DNA of 64,000 nt from Yuukianura sp. NJ FZ-2021. Taxonomy: Eukaryota. Shown here piece by piece: positions 1-64,000 of the stretch. Within the stretch, counting starts at the first letter, position 1. Every line of letters begins with the position of its first letter. The translations under genes were made by a program, and so were the position numbers. The notes under the pieces are model-generated. The model searched no databases. It was not told where the DNA came from and was given only the letters and a program-made list of their open reading frames with translations. Location of the stretch: the NCBI GenBank assembly GCA_046563655.1, contig CM102287.1, positions 8,370,001 to 8,434,000 of the forward strand, written 5' to 3'.

Positions 1-470
1 AGATCGAAGTACACTAATTTATGGGAAAATGTAGAAAATTCGTTTGAAAAGCAAAAGGCATATTCTCCTGTTTCTTCCGGCGTCCATTCATGAGTGTCAT
101 ACTGTTTTTTGATTTCTTTGTACAGGATGTGCTTATTGGGTGATTCAACATGAACGTCTACATCGTATTGACCACCATATACGACCTGTCACAAACAACA
201 AAATTCATCAGCATACAAAATCTAAGTATGGCAACCGACAGGATTATTCAAACGTTTTACCTGAAATTCAAATGTAGTCTTCTTGCCCTTCTCAATATGC
301 TCGTAGAAGCAGTCCTTAGAATTGTCCAGCAATTCAAATGTGAGTTCCACACAGTACGTCGACGGAAGTAGAATAAATAGGAAGATACATGCTACGACGG
401 AAGGACTTAGTGAGAAAAGTTTATAAAGTACTCGCTGAACATAACTGGCGTTGGAATTGGACTTTTTCAT
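1..470 (-). CDS. TMED7: p24/TMED (GOLD-domain) cargo receptor, gamma subfamily (TMED7/TMED3-like); 5' part only, continues off the window
   Basis: Exon 470-261 encodes a signal peptide then [30 protein letters not shown]. After a GT-AG intron (260-186), exon 185-1 reads [77 protein letters not shown] is the p24-gamma signature. A probable 5'UTR intron lies at about 621-522. Confidence 0.92.
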
Positions 471-925
471 TGTCGACGATGACTGTTAACCCTGACCCGG
501 ATTCTATCAGCTGTTCCTGACCTGTCCAAAAAATTAAAACACAGCACATTTAAATCCATATGTTAGATTCACATCTTTTATAGCAGTATCAAGTAAATTT
601 AACACTTGTTTTATCATTTACCTAATTAGTTAATTGCTTTGATTAGTTTCTCCGAGTCCAGTCCGACTCCGATACTAAAATCCGAAACAGAAAACCGATT
701 CACCCTGTTCCGCTGTCGTACTTTTTGTTCATTTGAAAAACTACGAGTACTCAAGCTGTTTCCATACGCCCACCCACTTGCTAAATCCCTTGTATACGTC
801 ACTACTCGGAGTTAATTCCCACTCTAATTAGTGTCAATTAGTTAATTGACATTTGACACTTTGTTTACGATGAATTCGCCGCCTTGTTGCGTGCAAAAAC
901 AGGCGATTGAACGGAACAGGATGGA

Positions 926-932
926 TGACGTG
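926..932. promoter_or_regulatory. TGACGTG (CREB3/CrebA/XBP1-type) motif in the divergent intergenic region upstream of the p24 gene
   Basis: Exact TGACGTG at 926-932, plus a CRE-like TACGTCA at 795-801. Secretory-pathway genes are known CrebA/XBP1 targets. The motif is short and could occur by chance. Confidence 0.3.
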
Positions 933-1428
933 TCTCTTCAGTCTCGGAAAAATTTAAATTCGCGCCAACTTTAAATTCAAATTGTAAAAATTTATGCTCA
1001 ACCAAAAGATGACAGCACTCATCCGGGCGTCATTTTTCATTTTTTTTTGTAGTTTTTGACAAAAAAAACTTTGATGTAAACAATTTTATGAAAAGCAATT
1101 TAACCAACTTTTTCTAAACGAATCTGGGCATTCTTATAAACGACTGAATAATTTATGAGGAGATCTGGTGCTCCTGGAAGGTCACAACAAGTAACAGGAG
1201 CATCTTTAACACTAAAAAGTCAAGATAATCATCACGTTGAGTTGGATGAAGGTCACAAACCACAAAGTAAATTTGGTCGGTCAATTTCTTAGATCAGAAG
1301 ATGACCTCTTTTTGACATCTTTGAACACGCACAGACAAAAGTATTATAACAAGAAAGAAGGCAAAAACAAAGACCAGTGCAAATAATTTTGCTAGATTTC
1401 AATGTGATCTTAAACAGACGAAATCAAA

Positions 1429-4400
1429 ATGGGTTGGAACACTGGACCAAAATTTTTGTTGTTTGGGATTCTTATTTTTGGAGTAGTTGACAAGATTAAT
1501 GGAATTCAACATCTCGATAATTTTTTGGATAATCATCCCGAAGTTTCAGAAGTAAGTAAACTTCTAACAAATTCTAAATTTTAAAAAATGTATTCCAAAA
1601 CAGTTGTTGACTTTGGTTTTCTTATTTGCCAAATTTTCCCAAAGTTTTTCAAATTGGTACAATCGAGTCCGTTCTTGCGTTCTGCAATTTTGTGGAAAAA
1701 AGGGAGTTTGTTTGTTCCAAAAAATGAGGCAGTCGCTGAATATGAGAGGAATGGAGGAAGAATTACAAATTCGACGATCATTTACCACTTTTGTAAATCT
1801 GTACTAAAAACTAATTACAGTACTTAGTAATTAAAAATTTTTTAAAAAGTTGACAAATTTTTGTCGGTGTAGGCAATTTCCCAATGACCTTGTCGGCAAT
1901 TGAAAAAGAGAAATTCATTTCAACAGAAACGACTGGTAAGATTAATTCAAAGATTCTCAGATTTTTTATTTCTGCTAAAAAAATTTGACAAAATTACAGG
2001 AAATTCGCCAATCTGGATAACGAAAACGGGCAAAGGGCTGTTTCTGAATGATGCCCGATACGTTATCGGGAACTTCCGAATTTTCATGGAAAGCGGAGAC
2101 ACGGACCCCGCTGCTGCAACAGTTGTACACATCATTGACCGTGTACTGGATTTGACAATTCCTGGATCGCAATCTTCTTACTTGTTCAACCCGGATGCTG
2201 GAAAATTTTTAAATCACGTCTCTGCTTACGACGTGACTAAAAATCAACAGGCAAAGTAAGGAAAGAAAAAAACTCAACTTTTGTCAAATTTTTAAAGCTC
2301 TAAGCCGCATTACTCTGCAACTAAAACAGAAAGCAAATTACTCGAGCATACCTTCACGATAAATGTTGTTTACTTTTTGATGTTTAATTTTTACTATTTC
2401 ATTTTTTGATTTAGTGTTTTTAAAACGAATGTCGAGAAGCATCACAAGCTTGATTTGTTCAAACTGACTGGAAGCCACACATTTTTTATTCCAGTTGACG
2501 CAGGATTCAAGGCAGGTTAAAAAAGTTTGGAAAGTTAGACATGATCTGCAACTAAGCTAACAATTTTTCAAAATTTGATTCTCTTAAGAAATACAATCCT
2601 GGAACTATTGAACTTGACGATAAGGTCATCTCGGGTCACATTATACACGGCACAGTAATTTTCCTTAGAACGTTAGAAGAGGGTGAGATTTTCGACACAT
2701 ACCAGGCACGGGTTAACTTAACCCAGAGATCTACTGAGGTCAAAGGTCAACAACCCTTCTGCACATCAGTTTCTTTCGAGGAAAGTGCATACGATGGCCA
2801 GCATATGTGTAATTTTTCAAAAAAAAATTGCGAATTTTTTGAAAAAGGTAATTCAAATGTTCCAATTTTCTGAACTAGGGCTTGTAAATAGCTTGAACAA
2901 AAATGGCGACAATAAGCACCGGAACGGCTTGGTTCAGGCGGAAATTGTCCAAGGAAACATTCCAGGTATAGCAATTTTTTTACAAAGATTAACTTTCCAT
3001 GATTTAATTAACAGTTAATTAATTAAATCTAACGTGTTTTTGGATTTGTAGTTAAGAATGGTGTCATTCACCTCATCAGCAAGCCTTTGGTTGTAATAGA
3101 CATGAACGTACTGGAATTATTTGAGGTAAAAATTTGTGCGTCCTTCTCAAAGATGTTTTCTCCAATTTTTCAAAATAATGACAAAAATGTGATTTAATTT
3201 TGTTTCTGAACTTTGAGAGATAAGTTGTTTTGTTGTTGTCGATTGTTTTAGTTTTATTCCAAGGAAAACGATAGAAAGATGTCCCAGTTTTTCGAGCTAG
3301 CTCGAAAATTGTTTGCAAGAGGAGGCAGACTCGCTGAAGAAATTCGCCAACTTCTGAACGGTCAAGGGTCACGCAGAAAAGTCACGCTTTTCGTGCCTTC
3401 AAATCAAGCCGTGGATAACCTTGACTTTTTGACCTTGAAGAACAACTTGACCGGAATAGCAGAACTGATCAGAACACATATTGTCCTGGAATCCGTTTCG
3501 GCACAAGACATGATCGGATATTCAAGAATGAATGTATAACTCATGAATTTTATATTTTGAATTTAATTTTTCGATTTTTCAATTTTTTTTTTCAAAAATT
3601 GTCAGACATCCGCTTTCCAAGTTCAAACAACTTTCCCCGGGAGGAAATTGCTTTTTAGCTATTTTCTCAAAGATGAGAAAAAGACAATCCATGTGGAAGG
3701 GGATGGAGTGAATGCATCTATTATCCAAGCAGATTTTGGTAAATTTCAGAAAAAAAGAAGATGCAATGAAGCGATGACCTTTGACCTCCCGAGAAAACAA
3801 ACGTTGTTGTTTACGTTTGTTTTTAGGAGCTACTAACGGATATATTCACATGATTGACCGTGTTCTCGGCGTTCCGGATCAAACAGTTCAAGAGAAATTG
3901 GAAACCAATCCCATGCTTCGGTACTTTTCACAAAAATTTTAAACTTTTCAAAATTTCAATTTCTTATTTTTTGAAGGTCAACATTTCACTTGTGGGAGAA
4001 AGTCGGAATGGACGACCTTCTAATAAACGAAACGGAAGTGACCATTTTCGCTCCAAGTGACAACGCTTGGAACAAACTTCGTGCTACGAATCCCGCAGCG
4101 TACAGAAACCTCTTCCAGTCTAAAAATGCACAGCACAACAACGTGTTACGAGACATTCTCCGGCGCCACATCATTGTGCACGGAATCTACGACATCCAGC
4201 ATCTTCTAAACTCTTCGGTCACCACGGGACGCAGAAGGACCTTGACGGGCTTCCCGATTGACATTGAAACAAACGAAGTCCAACTGAAAGTCAATGCAAG
4301 CAAAACACTTCTCGGAAATGAAGTCACGCAGAGATCTCGTACGTTATTGTATTTCTTTCCCTCCAAGTAAATTCAATTCAACTTTTTTTTTTCAATCACT

Positions 4401-4857
4401 AACCCCTACTGCTAAGTTGCGTAATTTGTGAACGGCATATCTACTTTCCCTTTGCTTAACCTAATCTAATCCAGCCTACATTTACCTAGCATAGCCTAAC
4501 TAACCTAAATTCCACAAAGCGTAGTTTTACTTTTACTTTCTCTTTGAACTTTAATTCTCATGTTTCTGTTTGTGGTTGAGCAGAAGTGGGTCACAACGAA
4601 TCGTATTACTACGTCTACTGGGACAGGAAGTACGCTCATATCATTCGGCCTAATGTCAGATGCACAGATGGTAAATTGAAAAACTGATTCTTTTTTAAAT
4701 TTTGACCTTTGACCTCTTTTGCCTTCCCTTAGGCATAATTCACATCATTGACGAAGTTCTAATGGACTCGAGTGAAATCGGGTCGACAGCAACATCACAT
4801 AAAATTTTCCTCGGGAGCTTACTTTTCCCTTTGATCTTTCACTTTCGATTTCTCTGA
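1429..4857 (+). CDS. Fas1: Fasciclin-1-like cell adhesion protein, paralog A (signal peptide, 4 FAS1 domains, GPI-type hydrophobic tail)
   Basis: Spliced model: exon 1 1429-1551 (MGWNTGPKFLLFGILIFGVV...HPEVSE), exon 2 1645-1792 (GSLFVPKNEA), 1873-1935, 2000-2256 (VVHIIDRVL), then further exons. FAS1 H1/H2 motifs HTFFIPVDAGF, KNGVIHLISKPL, VTLFVPSNQA, ATNGYIHMIDRVL, TIFAPSDNAW, TDGIIHIIDEVL. Ends ...KIFLGSLLFPLIFHFRFL-TGA. AATAAA at 4983. Confidence 0.9.
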
Positions 4858-6119
4858 CAGAAGCAATGAACTTTGACCTAACCAATCATACGTAATTTTT
4901 TTAGAAAATAAGTTTTTGAAACTGTCAAATCAAAATTTGCTTCTGAAATACAACCAAACCATCAAATTTTTAGTGCACTTTTAATAAACAGCACTACCTC
5001 TGCGGTCAATGTGAACGAAAATTTTGCATATTTGATTTCAAGAAATTGCAACTTTTTTTGCATTTTGTTTCGTTCGTTTTTTTTTTGTAACAGAAGATCA
5101 TCGTGCATAAATCGTGATTCGTGAGGTAATGCTTTCCGTTGAACACTTTGGTTTAACCGTTGACCTCACTTTGGAAATTTTGGAACTTTGTTCTTGTTAT
5201 GTTGAAAACAAAGTTTGTATTGGTCAGTCTTTCTTACCTAAGGGCCCCCCAGGGAAAACACGCCACAAACAATAGTTAGGATCAACGGCCAACTTTTTTT
5301 TGGCCTATTGTTGCAATGTTCAAAGGCTTTTATAGTCAGGACCAAAAAAGTTTTTGCGAATCCTCCCGAGACTAATCTCAGAGAATGTCTGTCCGTTGCT
5401 GGATTTGCACAATTTTTATAGCAGAACTAACGGATAACCGGACATGAATGAAAATAGGACATGGAGGAGTCGCTTCATTGTGCTAACTTCATAATTTTTT
5501 TCAGCTTAGCAACATTTTCAGATTTTGAGGATATCTTCAATAGTATTACGCATCTCTGGTACTAGTAAGCTATGCTTATTCGCGAAAAAGGGAGTGTGTG
5601 AAGGGAGCCTTGGGAGGCTAAAACCGAAGTATCGTTGTACAAATTATGAGGATCAAGGGAGTTTGGAAATTTGCGCACTTGGAAATAAGGACGCACGTTC
5701 CCACCCTAACCCACCCACGGCTTTTGTGTTCCACTGTGGAAAAATTATGATTTCTGTTGGTGTGCTGCTGGGTTGGCTTTTGCGAAATCCAGCAGCGCAC
5801 TTTCACTTGGTCACTCGAAGCTTCAGCAGCACAAGCACCACCACCCACCCAGTCTACTTTCTCTGCCCAAACAGAGTAGGACTGGCTGTTTTCAGAGTTT
5901 GAAAAAAATTTATGTGTGGAAAAGTAGGCCTTGACATTTTTGCAAAGGCAACGAGAGTAGGAAAAGAACGAGGAATTTGTTCTACGCTCTAAAAATTCTC
6001 CAGAAAGAACAGGATTTGGAACTAACTCAAATAATACCACACCCCTTGTGGATTCGCATCCTTTGTTGTTTGCAAATTTCACTTTTTGCAAATTCGCAAA
6101 AAAACTTTAATTTGACAAG

Positions 6120-9100
6120 ATGGAATACTCAAAAGGCAGGGTTTATTTCAACATGTTGTTTGGTGTAATACTTGTTTCAATTTTTTCGTCAACCAATGCA
6201 AGTCAACTTATCACTTTCTTCAAACATGAACATCCGGAAATTTCTCAGGTAAATTCTAATTTCAAAATTCTGCACTTACGTAGTACAATTTTTTATGAAA
6301 ATTTTTCATGTTTTTATAAAAAGATTTTTTTTTCATGTTTTAAAGTTTTTCGACCTTGTTGAACGAAGTCCGATGCTGCGATCAGAAATTTTGTGGAAAA
6401 AAGGAAGTTTGTTTGTTCCAAAAAACGAAGCGATTGATGCATTTATTGCCAGTGGCCGAAAAATTACAAACACAACGCTCTTGTACCACTTCTGTAAGAA
6501 CAAAATCTAAAACTTTGAATTTTCAAACTAAAATTATGAAAAATCGGATTTTTAAGTGACACTTTTTCTACTTGAAACAGGCAATTTCCAAATGACTTTG
6601 TCTGCACTGGAGTCTGAAAGATTCATTGGAACAGAATCCATAGGTTTGAAAATAGTTTTTTGAAAGCTTTCTGAATCGAACAAAGCATGAAAGGAATTCG
6701 CAATTTTTGTGTCCAAAATTTCAGGAAATTCGCCAATTTGGATCACGAAAACGAGCAAAGGGACTTTTCTGAATGACGCAAAGTACATTACAGGGAACTT
6801 CCGCGTTTTCATGCAAAATGAAGACATGAGCAGTGAATCTGCTGCTGCAACGATTGTGCACATCATTGACCGTGTACTGGATCCAACAGTTCCTGGAACC
6901 TCGGAAACTTCGTACTTGCACAATCCCGATGCTGGCAAATTTCTGGATCATGTCTCTTCCTATGACATGTCTAATCATCAATTGGCAACGTATAAACACA
7001 GATTCTAAAAAATAGCAAAATTTAGTTAATATTTTGCAAATTTGTGCTAAAATTGGACATTTTCATTTCAGGATCTTTCGAGCGGAAGTAGACAAACAAA
7101 ATAAAATGGAATTGTTCAAGAAAACAGGAATCCAGACGTTCTTTATTCCAGTGGATGCTGCGTTTAAAGTTAGTTTAATTGTGTTCATCCTGATTAACTT
7201 TAATTAGTTAGTAAACTGATGAATCAGAGGTTAAATCCCACCATAACTTAACCGAATGTTATTGTATTCTTAATGACTCTAGTTTTAACTTATGCTCATT
7301 GTTTTGTTTTTCTAGGAACACAAAATTAGACCGAATGGAATTGATGACAAGGTTATTTACGGTCACATCATACCAAACACTGCTATTTTTCTTCGTACGA
7401 TTGATGGTGGTGAGGAATATGACACGTACGAACCGATTGTTCCACGCGTACAGGAATTTGGAGCGGTCAGAGGTCAACAACCTCCGCCTGCCAAAAGATT
7501 CTCAACAGTCATTTCTTTGGAGAAGCAATCGAGTGATGGAAAAGAAATATGTAATGCCTAAGTTAACATTTTTATAGCCAAAAAATTTCAAATGTCTATG
7601 CATGTTTTAATTTTCAAATTCCGAGTTTGAATTCTAAAATTTTTAATTTTTTGAAATTCTAGGGTTGGTGAACAGTGATACTCGACAGGGAGACGAGAAG
7701 CACCGAAAAGGCGTCGTGCAAGCAGAAATTATCAGAGGAAATATTCCAGGTCAGCGAAATCAGCGTCTCTTTGATGTTCATGTTTATAAGTTCAACATTT
7801 TAAAAGTTTGTTTTAAAACAAGTTGTTTTGTTCAAACAGTGAAGAACGGCGTTATTCATCTCATCAACAAACCACTTGTTCTGATTGATTCCAATGTTTT
7901 TCAAACATTCGAAGTAAGTGCAAAGTATGAAAATTCAAAACGTGCTTAATTAGTCAACTTCAGCTTAAACAATTTTCTTCCTGAAGTCACGCTAAAGTCG
8001 AGTTCATTGCTTACATCACAATTTAGACTGAAATGTCGAAAAGTAAAAAAAAAACTGCCATCTGAAATATTTTGTTATAAAAATGGCCATTAAAAGTTCA
8101 TGAGACTCCAGTTTTTCTTGTTCTGTCATTTTTGTAACGTTAAATTTTTAAATTTCGTTTAGAAAACTCGACCCAACTTTCAAATTTAGCTTTTTTAACT
8201 TTCTTTGGCGTGCTTGAACCAAAAGCAAACAACTAGAAAAAAATTTCAGTTTTTGTAAAGAAAACTTCTTTTTTTGACAGTGGTATGCTACGAAACCTAA
8301 TGTGAAAATCATGGGAAAATTTATGGAGCTACTCAAGAAGTTCCCAAAAGGTGACATTGGTGACGAAATTCGTTATTTGCTGTCGGGTCACGGGTCACAC
8401 AAGGGGGTCACGCTGTTTGTTCCTTCGAATGAAGCCATTATGAAGAGTGAACTATGGAGGCAAAACAACTTAACAGCAATTGCTGAAATCTTCAAGACAC
8501 ACATTGTGCCAGAAACAATTTCAGCGGAAGACATGATGGAACATTCTAAAATGAGGGTAAGCTAACACACAACTAGTTTCTTAGCCTTTGACATTCTGTT
8601 TTGAGCCTTATTGATTTTATTTTTGTTCAACAAATGCTTCCAAATTGGAAACACGCAGAAGTTTCCGTTCCAAATCCCAACGACTTTTCCTGGAAGGAAA
8701 TTACTCTTTAGCTACTTTGTCAAAGATGGAGAGAGGACTATTCACTTGGAAGGGGGCGGAGTCAATGCAACTGTTCTCCAAGCCGATTTTGGTAAACTAT
8801 GATTAGGTTAACTTAACTTCTTCTCTGGAAAAAAAAGGTAGGTCAAGAGGTCACGAAACTGATTTTTGTTTTTTCAGGAGCGACGAATGGCTATATTCAC
8901 ATTATTGATCGTGTTCTCGGACTGCCGGATCAAACTGTTCAAGAAAAATTACGACATCACCCGATGCTTCAGTAAGATTAACTTTTGATCGATCTGCGTC
9001 AGGTTGCAACACATTTCCCCTCATAATTTTATCATTTTACAATAACTTTTAACATATTTTTTAATTACCATAACATCATCTTCTAACTTTTTTTTAAGGT

Positions 9101-10277
9101 CAACCTATCACTTGTTGCGAAAGAGCAAACTGGACGAACAGTTGACCCAAACCGGGACAATGACTTTCTTCGCCCCGAGCGAAACGGCTTGGAACAACCT
9201 GCGAGCAATCAGCGATGGAGCGTATCAGAACTTCTTCTACTCCGACGCACCGCAACCAACGTTACTCCATGTCCTGAAACGCCACTTCATTCTGAACCAT
9301 GTATATACCATTGAGGACTTGGCTGCCATGTCCGTTACCATGGGCAACAAAACAGTATCGAAGGGCATGAAGGGCAACTGGACAGTGTCACGGTATCCAA
9401 TTGCAACGATGGGACCCCGTGGCTATGTCAAAGTCAATGAAAGCAAAATCCTCTTACACAAGAAGGAACACCCACCGACTTCAAGTAAGTTCCCGGTTTT
9501 GTTCACAAACTACGTGCACAACAAACTATTCCCCCTTTCAAAATTTCTCCAAAAAGGAATGTGAAAAAATTTGACTATGTTGAAAGTTTCGAAATTCTTT
9601 TTTTTATAGAAAGCAATTACTACATTTTTTTGAAAATGTTTAGCTTACTAACTTTTCCATTTTCCTTTCCTTTTTGAAATCAACTTTTGAAGTTTACACG
9701 TACCTTGTCGCTATACTATTTCTCAGATACCCGCACCCCGGTAGAAGTGTTGTACGTAATTTGTGAACGGGTTTCTATTGATTTTCTATGAGAGCTTTCT
9801 CTCCAGAGCCCAAAATGGAGTCAATTTACTTTATTTTTAGTTTAGTATTTCCTAAGCACTTTCTCCATTTATTTTTGGCCTTTTCCAGCAACTTCTCCTG
9901 TTCCTATGTCCGCAAATGAGAAACAAAAGACGAGTCCAAGACAAACTGTTCCGGAAGAGTCACATTACTACATCTACTGGGATCGGACATGGGCACATGT
10001 CACTCGAACGAACGTCAGATGTACCAACGGTAAATTTACACAACTAACACAACCCAACACACTAAAATTTTATAACAAATGACATTTGAACTTAAACCAA
10101 ACAAAAAGCATTTGACCTTTGACCTCGTTTTACTTCTCGCTAGGAATAATCCACATCATTGATGACGTTTTGATGGACAATGAAGAAGTTACAGTTGCTG
10201 CCGCTCCCATAACTCTTTCTCCGCCGACTTTTCTGCTAGCACTTTTCTCCGCGGTGCTTTCTCTTCGTCTACTTTAA
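6120..10277 (+). CDS. Fas1: Fasciclin-1-like cell adhesion protein, paralog B (close tandem duplicate of A)
   Basis: Signal peptide MEYSKGRVYFNMLFGVILVSIFSSTNA. Same exon layout as A, with motifs GSLFVPKNEA, IVHIIDRVL, QTFFIPVDAAF, KNGVIHLINKPL, VTLFVPSNEA, ATNGYIHIIDRVL, TFFAPSETAW, TNGIIHIIDDVL. Hydrophobic end ...PTFLLALFSAVLSLRLL-TAA. Confidence 0.9.
9501..9770. repeat. Intronic inverted repeat (MITE-like remnant) in Fas1-B
   Basis: gttcacaaactacgtgcacaaca (9501-9523) is near reverse-complementary to tgttgtacgtaatttgtgaac (9748-9768). Confidence 0.6.
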
Positions 10278-13085
10278 ATTCATGAAGAAAGCAACAAAAA
10301 GGCTTGAAGTTATTGCGTTAAAGACACGCACGCGAGAAAACATTTAGGGCTAGGCTTCTTTAACGCAGAAATTCTAAAACTTCAACTCGGAATTATAAAT
10401 TATAAAAGTATACAAATACTTAAAGATAATAATTAGTTACTACGTAATTTTAATTCATATATTTCTCAAATGCAACAAAATGAAAATTATGAATCTCGAT
10501 GTTACAAAGTGTTCGTATATTTAAAGCAAAATTGAGGGAAAGTATGCTTCATGTCGCAAACCAAAACCAAAGTCACGTTGCCTGCATTTTAAAACGTAAA
10601 AACGTCCTATTCAAAGACTTCAAAAGGTCAAGCAGAATTTTAAAGTGCAGCAGTAAAGGTCAAAGTGTATAATTTCAAACTAAGCAGCTTCGATTGGAGC
10701 AATAATTTAGAAACTTAGAAACAGAACAAACGATTTTAGAAAAAGCTAAAGCCGAAAGAAAGCTGAATGTGTGTAGCTTTGTGCTAAAAAGATGAAGCAA
10801 AATTAAATTTTTGAGAAAATGTGTAGATCATAGTTCAAATTCAATATTTAAATGGTGGTACAAATTAAATTCTAAAAAACCTCACCTTATTACTGGTTCT
10901 AGAGTTATCAAAATTATAATTCTGTTTATAAATTGTTAACGTGAATTCCAGTTTTATAATTTTGTCCAATTTTAGTTTTTAGTTGCAATATAAAGTTTGC
11001 TAAGAGGTTCGAACTATTAATGCAAAATTGTAGCCGCTATAACTTAAAATATTTTACTTCAGTTTTATTTATTTCTGACTTTGTACCTCATTTATTGAAT
11101 TATTAATGTATTAATTAATTAAAATAAAATATTAATAAAGTATATATATTATGCTTTAAAAAAAAACAATAAAACCCAATAAACCAGTCATTTCCTCATT
11201 TCCCACAAAGACTGATCGAATCACTCCTAAGTTACAAACTAATTTAAACAGCAACACAATCGAAAAAACTGGATTTGCTGTCTAAGAACTCTAACAAATT
11301 TTCCTACTTTTTCAGAAGCGAATTACTGCAGCATTAAAAAAACTCGTTTTTTTGAAACTCTTTTAGTTTTGTTCCTGACCTCCAATTTTCTCTTTGTTTT
11401 TGACCTTTCCAGAAAGAATGAGAAAGCATATGTAAATATGGGCTTTGTTTTGTCCGTAATTCCTTTGTCGGATACTGCAGAAGAAGATGAGATACTGGAT
11501 GCTGGACCACTTTCAATTTCCTGTTGAGCGGATCTATTTGATCTGCGGGTGGGTGTGATGATGTTGACATGGACCTTCTGGTTCCCATGGATCCCTATTG
11601 ATTATTAGCCATAAAACAGAATCTTCTCAAGGGATCCGAATATTCGGAGGAGGGTGGATCACCATCCACAATAAAGTGGAGAGCCTCTTTTATGGCCAAA
11701 AGCTGCTTCAGATTCAGCTCTTCAAAGAAAAAACAGATCCTAGCAACCACAGCCACTTTCTTCTGTTGTCTAGCAACGAGCTCACTGATCTTAGTCATAC
11801 ATCATCATCACAGCACAAAATACTCAACCGATCTCTGATTTTCCTTCCAAGTGGATCAAACAAAAATGCTGATGTCACGTTTCCAAACACTTCAAATCTT
11901 TTTGTTCGCTTTTCACAAGAATTTTTCAAACATAACCGCAAGTTTCGTCTCCTCCTCATCTGTACGTCTTTTTTTGAAATTTTTGTGGGATTAATTTTTC
12001 AAAATTTCAAGAGTTTCTAATTTTTAATTTTGGTTAGGATTTGAAGTTTTTCGTTACGGAACTTTCTCCGAGAGCTAGACGGTGAAAGTCAGATTTTTGA
12101 AAATTGTGTTCTTTTGTTCAAAACTTTCCAAAATTCAAATTCATTGCTTTATTTCTTCCGTTTATTCCGCTTTTTCTTTAGTATTTGCGAAGAGGGCGTG
12201 TTGGATGTGGTTCGTTTGAATTACAAAATTGTTGGTGTTTGTATCGAGCGAATTTTTGGAGGATTTTTTGATGAGGAAGACCCATGCGTGTCCCCCTTCT
12301 TTCTGAGAAAAGTGAGCTTGGTGGTGGAGGGGCCAGCTAGAAAGCGACGGATTGCGTGTTTGAGTCGAGTGCTCAAAGTTCGTCAGAGTCAGTTCGAATC
12401 CGAGCAGCTTCTGCGGACGAACAACCAGACTTCTTCGTGTCGCTCCGTAGAACCGTTCCCAAACTTCCGCCGCAGTTCGACTCGTCTAACCTTCCAAGGT
12501 TTTTTGCACAAAGCGAAACCAACTCCCTTCGGTTGCTGGCCCACCTTTGCCAAAAATTCAGTTTTTGTGCAGAGTCCAGAAAAGAGAAAAACAGGAACAC
12601 ACTCATTTTACACCTCAAAATTCTCACGCCCTGAGCAAAAAGCTTTAATTCTCGAACTTTGCAAAAACAAAAGCACGGACAACTTTTTGCTAAGAGGGGC
12701 TCCGAGATCTTCCTACGCTAAAAACCTGCAAATTTTTTTGAAGTGTGCAAAAATTTTGGTTGAAGTTTGAGGTTGTGAACAAACCACCAGCACGAAAACT
12801 AGGCGTCAGTTGCTTAATTAACTGACTCCCCTACCCCAGTGTTTTTTTCTGTCCATTCAAACCGGTTTCAATCTTCTTTCTAAATTGCTTCAATAAACAA
12901 CAACTCGAGAGACATAATTTTGCAATTGTACAAAAGTTACTGGAGTGTTCAACTTTAGTTCAAAAAAATCTTGGCCAGTGTGTCCATCCTTCCAGAACTT
13001 TTGGATTATCTCCAGTCACTACGCTAGTGTAGTGTGTGTGTTCTCACAAGTACAAATTGAACTAAATTCGCATAATTTTTGCAAA

Positions 13086-16000
13086 ATGTGGTCTCAAGGC
13101 CACCCGTCGTCGCTTACTCTGTTAGTCACTGTCCTTGGACTGCTCGTGATGAAGCCGCAGGGCTCTTCGGCCACGGCCAATGCTCTGGACGTGGATGAAT
13201 TCCGCCGCCAAAATTCGGACTTGTCTGAGGTACTTCAAAGTTTTTTACACAGTTTTGCAGAAAAAACGGGCTTGTAATTGTAAAACAAAGCGGTTAAAAC
13301 AGTTCGCAATTTAAAAATTTAGTTTGTCTTTTTCTACAAATTGAATGATAATTAAACAGAAGCGGAGTTTGAAGTCATTAAATTTCTGCGTTTCATTGAA
13401 ATTCAAAAAAAGGGAATTACTGGTCGTGCTGTACTGAATTTCAAAAGTAATTGCTGCTGTGATTGTTTAATAGTTTCGGTTTTGTTCTCATTGCTTTTTA
13501 AATGTGTCAAAATAATTTCAAAAACGAAGTAGCAAAAAGATTTTCTTGGTTCGTGTTGGAAAAAGTTCCGCTTGATGCGCCAAACTGAAAATTAAGTGCA
13601 CTTTTCAAAGAACCGACGCCAACGGCGGCGTCTTCTCAGCTTTTTGGTTACAGAAATTACTGCCTGGGAACATAAAAAACATTGGGAAAAGAAGTAGCCA
13701 TTGTTTTAGAAATGATTCATCGGAAGTAGTCCGTATGCTACTGCAATGCGCAGTCTATGCTTCAAAGTGACAATTTTGTTCAAATTGGGCTTTTCCCTTG
13801 GCTATAAATCCGACAGCTTGGATAATTTGAAATTTCGGAATTTTTTGGAAAGTTTGACCACCAAGTGGACAGAGCGTTAATAAGAGACTTCCCAGGGAGC
13901 GAAGAATACACGAAGTCCATTTGTGGCTGAGTCATTGGGGGGTACTTAAAGGGGGACCCTTGGCGGTTAGGCTTGGTTTTAAGTTTTTGATGATGGTGGC
14001 GGAAGATGCGTGTTAAAGTGAAACGCTTCTGTCATCATCACATCAGTCACTTTGGGTCTTAAGATACCGCCGTCAGCACTTTTAACACTTCACAAAACAC
14101 TTGTTCATGAAACACAAGAAATTCAAACAAGAATCAAAGAATTGCTAACAACGTGTTTCGAATCAAAAACAAAAAAGTGTTTTTGAAAAAAAAAACGTTT
14201 TCCAAATAAGATGAAACAAGCGATTATCGAGATTTATTTCTCCTGTTTCAAAAAAGTACGAAAATGGTTTTGTAAAGGTAATTTAAAAAACTCAAGAATT
14301 TTCTGAATTTGCTTTTTCAGAAATCTGAAAAATGCTGTAGCGCTCTTAAAAAATTCAAATTGAATTCTGAACTGAAACCTTAAAAAATTCTCCCTGTTCA
14401 AAATCGGGTTTCATGTTCTTTCCGGTGGATTAAGGAAGAAAACACCACAAGTTTTTTTTCTGTTTTGAAAAAAATGAGGAATTGTTCTGTTCTAAAAAGA
14501 AGTCAATAAAACGGAGCAGGGAGCGTTTTGAAAAGTTGGGTTTTATTAATTTTCCAAAAGTCACGTCATGGCATTTCATTTTGAAAATCTTAAAATCCCA
14601 AAGTCCCCTTAACTTCCCATTGTCTTCGTCCCCTAACGTAAGTAAATGGAGATCAGTTGAAGCTTAGTGTTGAAACTTCCATTTCCTCTTACAATTTATT
14701 GTTGGCGTCTCCAGGGCGGATTTAATTTCAAAATGGGATGATTCATGAAATGGGAAGAACCACTTTTAGTAAATCCGAAACGCTACCAGAAAATGTGTTG
14801 AAAGATTTGAGTCAAAATTATTAACGAGTAACGACAAAAGGACAGGAGACAAGAAGCTTAACATTTTCACACCTCTTGCGGTTTTAAAACCAAAACAAAA
14901 TGGATTGGAATTTCAATTCAGAATTCTACAACAAAAAATCAACCAGGAAAATTTTTTGTGCCTAACATACACAGTATAATCGAAAATTTCAAAAAAAATT
15001 AAGAAAATTTAAGTTTCATGTTTCATTAATCATTACACACCAATGTTGGCCAACATTTTTGTCGCAAAGCTCTGTTTTGGCCAATTTTAGCGAATGTGTT
15101 TTAGGCTAAAATGCTGAAAAAGTCTATTGCCTTATCTTAATTTGAACAGGCAAAGGACGTAGTATTCAGTAAAATTAAAAATCTGTTCAATTTTTTTCTC
15201 AAAAATGAAATTTTTTCAATGTTGATGTTTTAAAGTTTAAATTAGATCAGTTACAGGTTAGCTAGTGTGTTAAGATTATCGGTTTTGGTTAAAACATTTC
15301 ATACTAACAACTTACTTTTCAAGTTAATTTTATTTTCAGTTTAACTTTTGAGTTTGATTTTGTCTAATTGTGTAATTTTTGAGATTTACACGTATTAGAG
15401 GTGTTATTTCACACAACTTTGTTAGGTTAAAAGGTTAAGGTCGTGACTTCCTGTTAGATAAACATAAAGTAGTTAACAATTTAGTTAATTAGACTTTAAT
15501 TAAAGTGCGCATGAGAATGGGTGTTTCCAAAGCTAATTTAATACAGAAGATGGGAGCGATTGGATTTGATTTTGTGATTTTATGGAGGGAGATTTGTATC
15601 TTATTGCACAATTATTTTAAGTTTCCCCTTCTTTCTTTAGCGTGTTCCTTTTGATTTGATGGAATGGATGAGGAGTAGGATAATGCAATAATGACAGGGT
15701 TCTTCCAATTTTCTACTGCAACAAAATTGGACACTTCTTTTTATTTTTTTAAAAACTTTTTTCAAAAAATTTGTCATCAAAATTGACAATAAGTTCCCAC
15801 CATAAGCAGTCTCCTCGGTGGTCTTGCCTGAAAAACGCACTTCAAAAATGTCAATTTTGATCTATTCTCATGAATTCTCAAAAAAATCCAAAGAAAACAA
15901 CTTTTTTGAAATATTGTGTTTTCCCCAATTTAAAAAAGAGGTTCATGCCTTATTTTAAAAAATTCAGTTGAAAATTATAGGGTGAATGACTTGGCGCTAA

Positions 16001-19000
16001 ACTCCCATTTCCCTTGCGCTTTGTCCAAGATCCACCATTTCCATGCGTAGTTAATAGTTTCTTCTCATGCTATGATCGTGTCAAGTGTCTTACTTTTTTC
16101 ATCTCCGGTCAGGACATGTCATCTTCCCAAAATTATAAAATTTTGAAACTATAAAATTACAATTTCAAATAAAAATAATAAAATGTAAATTGAAATTGAA
16201 GTTCCAGTCTGCAGTTTCCGATGACACTGACGAATAGTATACCCCAAAAATTTCATTTCCTTTGGAGAACGTCTGAAACTGTCTGTCCGTTGTAACTTGT
16301 TGTTTTTTGGGCATTGTTGGTTGGTTACGAAAGGCAGTGGAGCGCAAACAGCAAAGACCAACTTCTGCGTCCACGCCCTTGAACTTAACTCTACAAAATG
16401 ACAAGTGAAGTCTGCGCTTGAACTTTGGGAGCCTAAGTTGAACATGTTATTAAAAAGTTGAATCATTCAACTTGAATCTTGAATGTTAAAAATCGAAAGT
16501 GAAAAGTTGAAGAAAAAAGCTGAAACTTGGAAGTTGAAACTGAGCATCATTAAAACTGGAACACTTTGTGCAATTCAATATCAAACGAAGCTGGTGATTC
16601 GAAAAAATCAAAATTTGATCTGCTTGTTCTATGTCCTTTGGTTGCAAACGAGCAGAAAATTGAAATATGTTTACTTTACTACGAAAATTTAAAACAGAAC
16701 TGAATTCTAAAGTAGATTTTTCAAAAAGAGTGACATGACAGTTGTGGTTTAACTTGGACGGAACCGGTTTAAGTAAAGTAGTTTTTACCATTAATGTTTA
16801 AACTTGTAACTTGTAATTGCTTTTGTTACTAATCACGTTCTTGTTTGAAATGGGCAATAACTGTCACTCAAATCTCGTTTAAAACATAAACAGTTAGTAA
16901 GAAGGTCAAAGGTCATGAGTCACCGACACTAACAGATCGTTTGTTCGACAAATTTTTTGTCGAAAATGTGTCACCATCAAACCGTCAAAATTTCTTTTTG
17001 AAGATTTTCAGATACAAAATTTGTTGTTAGGTTAAACGTATCCATTCGCATTTTTTCGAAACAGCTCGATTTCTCTCCAATTTTTGAATCTTGAGCTCAA
17101 AATTTCACATTTTTTTTCTTGAGAAATTTTATTTTTAAGACTCAAATTATGGTTTGGTTTTGCTTCTTGAATGCAGTTTTGTCGTTACGTTATCAAATTT
17201 ACACAAGAACAGACGCTTTGGGTTTCAATTTTTAGAAAGCGAGTTGAAGGGCTCTCCATTTTGTTCAAATTCGTTTTGACTTAAAGCCTGTATGGAGTTC
17301 ATAACAGTGTGACGAATGAAGCTGAGAGGTTCTATTTTTTTGCTTTGACTCCTTGAGTATCCCTAAGCGACTGTGACGAAGTGACTAACCTTAACCTAAC
17401 GTAACCTAATCTAACCTTAAAGGAAGAGGCAGTGAAAGGGATTGGAATAATTGAAAAGGCTTTGGACAAGAGGGAACTTTTGATTTGAAATGAAGATGAA
17501 TCGGTCCATTACTACAATTGAGCAAGGGATGCTCCTGCTTGTGCAGATGCTGAATTTTTATCCTTTGAATCCCATTGTTGAAAAGAGCGGTCTTTTCTCA
17601 AATTGTTTCTGCTTCTATAAACATATTCAGTCATAAATTTTACTTTTGAGTTGCAAGAAAAGTGGAAGTAAAAAAATATGGAAGTAAAAAAGACGAATAT
17701 TTTTAGAAGTTCGCCAAGGTGTATGAAACTATCTGCTCTAAAAGAATCCAAGGCTGATCTTCGTCTTCCAAATCCCAAGAGAGATGTTACTTCAAGATTC
17801 TTTCATTTTTGAAAAGTGCCGGCGAAAATGAAGGCCAAAACTATTTTTAGTCTTTGCAACCCACTTTTTTGAAATGACGTTTGACATTTGATGCCAAAAA
17901 GTGCGTGTCTCCTATTTTTAAAACAAGCTGACTCTAGATGTTTAGTGCTCAAAATTTTGAAAGAATTCGATACGATCCGAGAATTTACTCATTTTCAAAA
18001 TCTCAAAATAAAAAGCCTTGGAGAGTTTTTGTCTTTTGAATTTCAAAATATTTTACTCAAGTACTTTTGGAAGCTTCCTCACAATGGCCGACCTAACTGA
18101 GAATTCAAATTTTGAGTAAAAAATTCCAAATGAAAAAGCTGTAAGGCGTTAAACTATGTTAGCCAGAGTGCTTTGCAAATATTCGTAAATCGTAAAATTC
18201 GTAAATTTACGGCATTCGTAAACTATAAATGATTATAAACACAGTAGTCTTTTGAGTTTACAATGTTTGCTGATAGACTTGTAAAAGTTTTAGTACCGAA
18301 ATTTGCAAAGTGTTTATTGCCAAAAAAACGGAAGTTGGCCGTTGGGAAATGACTTCCTGATGACGATCTTCATTCACTCCGAAGCTCATTTTGAACAAAA
18401 AAAAATGCTCAAAAAAAGATTTTTGTGTATCTTTTTTTGTGTTAAAAAGTAACACAACGGAAGGAGAAAGAATTAGTCTGAAGAGTTTAGTTCATGTGTA
18501 TCCTTACACAATGGAAAATTCGTCGAGGGCAGGGCAGATGTGTGTTTCCACAAGAAAAAAAATTTAACAATGAAACTCCCAAAAATCTTTTTAACAGAAT
18601 CTAAAAGTTAAAAAAATGCTCATTTTATAAAGCTTCATCAACTACTACAAAAGATCAAAGGGAAAGCGCAGGCAAAGCTTGTTCATTAAGACCAAAATCT
18701 TCCTCTTCATCTTCATTCAACATTTTTTCAAAATGAACAATCCGGACTTACTACATTCCGCTTTTGTCCAAATCTTAAAAATGAATCAAGCTCCAGCTTA
18801 ACCATTCTCCTTTTTTACATTCCCGCTTTTTCGAAATTTTGTAAAATTGACATCTTTGAACTAAAATCCCTCCTCGTTAGATGAAAGTTGACGGGTTTAA
18901 GATGATAAATGAAGACAAAATTTTCTTGAAAGACAATTTTTTTTTGAAAAGTGAAGCAAGTCTCCTCTGGTTTGTAACTTTTCATGTTTTCTTGCCTAAT

Positions 19001-22000
19001 GTTTTGGCACAAAGTCCGTGCTCTAGTTTTCCGTTTTTCGGGTTTTCCCAAAAGTTCTTAGCTTCGGAATCGGTTTTTTCCTCGGAGTTTTCTCCGAAGT
19101 GAGGCCGAAGGTTGCTTGAGTCAGCAGCAGAATGGAAAGTTCTCAAAAGGGCAAGGAGCACGACGAGAAGGCGAGACAACTTATTGATTTTCCCGCGTCG
19201 AGTCTCCAACTTTCTCCCCCACTTTCCCCATCGTAAAATAAGAACCTAACCTATTATCATCTACCTAACCTTGCTCTCTTACGCTAAGCTAACCTAACTC
19301 CAGCGTCTCTCCTGGAAGTTCCTGGAAGTCCCTTGGAATTGGATATAACCTAGTATGTTGAAGTCTATTTCTAGAAAATGGATTCGACCAAAGTAACTTT
19401 CAAAAAAAGGTTATTCAAACCACCCTAACTTCCAAAAAGCCAAAAGCCAAACAGACTTGGGCTGTTTTTGTGACATTTAGGCCATGCCTAAATTACTTTG
19501 TCAATTGAATCAACTGTCTTCAACTTACTTGGGTTCAACTGGCTAAGATTTATGTTTCGATGAAGCTGAAACTAGAACAGTGACCAGCCAGTCCATTTGG
19601 ATCCAGAAGACGCATGATTTCTGGACGAGATATACTGACTTAACTGATACAAGATCAGACATTACAAGACACACTTAAGTTACCCATGCAGTAATTTCCT
19701 GCAAGTTTTACTGCAAACGAACATGAAGTAATACACGTTGCATGACAGTTGTCCATCAGAAAGACTGGTAGCAGATGTAAAATTTCCAGAAACCAGAACA
19801 GCATTTTGGATTTCAATTAAGACTGAGCATTTTTTGTAAATTGGTTGAATTAAGGCACCTTCAACTCCATTTTCGGTTGAAGTTTAGCCTATTAAGCGTT
19901 TTTGTAACCATGGAGGTTGAAGCTTCTGGACGCTTCTGCGCAGTCCGTTCATTTCTGAAACGTCAATGCACTTGAGTGACTCTGTTGTGCATGGACCGGT
20001 GTCACGAGTGCAGGCTTCGATGACTTTACGAGGAGCGGATATGTCACTTTTTGTTGCAATAAATAATGAAATGAAATGCACAGGACAACAATGTGACTTT
20101 CCTTTTTTTGAACAATGAAATGAACATTTCCAGTTCTGTTTATGTTCGGAAGTGACAGATGAACTCTACACAATATCCTATGGACATTGACTTTTCAGTT
20201 GCATTGTGCCGCTAGACTTTGTGTTGCGTTGTCCCTCCAAGTCATCTTCTTTGTTTCCCCTCGGGGGTGACGAAGTTTTGTCAGCACGTGACTCATCCCG
20301 GTTGACGTAACGTGACACCCCACATCTCTTCCGGGTCAAATCCCCTTCCAAAATGCTACTCAAAACCACACAAGATCTCATGTCACTTTTCATCAAAAAT
20401 CGCTTTTTATCCCATTTAGAATTAAAACCTAACCTAACAATTACTCGATTTTCAAAATTTCGGCCAATTTCAATTCTAAAATTACGACCGTTTTAGTATA
20501 AGTTTTTAAAGCCTGCCTAACCTGCATGTTCACTCTAGTTGCGGTGATGTCCGTGGCCAGCATAAGTTGACAATTCCCAGGATTGCATGTCATGTCCATT
20601 TTCAATTCACTTTAAGGGCTCCCCTTCCCTTTCCCACTATGGAAAGTTATAATGTGTGGGGGAGGAAAAATTAAAAAAAGTGCAATAAAAAAAACCAACC
20701 CCCTAAAATTGTAAAATTGGTATTCATTGTTGTTTCGTGTTTCAAATTAAAGTGCATACTGGAAACAAGAACAATTAAAGTGTGAAACTTGGCTCCAGGC
20801 ACAGGAGGTCACACCGTCATGAGTTGCTTGCAATCCCCATACAGGGTTAGTCATAGTCATGACACGTTAGGCCCTAAAGTAAACAACTACTAAACAATTC
20901 CGTTTGTCCGATTTTAGTTGAGCTGCACAGTAGAAAAAAAAGTTGTTGAATCTGTCCAAACACAGAATCATCCCCCTCAGATACAAGAAGGAGGGTGAGT
21001 AACAACAATGGAGTTCGGAAATGGATTTTTAGGTGATTTCGAATGTTGTTGGGGGATTTAGAGACCTAACCTTAACCTTTAGCCTAACATGTTACTACGC
21101 ATGGTTAGGTTAGCCTAACTCGTAATGTTAAGCCAACACTAGTCTCTGAAGTGCTGAATGTGCCTGAAATGTTTTAAAAGATTTAGGGGAAGCCGGAGCT
21201 GTATGGATTCAAGTTTATTTTGAAACGTGACCTTTGAAATTATTGATGTGAAAAGTGACATCGATCTTTCCATTATTTTCGTTTTTTGAAAAACAAAATC
21301 CTCCTTTCCGGATCCTTCATAACCTATACAGTGTTAGACAAGTTGAAAAAAGAGACGCTCTCAGTAGTAATTTCCGTGTTTCACTTTTTCCCTGCTTCCT
21401 TGTGTCGAAAAAATCCATTGGATATCCGTTGCGGTTGAAGTTTTGTTGAAGTGGAGTTGACAGTCGTAGTGTATCCAAAACCAACCCTTCGTTTAACTAA
21501 ATCCATAGCACACACAAAAAGAAAAAAAAGACTCAGAACAAAAAAGCTTTTAAACCCGAAAAAAATTCGGGACTGAATGGTTTATTGTGGATATTAAATA
21601 TCAGAGTGCAGTAAAAAAGTAAGGCGGGTGAAATGGAGAGGGTCACGAATGGAGCGGTAGATTCTGAATTATGTAACGTTTGGAGAGGGTATTAAAAATG
21701 TATAATTTGCAATAACGGTGTCTTTGGCTATGGTTGCAGTAAGGACAAACTGACGCTGAACGTGTAAGCATGAGCAAAAAAAAAACGGTTGAAGTAAGGC
21801 AGTGCATTTTTTTGTAATATAACCTTGGTTGTCACATGTTTCACGAAAAGATGATCTGGTTACATTGGTGACATTTTTTCCGAATTCAATGTTGCAATTA
21901 TGTTTTTTTTTGAACAAAAAATCGTTTTTTGGAAAATGTTTCAACGTTTTGAAGAACTTATTGTGCGTGACTGCGACATTGAAAGTAGCATTTGGAGTCA

Positions 22001-25000
22001 AGGGGACTATAAGTTGATTAGACACAAAAATTATCGGGAAAAAAACCGAAACGCTACTCCTGGGGGAAATTAACCGAATTTCGCGTGACCTAGAAAGGCA
22101 AACTTTCTAAATACGATGCTGACACACCTTGTTTAGGTTTTTGAAAAAACCAAAAAAACAAAAAAATTGGAAAAATTTTTTTTTCTTTCAGTTCATGTCA
22201 CTGGTAGAATCCAGTCCGAGGTTTCGATCCGTCCTGGAATGGAAACAAGGAACAATTTTCGCTCCAACGAACTCTGCTCTGGATGAGTATCGGAGAACGA
22301 ATCCCTATGACCTTAACAATTTCACTCTCATGTATCATTACAGTAAGAAAGAATTTTCAAAATTCCATAAATTTTAAAAGATTTTGAAAAAAGAGTAAAC
22401 TTTGTGTTTTTTTTCCAGCAAATATACTAAAACCACGGGTGGAGCTAGAAGAAACTTCTTTGTCAACGGAACTACCAGGAAACTTAGCCGTTTGGATTAC
22501 AAAAAGTGACGCAGAGTACTTTGTCAACGGTGCAAAAATTCTGCAGTTCGACAAAAAAGTTCGCCTCGGGGCAAATGGATTGCAACAAATTGTTCATACG
22601 ATTAACAAAGTTCTGGAACCTACACTTCCGATTGCTGATGTTCTCAGTTCACCCTACAACAATCCTGATGCCAAGAAATATTTGGAATTTTCACAAGAAT
22701 ATGGAATTTCAAGGCCCTACAATACTTCGTAAGCGAAAGCCCGCCAAAAAATGCCGTCGTTTTGGAGTTTAAATTTAAAATGGCACTTTTCGTTTTTCTA
22801 GAATTTTTGCTAGACATGTTCAAAAATTGAATAGAATGGATTTCTTTGGAGATGCTGGAAAACACACGTTCTTTCTTCCAGTCAGCGAAGCATTTGCGGT
22901 AAGAAATTCCAAAATTGTTTATGAAAAAAAAATCGAGAATTGATTGCTAGTGTGATTTTTTGTGATTCTTTTGTGATTTGTGAATTGTGATTCACTTTTT
23001 TGTGATTTTTAGACTACCAGGGTTGAGAGCGTGGACAACAAGGCTATTGATGGTCACATGGTTGTGGGCAAAGCAATTTTCTTGGGCGCGAATTCCCAAA
23101 ATTCAAAACAGTTTTCGACGTTTGAAACTTCAGCAGCCGCTGGATACTTCCCAGTTGAAGTCACAATTGATTACTCAAAGTCAACAAATAGCTGTAAGCT
23201 TTAGTAAAAACAATTCAACAAAATTTTGGGTTGAAGTTGGTAGAGGCAGTCGGAAAACGCTTTGTACCCACCGTTTATAAGCCTTTACCTAACAACTTGT
23301 CACATCAATGTAAACTTTTAACCGTGGTAACAACTGGGTTGTTCTTGGTTTACGTCAATTTTAATTTTTCGTGTTTAAATCTTTCAGGGTCTGTAACGAG
23401 TGAAAATTTAATTGAGGATTTGAAATCCAAACATCGAAAAGGGAAAGTTCGTGCAGAAATTTTGAAGGCAAACATTCCAGTAAAGGTAAATTGAACCAAT
23501 TTTAACGTCTGGTTTAGCTTAGTCGAAATGCTAAGTGTTGTAAGATTGAGTGACCTTGACCTTTGACCTTTGAATTTGTATTTTCTGCATACAGAACGGT
23601 GTGGTTCATTTGATTAGTCGCCCCCTTGTGGTCATCGATTTGGACGTCTACAAGTTGATGCAGGTAAAGAATCACTTTTTAACTGTGTAACTTAAGCCTC
23701 ACATCTCACTGTTTATCGAATTGGACGTTTTCGAAATTTCGAAAAGAGGAAATTTCGAAATTTGGCATTGGCTGTAACGAGTGCTAATGCTGCATAAAAA
23801 ATGAAGGTCAAGCGCAGGCGCTAAAATTCGTTTTGAAAAAGTCTTGAAACTTTGTTTCTGTTGCATGTAGGGGGTGACCTTTTCAGGAGGGGAAAAGGTA
23901 GGCCTTATTTTCTGAAAAAAACATAAGGTCATGCTAACTTTGTACTAAAAAAATTGAAAAAGAATTCAAAATTTGATTCGAATTTAAAAGAAAATTGTGA
24001 AAGTTAACCCGCACGACCCTTCGCATGCGTTTTTCTTCCTTAGAAAGCTTTCACTCCAGGACTTCCGTAGGGGTTGACCTTTTGACCTTTAGAGCCCTCT
24101 GAACTTCACTAAAAACGAGTTTAGTATCGCTTGTGAATGGAATGAGGTTTTTATGCAGAAATTTATGAGGTCAAATGTCACAAAATTTTCATAAAATTTT
24201 GGTTTCAGGGCGATGGAGAGCACGGGCCGTTGCAGAAATTTTTTGCACTGGTTGACAGATTTCCGAGCGTTAAGCAAATTCTTATGGACACTCGAAAGGA
24301 CCATCGTGTCACCGTTTTTGCTCCCTCGTCTTCGGTATAACCTAACTTAAAGGTTCTTTGACAACCGAATCGTATTTCCTACAACAGGTTGTCCAATAAC
24401 TCAGGGTTTTAAAAAATCGTGCTTCAAACTTTCTGTACTAATTATTTACTGTATTATTCTATTTACCTTGTACCAATTCTACACCACAGCTTTTAGGTTT
24501 ATGCCTATAATTTTTTTCCCAACTATTTGACTTATTACAAAAATGACTATTTGACTGAAAAAAAGGCAAAATTGTCATAAAAACGGAGGTCAAGAAGAAC
24601 CGATTACATTTTGAAAAATTTTACACAAAGTTGAAAAAAGAAACGAGTTATTGGACAACCTATTGTAGAAAAAATATTTTTTTTTGTTTACGAACTTTGC
24701 TGTACAGGGTCATTGATTTAACGTTTTAGGTGCTGGAGGCGTCCAACAACTTTAAAGATCTACTGGAGACATCCAAGAAAAGTGGGACTGAGGGTGCAGA
24801 GGCATTGAAACAACTTGAAAAAATCGTAAAGCTCCACATTGTCAAACGTGACATAACCTCAGAAGATATCCTCAACGGTAGCAAAAATCTGGTAAGCTTT
24901 TTTAAAAATTGAAAAAAAGTTTAAACTCAGTTCAAAAAATTATGGACCGATCTTTGATGTTTTCTGTCTGATTGTGCAGACTCATCCGTTTAGTGTGCGA

Positions 25001-26153
25001 CCGTTGGATGAAAATAAACAACTGTCCTTTAGTGTTACCACTTCAAATACTGATGGTCGTGAGAAGTTGATTGTTATGGATGGAGGTGGGACGAGTGCCA
25101 CCATCAAGCAAGCCGACATTGGAGCCACCAACGGAGTCATTCACATCGTCAATCACGTTTTGGGACTTGGTGACAACACCATCTATGATCGTCTCCGAAG
25201 TGATCCGTTACTCAAGTAAACTAATCATAAACTTAACCTAAAATTTTGTAGAACTCGCTTAACCTTAATTTAAGTCCGTAAAATTTTGTCGACCAACCTT
25301 GCCCCAGCTTTCTCAAGCTTGTGTTGACCAAAATTTTACTTAACAGAATCTTTTGTTGACCAACTGAAAATGTAATGCTGACCCAAAAAACTTTTCAGGT
25401 TGACCTACAATCTCACTCTGCAGGAAAAATTCTACGAAGAATTTAAGAAAAAGGAAAAGAAGTACACGTTTTTTGCTCCGTATGACCCGGCCTGGGAAGG
25501 TTTACGGTACGCGTACCACTCGAAACATCGGATTCTGTTTGAAGGGCTCCACGGACGACATGCCAAGAATATCATGATGCGCCATTTGCTCGTAGGGCAA
25601 GACAAGTCGCTGGAAGACCTCTACGCACAGTCAGTCACTGGAAACAAAACGGTTGAAGTAAGGCCAATTTCTACGTTCAGCGATCAAATCCGAGTTGTGA
25701 AAGTGGATGACCCTAACTTCAAGACATACCTCCAGAAATATGGTATGACCTTTGACCTTTACGGTTGTCACTGTTTAAACACTTAAAATTTCCGATATTC
25801 TTAGGAACGGCGCATCCGCGGCTAAACACTACTCGATATCATGGCGAGTATCAATACGTCATTTTCTGGAGGAATCATGAAGTTCGTGTGGTCCAAGGAG
25901 ACATCAAGTGTACCAACGGTAAGCACTGCGCCTGCGCACTGCTCCTTTCGTAACATAACTAAACGTAACATTATGTTAAGTTTGTGTTAAACATATTTGA
26001 ACTCCTTTTTTTGCACTTTCAGGGTATCTTCACATCATCGACACAGCTATGATGACCAATGACGATGTCGTTGTCAATTCCGCTCGCGACATTCTGAACT
26101 CACCAGCATTTAACTTCCTTCTGATGATCCTGTTCTCACTACTGCTTCGTTGA
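13086..26153 (+). CDS. Fas1: Fasciclin-1-like cell adhesion protein, paralog C (long first intron; possibly the ancestral Fas1 ortholog)
   Basis: Exon 1 13086-13229 (MWSQGHPSSLTLLVTVLGLLVM...QNSDLSE|gt) splices in phase over ~8.96 kb to 22192 (FMSLVESSPRF..GTIFAPTNSAL). Later exons carry IVHTINKVL, HTFFLPVSEAF, HRKGKVRAEILKANIPVK|NGVVHLISRPLVVID, VTVFAPSSS, ADIGATNGVIHIVNHVL, YTFFAPYDPAW, TNGILHIIDTAM. Ends ...FNFLLMILFSLLLR-TGA. Confidence 0.9.
17386..17418. repeat. Degenerate (AACCT)n / TTAGG-like simple repeat
   Basis: ctaaccttaacctaacgtaacctaatctaacct. Similar runs occur near 4458-4508, 19245-19300, 21064-21120 and 34406-34481. Confidence 0.5.
23871..23897 (+). other. Candidate 27-nt alternative microexon of Fas1-C (GVTFSGGEK)
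   Basis: Preceded by the pyrimidine-rich acceptor ctttgtttctgttgcatgtag and followed by the donor AAG|gtaggc. It is 27 nt, phase 0-0 and stop-free, inside the phase-0 intron 23664-24208. Confidence 0.4.
24379..24668. mobile_element. ~290-bp MITE-like element with 24-bp terminal inverted repeats, in a Fas1-C intron
   Basis: Left ctacaacaggttgtccaataactc (24379-24402) versus the reverse complement of right gagttattggacaacctattgtag (24645-24668): 23 of 24 identical. The interior is AT-rich and non-coding. Confidence 0.7.
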
Positions 26154-27377
26154 AAATAATTTAGTAAACCCTAAAAAATTCTAAGAAAAATATTACTAAA
26201 ATGCTGGAAATATTCTCCAGAAATACTGGAAGTATTCTCCAGCACATAGTATGTTCCCATCAGCATCATCCCGTAACCAAAATCTATTTGAAATGAACTT
26301 TCCAGCAAATGCTGCCATAGCATGTGACCCCTAGCCTCCGTCAGTTGACCTTTGACACATACAACCCGTGTGCCTACTATACAAATACTTGCATTGTAGT
26401 CCGATCATTTAACTTTTAACGGTTATTCACAAATTAAGGCTTAGTTAATTTTAACGTTACTAAATAAAAGAAGTCAATTTAGAAAAAACTAGAAGAAAAG
26501 TTTAAGAGTAAAATTTAAAAAGTTTAAAACTTGAGTAAAAACTGAACATTGATATTGAGGTCACGTCGGTTGACCTGAGGTCAGCTAAAGCTTTAGTCAA
26601 GTAAAACAGTATGTTAGTTAGTAAAAGCCGATGTGGATTTGAGTTTAATTAAAGTGTAATGTAAAGTTTAAATAATTCAAAATTTACAGGTTATGCTTAA
26701 AACTTAAAAATTACGAATCTCAATTTGTTGTTTCTTCTGTTACCAAGAACTAAAATAACATTAACATTTGAGCCTAAAAATGTAGTTTTAGGTTTTAAAT
26801 TATTGAAATAAAAATTATTGCTTTATAAAACTCTAGCTAGGAACAACGTCCAAGAATTATTAGCCTAACGTTTTTAGACAGTCACAGTTTCGACATTAGT
26901 AGTAAAGAAAAGAATATTGCGGAAAGCATTGGGGGAAGTAAAGATATTCTCTCTTTGTAAATACTTTCAGCTAAATCACATAAAGCTAAAATCTTAAAAC
27001 AAATTTTCGAACAACAGCAATTTTAGGGTCGGGGATTTGTATTTTTAGAAAACATGCAATATAGCTATTTTCTGAGGAGTTTCAAGCACAGAATGTATAG
27101 TCGAAGGATAGCTAAATATATGAGGTATCCCAATCCAATTTTTCAAAAAATTTCCCCAGTTTCTAAAAATGGAAGCAAAATCTAAAGAGAGCGTCGGTTT
27201 TGGGGTAAAATTTAACGTCTTTTAGAGGCAAGCATTTTTCTGGCACAATTGTGTGAAAGGATACCGTGAATTGGAATTGTGGACAGAAAGAGAAGATCGG
27301 TGGTTTGAAGTAGTCCAAACACTTAAGTTAGCCAAAAACCATACAATTCTCTTAATTAGTTAAATATTAGTAGTAAA

Positions 27378-28181
27378 ATGAGTTTTATGGCAATCGGGCC
27401 TTGTAAGCTTCAACTTGACAATTTTTCAAATGAACCAAAGCAAGATGGGGCTGTTTTATTCTCGCGAAGAAGTGGAATGGTCTTCGTCTCGTTCTGGGGC
27501 CTTGGGGGTAACTTGATATGAACCAAAGATTTTGATTTTAACTAGAATAGAATATACAATTGAATTGTAAAAGTTCAAAGAATTACTGTCTAAAATTTGG
27601 ATGTATTGTGATAAACGTTTACTTAACCTTTTTTAGACTGGTACGACAGAGGTAAACTTTACGAAGTAGTTCTTACACGATCGGATTTGTCAAAAGTAAT
27701 AAATGATGTCGGAAGAAATCGGATTCTGGAGGTCGTGGAGGGCGGAAATGTAACCGTTCGGTTCATGTTCCAGGATCCGGGAAGTAAGTGACTTTTAAAA
27801 GAAATTGAAATTAAAATGAAATTAAAATTCTAATGTAGCTGTTCGTTTTTTAAAAATTCTTTTGTGATTCTAACTTTTCAACATTCGGCTCATTCTCACT
27901 CTAACATTCCACATTGAAATTTCCTCTGCCTCAGTCCACACCGAAATATGTGAAGTATTGGTCACTTGGATAAACTCGGGATATATGCCGCCGATAGTAA
28001 GCTTGGTTATTTTCTATTTTGTTTTGGAAATGTCGGCTGAATTTTTTTCGCGCATTACTTTAACGCGCGGAAAGTGTCGTTTTTAATTGGCAGAACGTTT
28101 ATTAAAGCGCGAAAATGTAAAATAATTTTGCTACCTATCTCCCTCCATAGTTTCCAGGTTTTTTTTGTTCTCGGGACGTAA
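27378..28181 (+). CDS. Small uncharacterised protein, copy 1 (~115-120 aa; possible PH-like/Pru fold)
   Basis: Exons 27378-27507, 27637-27783 (147 nt) and 27935-27996 (62 nt) join in frame through GT-AG introns: MSFMAIGPCKLQLDNFSNEPKQDGAVLFSRRSGMVFVSFWGLGDWYDRGKLYEVVLTRSDLSKVINDVGRNRILEVVEGGNVTVRFMFQDPGIHTEICEVLVTWINSGYMPPI. The last exon is uncertain (28094-28105 or 28158-28181). AATAAA at 28253. Confidence 0.75.
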
Positions 28182-28300
28182 GATGCATTTGACGGAACAG
28201 CAAAACTGAAATGTATTTTACAGACATCTACTTCAATTATTGTGAACTAATTAATAAAGTATTCAGAATTGGCCTCGACATACCAATTTATTTCAGTTCG

Positions 28301-28416
28301 GACAAATTTTATGACGGAAATTTTGAATTTTGTTTGAATCAATCCGCCTTTGGTTTCGTTACAGAGAGGTTAAGTTGTTCAATGTTCAGTGTATCAGGGA
28401 TGCGTCCACTAGTGTT
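28301..28416 (-). pseudogene. Duplicated fragment of the GPR158-like gene's last codons and 3'UTR
   Basis: Aligns by eye to 29917-30023 (e.g. aatcaatccgcctttggtttcgttacagagaggttaagtt vs gatcaatccacctttgatctcgctacagagaggtcaagtt; tcagggatgcgtccactagtgtt vs tcagggatgggtccactagtgtt). A 7-nt insertion breaks the frame. Confidence 0.8.
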
Positions 28417-28996
28417 CTTCCTTTGTACTACTACTTAATACTTTCAGTCAAATCCAACCAAGAATTTCGAAGGTTAAATTTTGTAGCCGAGGATTTTAGT
28501 ATTTTTGGAAAACGTGCAGTTTGACTAGTTTAAGGAGGTTTAAGGACAGCTCAATTCAGACAAGCGTCTTTCTAAGGCCTAACTACGGCAAGATGCTGTG
28601 AATTGCAATGCAACTATAAATAAATTAAGTTGTACTGGATATGGTACTCCTGCGGATCCCGTGTAACAGAAATCAACCCCCGACCTTGAGAATTTGCGTT
28701 TACGGTTTCCAGTTTCTTCCAGAAGTTGATGATAAATTGTTGGGTGGACAGAGGGGAAAAGATCGCTGGTTTGAGGCCGTTCCGTAACCCTGGAGAAACT
28801 GCAACAATCCCGATATCCTCCTGCCCCACCCAACAATAACAAGAAAACTGCTGCCATTTTGAGCCTGTCAGAGTTTACGGCGTGGTTACATCACTTGTGT
28901 TTTGAGTTCATCTTTAGCTGTTCGCGACTGTGATCATTTAATTGCTTATAAATCCAGCAAGTTCTCTACAAGATTTGTGATTTTGCCTTTTGAAAA

Positions 28997-29769
28997 ATGG
29001 GTTGTTTCGTAAGGTGCATGTTCGAAATTGAACCACTTGAGAAGTCTACCCCGGAAAAAGATGGATTTCTTACAATTCATGGAAATCAAGACATCATCCA
29101 AAACCGAAATTTTAGATGTGTCACAATGGTGCTGTTCGACACCATTGCCAACGAACTTGGGAGAGGTAAAACAGTCCATTTCATTAGGATATCCTCCTAG
29201 GATTGGTTTAAAAATTTTCATTTTTTCGTGAGATGTCGTACGTTTGTGAAAACTACTTCTAAAAACCTAACCAAACATAAAAACTTGAACTTAATTAACT
29301 TAATTTTTGCTTCTAGATATCGAACCACGGGTCAAAGTGAGTCGCTGCCTCTTTACTCCTGAGGACAACGCCAAAGTGGTTAAGCACCACATCGATCGTC
29401 GAATTCTTGAGGTTGTCAATAATGGAAAAACTGATTTCGCGATTGCGTTTCACGATCAACAAAGTGAGAACTACAACTTATAAAATATTTTTAGCATCGT
29501 GATTCGTGAATCGAATCTTAGTTTTGTTGTCCTCTTTTTTCCTTTTTTGTTGCATGTTTGTATGTACCTATGCGAACTTGGTTCAGGCTATGACGAAGTA
29601 CTGACGAAATTGAACGATTTAATCAGGTCGGGCCACATGCCCCCTTTGGTAAGTTTAGCTTTGATTTTGTTTTCAATCTCGCTAGAAAATTATTGAATCG
29701 CTTGGGGTTTTGTAAGTAGTAGGTTGAAAGTTTTTGTAATATTTGACAAACCTTGTGCAGGTGAACTGA
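28997..29769 (+). CDS. Small uncharacterised protein, copy 2 (~128 aa; paralog of the gene at 27378)
   Basis: Exons 28997-29165, 29317-29463 (147 nt), 29587-29648 (62 nt) and probably 29761-29769: MGCFVRCMFEIEPLEKSTPEKDGFLTIHG...ELGRDIEPRVKVSRCLFTPEDNAKVVKHHIDRRILEVVNNGKTDFAIAFHDQQSYDEVLTKLNDLIRSGHMPPLVN. Internal exon lengths and phases match copy 1. AATAAA at 29856. Confidence 0.78.
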
Positions 29770-29972
29770 ACGTCGGAGTTGGAACGTTGGCGTCTGCGTC
29801 ACCTCAAACGAAACAAGTCTAGTTCTCCAGAATTTATTGAGTTTGTGAAACTCAGAATAAAATTGTGTACGGCACAAAGAACTGTGGAAATATATCCGAA
29901 TTTATTTTTGTCTGTCGACATTTTATGGCGGAAATTGTTAATTTTGCTTGGATCAATCCACCTTTGATCTCG

Positions 29973-32900
29973 CTACAGAGAGGTCAAGTTGTCCAGTTTA
30001 TCAGGGATGGGTCCACTAGTGTTGGAAATGTGTCTGTTGTTTTTCGTCATGGCGTAGGACTTGAGTTTTTCCATTTGATATGCCATTTTCTGCAATTCTT
30101 CCTTCAACTGCTCATTTTCCTCTCCGAGGTCAAGGATGTCTCCACCAAAACCATTGGCGGAATTGGCGATTTCCTTCATTGTGGGATAGTCGCCACGGTA
30201 AGCTCTATAAACCTAAGAACGTAACCGCGGAATTTAGCAGTTAGAAAAAACTGAAGGAATTACATTTTGGGATATCTTTGAAAAGTATTTTGGAATTCAA
30301 GTATTTCCTCACTTTGCTTCCAAGAACAAGCGCAATCGTAATCGTCGTACTCAATTGAACTCTTACGAAAGCTAACAGGTACTTCATGTCAGGACCGGCT
30401 TTTGGCATTACTATCAAACTAGTTCAAAAAATAAACAAAATTAATACAATTTGCAATCTGAAACGGTTTCAAATTCTATTTTTTGAAGAACATTTCGTAC
30501 TGAAGCGTGACCATGATGACGTTGACTAGAGCGATATTGTAGATGGAGTAAGAAATGAACTGAGCGTCATGGTTCTCTCGAATTCGCCAACAAATGAAAA
30601 CTCCATAAGCCAAAAAAATGATTTCTCCAACCGACAGAACATGATCCCACCTACAGAGGTCAACAGAACAGAAATTTGACCTTTGACCTTTTAGCAATTC
30701 TCTGAAGTTATACCAGTTGTAGATGCACTGATGGAGTCTTTTTCCATCATGTGTTTTGAGAACTTCAAAGTTGATGGGAGCAGATATGGTCCATGCCATT
30801 AGGTACAGAAGCATAATCACCATGATCGGACTCATCCAATGAAGTAAGTGCTTTTCCGTAAGTTTGATTTTGTGAGCCGATTTGACCCGAAAGGTCAAAT
30901 ATACCCTGAAAATTCCAAAGCTCAACTTATATCGCGCAAAAACTTGGATTTGTAATGTCAGAGGTCAAACCTGCAGAGTTTCATGTATAGAGCGGTGTAT
31001 GTGATACAAAATCCAAGATGTCTTGTCCATTTTACGGCTATGCATATCTCACGACTCAGCGTCGGAAACAACACTACCATCTTTCAAAAACATTTTCAAA
31101 ATTGTGATTTTTCTTTTTGAAAAACGTGTTTATTTTTTAAAAATTGAGTTTTTCAATTGTTTACCTCCAGGTACATCACGAAGCATCCAAACAAACAAAT
31201 GCAGAGAAAAATTGGCGAAGATGCCGAAAATATTTGATGTTTGCGGTAGCTGTACACTCCAAAAATTAGGCCTAATGCAGCCATACTGCACAGTACCGAG
31301 ATACATAGTAGAGTCATTCTAAAAATTTGGTACAACATGTTCAAATTCTCAAAAATTTTGATCAAAAAAAAAATTTGTGTTTGAATTTTGAATGTTTACC
31401 TAAAAATATAATTGGCCTGTGCCATACAGGAGCTTCCATCTAAACAGTCTGGACATCCCTCTGGACACGCATGGCAAGAAGCGATTTTTTCAGAAATACT
31501 TTCTTCAGTTTCGTTTCTTCCAAATTTTTCAGCACATGATTTCGCTAAAACAAGTTATGTTATGTTAAACAAGTTAAGGTAGTTTACATTTATCACATAT
31601 AGTATATATTATATTTATATATTTATACTCATACTTTCCAAGTAGAATCCAGGAATAGTGTTGTTCCACTTTGTGTAGAAAGCATGATGTAAGCTCTTAC
31701 AAACACACTCATAGTTTCCCTTCAACCATCCGATTGGCTCCGCCTCTTTGTCCAGGAAGCGACACTTTGCAAATCAATTCACTCAAATTAACTAAATCTT
31801 AAGTTTCACATTTGATTTAACATTAATTTTAGGCTAGGTTAACTTTACCTTTGTTGTTTCCGGGTCACATTTGTGTGTTCCATGAAAATGTGACATTGGA
31901 CGATGCTTCTCTACTGCTGCTTTGTCTGTCGCTTCAGCTTCGCATTGGTTGATTTTGAACGGAGTCAGGTCAACGTCAAAACTCAGCAAACCGCTTGATC
32001 TGAAATTTTTAATTTATCGCTATTGATTTGAAAAATTTTGGTGAAGAATACATTTCTTTAAATCTAGTTCTGATTTATTACGTTTCTGTTCGAAATGCTG
32101 TTGTGTATGAAATAAGCCATTTTCTGGGTGAACCATGCCCAGAGTCATTGACTTCTGCGCACTTGAAGTACGGCCATGTCCAGAATCCAACTACGTTAGG
32201 ATTGAATAACCTTGTGGACTTGGGTTCAACGTTATGCACTGTATCGAACTTTTGCGTGTCGATGTTTCGCGGTTGTTTCAAAATGGCTTGAGGATTAAAA
32301 TACCACGGATTGGTCAATAATTGACGTTCGTTCTTCTCCACCGTCCGAAGTGTGAGAGGATTGTCCAGCGCTTTGTCGTAAACAGAAAATCTGGAAATGC
32401 CTGGAATTGGCCTGACGTAACGCAGTCCGTTTACGGTCGGTTCCTCACCGAGCAGCTCAAGTCCATTTTGAACTTCAAGTTGTGCAGCTATAAAGTATTT
32501 CAAATAAAGCTTAAAAGTTTGGTCACTTAGAAAAAAGTACTGATTCTAGCGACTTACTGTCTCTGGTGACCACTATTTTTGGAATGTAAGAAATGATGAG
32601 ATCTGCTTTCTCTTTGGGCAATTTGAAGTCAAAGATGGAAATGTTAATACCCGGAAAAACAATGTATTGTGGCTTTTCTGGACTGCAGATTCCCAGAGGA
32701 CCAGTCGACAGTTCTTGAATTGTATTCAAATAGTAGTGAACGAGATCCTCCTACAAATTGAAACAAATTAAAAGGCTAAGTTACATGGATTCACTTTGTT
32801 CAGAAATTAAAATAATTCAGGAATTCGTGGTTTAAAATTCACTTGTGCAAAAACTTTTCTTTCATCGGTTGGATCACATTATGAAGCAGTCACTTCTCGT

Positions 32901-33942
32901 AATTGAGTGCAAAAAAATTGCAAAAAAAAAAATTCCAAAAATTGAAAGAAAGTTTTAATTTATAAAATTTATTTTGGTATGTAACCACGCCACACAAATA
33001 TTTTCCAAAAATAATTTTGGTTCTTCTCATTTAAACATCAAAGGAAAATTTAATTAATTTTTTTCTGGCTTTGAGCTGCAGCAAGCAGAAATTTACACTT
33101 TGAGCTTATTTTTTATTTAATTTTAAGTTTCTTTTTCAATTTTGTTGAAGTAATTTAATTAATTGGTTTAATTTATGCTGGTGTAATTAATTAAGTTACG
33201 TTATAAGACCTTGCACATTCGGCTTAAACGAGATTCCCGTCTCGTGAGAATTTGTAAATCGGCTTTTCAAGTTTCAGTTTGCGAGAAATTAATTACTGAA
33301 ATTGAGAATTTTGGAAAACTCGTCTTTGTTCTATGAATTATAAAGAGGATAAAAATTTGTGAAAGAAGAGATTTTAATGGAACCGACTAAATTTTAATTT
33401 CCGTCGACCAAAATTTCAAGTTAATAAAAAAAAATGTTCACTCTAGGAAACAAAGTTTCTGAAAATCCGACATGGAACATTTATCGACTAAACAACAATG
33501 AATGGAACGTACAAATTGAAATGCCAATAAAATTGAAAATTTCGGTTTCAATTGTGGCATAACGTGTAAAGCGTCACAGAGGGAGTAACTATTCTTAGAA
33601 CCGCGTTTTCTGTGACACTGACTTGTCAAGTTAATACGATGACGCTCTTGTTGGTGACATAGTTGACAACACCAAAATTGGCGCCAAGAGTTGACACGAC
33701 AAAATACGTAACCTAGCACTTTTTAAAAAGTGTGAGTTATTGAATTGTACATGACTTACTGGAGAAATAACTGGAGCTACATCGGGGTTGGGGTCACACT
33801 TGACCGAGTTCATGTCATCTTGGGATTCTTCAAGCTCTTTTTCAATTTGAGCTGTGGTTCCAGAAGTTCCTGGAAGAAATCTCCAGGACGACACGATTAC
33901 CAGGACTAGTAAACTTCTATTCCAAATGGGAAAACACTTCAT
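29973..33942 (-). CDS. GPR158: GPR158/GPR179-like orphan class C GPCR
   Basis: Signal-peptide exon 33942-33760 splices to 32750 (EDLVHYYL). Then Cache-like [39 protein letters not shown] and [17 protein letters not shown]. 7TM region with [49 protein letters not shown] and FISYSIYNI. Coiled-coil tail [13 protein letters not shown]...NNRHI. The splice phases checked are consistent. Confidence 0.88.
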
Positions 33943-36900
33943 TTCAAAAGCTTCACTTTCACTGCCTCTCTCCTCGTCAGATCCAGATTTTCCCTGTTCA
34001 TTCCTCCGGTCTGGAAATCACAAAAAGGACTTTACGTTAGCTTAGGCATGCCTATGTTAAATTCCTGTAGGCAGCGTCAGTACTAAAACAAATTGCTGGA
34101 AGGCAGTCAACCGTCATTTACCACCGTGCGCTTTTCCTCTACAGAGGAAACGCCCATTTCACCACTCTGCGGCTTCCCATTTCCTCGAGTGAAATTTCCT
34201 GTTTTTTCGTCATTTTGTTTTCAATGAATGAATTTTTATGGAAATTTTTTGAAATTAAAGAAAACCTTTGGCAAATGGCAATGACTTTAATAAAAGTGTT
34301 CTAGGCTTTTTCTCACTAGCTATTTACTATTCCCCTAGACTGCATGAAATAGGAAATTTACAGTACTAAAACTCAATGGGAGTAGAGCGACATTGCTTAC
34401 GATTGTTAGGCTAACTTGTTAGGCTAATTGCATGAAGAAATTGAAATTAGGTTAGGCTGTTAGGTTTAGGAAACGGTTAGGCTACTTTATAAACTATGAA
34501 ACGCTTTAGGAATGACACTGATGAGTGACATCTACTTGACCTGGTTGTTTATTTAGACCTGCTAGTCTTTGTTAAGAAAGCCGTCAGATCCATCTTGTCA
34601 GACCAGTCTTTTCCAGAAGTTCCACTTGAGAGAAAGTGTTAAATGACTTAATTGGTTGAAATAATTAAGCTTAATTTATCACCTTAGAAGACAATGAACA
34701 GGCAATTTAAAAGCAACTTCGTCCTAAGACACCTTAATTTCCTAGAAGTGCTGGAGAAAGCGGGCTTACTTTCAGGATTTGACACATGAGCTGTAGTTAC
34801 TAATTTTCAAAACCTTTAAATTCTTAAACATCCTTTCACCTCTAATTTCCAATTTATTTTCTTTCTGTTTAATTTTGATACTTCCATCACATGATAACTA
34901 CGGTAAAGCTTGTGCAATATCTATCGGAAATGATCTGTTAATAAATTATTCACAGTTCATGCCAGCTCCTTTGAGCGTAGAAGAACGAAATCCTTTGGCT
35001 TCCTTTACTTTCTTTTAAATGAGAAATCTGAATAAAAGTCATACTTTCTTAGCACGTTCAAATAATTTTTTGGTCCACAAATCTTTTTTTTATCTCCAGC
35101 TTAGCACCATAATTTCGGATCGATTACGAACAGATTTGTGAAAATGGTTTTTGGTTTTTCCGTTTTTGCCAATTGGATTGAAGCCAAAATAGAAAGCAAA
35201 AAATTTTTGGAGTTGAATTGAACAATAGACGGAAATAGAAAAGAAGAAGTCCCCTGGTAGGTCGTTAGAAGTGAAAGGACAGAATGAGGTCAAGAGTACC
35301 CAAATTGAACCAATTTCTGGTTCCGGATTATGACGCTAAGCGTGCTGCCAAAAATAAGACGAAGCTCCAAAAGCCCGTATTGAATTCCATTTTCTATTGA
35401 ACATCCCACCTCCATGGTTCATTACGTGATAGGTTACGTAATCTGGGTTTGCATTGTAATACTAATAGGTAATCGTATAGGTACGTAATTTTCTTTAGGT
35501 TATTTTTTGAACAAATAAAAATGAAATACTAATAAGGTTTCGGTTCTAGTTTCTAAAAGTAACAAGGCTCCTTTTTTATTTTTGTCTCTGAACAAAGTTC
35601 AGTTCATGTTGGATGAAACACAATTTGGTTATTATGACTGCGTATTATGGGTTTCGTTCCATAAAATATTCCAAGTTTTATCATTATGGAAATTGCACTT
35701 TTCCATCAAAGTTTGTTACAAAAAGGAAAGTGAAAAGTTTGCAAACATTACTTTGGCATAAGAATTTGCGAAACGCGGTTTTCATCATTTTTTTCAAGTA
35801 TTACTTCCAAAGCATTTCTCCGGCTATTTTCACTATAGTTTAGAACTAAAAAGGCTTAAAAACTATTTTCTTCCTCATGTACAGTAGCAGAGTGCTAAAA
35901 ATTTTTTCTATAGTGCAAAAAAGAAAACAAAACGCTCATTGCCTATTAAACTTCAAAATTTTCTGCCCTAACAGCTTGCCATGCCGCTTTCTTGTGACTT
36001 TCCTTGCCAAAAATCCAACACCACAACAGTTGGAAATGATAATTGGAGAAAAGACCTCGCTACCCGCTTCTCGCTCTTATTTACTTTCACCTTCTTACTA
36101 TGTTTACCGAAAGTACAAAGCACCCCAAATTGGACATGCGGGACTTAAAAAGTTAGTGTTCGGTTAGTTTGAAGTTATACGAAGTCAGAATATGTAAACC
36201 TAAGTTATGCTATACGGTTGTTTCTAGCCTAACGTTAAGCTAGGAAAATGGGTTTTTAGTTTAAGCTTGTTAAAAAAATGTTGGTTGCAGAAAATTTGGA
36301 ATACTGGAGAGGGATTTTCATTTTTCCAGGCTCAATACTTGGATAAGTTCTTCTAACTCTGAGACGTTGAAGTCCAATTTGTACTTAGAGGTCAAAAGTC
36401 ACGAGCTCGAAAGTTTCAATTACTTAGTAAAATACGCTAGCATCTTCGATTCGCAGTTTACAGAAGGAATTTAATTTTCCCAAACTGCTTTTCGGAGAAA
36501 TGGAACAGCCGAATTTATAATATGAAATTTCGTCTTAAGATTGGAAGAGAAGATTCTCCTAACTTCGATCCCATCTCTATAGAATCCGAAACAAGAATTC
36601 TAAAGCTCAGTGTCAGAATTTCTGAAGTTCTAGGACCTAACAATGCTATTCCAAGAACGAACTTATCCTAGATAGTTTTCTACTCCAACTAGACGGAGAC
36701 TGATTGATCACTTTCTAAGGAACGACGATGTCACATCGAAAGGAGAAATACGAATTTGACGACTCCAGAAACCCATTCTACCAGAATTTGAAGGAGATCC
36801 ATTCATTCTGCCTCCGGGAACCTTGTGTCTTCCCATCTAACCCAAAGCCTGACTTTTCAATAAGTTCTTAGCATTATGAATCATTCCAGTCACAACTCCT

Positions 36901-39900
36901 TCCAACTCGTGCCTAAATAAGCAACTGGAATTATGATTTCAAGAAAATTTGGAAATAGAAGTCAAGAGCAGAATTCTTTTTTAGAAAAAAAAAGCTATTT
37001 TCTGCAAGGATTTCTGGAGAAAGGTGACGACTTTCTCCAAAAATTTTGAATTCAGAAGTCAAAGTAGCATGGATCTCTTTATAACGAGATGAAGCCAAAC
37101 TCTCGGAATCAAAAATTGAAGAAACATGTTCTTGAGAAAAGTTTGAGGAATTGATTAAATCTTAACTTGTAACTTTCTTTTGTGTGAAAGGGATAAGACC
37201 TTATTGATGAAAAGCGAACTTCAAAAAAAGAAAGTAATCCTTGACAAAGTCTCTTAAAAAGTTCTTATTTCAGATGAATTGACAGAAAATAATTCCTTTG
37301 AGATTCTACTCTCTCGAGTCTCAACTTCCTAAGAGCCTAGAATAGCTTAAACCTAAAGCAGAAAAGAAATCTAATGCAAAGAAACAAAACGAAAGTCTTT
37401 GAAAGCTGATCTAGTGTTTGTTCATGTGCTCAAGTCAAAGTAAAACAGTAACACTTAAATAACAAAAGCTAACAAACTTACTAAAAACGCTTACACTAAA
37501 AGTTACACTACTTTGCACAAAAGTTAGATCGGGTGACTTATTGCAACATACAGTGAAAGTAATAACCAAATGACACAGTTAATTCCAACCACATTACTTT
37601 CACTTATTCGCGAGTTGCTAAAAACCGAAAAACTAATATTACATTCCAACTTTCACTTTTTCGTCCAAATTCCTCTGGATTCCGCATTCATTGGTTTACG
37701 TTAAGCTAGCTTATGGTTGAGTAAATTTAGGATTAGGGGAGGCATGCTGTTGTTTGTATTAGTTCTTCAATTTGCTACATTAGTTATTGCCTTGTGGCAA
37801 ATTTTCTGCTTCGTGAAAAACTTTGTCAAAAAACTTTCGTCAAAAACAGGGACAAAAAACGAAAGTTTTAGTAGTACTACTTTGGGATTTATTTGTTTCT
37901 CTTAAAGAGAAAGTAAATCATGTGGAGTGGTACTAGGTTTTAAACATTTTTCCAAATTGAAAAAAAAAGTAATGAAGATAAAATCCTTGTTCGAAATTAA
38001 GCGCTCTGATTTACGCTTGACAGACTGCGGAAAAAATCCAATTCAATTCACTGCTTCACTGCTCAATACCAAGCTTTCACTGATTCGAAAATTTCAAGAG
38101 TCGACTTCATGAATTGCGAAACTTTTTCTTCTGTCAGTGGGATTACAAAGAAAAACTTTCTCTTTCATGCTACTACTTAACTAACATCCAAGGTCCACTG
38201 GTTCTAGAAAACGTATCTAAAAAGCTAAAAACTTTGCCGTACTTAAAATAACTACTTAGAAAATGAATGTTCTGCTACATTTCCATCCATTCCCTCCAGA
38301 AATCAACACCTTTGATTTCCTAAATTCTTATTTTCACCCGCATATTTTACTTTCAACATTCGTTCTAAAAAGGCCCTCCAACTTCCATTCTTGTCCTCAC
38401 TCGAGGAAACTTTCAAGTTGAACATCTCATCCCCACTTTCAACCAGCCACTTTAGATCAACTCAAACACTTTCACTTTCGCTTTTAGTCGAGAGTGGGTT
38501 TTACTTTTACCTAAAAGTTCCAAAATCTGTTCAAACTTCAGCTAGGTATGGCCAAAGTTCTCAGAAATTTCTTCCACACCAGAAATCTTCATCCGAATCA
38601 TTTCTTGGACGTTTTAGCCACAAATTTCAATTAGAAGTTTAGGCTAGAATTTTCCTGACTCTGTTTTTCTTAAGTAATATGGAGGTAACAAATCCTGCAT
38701 AGTTTGGCCAATTTCGAATTCCTGAAATTAGTTAACTTTTAATATGAAAATGAAAGACGACAAAAACAAAAGCAAACTTCACAACTTTTCTTGTTTTTAC
38801 ATGTTTTTAGTTTTCGAATGACACTGTCGCAATTTTTTTCACAGGTTTTACTTTCAAATTTACAAAATGTTTACTACTGCCATATTGTTATTACGCGGCA
38901 ACTTTTGAGTTTTGCACTCAAAAGTTTTACTTGTAGTCTTTTACAGTCTTCTGCTTTTTGACTCCTTTAATTGAATTTCTTTATGCTTTAGGCACTTTGT
39001 TTTCCGAGAACAGGAAGCGTACGGGAGACTGGCTGCTGATGAAAACGGAAGTTTTTTTTTCCAGAAGTAGTACAAAAGTTAATATTTTGGTTAAGTTAGA
39101 CTCAAAACTTTTAGAAACCATGGGAAAATTACGTTAGCTTGACTTGACGAGGGATAATATGCTTGAGTAAGAAAGAGAAACTAAGTTGCTTGCCCATTTT
39201 TCATCTCTGTGACACGACATGTCGTCAGCCTAAGTACCAAAATTGATGCTTTTACTTTTTAATCAAGACACTGAGCAAAAGGAAGCACGGGAGATCTTCC
39301 GTCTGTCCAGAGATAACTAGTCTCTAGGCAGCAGAAGGAAGGAAGTCAACTGAAACACTTCAGGGATATGCTCAGAGTGACGCAAGTCATTGGTCCAAAA
39401 ATGGCCAACCACGGAACATGAAGTTCATCTTTAGGAAAAACCCGCAAGCTTCTCACAGTTCATCCAACTGAGTGAACACGTTTTTCATATGGAAATTATC
39501 CACTAGAAGCCTCCGGAGAACTCATCTGCTTCACTTCCCACCGGAGCGTACTTACTTTCTTTTTAATTTTGCAAAACAAAAGAACAAAGGAGTACTTAAT
39601 TCAATTTTCCAAATTTAATACTAAAGTAAATCCAAATTTGAAAAAATATTCAATTTTAGCAAAGACAACCTCTTCTACAGGGTTGAAAATTGAAAATAAT
39701 TTTCAGTTTTGAAAATGAGCAATTTCTGAATGCTAAATAGCATTTGATGAAGTAGAATTTATATTGATCCAAAAAAAAACTGATCGTGTAAAGTGCAAAT
39801 TTAAGCAATTTTGTGATAACTTTGTCGAAAAACCTGTGGTCTTACTTGGTAAAGTGCAAACGACCGCCTGTAGTTGGAAAAATACGCTTTGGAAGAGTGG

Positions 39901-42888
39901 TTGCACGGTGGTTGGGCTGGAAGCGGTCCCACGGTCCTTATGCTCCAACCTAATGATTATCAAGAACTAATGGACCTTTTAGAAGGCAAACCAATTACAA
40001 TTTCACAGAAACCTAGAAACCTGTTTTTCTGCACATGGACGCTCTAATTTGGGTTTACTGTTCAGAAAAGTGTGTGAAACTGTTCAAACAGACCTTCTCC
40101 GTATGACCTTTGATGAGGAAGTGATCCTCGCAGGGAGAAAGCAAACGCTTCACAACCCTCTACAATTCAAGTGAAAGCATTTTCGCGTGTTGCGGAGTCC
40201 CCAACCCAAGCGCGGTTGCGAAAAGCAGTTCTCTCTTTAGCATTCCCGGACGCTTTTGGACGCTGAAATCTGGACTAGCTCCTGGACAGAAGCTTAGGAA
40301 CCATAACGTTATGAACGTATAACATTAACCTAGTAAGTTTCTAAACTTAAACTATCCATGTCGTTGGGAAGTTTCCGTCCAAGAGCGTTCATTGTTCGTT
40401 TCTAAGGACGCTTCAGCGGAGAGTCGCGATCCTTTTGATGTACCCCTTTCAACCGAATCAACAAATTTCGCAAAACAATTTTCTGGAGGAACGCAATTTC
40501 CGAACATCTAAAATGAATCTTTCAATCACCTAAAAGTGTTTACCAGGAGATAAATTCATTGGAACTTTGTTAAGATACGTAGTAGCAGCATTGGTCTCTA
40601 TGTTAGCACGAAACAGCAATTTTCAAAGCCTTTTGATCTGACGTGATTTGACATAAAGACAACTTTCTAAAGAGTCTTTTGATCCAAACCCGAGAAAATT
40701 CAGTTTTAGAGAAAAGCATTCGTTAAAGTTCACAATGGTTCTGATTTCAAACCAGAATCGGATATTAGACATAAGTTTTTGTACAGAAAGAAAGCAAACG
40801 GAAATTTCCCACGATCCAATTAAGTTATTAAGTTACGTAAGTAAAAATAGTCATGATGTTACATATGTAATCTGTAAATTACAGGCTGTAATCTATGGCG
40901 GGAAATCCTCATGGAACACTTTCCAGAAAGAAAGATTACTTTTTATGAGGTTAATTTACTTTTTGAAAAATGAAAAATAGGGGATATGAACACTAAAATT
41001 GGATTTAAGAAAGTAGGTTGTGAAGAAAAAGTGATAGATTTGACATGATTCAATTTGACTATAAACGTTCGGTAATACAAAAGAGAAAATCATTCATTTC
41101 CCCTCTTTTCGAAAATTTTCCAGAATTCGGGAAGATCTATCTTTTGGTTTTTTGAAAACGTAATAAAAATTGACAACTTAGTCATAGTCAGCCACAAAGT
41201 GACTTTTATTTCATTATTCTTCTCAAACGTACATTTTTTTTTCTTAAAGTGAAAGTATAAGAAGTTTCAATTTTTCAAAAAGCATGGATTGTATGCTCTA
41301 ATTTAATTTTTTGAAGATGAATGCTTCCATTTTAGTTTTGAGACGCTTTGTCAAACCATTACTTTCACGAACTTATTAACTCTTCTCTATCCTCTACCCC
41401 TTGGGGTGTGAAACATGATTCCAAAAATACTTTTTTTTTGGAAACGTTATTAAAAATATTGCAGGGTTGTCAGGAATTGGACCAGTTAATTTAATTTTGG
41501 AAAAAGTGAACATGGCATTAAAAACTGTCTGCTTTCACTTTCCAAAATTTGAAACCATTTCTGTAATAAGAGGTAGGAAACGAAGCGAACATCAATTTAC
41601 TGAAACGAGGTTAGAGAGTTTGGAAATTGCGAGATGATCCGAAATTAAGCTGGACTTAACCCAGTCTTTGTAACCTGCAAAGTTATGAATTTTAAAATAT
41701 TTTTTAAATTGAAATTTCGACGGAAAGTAGAAAGCTCTGATTTTTGTGCAAGAACTATCCGTATTATTATGCGAAGCAAAAAGGTTCCACATTTTCCCCT
41801 TCACTTGCTTCCCGATCCCGATCCCGCCCAAAAGGTAAAATATTCATAGCCATAAGCAATATTTGGAAGCGTCACTTCGATTTGGCGCGAATGAGAAAAA
41901 CAATTTGAATTTGTTGTTTGCTCTATTTTCGTCTGTTCATTTTTGAATTTTGATTTTTTTTGCGTCTCTTTTATCTTGGAAATCGGAGATTGCGAAACCA
42001 AAGTGCGAGTCTCTGATTCATTCATTCGTTCTCGGATTTAGTCGACAGAAAAACGTTTCGTCCAAACCTCCAAATTGTGACGTTGGTATGATACGTTTGT
42101 TACATATTAAGTGGTTAAGTCGACTAAATTAAGCCCAGTTACTAGTAAATTACATTTGTTCACAGGCTAGGTACTAATTGACGATTGGCAAGAGGGACTT
42201 CCTGGTAGTCCATTTCCTGATACGGAAACCGGTAAGGTGCTTTTCAAAACCGATGACCGTCTTGTTTGTAATGAAGAATTGATGTTGTACTGAGAATAAT
42301 GGATGCTGCAGCTGATCTTTGATTTCGAGGTGAGTGAACTTTTTGCCAGAAGTGTTACATAAATGGCTTCTATCAATTTCAATTCGCTTTATAGTTCTGC
42401 GGAATGCTTATAAGTAGTTCTTGTTGCCGGGTTAACGAACACCTATGTAGCATTTATTAAAAATGACATTCTTCTTTACTTGTTTAGGTGCTGCATGTGC
42501 ATGCGTACAAGCGTACTGCTTGCTTTACGATTAAATTTCATTTGTGGGGTTACATTTTTGTGAAACAATCATGCCTCTTGTGGGGGTCGGGCCGGAAGAC
42601 TCCGGGCTTGATTGAAACAATTATGTAACACCACAAGAACGAATTACTCGTATACTGCATTGCTGATTGTCACATCATTTCAGTGGAAGTCACTTAGCAG
42701 TCGAGCACCTCGAAATCGAAGTCTAGTTACGAAGTTACCGAATTTTAAGGTAAATTTTAAGGCATTGTAAACGTTCAAAGTATAAATGAGATATTCTTTG
42801 CATAAACCAATACAGAAGAGACAATCCTTATTCTAATCTACTATTGAAGTCTAATGAAAATGCCTATGGTTTGTTGATTTCAGTTTCA

Positions 42889-45206
42889 ATGTCTTCTGCT
42901 TCTTCACACAGTGATCAACGAGGAATCGCAGGCAGTTCAGGTTATGAAGGTGGTGGGGACAAAAAACGACTGAAACTGGAACCCCAACATTTCGACGTCG
43001 ACGACGACAGTGGTCTCGACGATTATGATGATATTGCTGAACCGGACGATGGTGAAGACGGCGCCGGCGGAGACGATGTATATAACGACGATGTGTATAG
43101 TGCGGTCTGCAAAGATCAGCGTTCTCTTTCTGAACGATGCTTCGGACCACCGTTCCAGTATTGGGTTCTAAATGCTCGAGAAACCTATCATCAGATGGTT
43201 TCCTGCATTACTGAAGTAAGTTTATTTTGAATAGTAGAAAGCAATTGCAACCTTGTGACGCTAATAATAATTTCACGTTCTTTGCCAGTGCCAAAAGATT
43301 CTAGCACACTCACCAACAACTGTTCGGCTCCTGCTGAATCATCGAAGCTGGGACATTGGAAAACTCTATGACGACTATTACGGTTCTGACATGATAGCTA
43401 TCTTCAGTTCTGCTGGAATTCCAGACCCTTCAATTACTACGCCGGACGTTAATAAGCTGCCAGCCCCGTCAGACTGTGACATTTGTTTTGCCTCTCTCCG
43501 TCCAGGGGTAAGTTACGCATTCTGCAGATACTTGTCGAGGAGAGACACTTTTATTTTTCAGTTGCTAACTCAAAGAGATAAACAATTAAACAGCAATAGA
43601 TTAAATTCGATTTTTTCTTTATTTACAGAATTTTTGTACAGCAAAGTGCGGTCACTCATTCTGTAATGATTGCTGGAGAAGTTACCTCCTATCAAAAGTA
43701 ATGAATAGCGCAGGGCAAGAGAAGATTGAATGTCCAGCCCAATCATGCAAATGCTTTCTGGAAGATGAGTTTGTAATCGAGAACCTCGCCACTGTTCATG
43801 CTCAAGAAGTTTACAAAAAACAAATTACTGAGAGCTACGTCCAGGTTTGTATTACCTAATTATCAACATTTGGATCAATAGTTATTTATAGCCTAACATG
43901 TTTTGTTTAGTCTAATCGACGAATGTGCTGGTGCCCGGGAGCGAATTGTTCCGGACATGTGATCGAGCTTGAACAAGGATCGTCTAATTGGTGTCCAGTT
44001 ACCTGCTCTTGTTCTCATTTCTTTTGCTTTCACTGCCGAGAACAATGGCATGGACCTGTTACTTGCAAGTACCTCAAAAAATGGAACAAAAAGTGTGCTG
44101 ACGACTCAGAAACTGTGAATTGGATTTCAGTTAATACGAAGGTGAGTTGAATTTTGATTAGAGTTGTAGTTTCTAGTATGCTCCGCATTCTACAAATTCA
44201 CGGAATTGTTTTCAGAGATGTCCAAAGTGCGAAGCGCCAATTGAGAAAAATGGAGGATGTAATCACATGCAGTGCTCAAACACTGCTTGTCGTCATCATT
44301 TTTGCTGGATTTGCTTGGGAGACTGGAATTCTCACAATCGAGACAAGTAAGAAACTAAAGTACTTGCCATATAAAATGGTGCTAACAAGACAGAAATGCT
44401 AACTACCATCGTTCTTTCAATTTTCTTTTAAGTAGTTATAACTGCAACCGATTTCCAGAAAACCACGAGGAAATCACTTCCGCAAATGCTGCCCGGGAAA
44501 ACTCGTTGAAGCGCTACTTGTTCTACTTTGATCGATATTACAATCATCACAAAAGTCTCGTATGTTATACTTGTAATCAGCTTTTGTATGTCCACATTTT
44601 GTTAATCGTGAATACTTTTAATTAATAACTTAGAAATCGGAGAATACACTTGTTGAGAAGATTGAGGCCAAGATCGCAGAGTATACGTCGCTTGGTGTGG
44701 CCAGTTCTCATGATCTCTATTTCATGAACAAAGTGAGCATCAACATTTTGGTTCGCAATTCTAATTACAGATAATGTTTTCAATCGCTGTTTACAGGCAG
44801 TTCAAGTTCTGTGCCAATGTCGGCAGACGCTTATGTACACGTATGTCTTTGCGTATTACCTGTCTCGAAACAACAACGCCACAATTTTTGAAGACAACCA
44901 AAGTGATCTCCAGAGAGCCACTGAGGAATTATCTGAGCATCTTGAACGTGACCTTGTATACGAGAAAGAAGCTTTGGAAACCTTGAAAAAAATCGTAAGT
45001 GTATTAGAACTTTGCATAAAAATGAAACTTTTCAAAACCGCTTTTCGAAAAGCAGTTTTTTTTTTAAGTTTCGGAATTTGGATTTTCAGGTCATGCACAA
45101 GACTAACTACTGCGAGAGTCGTTGCGCAGTTCTACTCAAACACGTTTACGAAGGTTACGATGAAGGTTACTGGACTTACATTGATTCTCAAACTGGTACT
45201 GGATGA
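42889..45206 (+). CDS. ari-1: Ariadne-family RBR E3 ubiquitin ligase (ARIH1/ari-1-like)
   Basis: Acidic N-terminus and UBA-like [14 protein letters not shown]1 CDIC...[10 protein letters not shown]...[18 protein letters not shown]...[25 protein letters not shown]2 [19 protein letters not shown]...FCWICL with the catalytic Cys intact. Ariadne domain [14 protein letters not shown]...[15 protein letters not shown]...[18 protein letters not shown]. Confidence 0.93.
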
Positions 45207-46302
45207 TGGACATCAAGTTTGATGTTTTCGCAATACAAGGACAAGGACACGGAGGGTAACACAGGATGACGAAGTGCAAGTATTTATTCCTCCACATTTT
45301 TTGCATTTAAAAACTTCATTTTTACTATTTCTAAATTACTATTTTCGTGATTCGCCAAGCGGATTAGAACATAAAATTTTGCTTTTCAAATATGAATTTT
45401 CATTGAAAATCCTTTGCTTATTAAAAGTTCAACGAAAGAACTTGCTTAGCTTTCACTTGCTTCCTGTCTCTATTGACACTTTCCATAAAATTTTGATGAG
45501 GAAAGAGGGAGAGGGTGGATATCTTTGTTTTGCATTTGCTTTCCTGGTTGAGAGACTTTTAGAAAGGTGGGGTGAAATAAAAGTTTTTTCACCTGTCCGC
45601 TTTACACAAAAGTTTCCCAAGCAAATATGCATGCCAAAGCAATAACCAAGAATTGGACGGTTGGTGGGGACGTTGGCACTTGGCATCGTCAGTTGAAGAG
45701 TAAAGTGGACTTGTATTGTTAAGGCTTTTAGATTGATGATTAAGTCCAACTGTCCCTGTCCAACTAGAGTCTTCCGGTCATGCAGGGTATATCTTTCGGT
45801 TAGGACTAAAAAATCAAGCAAAAGGCGAATGCTTGAGTCAGTCCTTATAAACTACGACAGGCCTTGCGGGCAGTTTCTACTTTACTGAGCAACACACGCA
45901 ACAAAAAGCATATTTTTTTTAACCCGTTCTTGTTTTTGTATTAGTATTTCACAGGTACTATGTTATGTACAACATTTGAAAGACTCATCTTTTGAGGTCT
46001 TGAGGGCTCTTGGATTCTTCACTTTCCATTTTTTTTTCACTACTTACGTGCAATTAGTCAGCAAAGTTGATTGAAAATTCTTGAATTGTGACTGTTACAG
46101 TGAAGATATTCAGATTTGATGATTTCATTTTTATTATCGATTCAGTTTGTTTCTTGATTTCAAGTTGTTGCGTGATTTGGCGCGATAGGGGGAAGCCTAA
46201 TTTTATGTGCTAAAAGGTTGAGCAGCATTTGTGTCTTAACTTGACCGAGTGACATTGCGGCGACAGTTTTGCAGGCACCGAAGGAATTTATAGGTTGAAA
46301 AG

Positions 46303-49300
46303 ATGACGCTGCTTTTGATCTTGCTATTTTTCTTGTCAACTACAAATGGGCTTGCTTATGAGCACCAAGGAATTGGGGCACGCTACGCTCTGACGATAGA
46401 CGAATTCTTGCAGCAGAACCCCGAAGTGGATCGCGTAAGTTTAGGAAAATTCAATTGCTGTTCAAAGATTTTCAAGATTTCAAATTGTTTTACGAAAACA
46501 TATCTTCGTTGGTCGAATCTGTATTGTTTTGGACGTTTTTTTAATTTTAGCTTTTTCCTTTTCAGTTTATGAACTTGATCCGGTATCACTCTTACTTCAA
46601 CAATACTCTGCATTGGAAATCGGGGACGCTGTTTGTACCAAATAATACTGCGGTGGAAGAGTACTTGAAGTTTCATGATGACAGAATTGATGACAATACG
46701 CTCATTTACCATTTTAGTAAGTTTTGAAACTAATCTTTTTTTTTCGTAAATTTTGATTTCGAAAAGTTTTCTGTGTAATAATTTTGTTCTGTTTCTTAGC
46801 AAATATCCAGACAACGAGCCACGAAATGGACGAATTCATCTCATCTGACCTGCCAAGAAATCCGCCAATTTGGGTGACGACGAGGAATTCGGATCTGTTT
46901 CTAAATGATGCTCAAGTGATCAAGAGAGATCTCAGAATTCGGATTGGATCTGACCATGTTGTTCATACGCTTGATCGTGTCCTGATTCCGACTGTTCCAA
47001 ATTCAGCTTCCGGTGGATCCGACATGAATAATCCGGATGCCAAGAAGTTCCTAAGCGCCTCCAGTGCCTACAACACAACCGGTGGATTCCAGATTTCGTA
47101 AGTTTTTCAATTTCAAAATCTTTGGAATTTATTTTGGAGGTATAAGTTTTATTTTACGTTTTAAAGCTTATATTTTGATTGGTTGCAGCGATTTTGTGAC
47201 GCGAGTGGCAGCACTGAAGCGATTGGAGTTGTACCATAACGTAGGGAAGCACACGTTTTTCATTCCTATCAACAGTGTTAGCCAGGTAAAAGTGAAAAGC
47301 ATTTTTTTTTTTGCAATTTTTTCTCCAAAGGTTTCAGAATTCTTGTTTATAGATTTCGTTTTAAAAATATTTTTGCAGCGAGCCAATATTCACAACATCG
47401 ACAACAAAGTGATCGAAGGTCACATCATTCCCGGTCAAATTTTGTTCCTGCCATCAGCGCCTTTAAATGAGCCATTTCAAACTCTGACTTACGTGTCCAA
47501 CGATCCAGCCTTCGCTTTCCAAAACTTTCCTATTTACATTTCCATTGAAAATCTGAATCGGACGGATGTGGAAACATGTAAGTTGTGACTCATAACATAA
47601 ATTATTTGGTCGAGTGAGTTGATTCAGGCTATTTTTGTATTCCAAAAGAATTAATGTACCATAATTATTGCGAATGACAATTGCAATTCTATTGTAATTT
47701 TTCAGGGAATATCATCAGTGACAACCGAATAGACGATTTGACGTCCGGGACGAGGTACCGGAAAGGCAAAGTTCATTCTGAAGTTGTGCGTGGAAATATT
47801 CCAGTGAGGAATGGTGTGATTCATCTCATCAAGCGTCCACTTGTAATTATTGACACTACGATTTATGAAGTTCTTCAGGTATTCCAATGAAGTTATTACT
47901 CATTTATTGTAAAATCAATCCGCAAGAGAAAGGCTTTATTTTTGATACTTTTAGGCTCATGGGAATGAAGATGGAGGACAAATGCACGAATTTTTCCGAA
48001 TTATTAACGACTTTGGACGTCATACTGGAATTCATGAGCTTCTTCAGCGGCGAGATAATCGAAAGCTGACGCTGTTCGTACCTACAAATGAAGTAATTAA
48101 AAATGTTGATAGTTATTCACAGAAATGGTTTTGTGTTAAACTTTAGATATGTTTTCTTTTAGGCTTTGGCGAGATCCAGAAGTTTCGTAAATATTTTGAC
48201 GAATCGGACAGCTTTAACGGAAATTTTGAGACTGCATGTCGTTGAAGAAGAACTCACAAGCGATTTCATTTTCAACAGAAGCTTGCAAACGGTAATGATG
48301 AAGAACATCTACCTTCGTTTTATTTTCAAATTTTAACTGTCGATCGTAGGAAAACTTTCGAACGGCGTTTTTGAATATAAAATTTTTGTTTCAAAAATGG
48401 GGTGTAATGTTATGTGTCTTCTTTTTCTAGAACGCACCTCTCGAAATATTCACAACGAGACCCAACTGGAAGCTTTACTTCACGATTGCCCGAGATGGGA
48501 ATAAGAGAGTTATCCAGGTCGAAGGGGGTGGGACAAGTGGCGCCATTTTGACCACCGTTGACATCGGAGCCACGAATGGTAAGTGTTACTTTTCTTCCAT
48601 TTCACTTAAAGGAGCGTTCACTTTATAAATGTCTTTTTATAGGTGTTGTCCACATGATTAACCGTGTCCTCGGCGTCGAAGATCAAACAATGTACGAGAA
48701 GCTTCAGACGGAGTACATGCTGGAGTAAGAGTCCAATACTTGCAAATATACTGTTCTGGAACCTTCTAGTTTTTGAAACATTCTTATTCTAACTGCTGCT
48801 TGTTATTTTTAGATCAACGTTTCGCCTGTCTACTCAGAATTTCTACAATGAAAGGTTCAAGGATGAAACGAAACGCTATACCTTCTTCGCTCCAAGCAAC
48901 GCAGCCTGGGATAAATTCGGACTAAAGTATCCTAATGATCAATCCAAATTATTCCAAGGCGGACACAGTTCTGGAAACATTTTGGATCGGCATCTAATCA
49001 TTGGACAAGACATGACTATTGAAGATCTCAAGAATTTCTCATCTTCTTACGGCGGAAGTTTTGGAATAAGAAACACTATTCCTACGTATTCTGACCACAT
49101 CCGTGTAGCTTCTATCCAGGATCCGGATTGGGTACAGGTCAAAGAATCCTATGGACAAGGCGGCAGTTACAGCCAAAGTTCTGCATCGACTTATGGATCA
49201 AGGCAACAACCTTCCGGACGTGTCTACGGAGACTACAAATATGTCATCTTTTGGCGTGGTTATGAATGTTACGTTGTACGACCCAATATCAAGACGACAA

Positions 49301-49470
49301 ATGGGATTATTCATATAATCGACTATCCACTGATAGTTCCAAGCGACGTTGTCGCCAAAGGGAGTCATTTAGTTCCTATCCGGTGGACCATCCTAACAAC
49401 TTCATTCCTATCAATATCTTTACTCCTCGCAGAAACAGGCTCTCTCATGCCTGCTACGCTAAAACTTTAA
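46303..49470 (+). CDS. Fas1: Fasciclin-1-like cell adhesion protein, paralog D
   Basis: Signal peptide MTLLLILLFFLSTTNG. Motifs GTLFVPNNTA, VVHTLDRVL, HTFFIPIN, GNIPVRNGVIHLIKRPLVIIDTT, LTLFVPTNE, DIGATNGVVHMINRVL, YTFFAPSNAAW, TTNGIIHIIDYPL. Hydrophobic tail WTILTTSFLSISLLL. AATAAA at 49716. Confidence 0.9.
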
Positions 49471-49749
49471 AATTAATTTTGAACATTTGTTTTAAAAAGA
49501 CATCAAATTTTAAGACTGTTAACAAAGGACATCACACCTGTAGCTTGTAATCTACTTAAACTAGTGAATTTTGTACTTTAAGTGATTGCCCAGTACTTAC
49601 CCACGTTAAATGCACAGCAGTTAATAAGTTAGTTTAGATTTTACACATAACTAGCTAAGAACTGAAAAGGCTAAAGAAATTCACTAGAATTCACTAGAAG
49701 ACTAATTAAATGAACAATAAAAAAATTAATTTCACAAAAGAAGTTATTT

Positions 49750-51177
49750 TGCAAATTTTTAATGCCAAATTATGCGAAAAGATGCTTGGGAACTTGAGCC
49801 GGGCGATGTAGTTGCAGAAATCGCTGAAAGTATAAATTTTGTACAGTGTTTTACATAGGACGTCTTCGAGAGAGTCAAAATTTAGATCGGAGATTATACG
49901 GAGAGAAGAGGCAGGTAACGCTCCGTCCTTTGTTCACTGCAGGAGAGGCGAGTTGCGGGAAAAAGTTGAGAGAGGGAGAGGAACCTTTTTGGTCCGCATA
50001 ATCTCCTGTCAACTCGGACAGTCTCCCAGCAGCTTCCTTAACAAAACAATACAAAATCTCTCTCCAAAATTCTATAAAACTTTGGAAATCTAAATCTCAG
50101 GAATGGAATGCGTTTGAGAGCTCATCTCTTCGCTACTAAATTCAGAACAGTCTAAAGTATTTTTCAAATTTCAAAAACTTCAAAAACAATCAAAAAAATT
50201 TCAATCGATTTTCGAAAAAGATGGTAATTTTATCAGCTTTTTCATGCGTTTTTCAACAAAATTTTGGCACCAGCATACTCTAAATGTTGTTTTGCAATGT
50301 GAGCTGAATGGTGGCGTCGCAGAAATCACTGCAAAGTTGCAATTTTTAAAAATTTCTAAACACGGAAGATGATGAGTCTATTTGTATGTGGAACTGAAAA
50401 AGTTGAGAGAAAAAGTGACAACTTTTGTATGGATTAATCCCCAAACTTTTCTTCCATTCAAACTTATTTCCATTCAAAAGATTTCAAAATTCAGAAAACT
50501 TTGAAAATTCGCATCTCGGGAACAGAATGCTCTCGAGTGCTGATCTCTTCGCAATTAAATTTAGAATTACATAAAGTATTTTTCAAAATTAAAAAACCCT
50601 AAAAAGCGAACACAAAGTTTCTGACCGATTTTTGAAAAAATACAAAGACTATAGTCTTCCCATTTTTTCAAATTTCAACAAAATTTTGAAGGTGAGTTTT
50701 TTGCAAAATTTTTGTTCCAAATTATGCGAATTGATGTTTTGCAATGTGAGCTGGCCGATGGGGTCACAGAAATCGCGAAAAAGTTGAAATTCTGCAAAGA
50801 TTTTCTGCAAACTTGCAAAAAAATTATTTTCGTTTTTGAACGTTTTTGAATTTTGCAAAATACTTTAGACTATTCTGAATTAATTCGCGAAGAGATCAAA
50901 TCTTCAGAGCGTTTCGTTTCAGAGATATGAATTTTCAAAAATTTTTGGTTTTTTGAATTTTCGAAAAAGAATTGCTGTGAGAAGTTGATGGTTCCTCTCG
51001 AAAACTGTCCGGAGCTATGCGGGGATCGTACGAGTCAGAAAGGCTCCCTGCCCTTTTTCCTCCCTTCAACTTTTTCCCGCGACTCGAATTTTCATTCACA
51101 GCAGCGAAGGGCAGCCTGCCTCTTCCCGCCGTACGATAGCCTACTACTTTTTTGTCCGAAAGCTGATTCTTCTCGAG
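49750..51177. mobile_element. Degenerate foldback/MITE-like element: long imperfect inverted arms plus internal direct repeats
   Basis: Arm ~49865-50190 (gaagaggcagg...gcgggaaaaagttga...atctcttcgc...ttcagaacagtctaaagtattttt) is reverse-complementary to ~50830-51177 (aaaatactttagactattctgaa...gcgaagagatc...tcaactttttcccgc...cctgcctcttc). 50090-50345 recurs directly at ~50510-50790 and partly at 49750-49840. Confidence 0.75.
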
Positions 51178-51599
51178 TGAATTGATCCAACGAATTAAGT
51201 CAATTAAAATTTCAACAACTTGATTAATCAATTAATTTTTAAGAAACTTTCCAATAAATTAAGGTAAGAGAAGAGTCAGTAAGTTTTTATTGTAAGCTTC
51301 TTCATCATCCAGTATAAATAGGCAACAAAATATAAAACGCAAACGCACATTAATTAAAGTGAACAATTAGATTCTATGAAAATATATTAAAACTCTAAAG
51401 TACTAAAAGGCCTCCGCAGTAGATTTTCGTTGATGGAATGATTTCTGATCGTCAAAATGTCCTCGCCTTTTGGATTTACAAAACTTTTCTAGAAAATCCT
51501 CCCTCCTGTCCAATTTTTTTTCGTAATTATGATTTGATCAACAGTATTTAGCACAAAATTCATTAAAAACTTAACACTATTTCATCAACCGTCACTATT

Positions 51600-54500
51600 T
51601 TAGTCAGGATACAAATCTACAATAAAATCTAAAATAGTTTTGGCACAGTTGTCCGAAATCATAAGAAATTCAACAAAAGATTTTCGGAGGGGCGACATCG
51701 GCTCGGAATTCCGTTCCAGGGATCGCTTCAGAGCATCATTCATACAAAACGCACGTTCCTGAAATAAGAAAGAAAAATTAGGAACTGAAAACTAAAATTT
51801 TGAACAGAACTACGAAACTTGAGCAGTACCTTATCCATCCACTGCGTGACCTGCCGCTCTGATCGATAGCGTAAAATCTTATCCAAGTCTCCACTTCTAG
51901 GTCCAAACAGTTTGAGTTGAAGAAAGAGTCTCAACTGAGCTTCTACTTCTTCCGTTGTGCTTCCTTCAAGTCTTCGTTGAAGAATATCCTTGTCGTTGTC
52001 CACGAGGAGCGGCGAATTGATCTGGAACAGTAGTTCGTAGATCTGGCTTTCAAATACTTCTCGAGCCGGATGACAAGCCAGGAGGTTATTGGAACCCGTT
52101 TTGATCCGCGTGCTCACAACGTAGACCAGTCCAAAGTTAGGAGATGGACTGGACTTTGACCGATTCGGTGACAATGACGACGGCTCTTCCACGGTTTCAG
52201 ATGAAGTTGGAATTTTATGAAACACAACCAAGTTGGACATTTCCTCTTTGCCCCAAAAATCCATTGCTTGGAGTAGGGCGTAAAACTTGCGAGAAGGAGA
52301 AATGGATCCGTTGTTCACATATTCCGAAAGCTTTTGAACCGTACAAGCAGCCAGGACAGAAATGTACACTGCAAAAATCAAAGTCCACATCAGTTTACAA
52401 TTACTTTTGGGCAATCGAATAACCAGAAATAGTTTTCGTTTTTACCCCTGACACCGTTTCCAGTGTTCACAAAATCCGAGTGTTCCCATGGGACGAACTG
52501 AGGCTGAACAACATCTTCGAAAGAGGCTGACATCTCAATACAGTCGAATTCCAGCGGAGCTATGCCACAACCCAAACTTTCTTGCAAAAGGAGGACACAA
52601 GGTTCATCTTCCCAAAATGCCGGGAAGAAGGCGTAGCCCTGTCCGTAAGCTAGTGTCTCCACGTCCGTAACGTAAAATTGCGACCATCTAAGAGGACTCT
52701 TGTTCATTTTCAAAAGTTGATTTGAAGCTCGTTTGATTTTGGCCTGAAAAGAACCACAACAAGAATTCAAAACATATTTTACAACTCTTGAATGTGTTCA
52801 AATCACAATTTTTTGAAAACTTACCGGCGCTTGGCTAGCAATTAGTTTAAGTGTTTCAAAGTTAAGGCTCGTGATGTGATTGTAAGTTGTTTCAAGGTAG
52901 TTGGCCGTGTATGCACCGCTGCCTCCATCGTTTTCTCTACAAATACTGGCCTTCCTTCTTGGCTTGTTCGGTGGACTATATAAGTCATTGGCCATTGGCT
53001 CGTCCAGCGTTTGTGCATCTTCCAGCCCCGCAAAGACCGAAACGAAGCTTGGTGCCACTTGATTCACTTTTGGTGGTGGTGGTCGAGCCGGTTTCATGCT
53101 CACCGTCGCCGATTTAGTGAGCGTATCCAGAGAATGGACTCTTGGAGGTGGTGGTGGTGGGCGTGTCATTGTGTTAGCAGCATTATTAGCGTAGAAAGTA
53201 GAGTTCGCTTCAGTTCTGGGCGGAGATTCAGTCACCCTTGGTGGGGAACTTCGCGGTGACTCGTTTGTGTCAGCGTCAACTTCAGCGCCAGGCACCATTT
53301 TTCCTGGTCCAAATCCAAGAAACTTCTTGAGTGAAGTTGAAAACTTGCTCTTCTTCTTCTCTGCGGAATCGTCTTTGGATTCTTTCAGATCAAACTTCGA
53401 CAACTTATTGAGCACTGGTGTAAGGCCACGAAGTTTGAGAGTTGTTGGGGTTAGGGTAGCATAGAGCTCCTGTGTTCTCGTCATGCTAACTTCATCAGTT
53501 GACATTGATCTCTTGTAAGGTGAAAATGTATTGTCATTAGCAGATTTCATGGAAGATGATTTTATGGTCGGTGAAAGATCAAGTCCACCTTGACTTGTAT
53601 TTGTTGATCTAAAAGCAGCACCCGCCTTTTTCCCGATTGTACTAAAAAATTGATTGACTCTTCGCTTTGGTTTTGGACTTTCTGAACCCGATCTGTCTTT
53701 CTTTCCAGCGCTAGTTTTAGTTGGAGATGGAAGTTCTGGTGGAGGGGACGCTTGTTTCAAAAATGATTCAGAATCAATTCTTCGAATTCCCAAAAATTCA
53801 ATTCCTGGATACTGTTTGAGTGGAACGCTTTCTCCTTCTGGAGCAAATCCTCCAGGTTCCGTAAAATCATAGCTTCCTTTTGTAACTTTGCCTTCCTTCA
53901 CCGTAGCACAGTCATCATAGAGACTTTCTTCGACATCATCGGTTGCATCTTCATGTTGAAGTGGAGTATTTCCACTTAAGTGGACATCGTCGTACAAATC
54001 CTCCGAATTGTAGGGATGTGGGGCTGGAACGATCTGGGATGCTGGAAATGACACAACCGGAGGCATTGGAGCAGCGCGTTTTAGGACAGTAGGAATTGAT
54101 GATGCATTGTTAAGTTTTGGTACTGGTGGGGCTAAGGCTGCTTGCTCTTCCTCTTCTGAAACTTTCTGTGGAATTGATTCATTTGAACCACTGGAGTCTA
54201 TTGGTGACGTGGATGACATTTCAGAACTGATGACCGAGTCAGGACTTAATTTTGCAGGTTTCATAGACATCAGCGCATCGTTGACCTCATCCGAATGGGG
54301 ATCAATTGATACAAACAGTCCTGGCCGCGGTATTAACTTCTTTTCTAGAAAATCGTTTTCATTTCCTGAATCTGAATTTGACCCAGACTTTTCTGTGTCT
54401 GATTCTGATGTTTCAGAAGTTCGTGTTTGACCACTGGGATTTGTGTCCAAACCTGAATCAGCTTCTAAGCTATCATCTTCGTATGTTTGTTCTTTGGAAT

Positions 54501-57500
54501 GATAATGAATTGATTGTTCCAATTTCAGTTCCGATTTGATTACTCTTGGTGGTTCAAGAGAGTCATGAGGAAGAGAGACAAAGGCTAAGCGGTCATTGTC
54601 GACACAATTCTCGGAAGCTTGCGATTCCGTACCAGGCAGTACTGCTGCTGATTTTAGTGTTGAACTTTCAGCGTTGCTGCTTATGATTTCTCTCAGGAAA
54701 GACGAACGCTTCGTTTCCAAGGTTTTTCCAGACTCCTTCACGCCTTCTTTTTCTACAATATCAGTCTGCAGCACTTCACTGGTGACAACACTCGTTACGC
54801 TGACTTCTGTGTGACCTTCGTTAGATATGCGTTGTGTTAGCTGAGTGTGGACATGCTCCTGTGTTTGATTGTCTTTTCCTTGTGTTTGTTTTTCAACAAC
54901 TGAAGTGGAAATGGGTTTTAGCTGCGAAAGCAAACCCTCTAAAGTGTCATTTCCTCTTCCTTTGGGGACGGAAATTCGGTTATCATTTCTAATCCCGTGG
55001 TTCTGCGTCATTCCATTTCGTCGCAAGTCCATCGCTGACGCAGCGCTGTTGGTAGTCTTTGGTTTCTCAGTCTCTCGGTTGGCAGAAGCAGGCAAAGATG
55101 ATTGTTGTTGCTGTTTGACCTTTCCTAAACTTGTGACCATCTTGCTAATGGAACTCTTCCCATTCTTCGTCACAGTTGTGGGGACGCTGGATTCATCGCT
55201 TCCGCCTACTTTACGCAAAACTCGGAGTGGCTCCTTTCTTGAATCAAATGTTCCAATAGAAACCAATGGCTTTGACTTTCCTCCAGTTCCTCCAACGATT
55301 GGTCCAATTTCAATGGGTGCAAATCCCATGAGATTCGTTTTTACTGAATTGAAATTCGTATTCTTCACAGTCACTCGAATCAGTTCTTTCTCCAACGGGG
55401 AAGATGCACTTTTCTCCAGAATTTCCGGAATTGACGAGTTGTCCAGCGGATCGTACGGAACTTCTTCATCACTCTCTTCATCTGAAATGTTGTTGCATTC
55501 ACCTCCATAACCAATCACCGCACAGACCTGTAAACATAAAAAAAATCACAATTACTATTATAATCATCATATCAGATTAAAGTTTCACACGCTTTCAGAA
55601 CAACATTGCTAAATACAAAAGTGATTTTGCCCTAGGAAGTTCAAGGAAAAACAAACCCACAAAATTCCCACAAGGTATAATTGAATTATACTTTCTTAAT
55701 TATAGGATTTCCTTGTATACATTACGTCCAAAAGTCTATGAACTTGTAAAAAAGTAGAGGTCAACAGTCTGTCTAAATCCTTTAAAATTGCTAAAAAGAG
55801 GGTTGACCCACCCCTAAGGGGTGGGAGTTTACAACATAGTATTATTTTTGTAGTTCGCCTACTTAACATTCGTATGCACATAATTTCCTAACAGCTCCAT
55901 ATTTTGCTACGAGGAACATTAGTCAGTGCTAATCCTTCGGAGAAAAATGTTATTTGATCCACCCACATCCAACGCCATAATAGATTGCCTCTTCCGCGGG
56001 TCCTACAGGGAAATTGCTAAGAATTAATTGGAAATCGAAATTAATTCCTCTCCATTAACAAACATAAACCCTCATCCTATAAATCTCCATTAACGAATTG
56101 CCTCGAAAGAGGATCTGTACTCCCTAAAATCTGTTTGTTTTTCTTTTGGCATGAATATGCATGTAAATTCTACCATGAAAGTGTCAAGTTCTCATATGTG
56201 TCTGCTTTTAGCCAGATCTCAAATCTCAATTCACACATTACATTGAACTTTAGAATTCAGACAGGAAAGATCCTCTAAAACATGAAATATGAAACATGAG
56301 GATTCCATTTCGCAATTTTCATCTCACAGAATTTTAAACACATAATTGATTGAAATTCTATCCCGTAGGGCAAAAAAAAACTACGCGCATAAGTAATTGA
56401 AACTGAAAGATCATGGACCAATGTCATTTCTCAAATCTTGAAGTTAGGGCACGTCACGCCAAGACAGGACTTGCGAAATCTAAAGTTGGCGTTAATGCTT
56501 ATAACGAAAGATAAAATTATCATGCAATTACGTACATCTTCCAAGTTGCATGTAAAGGTTAAATTTAAAAACAAAAAAGTACTTACGATTAGCCAATCAC
56601 AAGATTTATAAAATGCTAAATGCTTGTTCGCGTTTTTAGTTAACATAAATTAAACACGCATCTCCTATTATAAACAAAAAAATAGTTAAATCTTTCTATT
56701 TTCTAAAAAAAAGTTTCTATTCACCAGTCAGTGCAATATCGACAAAAATTGAAAATGGAAATTTTTTGGTGAAAAAATTATTTTGACATACCGTAAATTT
56801 AACAACTAACTTTTATCGAAAATTCTTGGCCGCTTTTCAAAAAAAAATTAATTTTGGCCAAGTCGAATTCAATCTTGTCCCATGTCTCTCTCGCCATTCG
56901 CCAAAAAAAAATCCAAACAAAATTTTCTTTGTTCCTAAATCGTTGTCGTTTTTTGTCCAGAAAATTTGACAGCATCATGATCATGGAGTACTTTTTTGCC
57001 TTGTCAACATGCAACTCAAAGCCCTTGGTCATGAAAATTCTAGGCTTCAAAATTTCTTAAACAAAGTACCTAACATTTCGGTTCCAAAAATCTGAGGAAA
57101 CAAACAATCAGATCAAATTTCACATCTCATTTTGTAAAACCGCAGCGCAAGAAGATAAAAGACAAGACGCTGTGACTTTCCCTAGAGAGTACAAGATTAT
57201 AACGGGTAAGGGATCCAGGGAACTCACAAGAGGGGGAGACATGGCTCATAAAAATTGCTTTGGTTTTTTCAAAACCACAGACCAAGGTCAAAGGTTAAAT
57301 TCCTCTGTCAGTCTCCCCCTGCACAAATCCATGTGCTCTTTCCATTCAAACTTAATTTGTAACAAAATCTCCCCACTTTCCAAGGGAATCTCATCTTCCA
57401 AGAATTTATCTTTTCCTTTGTCTATTGACATTATTGACATTGAAACATGAGTGACGCAAACTGGAAGGCCAAAAAGTAGTAGATTCATGACAAAACAAAA

Positions 57501-59521
57501 GACGCCCTTCCAGTATGTTACTCATCAACCAGAAACAGTTTGAAAGACATAGACAATTGCAGAAAAGCAATCTGGTTCTGGTACTGGCACGTCTAAAAGG
57601 TGCCAGACTGATGCTTCATTGCTCCAAACTTCACCAGCGCCAAAAATTGGTGCAAAATTGCATGACTCATTTCAAATTGAAAGAACGCTACTGGCACAAA
57701 TTGCACATTCACACTTTATGTAAGTACTACTTCGATTTGTTAGTAACTAGGAAAGTGATGAGCAATTCTTTACAATTGGAAATGAGGCCATGGATATTAA
57801 ACTTCCTTTTGTCACTTGTTGTTCCTAAGTTTCTGGTTTGTCGACTTAGTTATGTTGAAAACATGTCAATTTTTCATGTCAATCAAGTACGTGTCAATAA
57901 ACTCCGATTTGTGATTATTAAATTGGTTTCCGGTTCTGTGGACACTTACACTGGTTCTGAGCCAAGATTAGATAAAAGTAGCAACATCTCAAGAGACTCA
58001 AAACCTCAAAACGAGTAATAAATAAGCATGGTGACCTCACAAAAGGTTCTTATGAGGTCAGCACGCTAAAGTGTAAAGGGAGGATTGCAGCCCAGTTTTG
58101 AATTTTCATAAATTAGGTTCACTATTAAACAAAAAAACTGGATTAGCATGTTGGACGAACGCAACTGGGTCACCGTCACCAAGTTCTAATCAATTGTTTG
58201 AAAAAACACAAACAAGTTGCAATTGAAAGGATTGAGACGTTGGTAAGTGTCATTAATAATTGTAAGTAGGTTGTCATTAGCACTCGTACCTCTTGTGGAA
58301 ATGAAACTGACATCTTTCGTTTCTGTCCGTCCCGTTTTAGAATTCCTTTGCTACTGGATTTCGACAGCGTCGGTGGGCACTCGATGCTGTTTCCATAGTT
58401 TCCATTGCGCAGTCCCATTCTAATTGTAGTCACTTCGCCGTCTGGTCTGTCCATGGCTCTCGGCCTGTCTTCAGAAGTCAATTGCAGTGGACCAGACGAG
58501 GTCACTTGGACAGTCTTGACCCTCGGTGGGCCATGGACATCATGGATTGATTGTGTCGTATGGCTATTTTGCTGGAGATGATTTCTGGACTGAGTCAGAA
58601 CGGGTACTGAGGAGTTCTTCATGTTATTGCTACCACTCTGATGGTTATAGCTTGGTTGGTGTTGATGAGTGGGTGGCTGAGAATGAGCTGTACGTCTCTG
58701 CTGGTGGTAGTGATGACTCGTCGGTCCATTATTGCTAATGGAATTACCGTAATTATTCACAGTGTTGTTGCTATTATTGTTGGCTGAGGTGTAAGGACCC
58801 ACACCGTTGTTGGAACGAACTGTCGCTGTTGTTCCCACAGTGTTGAGACTGCTGTAGCTTGTGCTTCGTCCCACAGACACGGAGACGCCGCCGCCCGGAA
58901 GATTATTCGTGTGAACTCGATTCCCACCGGTGCTTGGTATACTAGTTCTCACGGCTGGTTGTGGTGGAGCAGGATGTTGCTGAACATACTTCTTGATGTT
59001 GCAGTTGCTATTGCTGGTGCCATTGACAGTGACATTGATTCCTCCTGAAGTGGCAGTTGAGGTACTGGATCTTGGTGACGACAGTGGGACACGGTCGCTG
59101 TATAATGCATTGATTCTTGATCCAATAGCTGCCGGTCCGCCGCCATGTCCGTATCGGCTTCCCACGCCGGATCCAAGTGATCTTGATGGATTACTGCTAC
59201 TTCCAACAGTATTTAGGCTACTTCCACACTGCCGACACTAGGTGACTGATATCTGGAATTCGCTGAGAGGTTTTTGGTCTGAGTAGGTGCCGGTGGCAGG
59301 CCATAGTTGGAGGCAGAAGCAGGAGTACTGGAAGGTGACGAACTTTTGACCTGTACGGACACCGACGGTGTCGAAGGTGACGACTGATGCGTCCAGGACG
59401 GTTGTTGATAGAATCCGGAAGTCATGGTGTCACCATGTTCTTCTCTAGTACGGAAACAGTTTGAGCACAAATCCTTACGCCAAGCGTTCTCGACAAAGCC
59501 TCCACGACAGATTGACGACAT
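51600..59521 (-). CDS. PEAK1: PEAK1/Pragmin (SgK269/SgK223, NKF3)-like pseudokinase scaffold; apparent 1-nt frameshift near 59225
   Basis: N-terminal MSSICRGGFVENAWRKDLCSNCFRTREEH matches the PEAK C..F.E..W....C.NCF...H motif. Exons 59521-58290, 55527-52825, 52743-52446, 52368-51830 and 51758-51600 join in phase. Long disordered region with YDDV/YDDC/YSPP and PPPPPPR/PARPPPPK. Degenerate kinase-like C-terminus with LQLKLFGPR...QWMDKERAF, resembling PEAK LLWGPR...WLD.KR. Confidence 0.8.
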
Positions 59522-62500
59522 TTCAGAACGGAGTCTTCATCTTACTCCTTTTGTTTTTGCCAAAAGTTGTGAAAGTAGACGTAGTAGTTGAGAAGGAGAC
59601 GCAGAGAACCGTGGGACCAGTTGAACTAGAGATGCTGCAGCGGAGATATAATGTAATGGTCACCGTTCAGAAACGTTTGTAATGATAGTCAGCCCCAAAT
59701 AAAAGGATTGTAGTAACTGTTTCGTTAGGCTATATTGATTTCCACGGTCGACGAATCACAGTTACTTAATTCTGACACTTCTTCCCCAGAACGGAACTTT
59801 CAGTGATCTTCAACGCTGATTACATTCTGTCCTCTTTAAAACTGTCTTCAAATGAACAAGTGCTGTAGACCGATGCAGGAAGTGGCGAAATCTTCTGCAA
59901 ATCTTCGTTTTTTCAAACTTTTCTGCAAAAAGAAAAAAAAAGTCAAAAAACCGTGCAAAATTCAAGTTCAAATGATTACGTAAGAATAATCTACCACTAT
60001 TCGTCACAGAATTAACTTCAAATTCCTAAAATCAAAATGAGTTAACCTCAAAAGTTCAATTTAACTTTTAAAATTCAATTTAATTTCATTCAGCAAAATC
60101 TCTGAAAAAGAAACTTTCTGAGAATCCATTTACGTCAACAATGCTTTCCAAAAACAAAATGGAAAAACCAACTCACACTCAAAAGTTGATTCGGAATTCA
60201 TTAGAAGATCATAAGATCAAGATACAGAAACTCCCAAAAACAAAACAAAAACACTTTCACCGACAAGCTTTTTCTTTTTGACACTAGCGTCAATTCGAAC
60301 ACCAGACGAAAGACGATGAATTAGAAACAAAGTACTGAAGCGGAATGATGTGATGATGAATAACTTCGAACACCCTCCCCAACTTTCTAACTTAGCCAAA
60401 AAAGTTCACTGCTTAACTCGAGGGGCAACTTTTGCCAAAAAGAATGCAAATTTAACAAACCAAGAAAAAAGAAGAATTTAACAGGTTTACTATAAGGTGC
60501 CTTGAGCAGGGAGGAAGGGAACAAAACCTCTATAATTTCCACAGCCACAGCTTCTCTAATTTCCACTTTGTTGCACACTTTTCACACATTAGACACCATA
60601 CACTTCTGAGAACTTCTTTTTTGCAAAATCAAACGCCTGAGGCAGCTCCAATTTGATCTTCAAAATTTCTAAAACTTACTCAAAGCTACTCAAAGCGCAA
60701 ATCTAATTCTACAATTCGTCATATTCATAATAATCATTTTTCTCCACTTTTCTGTCACCTCGTAATAGTTCTTTTCACAAAAGTCCCCATTTTTCAAATT
60801 ATCCCAATCTTATACGCTGAATTTGCGATTTGCAATTTCAAAAAAAAACTTCACCTTGAGAATTTTCGAGGCGAGGCGAAGGTGCCGGATGACTCTCTTC
60901 CGCTCGAAGCAAAATGCGTGAAAAATGATTTGCACAAAATGTTTGTTTAGCAATTATTCGCATCTTGTGACATCTAAAATGAACGAAGCTTGGGTGCGGT
61001 AGTGGGCATGCTCAAAGCAGTGTCAAAAAAGACTAACGTTCCCCCAATCCCCCAATTTTGCAAATCATTAATAACAATATTAATTTTCTTCATGACTAAA
61101 TTTAGGCCTCTTCGTCCTCAAATCCCCCGCGGAGGAGCATTGGGCCATTTTTAAGCATCCTCGGCAATCAACAGCAGTATTTTTGCTCGTGCAAATTTTC
61201 TGTGCTCGAAAACTGACTAGAGTTTATGAGTCACAAGTTTCAAAAGAAGCAACAGAAGCTATGACGCTGCGTAGAAATCGTGCAATTAATTAATCACGAC
61301 CGGCACAAAATTAGTGTTGATGGTTGATGGAATGAGCCTAATTTTTGAGTTTAAAGCAGGTTTCAGAACCATGTGCCAAAATTACCATTTTCTACATCAA
61401 CAGAAGCTCAGTTTTTTCAATTTGCAATTTGGAAATTGCAATTTCCAATTTTCAAGTTCCTCCCTTCCTCTCTAAGTTGTCACTTTTGAGAACAAATTGG
61501 GCAATAATCGTTAAAACCATAGAACTAATTAGTGAAATATCTAACTATTGTAAATTTAACAAATCGTCGGAAATTACCTAAAACGCTAATTTCGTTGCAA
61601 CAAAAAATGGAAAAACAAAAACAAAAATCGTTTTTCTTGGCAAATTAGTAAGGCGGGGTTCGGCATTTCGGAACATTAATTTTACCTTCTCCAATTTTGA
61701 AACAAACGTTGCAAAAATTTCTCTTCCTGTGATGAGTCAACCAAAAATCGGTTTCATTTTCTATTTTTCTCTTGCAATGTAGGTTTTAGACTTTACAAAA
61801 TTAGAAACGCTAAAAATCACACTTGCATTGCAAATTAGGTGAGTTTACACCAAGGAGAGCTTAAATTTCTTTGACAGTGACAGGCGGAGAGGCAAGAGGA
61901 AGAAAACATTGACCCAGAAAATATTGCATGAGTGAACTCTAATTTAGTAACAATCAGGACATGCGTGGTGAGAACAATCAGTACGAGACAAGCAGAATAA
62001 CTTCCTTTCAAAAGTTGCAGAAAAAGAAGTTTGAAAAAAGTAAGATTTTTTTTGTCTAAAAGCTTTTTTCATTAAGTAAATTGATACCGAAGCCTTACTT
62101 AAGTTTCATACAAAAATAGAACTCGTAACACCATCAACTGTAAGTTTTAGACACTTTGTGTGCGGAAATTGAACCAAATTACACCAACAATTTGCTAATA
62201 ACAGGAAAGTCATTCAATTTTACATCAACTCGGTACAAAAAAGAAGCGTAATTACTGAAACCAAAATCTCAAGATTCAACAAAAAGTGTGCAATTACATT
62301 CTCACACCACATTTTTTTATATTTGAAAATGAGAAAAACCGGAAACAATTCTCGGTCATTTTTTCTTGTGCTCTCAACAAATACGCAAAAATGCAAATAA
62401 AAAATCCACTCCAGCTCGTTTTGCCAGTTTCAATTTTCAAAAAGTAAACTGCACCCCCACACGTTCTCAATTTTAAGGGCTCTCCTCACCCCTTTGCATT

Positions 62501-64000
62501 AAATCTCCCTCCTGTCAGTTGGAAAAAAAACTAGAAAAGATGTGAATTTCTTTTTTACCTAAGAAAAAACAAGGTAAGCAGTCAGTGACTGACTACTCTG
62601 TCACTGTCTAAATCCAATGCAAAATCAGCAGAATCCTGTAAAATCCACAAGTGACTGACCGAACCGGTCTCATTACCCCGTTGACATTGGAGGTAACTAA
62701 CTTGACACGGGACATCCCATTACTATTCGATTGTAGCAAAGTAGCACTCCCAGGAACTAAAGAAATTTAGAATAGGAGAGGCACACAATTTAGTCAAGTC
62801 AAGAGCCAAGGAGCCACTGGCACACCCACTTCCGCCGTGAATTCCCACACCAATCACCACACACATCCTTACTCTAACTTTGTTCTAAAAAAGCAAAACT
62901 CTCAACCTTTTTGTCTGCAATTAAAATTAACCTTAAGTAAATTGACTTTAGAAATCATCATTTAATCATCTAATTTTAATTAACAAAAAGCTAAATCATC
63001 CTGCAAAAATTCGAGGATGAATTTTTTTTGTAAAGAAAATTGTCTATTTTTTTATTTTTGTGTAAAAATTTTCTTTCGAAAAACTGGAAAAAGTTATTTC
63101 CCTGGATCCAAAAACTTTCGGGTCTGACAATTTCAAAAACGAAAAAATTCGCTCAAACAACGTTTTCTGGTGCGAAAATAAGTTTTGAGTAGGTTTGGAA
63201 GAAAAGTGAAAAAACAAATTCTCGATGGGAAGGGTCCCCCTTCCCTTCATTTTCAAAAAGCTGAAAAACGAAACGAAAAAACGAAAGCAGAAATTCTTGA
63301 AAAAGTGAAAAATTCCTGAGCTTCGGTTTTTAAATTTCACATGAACGCCCCAATGAAACCCAGCAAAATGTGATCGCACCATTCGTGGCAACATTTTGGT
63401 TTAAGGCCGAGGTGCCAGGAGCTTTTTGGGAAAAATATTTCGAGAGTTGAATTTGAAATGTCAGAAAAAGTGAAAAATTCAAGCATTTCAATTTCAAGTG
63501 CTTCTATTCTTGTATTTCAAATTATGTTTCGCATTAGAGTTAGGAAATGAGGAATAAGTTTGGGTGCGGTCTAAGGATAAACGCGTTTTCTTTAAGACAA
63601 ACAGGAAGTCCTTGTCTTAAGTTAAGTGATCAACCAACACCTAGCCTCATAATTAACTCATCAATTGTTAGTTAATTAAACAGATCAGTTCCAAACTGGA
63701 TTCTGCGCAGAAGCTGGTTTGGGCATTATTCAATTACACTGCTCACAAAGCTCAGCTCCTCCTCCCTTCACTTCTGCAACAATTAAAAGAACAATGGCTC
63801 TCTTTTGAGTTCAAGTACGGACAACTGCTTTTACTTTGCTCCACAATTAAAACCAAACCTACACTTTTAATGTCAACTAAAATGGAACATGAGGAGTCAT
63901 CAACTGCAAAAACCAGTACAAGGACACGAACTGGAATTGGAATACATAAAACATCCCACACTTTTTAACACTTAAAATTTATAGTTGATTGATGACAATC

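Follow-up and report, generated by a model that had tools for sequence, protein, structure and literature searches.

Between positions 27378 and 29769 on the plus strand of the window (the whole stretch of 64,000 nucleotides that was analysed), a preliminary description placed a hidden tandem pair of small, rapidly diverged spliced genes, whose products might resemble the Pru domain of the proteasomal ubiquitin receptor Rpn13. Are these models genes at all, how are they related to one another, and what might their products be? When the exons were assembled by script, the interval yielded two adjacent four-exon models, A (121 aa) and B (128 aa), its limits being the ATG of A and the final base of the stop codon of B. 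The pair had been reported as missing from the track of open reading frames, and indeed none of the 38 stop-to-stop frames of at least 110 aa overlaps it.

Gene A (27378-28250, plus strand) has exons of 130, 147, 62 and 27 nt. Exon 1 (27378..27507) opens with the ATG at 27378, which has an in-frame TAA 18 nt upstream, and ends at a gtaac donor. Exon 2 (27637..27783) is entered in phase 1 and contains the RILEVV core; exon 3 (27935..27996), also entered in phase 1, finishes with SGYMPP followed by isoleucine; and exon 4 (28224..28250), in phase 0, ends in Val-Asn-stop, the same as in B. An AATAAA poly(A) signal lies at 28253..28258, 3 nt past the stop codon. Gene B (28997-29769, plus strand) has exons of 169, 147, 62 and 9 nt. 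Its ATG at 28997 opens exon 1 (28997..29165), and since an in-frame TGA stands 18 nt upstream with no AG acceptor in between, the reading frame must start there. Exon 2 (29317..29463; phase 1 entry) contains both LFTPED and RILEVV, exon 3 (29587..29648; phase 1 entry) has SGHMPP-Leu at its end, and exon 4 (29761..29769) encodes Val-Asn-stop and nothing else. TATAAA at 28947..28952, 45-50 nt before the ATG, is a possible TATA box by consensus match, and AATAAA at 29856..29861 follows the stop codon of B by 87 nt. All six introns are of the GT..AG type with pyrimidine-rich acceptors and fall in phases 1, 1 and 0 in each gene, while their lengths differ between A and B (129/151, 151/123 and 227/112 nt). 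The script-assembled exons thus agree with the internal exon lengths and phases first described, the distance of 1619 bp from ATG to ATG matches the spacing of about 1.6 kb, and each motif quoted can be read in the translated exons (RILEVV in A and B, FQD/FHD, SGYMPP/SGHMPP, with TPEKDGFLTI and LFTPED in B). The observation of a tandem pair of small spliced genes is therefore confirmed. Both products are slightly acidic, with maximal 19-residue hydropathy values of 0.99 (A) and 0.69 (B); neither has a membrane segment by this measure, so both are expected to be soluble.

The relationship between the two genes was examined at the level of protein, exon and intron. A gap-free alignment across exons 2 and 3 has 24 identical residues out of 72, and a blastp comparison of the two proteins returns 23 of 68 identities, ungapped, with E 6e-10. 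With the register fixed at the exon boundaries, A against B scores 90 in BLOSUM62 and shuffled sequences -72 +/- 18 (z = 9); none of 20000 shuffles reaches 90. By local alignment exon 1 gives no significant similarity, 423 of 2000 shuffles scoring equally well, and in both genes it ends in Leu-Gly(-Arg) followed by an identical split Asp codon. The introns have no similarity by the same kind of comparison (z 0.3, -1.2 and 1.7). A and B therefore lie in the same orientation, share exon-intron structure and protein similarity, and are bordered by colinear duplicated flanks, as detailed below; this is the picture of tandem paralogues. As to the further copies that the preliminary description proposed to look for, profiles of exons 2 and 3 match only A and B among the 2793 open frames of the window.

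Could the models nevertheless be non-functional, either open frames that a choice of splice sites has singled out in non-coding DNA that was duplicated, or pseudogenes in decay, whether one copy or both? The window is AT-rich and has 562 open frames of 40-70 codons in its six frames, so that frames of this size are nothing unusual. However, the chance that 121 or 128 codons stay open at the stop-triplet frequency of 0.054 is about 0.001. Codon usage favours the proposed frame over the other two in both genes (A, 10.7 vs -28.4 and -15.2; B, 18.9 vs -11.1 and -19.4), and its support is modest: per codon the scores are weak, 0.09 for A and 0.15 for B, where the training exons reach 0.23 and random open frames 0.06 +/- 0.10, and exon 3 of A falls at the 1.6th percentile of the latter. 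The language-model recognition scores of the two exon 2 pieces, 2281 and 1840, are both under 2300, the level attained by 91 of 100 proteins of known families, and the databases searched returned no homologue. What speaks against non-functional DNA is the pattern of change. Exons 2 and 3 have no indel between A and B even though the intron lengths differ, and neutral DNA would not hold exon lengths equal while introns change theirs. Of the 70 codons compared, 32, 41 and 23 have the same base at positions 1, 2 and 3, position 2 being kept over position 3 (Fisher p = 0.0038), and the RILEVV hexapeptide is retained despite synonymous differences in four of its six codons. We consider a non-functional origin very improbable, the least probable of the readings weighed here.

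The same comparison bears on selection and age. Over the aligned core pS is 0.80 and pN 0.47, a difference of 0.33 (bootstrap 0.12-0.54; zero or below in 0.16% of resamples), which points to purifying rather than diversifying selection. With position 2 better kept than position 3, pN below pS and an indel-free frame, A and B have the marks of coding genes on which such selection acts. Where an identical residue has a degenerate codon, the third base is shared in only 9 of 23 cases and differs in 14. Because synonymous sites are saturated the pair must be old, and for the same reason its rate of divergence cannot be estimated. The comparison of dN and dS proposed earlier has pN lower than pS; the accompanying description of the genes as rapidly diverged is unsupported. 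Between A and B the introns and the synonymous sites are randomised, and selection has preserved the frame together with the precise sizes of exons 2 and 3 and the phase of each intron. In the protein it has retained a core of some 24 residues, which includes the hydrophobic RILEVV, the SG-x-MPP motif close to the C-terminus and the final Val-Asn.

Three matches between the flanks of the two genes are colinear, with 73%, 84% and 79% identity. Upstream, the island at 27019..27091 (plus strand) is 73% identical to its partner at 28477..28549 (plus strand) ahead of B, and that at 27279..27308 (plus strand) is 84% identical to 28744-28774. Downstream of A, at 28285..28416 on the minus strand, lies a relic of the 3' end of a convergent GPCR gene, comprising its last 16 codons and 3' UTR. 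Its functional original, at 29899..30023 on the minus strand, is the end of the coding sequence and the 3' UTR of a CG31760-like GPCR gene, whose last exon occupies 29976-30212 (minus strand) with the stop codon at 29973-29975. Relic and original are 79% identical over 132 bp with one 7-bp indel, and beyond this match the relic has no open frame. These features suggest that a unit about 1.5 kb long was duplicated in tandem. It would have taken in the four-exon gene with about 390 bp ahead of it and about 170 bp behind it, the latter bringing along the end and the 3' UTR of the convergent GPCR gene, which is of class C. The relic forms the right end of unit 1, and unit 2 starts about 40-60 bp further on.

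The state of the flanks does not fit a simple old duplication, since at 79% over 132 bp they are far better kept than introns or synonymous sites. One could instead suppose that the duplication was recent, that flanks of about 79% identity date it, and that the genes then diverged very fast, for instance by positive selection in an arms race. The position of the GPCR relic, precisely where unit 1 ends, ought to make it as old as the duplication; the upstream islands, at 73-84%, are similarly well kept, and pN is high at 0.47. Yet positive selection on a protein does not randomise introns or synonymous positions, and here all three introns are unalignable, third bases are mostly replaced, and pS exceeds pN over the core. 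The islands could alternatively be conserved non-coding elements or patches of gene conversion, and we think that they may be one or the other. Recent duplication with fast divergence is accordingly improbable in our view. The conserved 3' flank shows no sign of structured RNA (z-scores 0.39, -0.36, 0.84 and -0.92), and Rfam gave a single chance match, whose 15.9 bits fall short of the gathering score of 30.

Taking these results together, we favour the explanation that A and B are real protein-coding genes, old tandem paralogues, whose products are likely to be compact β-rich binding domains, and regard this as probable as a whole. Each protein would form a single compact β-rich domain closed by a C-terminal helix and might bind partners without any catalytic activity of its own. 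In such a domain RILEVV would lie in the interior as one of the strands, and the segments that connect strands and have diverged could let A and B choose different partners. A hydrophobic-moment profile, a crude measure, has strand-like periodicity in exon 2 and helix-like periodicity at residues 107-121 of B; the C-terminal segment of A has no clear helical signal.

To which proteins might these domains be related? The family, structure and fold searches took single exon-encoded pieces (plus two-sequence profiles) as queries, and their negative results weigh little either way because each piece is half a domain or less. Against 1.84 billion representative sequences, B exon 2 found three matches at E <= 0.001, all of them tandem-repeat proteins, which we judged spurious since their scores sum 8, 2 and 5 repeated stretches. 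Comparison with longer proteins gave four candidates for B exon 1, none at E <= 0.01, and 77 for the profile of the two exon 2 pieces, none at E <= 1. The apparent orphan status of A and B may reflect only the short exon queries and the lack of close genomes in the databases; for the neighbouring receptor gene the nearest relatives are springtails, at 64% identity, with orthologues in Allacma fusca and Orchesella species as the best matches, and the window accordingly looks like springtail DNA. Pfam returned no family at E <= 10 for any of the six exon-encoded pieces, which at 20-56 aa are short and give the search little power. Sequence searches of the PDB, four with single exons and two with two-sequence profiles, listed 1, 14, 17, 1, 3 and 4 sequences at E <= 10, matches attributable to chance or inflated by repeats, and no Rpn13/ADRM1 chain was among them. 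The top PDB matches were designed 'Pizza' propellers, whose scores likewise come from summed repeats, and they were discarded.

Structure prediction was applied to single-exon fragments and gave models of low confidence, with mean AlphaFold pLDDT of 53.2 for B exon 2 and 44.4 for B exon 1. The exon 2 model has three consecutive strands. In a Foldseek search with this model none of the 96 matches listed reached E <= 0.001; one PH domain appeared among unrelated folds at rank 37 with E 7.2. In the ESM Atlas the look-alike of B exon 2 was a proline dehydrogenase at 0.87, under the lead threshold of 0.9 and so set aside, and A exon 2 had no usable match. A PH-like, possibly Pru-type, β-sandwich is the leading candidate for the fold of A and B, and only a candidate; in the PH-like superfold a C-terminal helix closes two antiparallel sheets that stand orthogonal to each other.

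The preliminary description went further and suggested that A and B are divergent stand-alone Pru domains of the Rpn13/ADRM1 type, which could be small ubiquitin or proteasome adaptors or decoys. On this reading they would bind ubiquitin through the loops of a seven-stranded β-sandwich. The segments that it quoted do occur in the translations in the order given. Several hydrophobic and acidic segments are presumably colinear in order and spacing with those of the Pru domain of human Rpn13, including an aromatic-Pro-acidic turn in B and a Gln-Asp-Pro turn in A. The three strands of the B exon 2 model would also suit such a fold. On the other hand, the Pfam family of the Rpn13/ADRM1 Pru domain, Proteasom_Rpn13, was returned by none of the searches, and the PDB, Foldseek and Atlas results summarized above point to no Pru relative. 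Among the papers listed by a literature search, none was about an Rpn13-like, Pru-like or ADRM1-like paralogue family, as judged by titles and abstract openings. Membership of A and B in the Pru family is not established, and we consider the stand-alone Pru proposal unlikely, less so than either recent duplication or a non-functional origin. A more specific version, in which the springtail lineage evolved minimal single-domain Pru-type readers of ubiquitin chains or decoys that retain the ubiquitin-binding β-sandwich of Rpn13, would have the proteins act away from the proteasome as a consequence of losing the DEUBAD domain and the Rpn2-docking tryptophan, with B perhaps tethered to membranes by its N-terminal Met-Gly-Cys; we think this distinctly improbable.

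An RBR E3 gene 13 kb away, which is ARIH1-like, had been mentioned in connection with a ubiquitin-related role. Other genes intervene, and we judge its proximity to A and B to be coincidence. A and B add two small genes, probably genuine, of the sort that escapes a scan for open reading frames, and they are a clean case in which the sizes of exons, the phases of introns and the distribution of changes over codon positions vouch for a gene pair independently of homologues and transcripts. If the Pru-type fold proved right, a lineage of animals would have stand-alone relatives of a ubiquitin receptor of the proteasome, which would open the testable question of ubiquitin reading away from the proteasome, for now only a lead.

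Comparison with known systems places the pair more precisely. The Pru domain is described as a seven-stranded β-sandwich capped by a C-terminal helix, yeast Rpn13 provides a precedent for a Pru-only protein, and L56, F76, D79 and F98 are given as ubiquitin contacts of Rpn13 (PMC11546751); the Rpn2-docking surface consists of W108, Q110, P112, M31, T37, T39 and P40 (PMC5494190). A and B resemble the Pru domain in size, at about 110-130 residues, and possibly in having a β-rich body of strands followed by one terminal helix. Several short segments are presumably colinear with it as well. They differ from Rpn13/ADRM1 in having no DEUBAD domain and in that no exon piece gave a sequence, profile or fold match. 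Under the unverified alignment of the preliminary description most ubiquitin contacts would be lost, B keeping only the F..D pair in its LFTPED turn and A only the D; Trp108, which contacts Rpn2, would be absent from both under the same alignment, and A would keep the Gln-Asp-Pro turn. The second comparison is with lineage-restricted ('orphan') tandem duplicates of arthropods. Like these, A and B are small multi-exon genes with no homologue detected outside the lineage, and they stand head to tail with duplicated flanks. Unlike young and decaying duplicates, they are old and their core is under purifying selection.

Joining the exons by coordinates in a script, after direct reading of the region, gives two four-exon genes on the forward strand: gene A (27378–28250; exons 27378–27507, 27637–27783, 27935–27996 and 28224–28250; 121 codons plus stop) and gene B (28997–29769; exons 28997–29165, 29317–29463, 29587–29648 and 29761–29769; 128 codons plus stop). 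The two ATGs lie 1619 bp apart, and all six introns have GT donors (gtaac, gtaag and gtaag in A; gtaaa, gtgag and gtaag in B) and AG acceptors preceded by a pyrimidine-rich stretch, bearing out the preliminary description of two spliced genes about 1.6 kb apart. As also described there, the internal exons (147 and 62 nt) and the intron phases (1,1,0) are identical in the two genes, and the short motifs it quoted are all found in the translations. An in-frame TGA is located upstream of B's ATG with no AG between them, and TATAAA is present 45–50 nt upstream of the same ATG. AATAAA occurs 3 nt past the stop codon of A and 87 nt past that of B. None of the 38 stop-to-stop ORFs of at least 110 aa in the window overlaps the A–B interval, so that both genes would, as described, escape an ORF track.

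Comparison of the two sequences shows that A and B are coding genes that arose as paralogues long ago and are subject to purifying selection. Identity at codon positions 1, 2 and 3 is 32, 41 and 23 of 70, respectively (position 2 versus position 3, Fisher p = 0.0038), and pS (0.80) exceeds pN (0.47), with a bootstrap interval of 0.12–0.54 for pS−pN and values at or below zero in 0.16% of resamples. Where A and B have the same residue at a degenerate codon (23 cases), the third base agrees in only 9, and the RILEVV hexapeptide is spelled with four synonymous differences. Exons 2 and 3 contain no indel, although the introns differ in length (129/151, 151/123 and 227/112 nt in A/B) and cannot be aligned between the genes (z = 0.3, −1.2 and 1.7). 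At a stop-triplet frequency of 0.054, a frame would stay open over 121 or 128 codons with a probability of about 0.001; this value exaggerates the support, as the splice sites were picked to preserve an open frame. Codon usage provides modest support: the proposed frame beats the other two in both genes, at 0.09 and 0.15 bits per codon (training exons, 0.23; random open frames, 0.06 ± 0.10), with a poor score for A's exon 3.

At the protein level, blastp aligns A 48–115 with B 61–128 without gaps (23 of 68 residues identical; E 6e-10 in a pairwise search space). When the exon boundaries set the register, A and B share 24 of 72 residues and the BLOSUM62 score is 90 over 70 positions, a value reached by none of 20000 shuffles (−72 ± 18; z = 9). 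Exon 1 shows no significant overall similarity between A and B (equal score in 423 of 2000 shuffles); in both genes it ends in Leu-Gly(-Arg) followed by the same split Asp codon. DNA comparison of the flanks revealed three colinear matches framing A and B, two upstream (27019–27091 versus 28477–28549, 73% identical; 27279–27308 versus 28744–28774, 84%) and one on the right-hand side (28285–28416 versus 29899–30023, 79% over 132 bp). The unit carrying A ends at about 28416 and that carrying B starts by 28477. Such an arrangement is what a duplication of about 1.5 kb in head-to-tail orientation leaves behind. Profiles of exons 2 and 3 match only A and B among 2793 open frames, with no third copy within the window.

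The preliminary description of the pair as rapidly diverged is not borne out: dN is approximately 0.77, and synonymous sites are saturated (pS 0.80, Jukes–Cantor distance undefined), so that no dN/dS ratio can be computed. The A/B data are consistent with an old duplication in which a core of the protein has been conserved. However, the preservation of the flanks does not fit such an age, since these islands are 73–84% identical, far above the introns or third positions, whereas introns and synonymous sites are randomised between the units. The right-hand island corresponds to the last 16 codons plus 3′ UTR of a class-C GPCR gene, the orthologue of Drosophila CG31760 (29976–32326, minus strand), which converges on gene B with about 200 bp between the two stop codons. 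The relic copy behind gene A carries a 7-bp indel and no frame beyond it. RNA structure in the right-hand island is no better than in shuffles for either copy (z 0.39 to −0.92), and Rfam gave no match above threshold. It is possible that the flank islands are conserved non-coding elements or patches of gene conversion.

The receptor gene also bears on the homologue searches. Its last exon (29976–30212, stop 29973–29975, minus strand) aligns to the extreme C-termini of springtail orthologues, and the exon at 30476–30964 (minus strand) matches Pfam 7tm_3 (E 4e-13). The exon search returned 32 proteins at E ≤ 0.001 among 96 candidates, none 100% identical; the closest relatives are from the springtails Allacma fusca and Orchesella dallaii (64% identity), with Drosophila CG31760 at about 43%. 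These relatives point to a collembolan-like hexapod as the source of the window and against a nematode, an origin that its splice sites and 36% G+C might suggest. Exon queries of 48–56 residues from A and B found no homologue in a database lacking the host proteome. Since the nearest relatives are only 64% identical even in the conserved receptor core, small divergent proteins would escape queries of this length, and the missing homologue is weak evidence.

The RBR E3 ligase gene reported 13 kb away is present and of ARIH1/Ariadne type (42790–45222, plus strand), with single-exon matches to UBA_ARI1 (E 1e-5) and Ariadne (E 0.006), both just under the Pfam curated cut-offs. Further genes lie between it and the pair, no link to A or B was found, and we take its nearness to be coincidence. 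Paralogous fasciclin (FAS1) genes are spread across the window on the plus strand (1888–4370, 9046–9564, 22388–25786 and 46757–49470); two exons tested match Pfam Fasciclin (E 1.3e-13 and 1.2e-5), and similar exon translations occur in the ORF list. Two very long open exons on the minus strand, 52798–55545 (915 aa) and 58176–59237 (353 aa), are rich in Ser, Pro, Asn and Gln, have no Pfam match and probably encode disordered parts of large proteins.

Proteins A and B are soluble and slightly acidic (K+R/D+E of 11/13 and 16/19, respectively), with no membrane segment. Each may fold into a single compact domain, rich in beta structure and carrying a terminal helix, in which RILEVV would be a core strand and SG-x-MPP a conserved cap following the helix. 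Such domains could serve as non-catalytic binding modules, the divergent inter-strand segments giving A and B different partners. Protein B starts with Met-Gly-Cys (28997–29020, plus strand), a start not seen in A. We take it to resemble the N-terminus of proteins that carry both a myristoyl and a palmitoyl group (dual acylation), although the Arg at residue 6 is presumably not favoured by N-myristoyltransferase.

The preliminary description had proposed that A and B may be Pru-type domains, the PH-like ubiquitin-binding domain of Rpn13/ADRM1, a reading we consider improbable. Several of their segments appear to follow the order and spacing of those in the human Pru domain. Fold and family searches used contiguous translations of single exons. 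All six exon pieces lack Pfam families at E ≤ 10, and none of six single-exon sequence and profile queries of the PDB gave an Rpn13/ADRM1 chain up to E = 10. The top PDB matches, designed 'Pizza' propellers, were rejected as inflated by repeat summation. AlphaFold models of B exon 1 and of B exon 2 (A supplied as the aligned sequence) reached pLDDT 44.4 and 53.2, the latter with three consecutive strands. With this exon 2 model, none of 96 Foldseek matches (E ≤ 10) reached E ≤ 0.001, and a single PH domain ranked 37th amid unrelated folds. Atlas look-alikes comprised proline dehydrogenase (0.87) for B exon 2 and none for A exon 2; the recognition scores of the two exon 2 pieces (2281 and 1840) are below the 2300 that known families typically reach. 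None of these single-exon results supports the Pru/PH-like idea, nor do they have the power to refute it.

The pair is a set of small, apparently lineage-restricted tandem duplicates, a known kind of gene pair. Among the matches listed, titles and abstract openings pointed to no relevant literature on Rpn13-like, Pru-like or ADRM1-like paralogue families. Under a putative alignment, few of the ubiquitin-contact residues given for Rpn13 (L56, F76, D79 and F98; PMC11546751) would be kept in A and B, and the Rpn2-contact residue Trp108 (PMC5494190) would not. The Rpn13 Pru domain as published, a seven-stranded beta-sandwich with a C-terminal helix as cap that in yeast constitutes the whole of Rpn13 (PMC11546751), fits the size and putative layout of A and B.
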